Shown here piece by piece: positions 1 to 37,100 of a stretch of 37,100 nucleotides of DNA; positions within the stretch are counted from its first letter, which is position 1; each line of letters opens with the position of its first letter. A program made the position numbers and the translations under genes. The stretch is taken from the NCBI GenBank assembly GCA_009602735.1, contig WELA01000395.1:205199-242298 (forward strand), read 5' to 3'. The notes under the pieces were generated by a model, which saw only the letters and a program-made list of their open reading frames with translations, had not been told where the DNA came from and ran no database searches. Source of the stretch: Mesotaenium endlicherianum (lineage: Eukaryota).

Positions 1-2528
1 ATCCACGCCCGCGCGCCCTGCGCATGAGCGCAGGATGATCAGCACTCCTAACGCCGCGTTTTTGGATAATTCGCAGGGAATCGTGCTCGTCAACACCCAG
101 GCGCCGCAGCGCATCATGTTCGACACAGGAGCGCAGCCGGTTCTCATCAGCCTCCGCTACTTCCGCCAGCTAGGACTCTCTTCTGCTGACTTGGAGGACT
201 CTCCGACGCGCATTAACACCGCCGCCGGCACGTTCGAGACCGTCGCCGGCCGCACGAGGTTGGCGCTACTGTTCACTCTGCGCCCACGCACAGCTGACGA
301 GACAACCATCCATCGGCACGCACTCGTCACTCCTTTCGAGTCCTTTGATGTGCTCCTAGGGCAAGACGTGCTCTTTCCCATTGGCGCCGCAGTCGACAAC
401 TGGACAGAGCGCGTCTTCTATCGTCCCGACTGGAGGACAGGGGGGACGCGCACCGCATCCTTGCCCCTTGACATTGTCGATCGCCGCCCAGCAGTGTCCG
501 CTCTTTATGGCTTCATGGGGCTGGACGATGGCCGGCCAGTGGTCAAGACCGGCCGGCCAGTGGTCAAGACCGCTAAGGACGGGCCTGAGTACGAGGAGAT
601 CTCTGTGGGGGTGGACCTGCTCGAGTCACAGGACAAGGAGCCGGACCTACCTAGTGCCGAGCTCCATCTCACGCCGCAGCAGCAGGCGGATGTCCTAGCC
701 GCCCAGGCCAGGGAGCAGATCCGCATCTGCACTGCCCACAGCGCGATGATGCGGCAAATGGCGGACGATGCCACTGAGGCCCTCGCCACGGCCAGCACAG
801 CCATCGCTGCCGCCGCCCTTGCTCGCGGTGCGGTCGCAGCGCCTACGGCTCATCAGGGAATCTCGGCCTCTCGAGGCGAACCGTCCGCGAGGACCGACGT
901 CCGCGTTCGCCACGACGTGCCTGTTGGCGTGGCCATTCAATACAGTATGGACTCTCAGCCGCCCCCGCACGACGCCTCGCATCAGACCGGCGAGACCTGG
1001 CCTCGCCCCACTGCATCCGAAGACGAGGCCATGCGGCAGGCAGCTTATCCTGGCAGATCCGACGACCAGTCCCTCAAAAATGAGGAGGAGACGCAGTGGG
1101 AACGACTGCCAGAGGCTTCCGTCGAGGTCCTCAGAGCGGCGCCACCCGAGGACACCCCGCCAGCTGCGCCTACGGCACGCAGGCAGCGCACACCTACTGG
1201 TCCGCCCGGCTTCAGCGCACCCAGCCAGCCCATGACTCACGACTCGCCCAGCAGGGCTCGCACCGACGCCGCTGGACCAAGCCGACCAATGTCACACGAC
1301 TGCTCCACGAGCCACGAGTGTCGCCACATCGCGCATTTGTTTGCAACGAGCCATGCCGCCGCGGCCTCCTCTAGCGCTGGCCCACACTCCATACAGCAGC
1401 CAGCGCCCAGGCTCAGCGTCCACGAGCCACACCGCGCGACCCCGTCGATCTGCGCCCATCTGACCTACGCACATCGCACTTGGCCGACCATCGGACCCGC
1501 TCGAGAGACCACCCCTCTCCGCGAGACGAGCCGCTCCCGATCGCTCACACCCCTTTGCGAGACGCGGGAGGTGACTCCCCTCCGCAAGACGCGAGCCCGC
1601 TCCGTCACGCCGCCCTACAACGACAGGGACCGCACACCTCCTTACGACGACACGTGGACCCGCGGGGACACGCCACCATACGACGACACTCGAGACCAAC
1701 GTCGCACTCCGCCCTTCCGGCCCCTCTCAGCTGGCGACAACGCCCAGTCTTCTTCCGAGGCGCATTTTGTGATGCTGACCCCTACAGCTCCGCGCGCCAG
1801 CGTCCCTCGCAGCCACATCGCTGGCGACGGTCCCTCCGGGTCACCTCCTCCCAAGGTGGCCCGCACCGACAGCAGGCCGCCTAGTCGTCACCCATTTACG
1901 GCCGCCGCACGCACACGGCTCATGTCTAGTTTTCGGCAGCCCCGAGACGCGCCCGTCCCACGAGGGCAGCCCTGGCCGCGAGTCCAGCTGGCCCCTCGCC
2001 GGCCAGTTTGATCCCCGCAGGAGGTCGACAGCTCCGAGCGCTCCGTCTGCACAGTCCCTTCTGCAGACATGCGCGCACGCCAGCGGGCCTACTTCGACCC
2101 GCATCCCTACTTGACTCCGCGTCCCGTTCTCGACCAGCTGGACCACGCGGCCTCGCACCAGACTGACCGCGCCCAGCGCGACAGGTGGCAGCAGCTGTGC
2201 GTGGCCTCGGCCCGACGTCAGGCCCGCACTGTCTCTCCCACAGCCCTGCAGGATGCGCGCCTGCGGTGGCGCACCTACCAGAACCACGCACGGGGGGAGC
2301 GTCCGCAGCCGCTCACTGACCGCATCCCCAGCCTTACGCGTGACTACGCAGACCGTGCTGTGGCCGCCCTCCGTATGGCGCCACATCAGCACAGCGCCGA
2401 GCGTACCTTCCCGCCGCCCGCTCAGCCCGGCACCCCTGCCGTGGGGTGTCGCCCACTTCCGACTCCTATCTGCGCAGACGCTCTAGACGAGCGNCTGCGC
2501 AGACGCTCTAGACGAGCGGCCTGGCGGC

Positions 2529-3476
2529 GTCGTCCTCGTTGAGCTCTTTGCCGGCATCGCCACCGGGTTACTTGCGACCTTACAGGCCGGCATCCCGGTG
2601 CGCCGCTACGTCTACGTCAATCCCGATCCTGAGGCCCAGCAGGTGGCTCGTCGGCAGATGGCGTTGGGCCACGAGCGGTTCCCTGACCTCCTTCCCGCGC
2701 ACGCATTCCGCCGCGCTCAAACAGACTAGCCCATGGACATCCGCGACGTCACCGTCGAGCATGTCACCCGACTTGGGCCCATTGATCTCGTCATCGCCGG
2801 TTGGGAGTGCCAGGGCTTCTCCAGAGCCGAGCGTGGCAGGGCGCTCCGCAGTCCCCGCACGGCCCTCTTCTGGCACTTGCTCCGCGTCCTCAACATTGTT
2901 GAGGATCGCCAGCCGCCACACACACTCACGTGAGTCCTGGAGAACGTGGCCGCGCGCCACAATCCCCGTCCCGATGTAAGCGCCGACTTTGCTCTTTGCA
3001 GCAGCTACATCGGCCGCGAGGCCGTCATCGTCACTGTCCAGATTGGTTCCTTCGCGCACCGCGTCCGCGCCTACTTCACAAACCTGGCGATGCCAGGTAC
3101 TCTCGAGGCGTTGGCCGCCTCTCATCCACGTCACACACGCACCGTCGACTCCATCCTCGATGCCCCTCGTCTGGCCCAGCGCGTGACGGCGCTGTCGCAT
3201 CCCTCCATGGCGCAGTGTGAGGTCCTGCATGACGTCACTCGCGCGCTGCCAACTTTTGTCAGTCGCTACGACAGCGACGCCTTCGTCGGAGATCAGCGCG
3301 GGATGGTCATCGACCTGGAGACTGGCATGTTTGACAGGCCACGCCCTGCAGAGATGGAGCGTGCCATGGGCTTCCCGCCGCATCTCACGCAGGTGGACGG
3401 TCTCACTGAGGTGAACCGCATTCGCCTCTTGGGGCAGGCGTTCGACGCCAACGTCCTCACGTGGATTCTGCTGCAT
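2529..3476 (+). pseudogene. C5 cytosine DNA methyltransferase domain (DNMT3-like) embedded in the retrotransposon pol
   Basis: Manual translation shows, in order: motif I VLVELFAGIATG (ELF at 2541), DIRDV, motif IV IDLVIAGWECQGFS (Cys 2808), motif VI VLENV (ENV 2940-2948), motif VIII SFAHRVRAYFTN (~3048-3083), motif IX EMERAMGFPPHLT (3351-3389) and motif X RIRLLGQAFDANV (from 3417). Two in-frame stops (2727, 2931). Confidence 0.92.
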
Positions 3477-6340
3477 ACGCAAGCCTTGGCGCCTCTCTAC
3501 GCCGCAGCCCGGCATCCCGAGCTACCTCGACCTGCCGATGATATGGACGATGACTCCACCGACGATGACAATCAGACCCCGCCAGGCACGACGTGGCATC
3601 CTCAGCGCGCAGGGCCTGCACCACCAGCGCGCACCCGCCCCCCCTCCCCACCGCCGCGCGGGGAGGACTCTGGTTCGCTGGGGGGGGGCCGGCGGAGAGA
3701 GGAGTCCTCACAGCGACCCAGGGAGTCCCAGTCACCTGTTCTTTTTCCTCGCTCACAGGCAGACGGTGACAGGCAGCTGGCCGCAGCTCCCACAGTGCAG
3801 GTACCCGCGGCAGGCCGAGCGCCAACCGCTGCAGGGGAGGTGACACCTGCAGCACCACAGTCTACCCCAGCGGCAAAACAAGAGACTCCAGCTGCAGGCC
3901 AGGCGACGCCACCAGCTCCACCGATATGGAAGCTTGGGGGGACACTCACCAAGGCACAGGCTGCACAGTTGACGGCACTGCTGGATGGGAGGCGCAGCAC
4001 CAGCTTTGCCAGCGGCATGCACGATCTCGGGCGCTACAGGGGGGACCCCATGCGGATTACTCTCACGTCGCAGGAGCCCATTTTCCTGAAGCGTTACCGC
4101 TACAGCCACTTCGAGGATGGCTTGATCAGCGCGCAGACATGCAAGCTGGAGGACAGCCGGCTCATTCGGGAGTCCTCCTCTCGCTATGCCGCACCCACGG
4201 TCATGCCAGCCAAGAAGGATGCCTCGGGCAACTGGTCCGAGAAGAGGATGTGCGGTGACTATCGTAGGCTGAACGAGGTCACCAAGCAGGACAGATATCC
4301 TATGCCGACGCCTGACGAGATCTTTGATGACATTGGCACGTGCACTTGGTTCTCAGTGCTGGATCTGCGTCAGGGCTTCAACCAGATTCCCATCGCCGAG
4401 GAGGACCAGCATAAGACGGCGTTCTGGGGAGCACAGCGGCTCTACGAGTGGGTGGTGATGCCGTTTGGGTTGAAGAACGCGCCAGCTACCTTTCAGAGGG
4501 TGATGNCCGCGCCAGCTACCTTTTAGAGGGTGATGGACAAGGAGCTGGCCGGGCTGTCCTTTGCCCGATGCTACATCGATGACGTGCTCGTCTTCAGTCA
4601 GACGTTTGAGGAGCACGTGGCGCACATCACTGCTGTCCTGGACCGCTTGGAGGCCGCTGGGCTCAAGTGCCATCCAGGCAAGTGCACTTTTGGGACCCGC
4701 GAGGTGGAGTACCTTGGCCACCTGCTCTCCTCCAGCGGCTTGGCACCCCAGCTGGCGAAGATCTCGGCCATCACAGGCATCCCACCTCCTACAGATCTCT
4801 CGCAGCTCCGGGCCTTCCTCGGCATCGCCAACTACTATCGCCGCTTCGTGCCAGGGTTCAGCAAGCTAGCCAAGCCGCTCAACGACTTGCTCCGCAAGGG
4901 CGTTGCCTACGTATGGGGACCAGAGCAGCAGGCGGCATTCGATAAGCTCAAGGAGCTGCTGGTGAGCGCTCCTGTGCTTCGGCGTCCTGACTACGCGAAG
5001 CCCTTCATCCTCCACACCGACTGGTCGCAGGCAGGGCTGGGCGCTGTGCTGGTGCAAGAGCATGACGGCTTCGAGCATGTGGTGGCCTACGCCAGCCGCA
5101 GCAACAACCGCGCGGAAGGCAACTATGGCTCCTACGAGGGGGAGTGCCTAGCAGCCGTCTGGGCGATCGTGCACTTCAGGCACTATCTCTACGGCACGCA
5201 CTTTCGCCTGGTCACCGACCATCAGCCACTTAAGTGGCTCATGACGTCGGAGCGCTTGACCGGCAAGTACGCACGGTGGGCGCTTATCTTGCAGGAGTAC
5301 ACCTTCGACGTGCACCACCGTCCAGGCTCGACCAACCTGGATGCTGACGGTCTCAGCCGTAACCAGCTGCCCTCCTCGAGGGATCTCACTGTTGCCCGCC
5401 ACGATGAGGATGAGCCGGTAGCCTGGCACGCGGCGGCCTTCCTGGCCTTCACCACGGACGGCGAGGTGCGACCCGCAGGGCTCACTAGCCTAGACTTGGT
5501 GATGATTGAGCACATGTCCAAGAGGATCGAGCTCGTGCCCTTGCCCAGCAAGGCCAGTGAGGGGATCGCTCAGGCCTTCCTCAATCAGGTCCTTAGCCGT
5601 TTTGGCGGCTGCGCTGAGGTGCTGACCGACCAAGGCAAGGAGTTCCAAGGCAGCTTTCAGAAGCTGCTGGAGCGCTCTATGATTGACCACCGCACCACCT
5701 CCCGCGATCATCCTCAGGCTGACGGCCTTGCCGAGCGCATGGTGCAGACCGTCAAGCTAGGGTTGCGAAAGTACTGCCTTGCCCACGACCGTACCTACTG
5801 GGACGACGCCCTCCCTTGGCTGGCGATGGGGTACAGGTTCAGTAAGCAGGCCTCCCTGGCCTCGCACTCTCCCTACTTCCTTCTCTACGGCCGACAGCCC
5901 ATCCTGCCAGCAGCAGCCAGGACTGTGGCCGAGAACGTCTTGGACTTGGACAGTCCCGAGACATGGAGTGCTCTTATCGGGCAGCGTGCTCAGCTCTTTC
6001 GGCGCCTGATGCCCATGGCCATGGATAACCTCAGCATCGCACAGCATCGCGACACATTGAGGTACGCCATGACTCGTGGAGGAGCCTATCATCCCCGGGT
6101 GTTGCAGTTTTCCGCAGGTGACTTCGTGTACCTGCGACGCCAGACAAAGAACACCCTCGATACCAGCAGCTCGTCGGTCATCCTGCGCGTCAAGCGTGCC
6201 TTGGCGTCAGGCGTCCTGGAGCTGGAAGGCGCAGATGGCGGTCTTCACAAGGACCACACAAGAACTGTGGGCCGTGCCACCTTCCTAACCTGGACTTGCA
6301 GGTCCGTCCCCGCGACGCGCGGCCGCCCAAGGACTGGGCG

Positions 6341-6475
6341 TGCCAGATCTGTCACAACACTGGCCAGGAGGCCAAGATGCTGCTTTGCGACAGTTGCAAC
6401 CTCGGCTTCCACATCGGCTGCCTCGACCCGCCGCTGGCCCGCGTGCCCGCTGACGACTGGTTCTGCGAAGACTGC
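6341..6475 (+). other. PHD finger (C4-H-C3) at the integrase C-terminus
   Basis: CQIC...MLLCDSCNLGFHIGCLDPPLARVPADDWFCEDC; all eight zinc ligands present with canonical spacing. Confidence 0.95.
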
Positions 6476-6521
6476 ACTGAGCTAGCCTTAGGTAGCGTAC
6501 ACAGCCCATCAGCTAGAGGCT

Positions 6522-6538
6522 GAGAGCTGGGGGGGGAA
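6522..6538 (+). promoter_or_regulatory. Polypurine tract (plus-strand primer) of the Gypsy element
   Basis: GAGAGCTGGGGGGGGAA at and just after the pol stop codon. It is followed by TT rather than a canonical TG LTR start. Confidence 0.6.
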
Positions 6539-6639
6539 TTAAAACATTTGACGCTTGACTCCCTTTTTGGCTATAAGGCCATTTGTATTATAGACTTCAT
6601 TGCAGCAAAGCCTGCTTGTCTATTGTGTGTTGCTTATGC

Positions 6640-7188
6640 CGACAAGGCGCACCCGATCTCTTAACGCACGACAACTCCCAGACCAAGGGCCGCCGTGTGG
6701 ATATTGTCTGCATGGCGAGAGAGTCGGCGGCGCGCACATTGCTGGATGTGGTTGTGGCCAATCCTCTCGAGGGTGGTATCGTGGAGTTGGCTTCATCTAC
6801 AGTAGGGGTGGCGGCGGCGATCAAGGAGAAGGCCAAGACTCTCAAGTACAGCGACACTCCAGTCGGCGACACCTTTGTCTCACTAGCGCTGGAGGTTTTT
6901 GGGACATTAGGCACCAAGTTCCACGACTTCCTCAACCTTTGCGCTGAGCGCACAGTCCCCCTCAGCTTCAGTGTCTCTAGTGACGATGCCGGTTACAGGG
7001 ACTTGGTCAACGCGATCAAGCGAGAGTACCGCCAGCTAGTCGATTGTAGTCTACAGAGAGCTCAGGCTTCTACCATTCACGAGCGTGCAGCTAGTGCCCT
7101 ATCTAGGACTGTGCATCGACCCCCAGTACCTCTCGTTTCATTTTCCCTTGCTGATGCCTTAGCAGTTCTCGGTCCTCGCGGTCTTTAG
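6640..7188 (+). mobile_element. 5'-truncated non-LTR retrotransposon fragment with a restriction-like endonuclease (RLE) domain, CRE/NeSL-like
   Basis: RRVDIV...LLDVVVANP...AAAIKEKAKTLKY...FVSLALEVFG...CSLQRAQA follows the R(P)D..D.V..P...E..K..KY...E..G...S.LQR pattern of RLE-clade LINE C-termini. No RT is retained; the 5' boundary is approximate. Confidence 0.8.
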
Positions 7189-8629
7189 TAGATGAGTATG
7201 GACCTTCATGTTATTTCGGAGCTCGCTCCCATTTAATTAATTCATACGCCTTTTTTTTTTCCTTAAATGAGTTGGGTGGGATCTTCAAGCGTCTAGATGA
7301 TTGTCGCGACCGACAGTCATTGACGGTTTGACGCGTGTAGCGGAAGTCAAGGCGAGTCAAGGTACAATGCGTCGACCACAAGAGACCAGGGTAGGAGGAC
7401 CTCTTTGAGGTCAATCCAGAACCTAGGCCTGCTATATATGGACTAGTATATTTGTATATAAGTTGCGATATTTAGAATCTAATTTTATTTTCAAAAACAT
7501 CAATGTGTAATGGTGTGGTGAGATATATTGACTCCTGAGCTCTGAAGTGCGTCCAGGACACGACAAGGCTTGGCATCTTCGAGAATTCCAAATTCCTACA
7601 TCCTTTGACTCGTACTTGTGTGCGACCATGACATTCCTTTGGGCCGCTTGCAGCCATTATTGCTCCACGTTTCCTTCACTTCTTGTCCGATCAAGTTCGT
7701 CACGTACTTCCTCTTGGAAGTTTCATTCTTGACAAGATTTTAGTATCGTCAGAGAACGTGACAACTAGTCAAAAATTCCTTGGCACGCAATGGTCAACGC
7801 CGTCGACCGAAGAGACAGGTATTAATGGCTTCCAGCCAGCTTCCAGCAACTTCAAGAGAAGCTTGTGATGACGGGTGGCAATAACAAGTGACGCAGCTGG
7901 TGCAAAGCTGGTGATCGGAAGACTGAAGCCGGCCAGTAGATGGCGCCTGAGGCCACGAAGTTACCGGAATGATTCTGCAAAATTAGATATAACACGTCTT
8001 ATGAAGGCGACAGGTGGGACCTGTGTCACACCAACCAACTCTTGTAGCGGCTGATGAAACAGCCGTATACTTCCAAAACAGCATTCGTCATGCTTCATCT
8101 GTCGGTAGTCAATATGGCAGATGGCAGGGCCTGAGCGCCTGTTGAGAAACAGCCGATTGACAGGCTGCTTCTCGTGCCAGCTCTACAGGCTGCAGGCTGC
8201 TGCAGGCCACTCCAGGCCGAGGGCCACCGAGGGCGACGATGATCGTCTGCTAGACGCGCCGTTGTAGACTTTCGTGTAGATATGTCCGAAGGTTGTGCTG
8301 AGTCGACAGCTAGCGGCAATCAAATGCATTAAGGTCCCACTTGGTGTCTGTCTTTGACACTCTTCAACGTCTCAGAACTACTTGGTGCTACCTGTAGCTA
8401 GCTGTACCTGGCAACGTTACGCAGCTGCATAGCCAACTCCTCTGCCATCTTTCATGAGCTGGTAATCATCCGTCTTAGCGCGGTCCAATATTAGAGCAGG
8501 TACCGTAGGAAAGATTGTTAACAGTGGAACAATTTCTACAGCAGCGGCACTGTCTGATTTGTCTAAAGCGGCCTAAGAACTTAGATTTACGTATCTCGTA
8601 TCCCCGCGAGAGTTTAGACGTTGGTCGCA

Positions 8630-11313
8630 ATGGGTGCCGATTGGGAGCCGAAACTGACAGTAAAGCTGCCTGTAAAAGCACCGAAGCAGGTTGCTGTTGA
8701 AGAACTTATCCAGCCAAGGTCCAGTGGCGATGACCTTGTCAAAAAGGCGCTCGCGAAGACGGGTTACGTGGTTGGTACTAGACTTGTGACGGATACAGGA
8801 AATATAAGGGACAGATTCAAGTTTGGGAAAGAGCTTGGCAGAGGTCATTTTGGTATCGTGAAGGTTTGCGAGGATCTTGAGACGGGAAAGAAATACGCCT
8901 GCAAATCAATACTGAAAGCCAATTTGAAGGTCAGTAGCATGCTATTGCTACAACTTTGGATGTGCCATGACTTTGTGGTGTCACATCATGAAAAAAAGTT
9001 GTTATGGAAGCTTTTGAGTTGTTTAGTATGTGATCCATCTTTTACGTATACTGCATGTACAATATTGCGACGTTGATTTGACTTCGTCATTTCAAGCCTC
9101 AGAGATGTTTCATATTTTGATTTGGTCTGTCTTCACCATGTCCTTTTGGCGTTCCTCACAAGGACTTCTATGCTCTGGAAGGACCTTGTTTTGTAGCCCC
9201 ACTGCAGTCCAGTATCGAAGTTAATATAGTGATGGCTGCGAGTCAAATGGAAGGAGTGTGTGTTCTCCGACTGTCAACGAGGGCTGTTTTGTCATTAGAA
9301 GGGGATGAAGCAGGGCCAGCATAATTTTTTTTGTTTGGCAATGGGTGCATAGTGTAGGAAGGTTCATGTCATGGTTGTAAGTATGCACCCACATGACCTA
9401 CTGCCTTTGCTTGACTCCATGTCATGTTTTGTTATGCCTCGCAGAAAAGGGAAGAGTTGGATGAGTTGCGAGCTGAAATTGAACTTATGAGGCATTTGAA
9501 AGGGCATCCACACATTGTTGAGATGCATGCTCTCTTTGAGGATAAGGAGGCTGTCCACCTTGTCATGGAGCTGTGTAAAGAAGGTGACCTCTTTGATTAC
9601 ATTGCCAGGAGGAGAAGACTAGTTGAAGGAGATGCAGCCCGCATTTTCAGGTATGCCATTTTTGCGTATGATGTATCTATGTGTTTGCTCAATAGTCTTT
9701 TGATGGTTTTATGTGCTGTAATTGTACGCGCAGTCCCTCTCTTGGCAATATGCATTTGTGTTGACATTCATTTTCTTACCTGTTGTCACTATGCAGGCAA
9801 ATCGTACTAGCTGTGCAACATTGTCACGCTAGAGGGGTTATTCATCGAGATTTGAAGCCTGAGAACATCATCTTTGAGGAAATCGGTGACGAGTTCCAGG
9901 ATCCTCTTGTGAAGGTTGCCGACTTTGGGCTTGCAGTAATGCCAGAGCCTGGGCAAAAAGCATCAGGGTTGGCAGGAAGTCCATTTTACATGGCTCCTGA
10001 ACTTGTGAGACGGGAGAAGTATGGTACTGAAGTTGACATATGGAGCATGGGTGTTGTGCTTTACACTGCCTTATCAGGTATAGAGAGGCACTATTTGTTG
10101 CATTTCATGACTCCGTTTTTTGGATAACCTCAGTGTTGGTACTTCGTTTTTGCATGTATGTGCAACATGCTATATATTGCATATGATGAGGGGTCTGATT
10201 GGGTAGCTTGGTAACATTGTTGCTAGCACTTATTGTGGGAGTGAGAGTGGTCACTCACAGGAGATGTGTATGTAGTGCAAGGTTGTCATTGCCAGCTTTG
10301 GTGGCTTCAGTTGAAGGGCACCATTGACTGCAGTTCGTAATATTGTTTATTGATAAATTTATGTGTTTTGTCGATGTGCAGGCTTCTTGCCTTTCTGGGG
10401 CAAAGACCATGAGCAAACTTTTGCTGCAGTTCTGAAGGCTGAGCCAGATTATCTGAAGAAGCCATGGCCCTCGGTATCCAGGGAAGCAAGGAGGTTAGTG
10501 CGATGGATGCTTCATGTAGATCCTAAGAGGCGCGCTACCATAGATGACATCTTGAGTAATCCCTGGTTGATGCAGCACTGTAGTCCCACAAAGGCCAAGG
10601 AGCAGCCTTCCAAATTCTCCTTTCTTTCAGGCAAAGGTGGTGCAGCGGCAGTCGCGCAATTGCCGACTCCTCCGGCTAGTCCCAATCCTCTTTCTGCCAG
10701 AGCAGTGGGTGCTATACAACCAATCCCTCCGTTTAAGCCCTCACATCAACGCGTTCCCACCCCTCCTTGTACGAGCCCATCTGCGTCCGGGGTTGGATAT
10801 GTTATCGCTGGGCCTGGACCTGCTACTGACATTCCTGTACACAATCAGGCAACATATGATCCTGTTCCACCTCCAACCATTGCACCACCTTCTCCTTCCA
10901 GCAATAGCTTCCTTCAGAAGTTATCTAACCTACATCCTTTTGGGCAAGCTGCCCCTAAGGCACAGTATGGTGGAACGCCCCCTGCCTCACCACGTTCTCC
11001 CAAGACGCCTACGTTTGCCTTTGGGAAGAAGAATCTATATGCGCTCTTTAACTCGCAGCCGCAGGAGGCACCCAACAGGCATGAGCTTGTCATGCAGAGG
11101 CCTATTGACAAGCTCAAGGGAGTTATGCCTGCTGAGGAGTTCATACCCCACAACAGTCCGAACTCCTCACCTCCCCACAAACCTGGTGCCTCTGCACTGG
11201 TTGGAAAGTCATTTCACAGGATGGAAAGCCCCAGATCGCCCCTGGAGGAGTCCATTTTCCCTATGTCGCCGAAGTTGAGAAATTATGGCTATGAAGGTAA
11301 AGGAGGTTGCTGA
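8630..11313 (+). CDS. CAMK-group Ser/Thr kinase, PEPKR/CDPK-related, without EF-hands; exons 8630-8929, 9445-9650, 9797-10077, 10382-11313 (572 aa)
   Basis: LGRGHFGIV, ACK, HRDLKPEN, ADFGLA, GLAGSPFYMAPE, DIWSMGV. Three GT-AG introns with matching phases (0, 2, 1). Pro/Ser-rich C-terminal tail. Confidence 0.93.
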
Positions 11314-12711
11314 AGTAGGAACATGACGGCATGTGTTCCTCTTGCTCACGGAAGTTTTTTTCATGGACGGTAGCATAGGCAGGCCTGTGCCTATCATGGC
11401 ACTTGAGGCGGCTGTCGTTCTCCGTTCAGTTTAAGCTTCTCATCCAGATGAGGGGTTAAGGGGTGTATTATAGAACATCAGCAAGATCTACACAACATAG
11501 TTTTACTTTGAACGTTGCGCTCTTAACCTTCAGATCTACTGGGTTGGCTTCTCAAGCTGGCCAAGTAGGCTAGCTAGCTTTCTATAAGTGATTCCTTTTG
11601 TCCATGAAACAGGTCTGATGGAGGTTTCATCAGGAAGTAAGAGAGGCAGTGTATATAGATTATAAATGACATGGAAGCAGTGGAAGTAGGCTAAAGATAA
11701 GGATTTCAAGTCAGGCAAAGTTAAGGTATCAGGAGTGTAGGAATGTGGGCAATAGCAGTATTATCGGTTCGTCTAGTAACTTGGAGGTTATAATTCGTGC
11801 CATTATGCGGTAGTCACAACTGCCAGCCACCCGGCATTCGGGTTATTTGTTGGCATGACCTTGCAATTTACACCAGGGTTTACTGCCCTAAGTATATCCA
11901 ACGTTTTTGAAATTGTCGTGACAGTTTTTGAAGGTGTATCTGGTTCCCATTTCCATGCACCATATTTTCCCCAATGGTTGATCGGGTCATGATCTATGTA
12001 CTGTGAAGAATATACCCTTGCAATTGATGTGTACACTGGCAGAAAGGGATAAACTTCATCTGTTGTCGTGGACTGAATGTCCTGGAGCAGTTGCAGATTT
12101 GCACTCCAGCAGTTTGCCACTGACTGCTTCAACAGGACTTGTTTGACATTTATTCCATCTAGTGTCTTAAAGCATCTATCCCTGCCAAGACTCTTGCAGT
12201 GAGAGTGCATGGCTAACAATTCAAGTTCCTTCGCAAATTTAGCTGTGCAGATTAACAACTGTAATAATAACTGAAACTGTAAGCCCCCTCACTATTGGTA
12301 CAGATGGTACAATAAATGAGTCATGTTAAACTTAAGAAGATTTGCTGAACACTGTACCCTCGTGCAATGTGCCTCTCCATGTTTCTGTTCAACTGGATTC
12401 AAGACTTTGTCAATCCTGCACGTACTTTAGCAGCAGGTCTCCCGCAGGCAAGCTTTGACAGGTTTGAGATTGAAGAGGTTGCGCCACTCTGAAATACAGC
12501 GGGAAATCAAGGATGGTGTTGTGATTAAACATATATTATCCTATGTGACAGTTGAGGCCTACAATCAAATTTCACTACTGCACGTATGACATTGTTCAAA
12601 GGCCGGGTGCTTTCGCTCAAACTTTTGTTTTCTATTTGACTCCAGGAGCTAAGCAGATCAAATGAGGACCCCAAGACCAAACGTGCACACATGTATGTGC
12701 AGATTTTGAGC

Positions 12712-15435
12712 CTAATATTTGGTCTTTGCAGGGTCGTTGGGAAACTGCCTGAAGTTAATGAAAGGGGCCCACAGCAAGAGCCTGCACACCATCAATATCG
12801 GTGTATACAAACAAATATCAATACATCAAGATAATTAGCACGGTATGAACATGTGCCCCGCAACCAGGTGCCCACACCCGACTTACACGTCATTCTCCTG
12901 TATATTCCAAATTATGAGCCCCAATGGACACGTCACCAAAGAAGTCACGGCAGGACGCCAGGTGGCTGCCATCTGGTCGCAGAAAGTCAGCAAAAGGTGC
13001 AACTCCGATGAGAAACTTCACCCACTCCAATGCTACAGCAGGGCGACGAGGCTTCAAAGAGCTTTCCTGCGACTTCGAAACCTCGTCTCAACATCTAGCG
13101 TGTCATTCAGATTCTTTGCCCAAAGCCTACACCGAACCTCCACCCATACCTGACCACAGCCTACCTCACAGCCTTCCCTCATTCCCAAGCCTAGACCAGC
13201 TCTAAGGCTAGTACCTGTACAGCATCACCAGCTACCTCTTAACGACAGCCCAAACGTCCAATGTCATTAATCAGAGAAGGATCAGAGCGGAGGCAGGAGG
13301 CCCGGGATTTGGCCCACACGAAGGCCTAGCCCCATCCCCATCTCAAGCCTGCCCCACCAGCATGCTGAATCTGCCCCAACCGCGTGCAAAGTTGACCTCA
13401 GACCTCAGATTTCACCTCAAATCTGAGCCAGCCCCAGAATAGGTCTGGTTCCGAGGCTATTTTCCATTGAGGGGGGCGAGGCGAGGAGGGGGTAAGTTGG
13501 GGGGNNNNNNNNNNNNNNNNNNNNNNNNNNNNNNNNNNNNNNNNNNNNNNNNNNNNNNNNNNNNNNNNNNNNNNNNNNNNNNNNNNNNNNNNNNNNNNNN
13601 NNNNNNNNNNNNNNNNNNNNNNNNNNNNNNNNNNNNNNGGGGGGGGGGGGGGGGGCAACGTACGCTGGGAAGCAGAGGAAGACAAACATGAACTGGAAGT
13701 ACGTCTCCAGGGTGCCCCTCTTGTACCAGCGCACGCGCAGGTAGTTGTACACCAGAGGCTGCTCGCCAGCACACATGCACGCACGCACACACACATGCAC
13801 GCACACGCACACGCACCCACAGGAGTAGAAGACAGCATCAGGGCTTTGGTGCATGCGGCGTAAGATTCCTAGTGCTTGTCGGTTCCCAGTGCTCGTAGGT
13901 CCTAGGGCCCCATGGTCCAAGTGCAGGCAAAGGGAGAGGTACACACGCACATCAACATGCACATGCACATCCACACGCACACACACATGGACAGAGACAG
14001 CTGTGCCCAAGGAGCTGACACTGGCCGCACATTGAGCTATTTATTGCAGACGCCTGCGAACCACCTGCTGACGAGCGCACGCGCACGCAGGGTTGGGAGT
14101 CCCGGGCTCCCTTGGGGTTGCGGCCCACGATTCAGGCAAGTGCAGATGGGGTTGCGGCCCCCACAGGCACTCCTTCGCGGTTTCAAGAGAGGAAAGAGTA
14201 AGAGCGGACAAGCTGAACACGACGACTGCCGCCGATTGCCGAAAACTCTTTGCGTTTTTGCAGGAGGGGGGCAGGGCTTGAAGGTTGGATTGAGCGAGCG
14301 CCAAGGTGGTTCGGATACGGGTTTGAAGAGGTGCCGAGCTCAAGAGATAGGATTGGACTGACGTCAGAGCTTGGGTGCGTGTGCGTGCAGGCTGCTCTGG
14401 AAGAGGGTTGGAAGAGGCCAGGTAACCCCTAGGGCTCCTTTGAGGATAAGAGAACAAGGGCTAATCACTTCTGGCAGGCCTTCTTTGAGAGAGTTTTTGA
14501 AAAAGAGAGAGTTCGACAAATCCGCGGGCACAGAGAGAGCTTGGAGCAGTCACAAGCGGGTGCATGCTGTCGTCTACATCTGCCACGCCATCGCCGTCGA
14601 CTTCAAACATACTTTTCTCATGAGAGTAGTTCCGACACGCCCTGATCTGCAGCAGAATGCAGTCAGCACTGCGGGGAGCGTGGGCCTGCCCCTTGTGACC
14701 CCCCGCTTGCGTCACCACTAATCGTTTGCGCCACCACTCAAAGTTTGGGCCCCACCACTCAACGTTTGTGCCTCACCACTCAACGTTTGCACCATCACCA
14801 AGCATTTGCATCACCACTAACATGCGGGACTGGCACGTGCTCAAGGGCAGTCGACCAAAGGGGAGGAGTTCAAGCCTGACCTAAAGTACGAGAGAAATGC
14901 ACGCATGGCATGGGTGAGGGTGTGCGGTATATTGAATATCACAATCACACGTCATCCGTTTTCTGCCGATCGTGAACCAGGACAGGGAAGGGAAGGGGAA
15001 GGGGCTTTGGGGCATCACAAAGAATGCGACGGAGCAAGGGGCAGGAAAGCGGAGGACCTTTTGGGCAGCACCAAAAAAGTGGCCGAGGGGGAAAAGAGTA
15101 AGAAGGGGCTTACGTGCAGTATCCACGAGTCTAAAGTTGAATGAGAGAAGAGAATGGACGAGAGCAGCCACGGGCAGGCAAAAACTGTAACAAGTCGTGG
15201 GAGAGAGGGGACGAAGGCAGTGCTCTTGCGGGCAGCGAAAATAGAAAGCGACACAATGGGGAGTGGCCAGGGAAAGAAGACAAGGAGAGGAAGGAGGTGC
15301 TTACGGGCAGCACAAACAAGTAGACAAACACTACGGCGCCAAAGGCAAGCACGGAGTCCACGAACTCGGCATCTGTCAGCTGCCCGTCCACCGCGTCTGC
15401 CAGCGCGGGCGCGCAGCTCACCAGCGCCTGCCACG

Positions 15436-15512
<77 letters not shown>

Positions 15513-15548
15513 NNNNNNNNNNNNNNNNNNNNNNNNNNNNNNNNNNNN

Positions 15549-15602
<54 letters not shown>

Positions 15603-17502
15603 TTAAAGATATGGTTATTGCAGGCTATAGAACGAATCATGTATAAACACGTGTTCTTCAGTGATTGGTGCGCAGCTTGCCAGCACCTGCCACGCACAGA
15701 GACAGAGAGAGAGAGAGAGAGAAGCACACAAGTAAAATTCGATACCTGAACAGCAAGGCCGAGGAACGCGCAGCCGGCTACCGTTGCGCCGCTTGGCAGC
15801 CCGGCTGGCTCTCCAACCTGCGCAGAAGAAGGCAGAGAAAAACTCAAGTCAACAATTACAGCCCGGTCAACCGGCCCAGTAAACTTGCCAGTCAACTGGG
15901 TCAACCGAGTAGGCTCCGCTGGGCTCCACATAACAAATGGCAGGCTTCTCAGTCGCTCGAGAAAAGAAAGGAGTCTGCCACTTGTAATGCAGCAGCAAGT
16001 TAGACTCACAAACGGCAGCTTAGCTAAGCGCCACATGTCCTTCTGAGGCCAGCTCAGCCTCTGGCAGAGAAGTCCTTTTAATGCTCTCTTTCTCAATGTG
16101 ACCTTAGCCACATGCGCAAACAACAGTCCCCTCCCCTTTTTCGTCCTTCTGTAGCAAACATTGGCCATGCCACACGTATCGTACCCTCTTGCTACTGTCT
16201 TGATCTTTTAACTCGTCCCCTCCGATGCTGTGCCCCTTCACCTTTCCCCTCTGCCTCCTCTTTCCTCTATTCCCGTCTCCCAAGACCTCCACTCACAACT
16301 CTAGGTCTCACCAAGCACAAGACCAAAGAACGGCCGAGGGTTCTGCCATTCTGAACATGAATGTTAGCATGACACTGTAATGTGTTGTTGCTGTCCTCCC
16401 TTTCCCCCTCTCCCCCCCCCCCCAACCCCCCACCTTCCTCATCTTTCCTGTCGCAAGTGTACAATGTGCATAGAAGTTTCCATACTGTACAAACCAAGGG
16501 AAACGTCGTCAATACAGCACTCAGAGGTCTTCTGTGTACGTTACCAAACAGTCGAGTTACATGTTTCTCCCCACACCACAACTCCTCCGCACCCCCTTCC
16601 TGCCGCCGTTCTGCCCCCCCCAGCCCCTCTCGCCCTAAGACTGGCGGAGGGCACTAGAACCTCCTCCTTGCTTTTGCTTCTCAGCAGGTGTCAAGAGGGT
16701 CTGCAATAATGTGAATCACTTCCTACCTCAGCAGCAAGCCTTTCTTCGTTCTCTGGTAGAGCCTGGGCTGCAATGGTCACGCGTCCAGTAGCAGCAGGCT
16801 CGCTGTGCATCCTCGTCTGCAGCCCTAACGTGTGACCTGTTGCAGCAGCAGCAGCAGCAGCAGCAAAAGCAGGAGGAAGAAGAGGTCGTGAAGAAAAGGC
16901 CACATTAGCAAAGGCAAAGACAGAGATGGAGAAGGAGGACGGTGAAATGCAGGCGGAGAGGTAAGATCAAGAGGGAGAAGTGGTGGTGTAGCAGGTCCCA
17001 TATTACCCCAAAGCGGCTGTTTAAATTGGCTATCAACTGAGATAGGGTTTACTTGCATGTGATGTGCCGTATGTGAAAGGCGCCTCATTCACCATAGACT
17101 AGGAGCAATAACAGGATCCAGTGACTACTGCCTTCTGAAGATGCTGCGACCTCGGCAGAATGCAACTGCTGGAATAACATTACAGTACACTGTCAACCGT
17201 AAGGGGAACGTCTAGCTTCGGCTGTGGTGAAGATGATCTCGTACAGGTATAGGTGATCTCATACCGGTGCCAGGGTCTAACATTTAGGGTCAAAATCTCG
17301 GTACAGAAAGACAAAGCTGTTAAAGCAAACCCAAGGATGGCGTACCAGAGCATCTTCGAAGACTTCTTACACGCAGCCCGGATACTCGGAAGCTCACAGC
17401 TCCTGACGAGCTTTTCACTTGTCTCGATTCACCGATGGAGTTTGTTCCCTTCAAGCTGAGCCCACCAATCAGGCTGCATTGTGCAAGACTACATGCAGCC
17501 AT
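12712..17502 (-). CDS. ndhL: Chloroplast NDH complex subunit L. Confident exons 15817-15746, 15427-15305, 13758-13664, 12781-12712; probable 5' exons 17502-17346, 16836-16727, 16102-16010
   Basis: The spliced product YLFVLP|PLVYNYLRVRWYKRGTLETYFQFMFVFLCFPA|LLLWAPFINFRQFPNDP matches plant NdhL/CRR23. Splice phases are consistent. The first exon MAACSLAQCSLIGG...RVRSLRRCS is Ser/Arg-rich like a transit peptide. The 5' exons are less certain. Confidence 0.88.
14713..14820. repeat. Degenerate ~19-21 bp tandem repeat (CACCACTCAACGTTTG core) in an ndhL intron
   Basis: About five to six consecutive CACCAC...TTTG units. Confidence 0.75.
15439..15600. repeat. (AG)n microsatellite with an internal N gap
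   Basis: Perfect AG run on both sides of the gap; on the minus strand it forms the polypyrimidine tract of an ndhL intron. Confidence 0.98.
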
Positions 17503-17791
17503 TGCAATGCTGTATACTGAAGGATACCACCTCTCACCTGGACTATAGCAATAATTTAAATCACTACTCTTTCGAATTCAGCTCGCTTCAGCTGGTATGG
17601 CGTTCGAACACCAGTGCAGGAGAGAGGCAACCACTAGGTTCGCTATGCTAACATCTTATCATCTTACCCGACATTTGCATGCACCCTCATGCCATGAGAC
17701 GTACGGCACACAAAGAGGAAGTTTGCGCGCGCTTAAAGCAGTTTCAAGTCCGACGATATCTTATCCGTGAGCCAGCTTTGGGACGTCTACT

Positions 17792-17990
17792 CATGGGGGG
17801 GTAACTGTCGCATAGTTTTCAGTTTCATTGATTCTTTTCGCCCAAATTGCAATTCGTGCGCAAAGATTCCAGTTTCATTGATTTTTTGCCCAATATCCAG
17901 AGGCAAAATTTACAAAAACATCGATTTTTGGCGCAATTGAAAAAGTGTCACAATGGGCGCCCGAATTTCAAAGGGAGTTATCAGCCCATG
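17792..17990. mobile_element. 199-bp non-autonomous hAT-type MITE
   Basis: Perfect 8-bp TSD CGTCTACT (17784-17791 and 17991-17998). Imperfect TIRs CATGGGGGGGTAACT and, reverse-complemented, CATGGGCTGATAACT. Internal direct repeat CAGTTTCATTGATT. Confidence 0.8.
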
Positions 17991-18468
17991 CGTCTACTGT
18001 TGGGTGAACGACGCAGGGTGACGTACTCTGCACGGAAAGCGGTAAGCTTGGCAACAGTAGGTCAGAAGAATACTTGGACCGTCATACGGACGCGATGTGA
18101 GCAGGACCTCACATGGTTACACATAAGCGGTCAACGTAGTCAATCTGAATCAGTGCATTTGGGCGGCCTGAGCAGGCATGGCGGGCATGAGGTTTGATGA
18201 GTTCCAACTTTCAGAGAGGTGGTCAACAGCGGTATGCTATGACCCACTAATTATATGGCCCCATCTGGCCCAATCTGGCCCCATCTGTTGCGCAAAGTGG
18301 GATGCAGGCATGATGCAGGCGTACGCCGGCGGTTCCTTTGCGTACCTCATGGCTACAGGGGAGTGTACCATTCAAATTAAATATAGATGTATTTTTACTT
18401 AATTTGCATGCGTGACAGCAGCTTCTGGGCGACGTTGAAATAACATCCATGTAGTGGTTCGTCATCGG

Positions 18469-18840
18469 CGGGGACGCAAAACTGGCTTCAAGTGGGGGGC
18501 ACGCTAACTCCTGCTTTTGGGGGAACGCTAATTATATATAGTGGACTTTTAGTCGGGGCACGCAGGTTCGAGTTTGGGGGCACGCAAAACTTGTTTCAAA
18601 GTGGGGGCACGCAGAATCCGGATTTTGGGGGAACGCAAAGTGGACTTTGATCTATATATGTATATAGTGGGAGCATACATGCATGCAAGATTCAGGTTTG
18701 GGGGCACGCAAAACTGGCTTCCAGTGGGGGGCACGCAAAATCCGGTTCTTGCAGGAACGCAAAGTGAACTTCTACTCGGGGCACGCAAAGTTTGGGTTGG
18801 GGGCACGCAAAACTGGCTTTAAGTGAGGGGCACGCAAAAC
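18469..18840 (+). repeat. Array of about 13 GGGG(C/A)ACGCAAA motifs with higher-order periodicity, probably DNA-transposon subterminal repeats
   Basis: The motif mostly recurs every ~22-27 bp, with recurring spacers AACTGGCTT..AGTG, AATCCGG and AAGTGGACTT. Confidence 0.8.
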
Positions 18841-19814
18841 GCAACATGAACTCATTTATGAACCGACTGTTCCCAATGGTTCCCAACGTCCACTGCAAGT
18901 TTCAACCACGACCTGTAAACTTGCTCACGCCTAATCACGAGAAAAGCTGATCGCGAGAGCATCTCGCTGAACGAATCATAGTCTGTAGAAGTACTCAATG
19001 TCACTTACATCTTATACTTTTGTCTCAGAAGACTAACTTTTCTTACATTTCAGGCTGCACTGACAATTGTTGGTCGGTCCAGGAACGTGAGAGTTTTAGT
19101 GGAGCATTCAGTTGACATATATAGACCTTCCATGGTGGCCACTTGTCATGTCTGAAAGACTTTCATCCGAGAAATAATTTGTTTCAGTTGATCAGGTCAT
19201 TCAAGTGTTCGTGCTCCGCTAACGAACATGGGGGACGATGGTATGTGCATACGACTAGACCTCCGTAAAACTTGATGGAAGCAGGCATGAAATAGTCCTT
19301 CGATTTAGACTGAGTCCGTGCTATGTGCAGAGCACTATCTGAAGGGTCAGTGGTGACGCTTGTAGGAAGTGAAAGATTTTTATGATCATTTCAGACCTGT
19401 TTGGACTTTGCTCGATATGGTCACCCCACATGCAGCAGTTTCATCAGTCCTATTATCGAGGTCTCCTTTTTCGTTATACAGACCCGATATACTGTCTGGT
19501 GCATGAATTAGCGGACTGGCATTGAGTCAAAAGATGCACAAATGTTGCTTCAAACATTTACATGGCTAACTGAGCCTTAAAGAGGTCTTTGCAACAAATG
19601 CATCACGCATTGTGCTGAGTGTAGGGCAATACTTACAAGTTGGGTCAGCATGTCCATCTGCGAGTAAGTCCCTGTGACAACTGAGGCAGCAGACTCCAGG
19701 AGCTTCAGGGATTGAGCTACTATGAGAAGCTAAGCGGTTCTAAACATTATGTTCTAAAATTATGTCTCAACTTTATGTTCTGAACAATATTTCTCGTAAC
19801 CCTTTTTGACAGGG

Positions 19815-22505
<2,691 letters not shown>

Positions 22506-24402
22506 TTCATTCATACAGGGCCCCACAGGATTACCAGGGCCTTGATTCTTAGTAGGACTAGCGCACTAGGTGGGGTGTCAGTCTACTCGTCACCTGTGGT
22601 AGACTACCACAACTGATGTCTGTTTTGCACTGGTCGACTTATCGTTGTAGTAGCATCGACTGGTTGCTGCGTCGTCACAATTCAGGAAATCACACTATTG
22701 CACTTGAGAGAAGTAGTGACTTTGAGACTGCTGTCATTAAGGAGCCTCGATTAGTGCAAATATTCTTTTATGATTTATCGGCATCAGAGGAACTCTGGTG
22801 TAGATGCCGTTTGGCAGGAGTCATGCATTGCAGCTTGAAGCACAGCCATACATGCGTATCATGTGTTGGCCACTCAGCATCTGCAGGTTATGTTGCACGC
22901 TGATATAGCACAAGGAATAGGACATGTGTCATGAGGTAATTGGCATATTTGGTGTCTATGGCTGTAATTTGAGAATCCAATATAGATAACATCCGAAACA
23001 TGCTTAGCATCATAGACAATGGTGCAGGAGTTGTATGCACACATGAGCTCTAGGCAACGACTTTGATGGGTTCAAAGTTTGTCCAAATGAACGTGAAGAA
23101 CACCTTGAGTGCAAATATCTCATGCTTTTCAATATGATTCATTTCATATGCTTTAGACTAGTTTGGTTGATAGCACCTCAGGTCGTACGTCTCCAACCTT
23201 TAGTGCTCAATATACGCTATGAAACCCACGTGTGCTTGAATTTGTTTGCCTTCGAACGTTACTCCGGTGTTCGCTGTGCCGTACGTGCACTGGCTGCTTG
23301 CAGGAAGCTGCATTTGATTAAATAAGGGTAGCTACAACCATGACCGTTTGTGATGTCACATGTATCGGACTAGGGCATATAGTTAGCCTTTGCTTCTTCA
23401 AGAGAAGAGTACATGGAGAACTTCAATGTGCTTACATGTTGCACGCATAATTAGTTAACATGTGAAAATGACTGCACTTTTCCAACTTCAATCTGATCAT
23501 CATATTGTCAGATTTCGACTCCAGAGTCCATGGTGCTCCATGACATTTCATGGGAAGGCGTGGGCTTTTCTTAGAAAATCTCATTCCGGTCAAGGGGGGG
23601 TAAAATAGGAGAGGCTTCCGACTTCGTGGGGTACGCAAGCTAGGACGTCGGGGTACGAAACTTGGAATGCCCGGAAGCGTAAGGGCCAGTTTACAGTGGC
23701 CAAACGCGTTCGATTCAATTCCTCCACTTGTGCAATCGAGTCATTTTCAATTCAAAGAAAATCTTGTAATTGGATTGTACAAATTTAAGTTGCTATTGAA
23801 AGTGGCTGCATTAATTTACAGTGTGCAGAGCTCCTAATATTCATCCTGTGTCAAATGACCCTCCACTCGACGACGCCTTTTGGGACATCTCATGTCTCGA
23901 CGACTTGGTCACGCTAAAAAGATACAAGTCTTTTCCCGGTCGTCGAATGCACTCCAATCTTACTTGGATGCGGGTCTTTGTGGATGGTACAAAGCATTCA
24001 AGCGCTTTAATAGCAACGTATGTGAAATGATACCAAAGTGGATTTGACCCCTAACAGTCCAGCCCCATTGAGCAATTCTTGGCTGCAAAACGGGTTCAAA
24101 AATACCCAGAAATCGTAGGCCTCGTCAGCCAACTTCTGGGTTCAAATATATCTCAGGTGAAACCTCTTTCACCTCTTCCAATAGGACCAAAACCTCTAAT
24201 TGCCACTCAACGCCGTGACCTCCGCTACACGCCGACATGAACGGGCATGGTATTTTTATGAATCTATTCGCATTTGGGAAAGCAAACAAATAGTCAAAAG
24301 ACCACACGTAAATATTTTCTTCACCTCCTCCCTCCCTGTGTTTAACAACCAAAAAACTCGCCACAACATCCACAACATCTCTCGACCCTTCAACCTGCAA
24401 CC

Positions 24403-25821
24403 ATGGCGGCTGAAAATAGCAATATGACGTTGGATATTAGTGCCGCTGCCTCTGGCGGTTGTCTCGCTCTGCACGCAATGCAGAGAACGCTAGTTGCCTT
24501 AATTAGCAACAAATCACATATCAGTCAACCAGAACACGACCTGCCTGTGTATGGCCCACCCACTCTGCTCAAATAGCAACGGACTGCAATTCTAGCCTCG
24601 TCCGTTGCGGGCTTGTTGGTTGTTGTCAATTCGATCATGGATGAATCCAGCGAGCTGGACAATAAGATCAATGACCTTTTTCGCACAGTCAACACTAGTA
24701 TGTGGTACATCAAGCCTCGCTCTACCCACTGGCATCACTTCATGAAAGAAGTGGTCGCAGAAGAGGATCCAGCCAGTTGGGCTCATCATTTTCGGGTCAC
24801 TGTTCCATTCTGGAGGAAACTCTGTCAGCAGTTGCATGACAAGATGGTTACTCACACACCTGAGTCTTTCTCCCTCATAGATAACAGAGTTATCGATGTG
24901 CAGACAATGGTTCTTGTAGGCTTGTCTAAGTTTGCCACTGGAATGTCCTACAAGTGGTTGTCGACTTGCTTTGGACTTGGCAAGTCTACCGTCATTAGAA
25001 TTGTGGACAAGTTTGCCACTGCCATATGTGAGGAACTAGGCCACAACCTCTCCATGCCACGCGAGGGACAGGCATTGCAGGATGCTATAGAAGCTAATTT
25101 TGCAGTGAAGGGTTTTCCTAATTGCGTTGGTGCCTTAGATGTCACCCACATCCAGATTCAGCTGCCTAACAATGTAGATGCAAGGGCATACATTGACAGG
25201 AACAAGAACTATAGCATCTCCCTACAGGCAGTGGTAGGCCAAAGTGGCCTCTTCTTTGACTGCAATGTTGGCTGTGTGGGGTCGATGCACGATGTGCGCA
25301 TTCTCCGGCGCTCGTACCTATGGGCACAAAATGCAGGGCATAACAGAATGTTCAGGGGACCCGCTATACGCATTGGGGATGTGGATGTTCCCCCATTCAT
25401 CATTGCAGATGGGGGATATCCCTGTGATCATTGGCTGGTTGTTCCCTTCCGTGAGAGCTTGCGCAACCCCCTCACTCAGCAGCTCAGAGATTTCAATTCC
25501 GCCCTCTCTTCCACTCGCATGATAGTTGAGAGGGCATTTGGGACTCTCAAGCAGACATGGCGCATGCTTGGGGGTAGAGTAAATCAGCCATCTGCAGTTG
25601 GCCGCCTTGAGCGTCAGATTTGTGCTTGCTGCATTCTGCACAACATGATGATACTTGAGAATGTAGACCCCTTGTTCTACGAGCGCCAAGAAAGGGGAGA
25701 AGATATTCTGATGCCTGAGCCGCAGCCGCAATTTGTCCCCTTTGGCCCCCCTGGAGATGAATTTGAGCATATTCTTGAAGATCAGGTTGCAGGGACAGCC
25801 TTAAGGGAGGCTATTTTTTAA
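24403..25821 (+). pseudogene. PIF/Harbinger (HARBI1/ALP1-like) DDE transposase
   Basis: NCVGALDVTHI, NYSISLQAVV, GSMHDVRILRRS, IIADGGYP, TRMIVERAFGTLK, CACCILHN. An in-frame ATG at 24403 is followed by a premature TAG at 24574; the catalytic part 24613-25821 is open. Confidence 0.92.
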
Positions 25822-26833
25822 CACTTGATGATATAGTCCAGCTTGCCTTAAAATGTAGCATAATCCCCCTTTATCAGGAATACAGGTAAGCTTACGAGCG
25901 ATATGGATTCATGATTTTATGCTAATTCTCAATTTGTACTTCACTCCCTTATTCGGGACATTATGCAAAGACACATTTCACTTTCCACATCCCTGCATAC
26001 CCTCATGTTTCACTTCCCTCACCCCCATGCATGTGACTTGGCCTTGACCTAGTGCATCTTCGGCTGTCGGTTAGCTGTCCTTTGCCATGCTGTGCTCATG
26101 TGGGCACTTCTCCCTGCTCTTCTCCACGGTTGGGTTTGTGTATCTATTTAAGCTCCACTAAACTGGTGTCTGGGGAGAGGGGGGGGAGGGGGAGAGGGAC
26201 ACTGTAGTTTGTGGTGGAGGTAAACATCCTGATAGTGCGCCCTATGAGTGAAACAGTGGGTTTGCGTGCCCCGTGTCTAATTGTCCCCCCTCTTCCCCGG
26301 GCCTTTCACTTGTCACAGGCCAGGTGGGGGGTGGCCCATTTGAAAACCTGCGCGAGCGGCGAATGAGCTTCACGGCGCTGGGCTGCTCTTGGCAGGCCTA
26401 GCAGCGGGTAGGTCCCCTCCTGAACTCTTCAATCTTGAACCCTAAATCTCTGAAACCTTAAAACTTTGGACCCTAAATCGCACACCTCTTGCCATGACCC
26501 ACAAATCGCTTCCCTCATGAGCAGCAAAAGGCTCTTCGTAAGTCCCTCTCCCTCCTTACTCTCTCCCTCCCTCCCTCCCTCTCTCTCCCCCCCCCCTTTT
26601 CTCCTTCCCTCTCTTCCTCCCTCCTCTCTCTCCCTCCCTCCCTTCCTCCTTCCCTCCCTGTGTGTGCGTGTGTAAGCAAGTTCTTTAGTAGACACTCCTA
26701 GCCACGACGGAGAGGAGGGATGGCAGCTTGAAAGAGGGAAGGAGAGAGAAGGATCCCTTTGTCTCTGAGATTACATGCACACTGACACGGGTTCATGCAC
26801 GTCCTTCTGTATCCGGACATGGTGCGTGTCCAG

Positions 26834-27182
26834 GGATAGAACGGGCTGCTGGAGAGCCCCACCGACACGGGCAAGACCCTCTGCCTGCTGTGCGCCACCC
26901 TGGCATGGCGAGCCAGCCTGGCGCCCGGTTGGACCGCTAGCCTGGTGTTCCCTCCCGGCTCCTCGAGCCCGTGCCAGACAGGGGCAATGATCTCCTTAGC
27001 CTCAGTCCTCTGGAGGTTGGAGACCGCTTGACACTGTCTCCGTGGGGAGAGGGAGCCTTTAGCCAGCCAGGCGACGCAGACGCGCTAGGTGGCAAGAAGA
27101 AGCTGCCAACCATCGTGTACGCGTCGTAGACGCACAATCAGCTGCACCAGGTGGTGTGCGAGCTCAATGCCACCCAGTACAG
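26834..27182 (+). pseudogene. RTEL1: Degenerate RTEL1 helicase exon (motifs I and Ia)
   Basis: cag|[25 protein letters not shown], then a frameshift, then KLPTIVYAS*THNQLHQVVCELNATQYR|gt. Compare RTEL1 [20 protein letters not shown] and IYASRTHSQL.QV..EL...YR. Confidence 0.85.
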
Positions 27183-28808
27183 GTGGCGCTCTCTCCTGCT
27201 CCCCAGTTCTAAATTCTAAAAGCCAAACTCCTGCCCCCTCCCTCCCTTCTCCTCCTCCCTGCCCCCTTTCCAAAGCTCACGCTATGTTAGTGCTACATCA
27301 TTTATGCTGGTGCTCTGGCTCGCACGTAAACGCCAACACTCTAGATGCGCTTACGGCAACACTTGCACTGATGCTCGTGCTCACACTGCGCTGTCACTGA
27401 CACTGAGGCCGCCAATGCTTGCGCCCACGCTGCGCTTCCGCTGGCGCTCCCGCTTACGTGCAAGGTGCTTACGTGTGCATCTGTGTGCAACTTATTAATA
27501 GCTCATAGTGCTCCCTCAGGTTGGCAGACCCAATGGGCCGCAAGTTTCTCGCTCTCCTCCCCCACTCCCCTCCTCCCCCCCCTCCGCTCCTCCCTCCTTA
27601 CCCCTCCGTCTTCTTGATTTTTATCCAATGGTCTGCAATGTGCTTGCTCTTCCAGCCCCTCCCTTTTTACCCTTTCCATGGCCCTAGAAAACTTTTCGAC
27701 AGCTGGCAGGGATCGCTCTCCCTCGCCTCTTTAATTCCCTTATGTAAACATGATTTTGTGAGAAAAGCAACTTGCTACTCCCCCAGCCCCTAACCCTGCC
27801 CCTGCTCCTGCCCCTCCGCCCGCCCCTTTGCCCACCCTTGTACGTGCCTTCATTGAACCCTCAATTCAAAGGCGTAAGACCTAGATGTTGAGCCTGGTCA
27901 ATAAAACCCAACACTGTGAGTCTCACACCCTGAACCCTAACTTAGACTTAAAATCCTAATTTATGCCCTGAACCCTAGAATTCAAACCTGAGCGCCAAAA
28001 GTCAAACCCGAACCTTTATACTTAGTAACCTAATGCTCGTAATTCTTGCCCGGAGGTGTTGGCCCTGTGAAGGGCTCAGACAGTCGGCCCCAAACTAGCT
28101 GGTTCTGGTTGTGCCGCGTGACGACATGTGTCCTGCTGTTGGGGGGGCACTACTGCGGTTCTCAGCCTGCACAGTTCCTCCCACGGGGGGGGGAGGTGTG
28201 GGGCTGGGAATGGACGTGCCGAAGATTGTTTTCATGCAAGGGAAGGGCATGCGCGTGCCTGCATGACTAGTAAGGTTGTAATAGCTGAACAACTGGCACG
28301 GACTAGGCAAAGGTATATTTGCTCATGCACCCAGTTGTGCTCTGTTGTGCCATTCTGTGTGCTGGGCCGTTGCAAACTGCGCTAGAAAATAGGGTGTGCT
28401 GTCATGCAGGTTCTCCCCCGGAGAGTTGGCGATGAGTCTCTGGGTGTGAAGGCAAAGCCTTCGACAGGCTTCAATGTGATCAACTCCTTCAACGAAACCA
28501 AACTAGACACAACTAGAGTAGACTAACACAGCAGCATGGCATCAGCTGAGCCCGTAACAATTGTGTTTGAAGAGATACAGGAGTTGAGGTTAGGGGGATA
28601 GTGAATGCATGTTATGTGATGGTGCTGGAGCAGCCACTGTCACACACAAAAGTCCTTGAAAAAAGTACAGCAGCATGAATAGTCTCACTGGACATTATAA
28701 ACTTTACCAATAATATCTGAGGTGTGCATGCATCAGATCGAATAATATTATAATTTGGAAAGTGTGTGCACATGACTGTGGAAGCACAGTGAAGAGAGCA
28801 GTACACAA

Positions 28809-29749
28809 TGTAACGATTTGAGCTTTTTAGGCATATTTGGGACGTTTTCCCAATTACCTAAAATACGTTATACTATTTATGATAAGTTATTTGATAAATG
28901 ATTGCATCACATTGAATTATTCGCCACACACGTGTGCCGATAAATTCCCGGTCGATTGGCCAAACGACCGAGATACTATTGCAAAAAGCGTCGCAACGTA
29001 ATTCGACTACTTCGCAAAAGTACGACATAATTATTCATAAAGTTACTTTGAATAATTATGAGATGATAATTTAATTAATCATTGTTTGATTAAGTTATTT
29101 TGATTGTCATTATTACGAATAATGGACAATCACAGATTTCGGATTACGACTAGTCGTAATACGAAGAAACTGTCGTATCATTAATACGAACAAACAGTCT
29201 TAAAGTCAAACGAAACGGAATATGCAAAGTCGCTTTGCATCCGAGCGGATTCGAACCCGCGACTTTCGTTTGGAATGTTCACACCTAACCGGTTGGCCAA
29301 AGTAGCTTTTTAAACTACCGGTTCATGACAAAAGCATCTGTACGCGACTCCGCGATCAATCGCGACTTTTTCGAAAAGTTGCGAGAACGCGAAAACGCTC
29401 GTTTGGCGCGAAACGGTTTTTCGGAAACCGTCGAAAAGTCTCCAAACGGCCAACTGCGCGTTTCGAGCATTCGGCCGAATGGGACACGTCCCTTCGACCG
29501 TTTTCGTTGAACATGAACCAGTGCCCTAGGTGGTGACTCGAAGCACTCCAGTGCCTCATGTTGTGCAGGTATAAATACCTGCAGAGTCATTGTGAGTGCA
29601 ACTCTCACATGCACACATTCTACGTTAGTTTTCACTTTCGCTCTTTCGAGTATTCGTCAATTTCCACGAGTATATAGATTTTCCTCCCACTTGAATTAAT
29701 ATTCCTTGAATACCGAGGAAAGATCCTCTCGAAAAGCAGAAACGTCACA
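28809..29749 (+). mobile_element. Solo LTR (941 bp)
   Basis: Begins TGTAACG and ends CGTCACA. Perfect 5-bp TSD CACAA (28804-28808 and 29750-29754). TATAAATA at 29570. AT-rich, CpG-rich composition distinct from the flanks. Confidence 0.85.
29236..29306 (-). pseudogene. tRNA-like segment (Pol III A-box and B-box) inside the solo LTR
   Basis: Minus strand reads GCTACTTTGGCCAACCGGTTAGG...ATTCCAA...GTCGCGGGTTCGAATCCGCTCGGATGCA. A-box-like TGGCCAACCGG and B-box GGTTCGAATCC lie at tRNA spacing; acceptor and anticodon stems pair poorly. Confidence 0.6.
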
Positions 29750-30123
29750 CACAATCTGTATGCATTTGTGTTATGTGAAGAGCGTGTGTCCGTCTCTAGC
29801 ACACGAGGGAGAGTTCGGCAAAAAGCAGGTACAAGTGCATGACCACATTGAAGCATGTGCACAATGAACTGAACAACATGTGCTAGTGAGATGACATAAG
29901 CGAACCATAATGAAAGGTTGTCGTTGTGTGCTTCTCAATGAGACACAAACTAAGCAAAAGGTACAACATGCTGAAAACCATCTGCAAAAAAAAGGAAAGC
30001 TTTGAATAATGACATGGAAGAGGTACATTTGCAAATAAAGAATATGCTAGCCTGGCTAAATGTTACAGATGCATACTGAAAAGGCTTACAACAATAACAT
30101 ATTTCATGAATCAAACACCACCC

Positions 30124-31446
30124 TCAGGTATCACTCTCAGGTGTACCAGCACGTGTCTCGTGCGCTTGAGAAGCACGTCTCCCAGCAACACTATCTACAA
30201 GTTGCTTGACAGCATCAGACATGTCACGGCCTACGTCTTTACTGACAACAAATGACTCACGCGCAAGGCCTACATCAATGTCATTCCTTTGCTTAGCAAG
30301 CTTGATCCTCAACTCATACTTGTCAACAACAATTTTCATGTGCATCTGTGTTGCCTCCCTAAGGGCAGCAACAGTGTGGTTACTACTCTCAAGTAGAGCA
30401 TCTATCATCTTCTCCTGTCTGCTAGCAGTATTAGCAGCATGCATCTCAAAGTCACTAGCTTTTCTCTTCTTTTGACCAACTTTGACAGAGTCAGTCCTGC
30501 CAGCAGCAGAAGAGGGCGGAGTGACAGAGGGAACCGGTGATGCCGAACGAGCTTGACGTTGTGGCGTGGTTGAACGCCTGTTAGGGGTGGGCTCTTCTCC
30601 ACGAGAAGGAAATGACATCCCAGATAAGCCCCCACGCGGCACGCTTGCAGGCGATGAACGTTGGGCCCGTGGAGGTGGAGAGAAGGCAGTAGGGACACTT
30701 GGGCAGTCTCATCCTCGGGCAAGAGGTCATCATCATCGATGTCCACAGGGAGTGGTGCAGACTGGTCCCTTGCCGGTCCTTTTCCGCGGGCTGATGGAAG
30801 GTCCTGCTCTCCCTCACGCAAATTATCTCCATATTGATAGGTGGGGGTTGCCCCCAGACCCAACAACAGTAGCGGTGCAGCACCCCCGCTAATACGAAGA
30901 GTTTGAGCACGTTCTGTGGCTCTAGCCTTTTGAATTGCATTATGATCCTGCTCCCCGAGATTTTAAAAATGCCACCTTATCCCCTGCCCTCTTTTTCCAC
31001 TCATCATATACTTGCTCATCTGGCCAGTTTTTAGTCGGTTTGATGTTTAATATCTGCAAGTCTTCTTTTTGCAGCTGAAAAAAGGATGGAAAGTCAGAGG
31101 CGGGTCTATGCTCATAGTCGGCAATACGCTTAATCCCAACTAGCATTTTCTCAAAGAATCTCTTCATTGCCATACCACTATGTGCAACCCTTGTCAGAAT
31201 GGTCAACCTTTTGGCCACTTCATCCCACTCTGCAGGAGGAAGAGTGTACTTGGCTCTGCAATTCTTTAGCTGTCCCATGAAGTCTCTATAGTCGTAAAGG
31301 GCACAAATTAGGTCAAGGCATTGTTGTTGACACCAGGAGGTGCCCTCCCCCCCCCCCTTATCCAAACCCCCCTCATCCCTCTTTGTTTTTGTCTTACGTT
31401 TCACAACTTGCTTCGACTTCGAAGCCGAGGACGTCGGTGCAGACAT
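30124..31446 (-). pseudogene. Harbinger partner gene: Myb/SANT (trihelix-like) DNA-binding protein with a helical C-terminus, frameshifted; possible upstream exon ~32369-32030
   Basis: SWCQQQCLDLI...EWDEVAKRL...KRFFEKMLVGIKRIADYE...SFFQL...EQVYDEW resembles trihelix Myb/SANT domains. It continues through ORFs 30405..30866 and 30124..30642 (KKRK NLS-like motif). Convergent with the transposase and inside the TIRs. Confidence 0.72.
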
Positions 31447-33332
31447 AGGAGGGGGGTTCAGCTGCAGGCAATACATAGATATCGTATACAATGTATACAT
31501 TGTAAGGAGAGAGGTACTCGAGGCATGAATACAAGGAAGTTCAGACTGCAAATATTGGGTCTGATGAGTAGTAGGTTTCACCTGTGTCATAGCAGACGAC
31601 TGTATTCTGGGTTGGGAGCCACACGCAGCCGTAGGGCAGGATGAAGAACAGCCTACAAAAAGAAGAATACAACAGTATTATGTAACAATTGTAACAACGC
31701 AGATAAAAAAAAAGCATTGATAAGTTACTGCAATGGACCCTGAAGGAAGATGCAATGAGAAAGATAACGACATGAGCGTACACATAATGAATGTGAGGAA
31801 AAGTTTTCCATAAATGTTGAAAGATGTGGAAGGGGTGTGGAAGGAGTGAGAGAAAGTAACTGGTCCTTGAAGCACTGCTGGAAAAGTAACAGGTGAGGGT
31901 GTGAAGTCTTTCGCCTGCAAACAAAGAATGGCCACTTTCAGGAAGGGTCCGAGGCAGCTTCTGGCCTACTGATGCAATAATTGAGATGAAGAATGCTAAG
32001 CACATCATCAATAAAGATTGTCAGAGGATGTATCTGCTCCTGATTACTAGTTGGAGACATGACGAGCTGTGTATTGTCAACTGTTGTGGATGATTTGACG
32101 GGCGACTGCACTTGGTGCTGCACGGGAGTGCCGGCGGATACGTTAGGGCTCTTCCAGGCAGGATGGACGCCAGTGCCCAATGCAGGAAGGGGTGGCCTAT
32201 TGCCAAAGAGGCAGGATGGTACTACGCCGGCGAATGATGGAGGTGTAGGCTGAAAGAGTGGGGCTGGTTTGCCTGTGTTCGATGCTGCTGCATAGTAGCT
32301 TTGACGAAGGTACTGCAAGTATTGCAGCTTAGCAGGCGATATAAAAGGAACACACGCGGGGTTGTTCATGGTGAGAGAAGTAGGAAATAAGAACAAGACT
32401 AGAATTGCGTGCCATGGTGTGTCATGTACACTCTTGTTTGAACTGGCAAAGACAAGGAGATGGATTGGATTGTGGCACTTCTAGAATGGGCTTTGAATTG
32501 TAATGGAGGGAAACGAGAAGATGGAACCAAAAATTGGAGTGGCATGTTTGAAATTTTGGCTCACGGAATTGGAACCATCTGTAGTCGACTTTTGCCATGC
32601 CCAAAAAAATACCCAGGGACAGATACGTACCTCGGGCGGCCAAATACGAGGTACACATTTGCGAGTGCTCATGTTGTTACACACAAAAAGCGACCAATGA
32701 ACTACCAGGGTCTTACGTAATTCAAGGACTTGAGTTTTTTGAAGTAGTGAAGACTAGTCTTCACAAAAACTCCCCTCCGGAGTACCTGGAGGCACTCGTC
32801 GAGATGCGGGTTCTATTTGGCAACAGAGGGGCGTGCATGGCGACAAATTTGTGTGCATCTGACGATTTCAAAGAAATATTCTCAACATAAAAGCGAGTTT
32901 TGTGGATAAACAAGATATCCTCCTCGACGAATGAATCTTCCCCAGTACACGAGTTTGCGAAAGGTGGTAGTTTCTAGGTGCAAATTGACGTGCGGGTATG
33001 CAAGTTTTGCTCAATGGGGCCGGACTGTAAGTTCGGACACCTTGCTTTCACATTCGCACGATAAGCAGAAATGGAGACGTTGCGTTAGCGAGAACCCGAA
33101 TTGACCTCAATTTTGAAAAGTTTAATTGAATCGAGTTTTGTCCAGTTCAATTGCAAAAAGTACACCTGTTCAATTGCGGACGATTTTTTTAAAAACCACT
33201 GTGTATTACTTTTAGCGACCACTTTTTTGCAATTGAAACTTTGGTGGACCAGCGGGTACAAGATTGCACTCTAATTGAATTGAATCGTTCTGCCCACTTT
33301 AAATGGGCCCTATAGTAAGGGGCTTCGGGACG

Positions 33333-33582
33333 CACACCGAAATGGGGAGTACGCAAGAAGAGTTGGCTGAGGTACGTGAAACGAGACGCCGTGGGGTACG
33401 CGAGAAGAGATGGAAGGGGTACGCGAAGGGAGACGCCGTGCGGTACGCGAGAAGAGATGGCAGGAGTACGTGAAGGGAGATGTACGCGAGAAGAGATGGC
33501 AGGGGTACGTGAAGGGAGTCGCCGTGGGTACGCGAGGAGAGATGGCAGGGGTACGTGAATTAGGAGGCAGGGGTACGCAAAG
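33333..33582 (+). repeat. Array of about 11 GGGGTACG(C/T)GA motifs; two more copies at 23628-23660 on the other side of the Harbinger
   Basis: Units alternate GTACGCGAGAAGAGATGGCAGG and GTACGTGAAGGGAGACGCCGTG. Confidence 0.85.
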
Positions 33583-34182
33583 CGACTTGTTGACCACGCA
33601 GGTTGAGTGTTGGACAAAGACCGTTATATCCAGACCGTTATATCGCTCAAATTTGGTGCTAATATAGGGCCCCTGGATTCAAGCGTCAGGGAGCGTTAAG
33701 ACGTTCTTTGATTGTACTACAGTATTGAAACGGTAGCTCGTCATCGTCGACGTCGTCAGGTGATGTGCTTTGGCACTCGACCAAGCCGGAGACGTGGAGG
33801 AAACTTATGAATTTCCATGAACACAGCTCAAATGCCAAAAAAGTGGGAGTAATAATCACGAAACGCATCAGAAGCAAGTTAATTGCAGCATAGAAGTTCG
33901 AGTGGAATCTCCTTTGGATTTCCTGACTGAGGTTCGGGGGCTCTTGTTTGATTGTCTTTGTGACGTTATCCCTCCTTAACAGGGGAAAGCCTTGCATCGT
34001 CTGGTTCAGCTACTAGAAGCACTTTATATTAAACGTTTGAGAATTCATAGCTTTCCTTAATAAAAGGTAATTGGCAAGTGTGCCACTGTTTCTTCTTCGA
34101 GAAACATATAAACTAGAGATTGTCAATTGACGTCTCGTCCAAGAGCAGCTGTGCTGCGAGTTCTCAGGCGCAACATCTGAGC

Positions 34183-37067
34183 ATGGCGTTTCCTTATCTG
34201 GAAGCTATTATAGGTAGGTACACTCTTTGAGTCTTAAGCTATCCTATTTGCAACGTTCATTGGTCAATCGCGTTTGAAGGTCACTTTTTTGACGGGTCAC
34301 TGCCAAGTCACCACAGTACCCTCTTGTCATGATTCGAAATAACAGGGAGATTTTGCATGCTTTTCTTGGGATGAGAAAGTTAGGCTACTATGCGTATGGA
34401 AGATTCTTGCCATGTCCCATAGGACGTCTCTACTAGCACATATTCCAAGTCATCACAACACCTTTACTTTTCTCACCTATAGAGAGATCGTCATACAAGG
34501 CTTTATTTGGAATGATGCAACTAGTTGATGTTTGAAGAGTTGCAGGGGTGTATTTGAAAGAATTAGGGGCCTGCTGAGGTAGGAAGGTCAGCATGATTCG
34601 TCCACTCTTACTTTTGAAAATAATTGTCATCCACATACTCACAAGCCCAAGCTTCCAGTCCCTCTATGTGTGGTTGTTCCTGTGTCAAACCACCTCAATG
34701 GTTGTAAATATATGAACCAAGAATTATCAACCCCCCAAGCCTGCGCAGTTGACCATGTTCCAAGTCCTCATCTTCGCTCATATTTACCAATCTGTTTCTA
34801 GTCACCTTGCCTCTGTTGTTGATGTAATTTTGTAGGATATGCGTGTGCCCTTATTGACGATGTTGGCGTCCAGTTGTCCTCTTTGCATGAGCGGAGACGG
34901 GTGGCAGTCTGTAGAGGCGGTGGCACCTTTTTGTTGGACTGAGGCTTTAGGGGCACTCCTTTATCAGCTTAGCTACAACGTACATGCTTTTTGGGTAATA
35001 AAAATCCAGAACCTAGTGACAGAGTTGGGCTCGACTCTCATTCACACTCGTATCATTTATACTTATATGCGCCTCTAGTATCTTTATCATGGATATTTTT
35101 TGGGAATCATTTGTGGACCACTGGCAGCCAGGTCATCAGGGCGCATGCTCCTTGAGCTACTGCTTCCTCGCATGCAGTAAGGATTGGGAAGGGTTTAGCC
35201 TGGGTTTTTGAATCCACTCACCATGTGCATCAAGATGGTGCAACAGAAACTGGGGTTTCAGCATCGGGTTTTTGCCTTCGCCGATCGCAGCTGGCAAGCT
35301 ACAGGAGTGCAGGAGATGTCAAGTGCTTACTTGCATAGCCGGCCTGCTGTGGCTACAAGAGTGCAAGGGTTTTGGGATGTCACTTGCTCTCTTGAGGAGC
35401 TGAGCATGTTACAGCTACAGGAGAGCAGGGGTTTTGGGATGTCAAGGTGGTCGCTTCTAGCTGACAGAAAGTTTGCAGGAAGCTTGGGTTTTGGTGCGTC
35501 AAGTTTGCAGGAAGCTAGGGTTTTGGGGCGTCAAGGGAGGGATTGAGTGGTTGGTCACCTGCAGCTGATGTGTGGATCTAGGATTAGTGCAGAGCGCTCT
35601 GAGGCTTTGGGATGTCAGACGAGGATTCACTTGGTGGCTTGTCGCTCATAGAGTCTTCTGAAGTGCCAGGGTTTTGGGATGTCGGAGGAGGGTCCAGGTT
35701 GTTGCTTGCTGCTGAGGGGAAGTCGACAGGAGTGCCGGGGTTTTGAGATGTCTAAGAATATTTTGCCGCGGGTGATGGGTTCTAGGTTGCTGCCATCAGC
35801 TGTATAAAGAGCTGGCCAGCTGGCCTGCTGGGAACGTAGGGGTGATGCCTCCTGAGCTAGAGCCCAGAGCTTAGTACTGCTACCTAGCCACACGTTATGC
35901 ATGCTGCGTCAGGGTTGGTGTCATGGTCGGTGTCAGGGTCGGTGTCAGGGTCGGTGTCTCAAGTCGGCTATCGGTGGGTCCATCAGAGCAGCTCCAACAT
36001 CTCAGCATACATCAAATCTCGACTCTCACGCCAACTTTTCTGCGCAGTGTCAGTGCGCGCTATCTGTATGCTTTTTTTTCCTCTTTCAAAAAAGCATGTC
36101 TACACTCGATGAACATGACCCTCCGACAAACGCTGTGCCATGATGGGATGCGTCCACACGTGCATGGCTGATGGCTGTCAGGGTTTTGTAATGGGTGATG
36201 CGTGCGCTCTCAAGTGCTGCAACCTTTCAAGTGACGCGCCCGTGACCTTTCCATTCTGCCGCCTGTCACCCTCTATGGTGGCGGCGTGTGCGCTCACATG
36301 CTTACATCTGCAAGTGCTGATCGTATCGAGTGACGTACGTGTTTGCCGTTTTCTCTGTCCCTTTCACCTGACGTATGCCTATGCGTGCGCTGCCTGTCCT
36401 CGTCGTGTCCCCGTCGACTCCCAGGCTTTGTGGTGGTGGCGTATGCGTTCGAGACGGCGCTCGACTTGCGGCAGCACAGGGTGCTGGGGGGGTCGTCGCT
36501 GCCGCCCGTGCTGGAGGGCGTGGTGAGCCGCGAGAAGTTCGAGCGCGCGCGCGCGTACGGCCTCGACAAGAGCCGCTTCCACTTCCTGCACGCCGCCGTC
36601 AGCTTCGGGGAGGACCTGGCAGTGCTCTCGCTCAAAGTGCTGCCCTGGGTGTGGGGGGTGCGTGCGACTCCTTTGCCTTGTCTGCCTTCCTCCTCCGCCT
36701 CTGCCTTGGCCTCCTCATGCTCTTCCTCCCCCTCGGCCTCGGCCTCGGCCTCTGCGCCTGTCTGCCCTTTCTTCTTCATCCTCTGCCTCCGCGCCTGCAT
36801 CTGCTTCTTTACTTCCTCTTTTTGATGATTGGGGTTCCGTGTTGACTTGTGCCCCCCCCCCCTCCCCGGGGTTTGGAGGGGAAGTGAGGTTGTGAGGTTT
36901 TTTTTCATTGTCTTTGACGTGTATGTTGATTCGTCTGTGGTATCGATGGTCCCCGGTGATGATGCGTGCAGATCAGCGGGGGGCTGCTCCAGAAGTGGGG
37001 CTACTCCCCCAACAGCGAGATTCTGCAGACCCTGCTCTTCCTCACCATCTGGTCCATCGCCAACCAG
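34183..37067 (+). CDS. STE24: CAAX prenyl protease 1 (STE24/FACE1), 5' part; exons 34183-34213, 36425-36657, 36972-37067; continues beyond the window
   Basis: MAFPYLEAIIG|FVVVAYAFETALDLRQH...VSREKFERARAYGLDKSRFHF...LPWVWG|ISGGLLQKWGYSPNSEILQTLLFL matches the plant STE24 N-terminus. Splice phases are consistent. Confidence 0.92.
35295..35755 (+). repeat. Degenerate dispersed repeat (GGGTTTTGGGATGTC core) in STE24 intron 1
   Basis: About seven copies near 35368, 35429, 35486, 35518, 35602, 35669 and 35738, with variable spacers. Confidence 0.7.
35912..35958 (+). repeat. 12-bp tandem repeat (GGGTCGGTGTCA) x ~4
   Basis: gggttggtgtca tggtcggtgtca gggtcggtgtca gggtcggtgtc. Confidence 0.85.
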
Positions 37068-37100
37068 GCCAGTTGCTCGTCTCCCCCCCACCCCCCCCCC

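Follow-up and report, generated by a model that had tools for sequence, protein, structure and literature searches.

Organisation of the locus

The window analysed here is a 37,100-nucleotide stretch of the Mesotaenium endlicherianum genome, and its left end is occupied by a Gypsy retrotransposon. The remainder holds a spliced Ser/Thr protein kinase gene (8631-11314, CpG o/e 0.46), which we take to be CDPK-like, NdhL subunit exons on the minus strand (13417-14040, E 2.5e-10), a four-exon guanosine deaminase gene (19812-22505), an intact-looking frame for a PIF/Harbinger-type DDE transposase (24577-25821, PF13359 E 3.8e-32) and CAAX prenyl protease exons on the plus strand (36334-36825, E 1.1e-12). 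The last guanosine deaminase exon (22317-22502) was 100% identical over 62 residues to jgi/Mesen1/10117/ME000075S09623, the next-best match reaching at most 89%; the other three exons matched the same protein. Three small degenerate repeat arrays were composed of units containing GGGGCACGC (18456-18839), GTACG (33349-33572) and GGGTTTTGGG (35352-35753). A TatC match at 15134-16207 was below the cut-off, adjoined a GA microsatellite and was set aside.

The domains of the retrotransposon lie on the plus strand in the order protease-DNMT-RT-RNase H-integrase-PHD. The 5' end of the element, its repeat A and gag lie outside the window, gag being upstream of the retroviral-type aspartic protease (86-373, PF13975 E 1.3e-7). 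A long Pro/Arg/Ser/Thr-rich linker continues the protease frame (374-2469) with one in-frame stop (2009-2011), and sibling contigs from runs X5 and X6 cover this region. The linker spans about 700 codons, compared with about 110-140 in relatives, and contains repeated TP, RS and TPPYDD-like units; a 21-nt tandem duplicate within it (509-550), with no n adjoining, was absent from the X5 and X6 contigs. The C5-cytosine methyltransferase (DNMT) domain (2529-3476) is joined in frame to the reverse transcriptase (RT) by a stop-free linker and RT N-terminal region (3477-4235), and the stretch between 2495 and 4505 is free of n. There follow the RT itself (4236-4721, YIDD, PF00078 E 4.6e-15 and 1.5e-10), RNase H (4914-5300, PF17917 E 2.1e-37, PF17919 E 5.1e-35), a DDE integrase core (5495-5714) and a C-terminal PHD finger (6341-6475, PF00628 E 1.4e-12). 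The PHD finger resembles those of KMT2D, UHRF1, KAT6A, KDM5 and BAZ2, many of which read unmethylated H3 tails.

The order protease-RT-RNase H-integrase with a DDE integrase is that of Ty3/Gypsy elements. Neither the window nor the relatives scanned gave a tyrosine recombinase match, and an rve integrase and a protease were present. Membership of DIRS/PAT/Ngaro was ruled out by the DDE integrase, which stands in place of a tyrosine recombinase, and membership of the chromoviruses by the PHD finger, which stands in place of a C-terminal chromodomain.

At the right end of the copy, a polypurine tract (PPT) of eight G (6529-6536) directly precedes terminal repeat B (6537-6673), which ends in CACGACA; a G-run followed by B was also found in relatives. 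Depth dropped after about 6670, and contig loose ends fell exactly at 6537 and 6673. The plus-strand flank (6674-7188) is a different repeated sequence, with a depth of about 700-1450 in run X1, and is the apparent insertion target of the element. Its repeated open frame gave no Pfam match; we assume that it resembles the endonuclease end of an R2/CRE-type non-LTR retrotransposon. The Gypsy copy appears to be nested in this repeat.

The window copy is dead. Two nonsense stops interrupt the DNMT domain, a frameshift near 6259 leaves the PHD finger out of frame with the integrase, and a deletion at about 5495-5500 cuts the integrase core, which matched PF00665 over profile positions 27-102 only. 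The copy lacks the H2C2 zinc finger and profile positions 1-26 of the core, both carried by relatives, and the Pfam profile search of the window gave no match to PF17921, which is present in relatives. Sibling contigs had loose ends at 5495-5502 in runs X1, X5 and X10. Compared with its siblings in X1, the window leans to A and T (A>G 86 and T>C 81, versus C>T 40 and G>A 31). Such transitions within the element made up 25 of the 40 listed places (403 in all), 12 in CG, 8 in CHG and 5 in CHH contexts, where the availability of these contexts was 29, 24 and 47%, respectively. This pattern fits host methylation and decay. Neither the dead state of the copy nor the permuted ends of its family, described below, figured in the first-pass annotation of this DNA.

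The pol frame contains a DNMT3-like methyltransferase domain

Six C5-methyltransferase motifs were found in order in a single plus-strand frame starting at 2496, as the first-pass annotation had claimed: motif I (LFAGIATG, 2544-2567), with the SAM-binding motif kept; motif IV (AGWECQG, 2796-2816), with the catalytic Cys kept and E replacing the usual P; motif VI (ENV, 2940-2948); motif VIII (AHRVRAYF, 3054-3077); motif IX (EMERAMGFP, 3351-3377) and motif X (RLLGQAF, 3423-3443). The motifs are thus unpermuted, and they share the frame of the RT, the open frame from 2934 running into it. The earlier annotation attributed the splitting of the domain to two stops and to an assembly overlap. The two stops are there (2727-2729 and 2931-2933); the overlap is not inside the domain, as the single n that marks it (2494) sits just upstream.

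For profile and structure-database sequence searches, the stops were read as X. Searched in this way, as had been proposed with the original annotation, 2529-3476 matched PF00145 with an E value of 2.5e-6 and 27.6 bits, above the cut-off of 22. The likeness to DNMT3 was borne out by both sequence and fold. Human DNMT3A was the top solved match by sequence (E 2.4e-14), and the predicted model of the domain (pLDDT 72.4, pTM 0.80) matched DNMT3A in Foldseek with an E value of 8.3e-15. The best solved structures were DNMT3A, B and C, ahead of DRM, DNMT2 and HhaI, and the profile search gave E values of 1.5e-23 for DNMT3A, 1.8e-8 for DRM2, 1.3e-6 for DNMT2 and 2.5e-6 for HhaI. Aligned with DNMT3A, the domain retained the catalytic Cys, the Glu of ENV and the arginines of motif VIII. 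Prokaryote-type enzymes scored as high as DNMT3A (66 bits versus 56.6), and phage matches were 22-30% identical among the 15 of 79 records listed. Unpermuted motif order and fold are common to the window domain, host-type DNMT3 (human DNMT3A/B structures and plant DNMT3) and phage DNMT3-like methylases; the window domain differs from host DNMT3 in its identity of about 24%, in having neither a PWWP nor an ADD domain and in WEC at motif IV. These results confirmed that the region is a DNMT3-like C5-cytosine methyltransferase domain inside a Ty3/Gypsy pol frame.

The DNMT-RT fusion is present in sibling copies and relatives

Two single-n scaffold joins flank the contig that carries DNMT and RT. 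The join at 2494 lies within a 24-nt exact duplicate (2470-2518) and shifts the protease side relative to the DNMT frame by 25 nt; contigs from three of four runs (X5, X6 and X10) left out these 25 letters. The join at 4506 lies in a near-duplicate (27/29 nt) that holds a stop (4524-4526), and its 30 letters were left out in contigs from two of four runs (X5 and X10). Because the contigs of other runs lack them, we read both joins as scaffolding overlaps, the first of which explains why protease and DNMT are offset in frame. The joins, together with a DNMT3 encoded by the host (PMC12344493, supplementary table, as far as accessible), could suggest that the assembly is chimeric, or that a retrocopy of the host DNMT3 happened to insert into one element. 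Several observations argue against either. DNMT and the start of RT form one gap-free stretch in the window. Sibling contigs from three runs crossed the 2494 join, and one X5 contig spanned 1606-3473 with 63 differences in 1843 letters. As many as 4672 contigs of run X1 mapped to 7.4 kb of the element region, and the family is therefore abundant; in the same run, the DNMT segment was repeated about as deeply as RT. For 3576-3997, no bridging sibling contig was found among those listed, and depth was present there in three of four runs.

The same arrangement was found outside the family. A metagenome scan returned 276 relatives, the best 80 of which were used as loci. RT lay 3' of DNMT in 57 of the 60 loci with room for it, protease lay 5' of DNMT in 60 of 65, and in none of the 80 did DNMT directly follow RT or RNase H. 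Two Closterium proteins (P0006 and P0003) carry DNMT and then RT, RNase H and integrase in a single chain. Collectively, the data indicated that the DNMT-RT fusion is real and not a chimeric assembly, which we consider, like the retrocopy, highly improbable. The position of DNMT between the protease and RT of a Gypsy pol likewise held, since Pfam domains flank it in the window and the order is common to relatives.

The DNMT domain is widespread in streptophyte elements and shows purifying selection in relatives

Long homologues were found in Closterium, where gag, DNMT, RT, RNase H and integrase occur in one protein, and in Mesostigma. The Sphagnum fallax gene model KAH8931579.1 contains a protease-like region and DNMT, and locus L011, with a DNMT 89% identical to that of Sphagnum, carries all domains from gag to PHD. 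A profile search gave 443 representatives at E values up to 1e-30. Among the best 150 of these, DNMT stood before RT in 6 and after RT in 46, and RT was not detected in 98; the motif IV Cys was present in 127 and EN[VTA] in 130. Where scanned, members of the DNMT-after-RT group (P0008, P0128, P0141, P0143, P0148 and others) had the domain between RNase H and integrase, mostly with a PHD finger and some with a G-patch.

The 16 elements with DNMT before RT, including the window, formed one split with a support of 0.93 in a 63-tip tree of RT. DNMT and RT distances were correlated (rho 0.62, 0 of 999 permutations), a value inflated by near-duplicates. In a DNMT tree of 71 tips, built without host DNMT3, the window branched deep with weak support. 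The DNMT-after-RT group was nested inside this tree, and the domain has therefore moved or been exchanged at least once.

The dN/dS and target-duplication tests were made on relatives 33-41% identical to the window in DNMT, and not on the window's own family. DNMT dN/dS was 0.09-0.26 in 8 of 13 pairs between relative subfamilies; of the others, three close-copy pairs gave 0.38-0.99 and two were saturated. RT values for the L028 pairs were excluded, as they were apparently inflated by misalignment. Judged by these substitution ratios, DNMT was shown to be under purifying selection in relatives.

None of the 80 loci had a stop-free frame spanning DNMT motif IV and the RT YxDD, because of decay and a shared stop. 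This stop, followed by CAR, lay between DNMT and RT in 13 of the 28 relatives that have both in one frame (for instance L005 at 4509, L008 at 4661, L009 and L011 at 5083). Four of the 13 were exact UAG-CARYYA and nine were CAACCC, and the L011 stop was the sole in-frame stop over 6.9 kb. There is precedent for CARYYA (PMC4132726, accessible text). The site would likely act as a leaky stop that places DNMT on the Gag side; neither the window's family nor the L020 family has it.

The ends of the element are permuted

Nine relatives were full-length. Five had the layout A-ORF-PPT-B-NN-A-B and four had A-ORF-PPT-B. Repeat A begins with TGTCAYG and repeat B ends with CACGACA, giving a conserved junction CACGACA-NN-TGTCAYG. 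The more relaxed form CAYRACA-NN-TRTCAYG was found in 10 of 80 loci, which span families that share no other likeness in A and B. Immediately outside the two ends, the 4-bp flanks of the nine loci agreed at 27 of 36 positions (0 of 100,000 permutations), and were identical in four of nine (p 0.0003); L017 was the one full-length relative of the nine with no target duplication. The relatives therefore have the TG...CA termini and a target duplication in the 4-6 bp range of Ty3/Gypsy elements, and the window holds the CA end only. Troyka, considered as a candidate Gypsy with split repeats, was ruled out by TG...CA termini and the 4-bp duplication, since its termini are CG...CG, its duplication is 3 bp and it is described from animals only (PMC12440569, accessible text).

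The features of ordinary Gypsy ends, namely two identical LTRs, a PPT before the TG end and a tRNA primer site, were not found. The PPT abuts B and not the TG end, the second B starts at the same base as the first, and of the 16 sequences that follow A, none started with the TGG of a tRNA-type primer site. On sequence grounds, the element is a non-canonical Gypsy with permuted ends and the PPT before B. The 2-nt spacer at the junction was GC, AC, AT or GT (L006, L017, L020, L029, L058, L062, L069, L008 and L011); all of these are reachable from GC by deamination, so the original junction would be the near-palindrome CACGACAGCTGTCAYG. At the 3' ends, 11 loci ran from B into A, and 14 loci (about 11 distinct flanks) stopped after a single B; the short and full forms are thus similarly frequent.

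In the window's own family, one X5 contig ran past 6673 with GC-TGTCATG, and eight contigs from two runs entered 6537 from a similar sequence that is not the PPT. These junctions at 6537 and 6673 indicated that the family shares the permuted layout, the window copy ending after one B. The complete A-coding-B-A-B layout was seen in five relatives, and in the window's family via junction loose ends only. A search for the start of repeat A in the window gave two one-mismatch matches, which is chance level.

A circular intermediate may account for the permuted ends

We propose that the window holds a decayed copy of a Gypsy element whose working relatives likely package DNMT, likely methylate new DNA with it and likely insert from a circle. 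We regard this as reasonably probable, and as the best explanation of what was found, namely which domains occur and in what order, the many copies of the family, the decay of this one and, in relatives, purifying selection on DNMT, permuted repeats and target duplications of 4 bp. Transcription would start from repeat A, and the polyprotein would be cut by the protease. During reverse transcription, priming of the plus strand at the G-rich tract would give a cDNA bounded by B-NN-A. The cDNA ends would then join to form a circle, and the DDE integrase would cut the internal CA-NN-TG junction and insert the element. Joining the ends of a B-NN-A cDNA and cutting at one CA-NN-TG site yields exactly A-ORF-B-A-B, which would be the product of a two-repeat circle; A-ORF-B, the form of the window's right end, may reflect a one-repeat circle, direct cutting or subsequent recombination.

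The permuted ends might instead arise from linear cDNA through an unusual template switch, with an RNA ending in the second B, no circle and the same role for DNMT. The A-to-B junction was nearly precise in six of six copies of one family, as such a switch could also produce, and no circle was seen. The position of the PPT and the common start base of the two B repeats are, however, what a joined cDNA end would give. A second family had three forms of the A-to-B junction, one of them with filler DNA, and this heterogeneity fits end joining. The two nucleotides that separate CA from TG, in turn, fit a staggered integrase cut. We therefore give the linear route a minor share of the probability and retain the circle as the preferred reading.

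Possible roles of the methyltransferase

Conservation of the catalytic residues and selection suggest that the enzyme is active and is delivered together with RT. Its simplest target would be new cDNA or the fresh insertion. Processing of a retroelement polyprotein by its protease locates a fused domain beside the cDNA. The window's element showed no CpG depletion (o/e 0.93, with 1.10 in the DNMT part), compared with 0.56 in host exons; relatives were CpG-poor (0.28-0.79), which host silencing explains equally well. Because host exons are CpG-poor, as under gene-body methylation, a new copy bearing CG marks could look host-like. In the proposed cycle, DNMT would methylate CG on the cDNA or the fresh insertion, which would come to resemble the CG-methylated gene bodies of the host, and the PHD finger may guide integration through recognition of histone H3 tails. 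For the host, DNMT1, CMT, DNMT3 and DRM are listed in the accessible supplement of PMC12344493. According to the accessible text of PMC5890265, CG methylation in yeast was obtained with related DNMT3 domains from DIRS elements, and the Klebsormidium Gypsy domain gave no methylation there, a result its authors call inconclusive.

That domain without activity in yeast (PMC5890265, accessible text) would also agree with a DNMT kept for binding and not for catalysis, acting through DNA or RNA binding, cDNA shielding or competition with host methyltransferases. The lack of CpG loss from the element is consistent with such a role, as is motif IV, where the window and 63 of the best 150 of 443 representatives have WEC instead of PC. 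Yet WPC occurs in 43 of these 150, the SAM-binding motif I is kept, and the window retains the catalytic Cys, the ENV Glu and the motif VIII arginines, the first two of which are kept in most representatives. We consider a binding-only role unlikely.

Alternatively, DNMT may be active and selected for a target other than its own cDNA, namely insertion-site chromatin, competing elements, viral DNA or self-restraint. No erosion of CpG was seen in the element itself, and the stop-CAR found in 13 of 28 same-frame relatives would give DNMT in Gag-like excess. Against this stand the window's family, which has no stop between DNMT and RT, and the fusion into a protease-processed polyprotein, which puts DNMT beside the cDNA. 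Options of this kind have been raised in PMC5890265 (accessible text) and PMC6338049; for the present elements they seem quite unlikely to us, and action on new cDNA or the insertion remains the preferred role.

In its most extended form, the proposal would be that a streptophyte-wide Gypsy lineage, from Mesostigma through zygnematophytes to mosses, integrates routinely from a circle pre-methylated by DNMT3, through a DDE cut of the CA-NN-TG palindrome, so that insertions look like CG-methylated gene bodies. We offer this generalisation tentatively and at present rather doubt it.

Comparison with known elements

The charophyte precedent invoked by the first-pass annotation exists. KnitGypsy-Dnmt3 of Klebsormidium nitens was described by de Mendoza et al. 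2018 (PMC5890265), and its accessible text reports DIRS-like repeats, so that this kind of element is already known. As in that element, the window has an intronless DNMT3-like domain in one Gypsy pol ORF with RT and RNase H, in a charophyte host. The DIRS-like, A-coding-B-A-B repeat arrangement and purifying selection on DNMT, both described for KnitGypsy-Dnmt3, were found in relatives. The present elements differ in their zygnematophyte host and in having relatives in Closterium, Mesostigma and Sphagnum; target-duplication length, the CA-NN-TG junction, PPT position, the PHD finger and the leaky stop do not appear in the accessible text on KnitGypsy-Dnmt3 (PMC5890265). No K. nitens retro-DNMT was found among the named homologue matches. 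The Mesotaenium family is thus a further KnitGypsy-Dnmt3-like element, placed by the published description, and not a new class: the suggestion that it might be uncharacterised stands for the family itself and fails for the kind, known since 2018 (PMC5890265, accessible text).

Streptophyte DNMT3-bearing elements are mentioned, with hosts unspecified in the accessible text, in PMC12344493 and bioRxiv 10.64898/2026.05.21.726589; the accessible parts of PMC6317226, PMC10952607 and PMC11982613 do not mention Gypsy-DNMT3 elements. An opinion paper (PMC6338049) gives DNMT3-bearing elements as absent from land plants such as tracheophytes. In a literature search that left subscription journals outside, we found neither a report of Gypsy-DNMT3 in Mesotaenium, Closterium or moss nor a permuted-end mechanism for such elements. 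The present data widen the range of Gypsy elements with DNMT3 beyond Klebsormidium, to the sister group of land plants among the algae and, by way of the Sphagnum homologue, to a land plant. Their added value lies in this streptophyte-wide range and in a testable model of integration from circles. The host is cultured and the family abundant, so both the targets of retrotransposon DNMTs and the use of circles as a normal LTR-element substrate can be tested. Standard LTR finders would also easily overlook elements with such permuted ends.

SymbioDIRS-Dnmt3 of Symbiodinium likewise has a DNMT3-like domain in pol and A-coding-B-A-B repeats, and its de novo CG methylation was shown in yeast (PMC5890265, accessible text). 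It uses a tyrosine recombinase, whereas the present element has a protease and a DDE integrase, with 4-bp target duplications in relatives. The EpiLTRs of Cymbomonas and Euglena are also Gypsy-like, and combine a cytosine methyltransferase with a chromatin reader (bioRxiv 10.64898/2026.05.21.726589, accessible text). Their DNMT is sister to DNMT4 and accompanied by an adenine methyltransferase and a chromodomain, and the same source states that they are distinct from streptophyte Gypsy-DNMT3. The closest parallel to the proposed integration step is foamy virus, whose DDE integrase cuts palindromic 2-LTR circle junctions (PMC1180852, accessible text). There the junction is made by the joined cDNA ends, whereas here CA-NN-TG would lie inside the repeat, and its cutting would give the permuted integrated form.

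What the first reader, a model, noticed from the sequence alone, without database searches (positions are those of the whole stretch)
2529..6523. Writer plus reader in one polyprotein: DNA methyltransferase and an integrase-fused PHD finger of probable H3K4me0 type
Seen: a complete PHD finger sits where chromoviruses carry a chromodomain. It has GFH rather than the WFH aromatic-cage Trp typical of H3K4me3 readers, and the LLCD..C..FH..CL.PPL..VP..W pattern of AIRE/BHC80/CHD4-type fingers. Established: those fingers bind unmethylated H3K4, as does the DNMT3 ADD domain. Inference: the element may rebuild DNMT3 logic, integrating into H3K4-unmethylated chromatin and laying down its own methylation. 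This is the best candidate here for an undescribed system.
Basis: partly seen in the sequence, partly recalled or inferred. Interest (0 to 1): 0.88.

Follow-up and report, generated by a model that had tools for sequence, protein, structure and literature searches.

The report
Retrotransposon pairing DNMT3 with PHD reader
A broken copy of an algal jumping gene carries both a DNA-methylating enzyme domain and a zinc finger predicted to read unmodified histone tails; the pairing is the rule across a large green-plant family whose methyltransferase was already described, and the finger likely steers where new copies land.

Summary
The domains are real; this copy is dead. Order: protease, DNMT3-like C5 methyltransferase, RT, RNase H, integrase, PHD. 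The copy has two MTase stops, about 150 aa lost from integrase and a frameshift before the PHD. The N at 4506 is an overlap join inside RT, bridged by contigs of 4 of 8 runs, so this is no inter-family chimera. Relatives carry everything in one ORF, and 52 of 56 MTase-selected proteins that reach the integrase end carry the PHD. It belongs to the published Gypsy-DNMT3 kind (de Mendoza 2018); the Klebsormidium family also has the PHD. The finger lacks the me3 cage (0 of 100) and keeps H3A1 and H3R2 pockets, so it likely reads unmodified H3; K4-contacting acids are only partly conserved. ADD-like coupling is unshown: the domains lie about 1,070 aa apart, each also occurs alone, and the element is not CpG-depleted. 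Side finding: a chlorophyte branch places the MTase beside integrase and adds a Tudor-like plus predicted adenine-MTase tail. The scan noted this pairing three times before on other DNA.

The parts
86..373 (+). Retroviral-type aspartyl protease (frame 2); the element runs off the window's 5' end, so Gag and the 5' terminus are not held
   Evidence: Pfam gag-asp_proteas E 1.3e-7
600..2469 (+). GC-rich low-complexity linker between protease and MTase, shared by other copies
   Evidence: translation; covered by contigs of X1, X5, X12
2470..2518 (.). Scaffold join at N2494 with a duplicated overlap (assembly artefact); accounts for the apparent frame change between protease and MTase
   Evidence: 25 letters left out at 2470 in contigs of X5, X12, X8, X9, X10
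2520..3500 (+). DNMT3-like C5 cytosine methyltransferase (frame 3), motifs I, IV (GWECQ), VI (ENV), VIII (HRVR), IX-X present; two in-frame stops in this copy (2727-2729, 2931-2933)
4047..4727 (+). Reverse transcriptase, same frame as the MTase with no N between 2495 and 4505
   Evidence: Pfam RVT_1 in both halves; domain limits from local profiles
4468..4535 (.). Scaffold join at N4506 with a duplicated overlap of about 30 nt (one internal mismatch, so the two contigs may come from sister copies)
   Evidence: direct repeat D9; 30 letters left out at 4495 in contigs of X12, X8, X9, X10; an 829-nt X9 contig spans 4023-4881 with 13 differences
4914..5300 (+). RNase H
   Evidence: Pfam RT_RNaseH E 2e-37
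5496..6257 (+). Integrase, N-terminally deleted (about 150 aa lost near 5495-5500); rest of core and C-terminal domain present
   Evidence: Pfam rve E 1e-8; gap against P0181; loose ends at 5495-5502
6259..6260 (+). Frameshift separating integrase from the PHD in this copy; absent from other copies
   Evidence: a 536-nt X10 contig spans 5933-6467 with 11 differences and 1 gap
6341..6478 (+). PHD finger (C4HC3), predicted unmodified-H3-tail reader; ORF ends at 6523
6521..6537 (+). Purine-rich tract, likely the polypurine tract (inferred from position and composition)
   Evidence: sequence
6537..6673 (+). Terminal repeat segment of the element, ending where other copies run into variable flanks
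   Evidence: loose ends before 6537 and behind 6673 in X12, X23, X24
6674..7253 (+). 3' flank: a different, less abundant repeat resembling the C-terminal endonuclease end of a CRE/R2-type non-LTR element (label recalled, no Pfam hit)
   Evidence: X1 depth about 1,100-1,600 against 69 beyond 7367; no Pfam family

Best explanation
This is a decayed copy of a repeated Ty3/Gypsy retrotransposon of the Gypsy-DNMT3 kind whose family polyprotein runs protease - DNMT3-like MTase - RT - RNase H - integrase - PHD, in which the PHD likely tethers the integration complex to nucleosomes with a free, unmodified H3 N-terminus and the MTase likely acts separately on the element's own cDNA. Shown: domains, order, one ORF in relatives, co-occurrence, co-inheritance of MTase with RT, absence of an aromatic cage. 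Inferred: the protease would cut the polyprotein so that the PHD stays on integrase; binding through H3A1 and H3R2, weakened by K4 methylation, would bias insertions away from H3K4me3 promoters into repeats and intergenic DNA, as chromodomains do for chromoviruses; the MTase would pre-mark new copies so that they match the silent chromatin they land in. The two modules would thus serve one strategy without the physical reader-to-writer switch of animal DNMT3 ADD.
For: PHD in 104 of 120 integrase-selected relatives and in 52 of 56 MTase-selected proteins that reach the integrase C-terminus, out of 150 examined. Uninterrupted ORFs in the window's order: P0209 (2,811 aa), P0181, P0056, P0064, P0017. 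RT tree puts the window with K. nitens KFL_009030040 and Closterium in a 35-row group, SH-aLRT 99, quick tree of 48 rows. MTase and RT trees split the two architectures alike, 0 of 64 rows misplaced, Mantel rho 0.70. PHD of 100 relatives: aromatic at His-2 0, Asp at Cys3+1 91, Pro/Gly/Trp of the A1 pocket 86/78/95; these map to D312, P331, G333, W335 of KDM5A PHD1, which bind R2 and A1 (bioRxiv 715474 passages). The window finger also has Glu at the E305-equivalent place and Asp before Cys1. PDB matches include UHRF1, KAT6A, ATXR5, ORC1B, KDM5A/B PHD1, PHF21A, BAZ2A/B, AIRE, CHD4. A PHD-bearing Chlamydomonas Gypsy inserts intergenically 2.6 times more than chance (PMC9940879 passages). cDNA methylation is the model proposed in PMC5890265. 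This copy abuts another repeat at its 3' end (one case).
Against: No binding, activity or insertion-site data here. 24 of 100 family fingers have no acid at either K4-contacting place, and only 8 of 100 have the second R2 acid. UHRF1, among the best PDB matches, reads R2 rather than K4 (reference titles; indifference to K4 methylation recalled). The element is not CpG-depleted (o/e 0.76-1.10 against 0.43-0.47 in three of four host stretches; a short kinase exon gave 0.88), unlike SymbioLINE-Dnmt. The K. nitens enzyme did not methylate yeast DNA, called inconclusive by the authors. Motif IV reads EC in 85 and PC in 55 of 163 family MTases; the effect of EC is unknown. RNA reads (68 of 6.9 million, 123 of 12.0 million) lie mainly on the 3' end, almost all under 99% identity, with none on the MTase. 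The intergenic bias in Chlamydomonas may be selection, and whether that element belongs to this family was not tested.
Confidence: 0.55

Rival explanations
1. Reader-guided writer: the PHD brings or activates the MTase on H3K4-unmethylated nucleosomes, so the element methylates itself and its flanks at the insertion site, converging on animal DNMT3-ADD logic.
For: Near-constant pairing (52 of 56) kept across two domain orders; in the chlorophyte architecture the MTase lies directly before integrase, so MTase-integrase-PHD could be one product. Catalytic Cys, EN/EH motif VI and RxR are kept in about 148-151 of 163 MTases. Plant and algal DNMT3s lack ADD (PMC12344493 passage), so a histone reader would have to be regained.
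Against: In the window's architecture RT and RNase H (about 1,070 aa in P0181) lie between the domains, and Gypsy Pol is normally cut by its protease (general knowledge). Closterium P0005 and P0223 have the MTase and no PHD; P0106 has the PHD and no MTase. The finger matched no ADD family in Pfam at E<=1. The pairing can follow from shared ancestry alone.
Confidence: 0.17
2. Generic tether plus passenger: the PHD reads H3A1/R2 regardless of K4 and only raises integration efficiency on chromatin; the MTase has an unrelated role (for example shielding cDNA, or acting on RNA), and the two travel together by descent.
For: A1 and R2 pocket residues are far better conserved (78-95 of 100) than K4-side acids (76 of 100 have at least one, no single place above 44 Asp). 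UHRF1 is among the best matches. Losses of each domain exist.
Against: Methylation of K4 weakens or abolishes binding in several cage-less fingers of this class: BAZ2A/B, DPF3b, MOZ (PMC5415848 passages), KDM5A PHD1, where much K4 contact is through backbone carbonyls that need no conserved acid.
Confidence: 0.2
3. The PHD binds something other than H3 (DNA, another host protein, or a protease-generated N-terminus of the element's own proteins), or the MTase is a non-catalytic relic.
For: A PHD that binds something other than a histone mark exists (BAZ1A, search listing only). EC in place of PC in motif IV of the window and most relatives; no activity of the K. nitens enzyme in yeast.
Against: Strict conservation of the A1 and R2 pockets and of the MTase catalytic residues; purifying selection reported for KnitGypsy-Dnmt3.
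Confidence: 0.08
4. Assembly chimera: MTase and PHD come from different element families joined at N4506.
For: The overlap at the join has one internal mismatch, so two sister copies may be stitched; no long read of this locus was available.
Against: The join lies inside RT; contigs of 4 of 8 runs bridge it and a fifth runs into the downstream motif; both RT halves have the same nearest relative, P0002; natural single ORFs have the same order.
Confidence: 0.02

Closest known systems
KnitGypsy-Dnmt3 / streptophyte Gypsy-DNMT3 (de Mendoza et al. 2018, PMC5890265; parts 1-4 of 7 read, supplements searched, figures not visible)
   Same: Intronless DNMT3-like domain inside Gypsy Pol; same order as K. 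nitens KFL_009030040 (protease, MTase, RT, RNase H, integrase); same RT group. K. nitens KFL_005000010, integrase plus PHD, is 79% identical over 361 aa to that protein, so the published family has the finger too.
   Different: Host here is a zygnematophyte; the paper's text never mentions a PHD (0 occurrences in main text and 3 supplement files; Fig. 4c may draw it); motif IV is EC here and PC in the K. nitens protein; this copy is inactive.
EpiLTRs and DAM-LTRs (bioRxiv 10.64898/2026.05.21.726589; passages and parts 2-3 of 5 read)
   Same: An LTR retrotransposon that joins a DNA methyl writer to a chromatin reader.
   Different: The preprint names Gypsy-DNMT3 as a separate capture.
PHD-bearing green-algal Gypsy elements: Gypsy-7a_cRei (PMC9940879, passages) and those of Perez-Alegre 2005 (seen only as a citation)
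   Same: PHD in Gag-Pol of a Gypsy element, proposed to steer insertions; intergenic bias 2.6-fold.
   Different: No MTase is listed for Gypsy-7a_cRei; its relation to this family was not tested.
Chromoviruses
   Same: A histone reader at the integrase C-terminus, shown for MAGGY to target heterochromatin (cited).
   Different: No chromodomain here; the PHD is predicted to read absence of a mark rather than H3K9 methylation.
Animal DNMT3A/3B/3L with ADD domain
   Same: DNMT3-type catalytic domain plus a PHD-class finger without an aromatic cage in one translation product.
   Different: ADD lies next to the catalytic domain and gates it (recalled); here a canonical PHD lies on integrase, C-terminal and far away, with no ADD match.

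Membership tests
Gypsy-DNMT3 (KnitGypsy-Dnmt3 kind) | Ty3/Gypsy Pol order protease-RT-RNase H-integrase | tested here: met
Gypsy-DNMT3 (KnitGypsy-Dnmt3 kind) | Intronless C5 MTase in the Pol ORF | tested here: met
   same frame as RT with no N between; single ORFs in relatives
Gypsy-DNMT3 (KnitGypsy-Dnmt3 kind) | MTase is DNMT3-related | tested here: met
   best PDB matches DNMT3A/B/C (E 2e-14), then DRM, DNMT2, HhaI; no tree with host DNMT3s was built
Gypsy-DNMT3 (KnitGypsy-Dnmt3 kind) | Catalytic residues kept | tested here: met
   Cys of motif IV, ENV, RxR present, with EC instead of PC; the copy itself is stopped twice
Gypsy-DNMT3 (KnitGypsy-Dnmt3 kind) | Groups with the K. nitens element by RT | tested here: met
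   35-row group, SH-aLRT 99 in a quick unrooted tree without outgroup; the careful tree did not finish
Gypsy-DNMT3 (KnitGypsy-Dnmt3 kind) | DIRS-like split terminal repeats | tested here: inconclusive
   5' end outside the window; segment 6537-6673 is preceded elsewhere by a conserved sequence, which would fit but does not prove it
Gypsy-DNMT3 (KnitGypsy-Dnmt3 kind) | Purifying selection on the MTase (Ka/Ks) | not tested
   no whole genome held
Gypsy-DNMT3 (KnitGypsy-Dnmt3 kind) | De novo methylation activity | not testable with these tools
   needs an assay
Unmodified-H3 PHD readers (KDM5 PHD1, BAZ2, AIRE, BHC80, DPF/MOZ PHD2) | No aromatic cage | tested here: met
   His-2 aromatic 0 of 100, Cys1-1 aromatic 1 of 100; cage positions recalled
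Unmodified-H3 PHD readers (KDM5 PHD1, BAZ2, AIRE, BHC80, DPF/MOZ PHD2) | H3A1 pocket (P, G, W) and H3R2 Asp | tested here: met
   86, 78, 95 and 91 of 100; the window has Asp in place of the Gly; mapping
Unmodified-H3 PHD readers (KDM5 PHD1, BAZ2, AIRE, BHC80, DPF/MOZ PHD2) | Acidic residues at the K4 pocket or acidic wall | tested here: inconclusive
   present in the window finger; 76 of 100 relatives have at least one, 24 none
Unmodified-H3 PHD readers (KDM5 PHD1, BAZ2, AIRE, BHC80, DPF/MOZ PHD2) | Measured preference for K4me0 over K4me3 | not testable with these tools
   needs ITC or peptide arrays
Chromovirus | Chromodomain at the integrase C-terminus | tested here: not met
   no Chromo in Pfam scans of the window or of 32 relatives
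EpiLTR | DAM plus DNMT plus chromodomain | tested here: not met
   window has no chromodomain and no trace of a second MTase in six frames
DNMT3 with ADD | ADD domain adjacent to the catalytic domain | tested here: not met
   13 Pfam families at E<=1, none ADD; finger lies on integrase
DNMT3 with ADD | H3K4me0 binding relieves autoinhibition of the MTase | not testable with these tools
   needs biochemistry

The most novel reading that the evidence does not exclude
A Viridiplantae-wide Gypsy lineage has independently rebuilt DNMT3-ADD logic: its integrase-borne PHD picks H3K4-unmethylated nucleosomes and delivers the element's own DNMT3, so each new copy lands in and writes silent chromatin; the chlorophyte branch, with the MTase beside integrase and an added Tudor-like plus adenine-MTase-like tail, is a third, unreported kind of EpiLTR carrying two writers and two readers.
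Probability: 0.2. Interest if true: 0.82.

Novelty: new member of a known kind. Interest (0 to 1): 0.45.

Why it matters
Why retrotransposons keep a silencing enzyme is open since 2018. A reader that travels with the writer in about nine of ten complete cases gives a concrete, testable hypothesis (target choice coupled to self-methylation) and natural controls: Closterium elements without the PHD, P0106 without the MTase, and two domain orders. It also extends Gypsy-DNMT3 from Klebsormidium to zygnematophytes, Mesostigma, liverworts (integrase-PHD part) and chlorophytes, where Pfam often misses the MTase. The window's copy itself is dead and adds little beyond a new host.

Tried and rejected
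Complex prediction of MTase with PHD from relative P0181: no answer, score 0.00 in two runs, alignments not used, partner fold uncertain; not counted for or against. Single-sequence fold of the window PHD: pLDDT 52, unusable, no fold search made with it. Careful RT tree did not finish in two runs; only the quick tree is cited, and it has no outgroup, so one capture plus relocation of the MTase cannot be told from two captures. ESM Atlas did not answer. No whole genome held, so copy number, insertion contexts and Ka/Ks were not measured; summed contig depth shows repetition only. No RNA holder was listed by the index; raw reads were laid instead. The clade-B tail gave no Pfam family below E 0.29 and no meaningful PDB sequence match. 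The Sanchez and Zhou review is not held. Chimera at N4506 rejected at family level. Chromovirus and EpiLTR membership rejected. Searches for a paper that reports DNMT3 plus PHD in one Gypsy element found none; Fig. 4c of PMC5890265, Supplementary Table 6 of bioRxiv 2021.11.30.470311, the Craig 2021 thesis and Repbase entries could not be seen and may already show it. No methylome or H3K4 map of the host was found.
Full report
1. What is in the sequence. Three-frame translation and Pfam give, on the + strand: aspartyl protease (86-373), a long low-complexity linker, a C5 cytosine methyltransferase (2520-3500), RT (4047-4727), RNase H (4914-5300), a partial integrase (5496-6257) and a C4HC3 PHD (6341-6478). 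Read with X at its two stops, the MTase matches DNMT3A best (E 2.4e-14), then DNMT3C/B, DRM and only weakly DNMT2 and HhaI. The copy is dead: two stops in the MTase, about 150 aa missing between RNase H and the integrase core against relative P0181 (28 against 177 residues), and a frameshift near 6259 that puts the PHD out of the integrase frame. A flanking kinase exon is identical to a record of a zygnematophyte alga and a nuclear NdhL lies nearby, so the host is a streptophyte alga.

2. The N at 4506 and the other breaks. Both single Ns (2494, 4506) carry a duplicated overlap. Eight public runs were laid. Contigs of five runs lack the 25 duplicated letters at 2470; contigs of four (X8, X9, X10, X12) bridge 4506 without the 30 duplicated letters, one of them over 829 nt with 13 differences; a fifth (X5) ends at 4505 and runs on into the downstream RT motif. 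Other copies are not stopped in the MTase, carry extra sequence where this copy's integrase is cut, and are not frameshifted before the PHD (an X10 contig spans 5933-6467). Both RT halves have the same nearest relative. One internal mismatch in the 4506 overlap leaves open that two sister copies were stitched, but not two families. The element is highly repeated in X1 (6,435 contigs laid; summed depth is no copy number). RNA: 68 of 6.9 million and 123 of 12.0 million reads, mostly on 5600-6700, on both strands, almost all from other copies, none on the MTase; full-length transcription is not shown.

3. The family. With the integrase as query, 341 proteins passed E 1e-30 and the best 120 were examined: 104 carry the PHD and 26 carry both PHD and MTase by local profiles (many others begin downstream of where the MTase would lie). 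Named members come from Klebsormidium, Closterium, Calypogeia, Marchantia, Haematococcus, Chromochloris and Tetrabaena; the MTase search added Mesostigma and Scenedesmus. In the opposite direction, the MTase found 433 representatives at E 1e-10; of the best 150, 56 reach the integrase C-terminus and 52 of these carry the PHD (these 56 are all of the chlorophyte order, and P0223, an MTase-bearing protein without PHD, fell below the length cut). Two orders exist. A: protease-MTase-RT-RNase H-integrase-PHD (window, K. nitens KFL_009030040, single ORFs P0209, P0181, P0056, P0064, P0017). B: protease-RT-RNase H-MTase-integrase-PHD (Tetrabaena, Scenedesmus, P0214, P0216); a B-type MTase also matches DNMT3A best (E 8e-6). 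A quick RT tree of 48 rows splits them with SH-aLRT 99, and MTase and RT trees of 64 rows agree (0 misplaced, Mantel rho 0.70). Exceptions: Closterium P0005 and P0223 have the MTase without PHD; P0106 has the PHD without MTase. Kin share traits, so the co-occurrence does not by itself show co-function.

4. What the finger likely reads. In 100 of the 120 relatives the finger could be parsed. No aromatic residue stands two before the His (0 of 100; Gly 91), and 1 of 100 has one just before Cys1, so the methyl-lysine cage is absent (cage positions recalled; the principle is stated in bioRxiv 715474 and PMC5415848, passages). The Trp of the common GWH is one place later and is not the cage residue. 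Residues that bind H3A1 and H3R2 in KDM5A PHD1 (P331, G333, W335, D312) are kept in 86, 78, 95 and 91 of 100. The K4 side is looser: 58 have an acid just before Cys1, 48 at the E305/D306-equivalent places, 24 neither; the window's finger has both. PDB matches are mostly unmodified-H3 readers, but UHRF1 is among the best. So 'reads the free, unmodified H3 N-terminus' is well supported by sequence; 'K4me0-specific' is likely but unproven.

5. Mechanism. Shown: anatomy, co-occurrence, co-inheritance, conserved catalytic residues (Cys, EN/EH, RxR in about nine of ten of 163 MTases; EC 85, PC 55). Inferred: after protease cleavage the PHD stays on integrase and biases integration to H3K4-unmethylated chromatin; the MTase marks cDNA, as proposed by de Mendoza et al.. 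In favour of targeting: a PHD-bearing Chlamydomonas Gypsy shows 2.6-fold intergenic bias (possibly selection), and this copy abuts another repeat. Against heavy self-methylation at CG: the element keeps its CpGs (o/e 0.76-1.10) while three of four host stretches are depleted (0.43-0.47), and the K. nitens enzyme was inactive in yeast, a result its authors call inconclusive. Private transitions in this copy lean to CG and CHG; CHG is written by the host CMT in moss (PMC6453930, abstract), which points to host silencing after insertion. ADD-like gating is possible mainly for order B, where the MTase adjoins integrase; in order A about 1,070 aa separate the domains. ADD is animal-specific among DNMT3s (PMC12344493, passage), so any such logic would be convergent.

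6. Relation to what is known. The element meets the tested features of Gypsy-DNMT3 (PMC5890265: parts 1-4 of 7 read, 3 supplement files searched, figures not visible). That paper's text does not mention a PHD, but K. nitens integrase-PHD protein KFL_005000010 is 79% identical to the MTase-bearing KFL_009030040, so the finger is probably an unremarked part of the published family. PHD in retrotransposons is called widespread in PMC6673714 (passages) and in bioRxiv 2021.11.30.470311 (passages; its supplementary table could not be seen). Writer-plus-reader LTR elements are described as EpiLTRs. Five searches found no paper stating the DNMT3-PHD pairing or order B. Three earlier notes of this scan report the same pairing on other DNA; they agree but are not independent evidence.

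7. Side finding. At least 35 of 69 order-B proteins continue past the PHD into a Tudor-like barrel and a domain whose model (pLDDT 78) matches SAM-dependent methyltransferases, best the adenine enzymes METTL5 and M.TaqI, with an SPWF motif where NPPY-type motifs lie (motif equivalence recalled). It has no Pfam or PDB sequence match and is absent from the window. A shared fold shows no function, but such elements would carry two writers and two readers.

8. Verdict. Observation partly confirmed; interpretation partly supported. New member of a known kind, with an under-described reader and a testable coupling hypothesis. Interest 0.45; the bold reading has probability about 0.2 and would merit 0.82.

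Noticed in passing
relatives, e.g. P0096 470-808, P0250 (Scenedesmus sp.), P0075 (Chromochloris); not in the window: Chlorophyte-type elements (RT-RNase H-MTase-integrase-PHD) continue after the PHD into a Tudor-like barrel (weak Pfam PTM_DIR17_Tudor, E 0.29) and a domain with DPWxG...ND...DALQP...SPWF motifs. Its model (pLDDT 78) matches class I SAM methyltransferases, best METTL5 Z 12.5 (rmsd 2.8, 152 aligned) and M.TaqI Z 11.9 (rmsd 3.1, 154 aligned), with many ties near Z 11. Present in at least 35 of 69 such proteins, 0 of 7 of the window's type; SPWF intact in 14 of 85. A predicted second, likely adenine, methyltransferase.
   Followed up: partly
relatives P0234, P0260, P0272, P0070, P0123: A G-patch domain between MTase and integrase in some chlorophyte-type elements.
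   Followed up: no
window 6674-7253: A separate repeat with an open frame resembling the endonuclease end of a CRE/R2-type non-LTR element (recalled motif; no Pfam hit) directly follows the Gypsy terminus, suggesting a nested insertion.
   Followed up: partly
window 6537-6673: In other contigs and RNA reads this terminal segment is preceded by one conserved sequence rather than random flank, which would fit the DIRS-like split repeats reported for KnitGypsy-Dnmt3.
   Followed up: partly
window 295-5471: Of 42 listed transitions private to this copy, 17 are in CG, 16 in CHG and 9 in CHH context against 12.4, 10.0 and 19.6 expected (p 0.004; these are only rows shown by the tool, out of several hundred), as host CG and CHG methylation of a silenced copy would give.
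   Followed up: partly
window 8618-11313 +: Intron-containing Ser/Thr kinase gene; exon 9798-10073 is 100% identical to EukProt jgi/Mesen1/10116 (the code stands for Mesotaenium endlicherianum, recalled), with an 87% paralogue of nearby gene number.
   Followed up: partly
window 13417-14040 -: Nuclear NdhL match (Pfam E 2.5e-10), in line with a green-plant host.
   Followed up: no
window 20987-21649 + and 36334-36825 +: Exons of a cytidine/adenosine deaminase-like gene and of a CAAX prenyl protease; TatC-like match at 15131-16207 -.
   Followed up: no
window 24577-25821 +: Uninterrupted 414-aa DDE_Tnp_4 (Harbinger-type) transposase ORF; 31-nt imperfect inverted arms at 24051 and 33001 might bound it.
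   Followed up: no
window 18456-18839, 33349-33572, 35352-35753: Three arrays of short degenerate direct repeats, unexplained.
   Followed up: no
P0130 (UniRef100_A0A6J4VRQ8): A family RT-integrase protein is labelled 'uncultured Synechococcales cyanobacterium', likely plant DNA in a metagenome bin.
   Followed up: no
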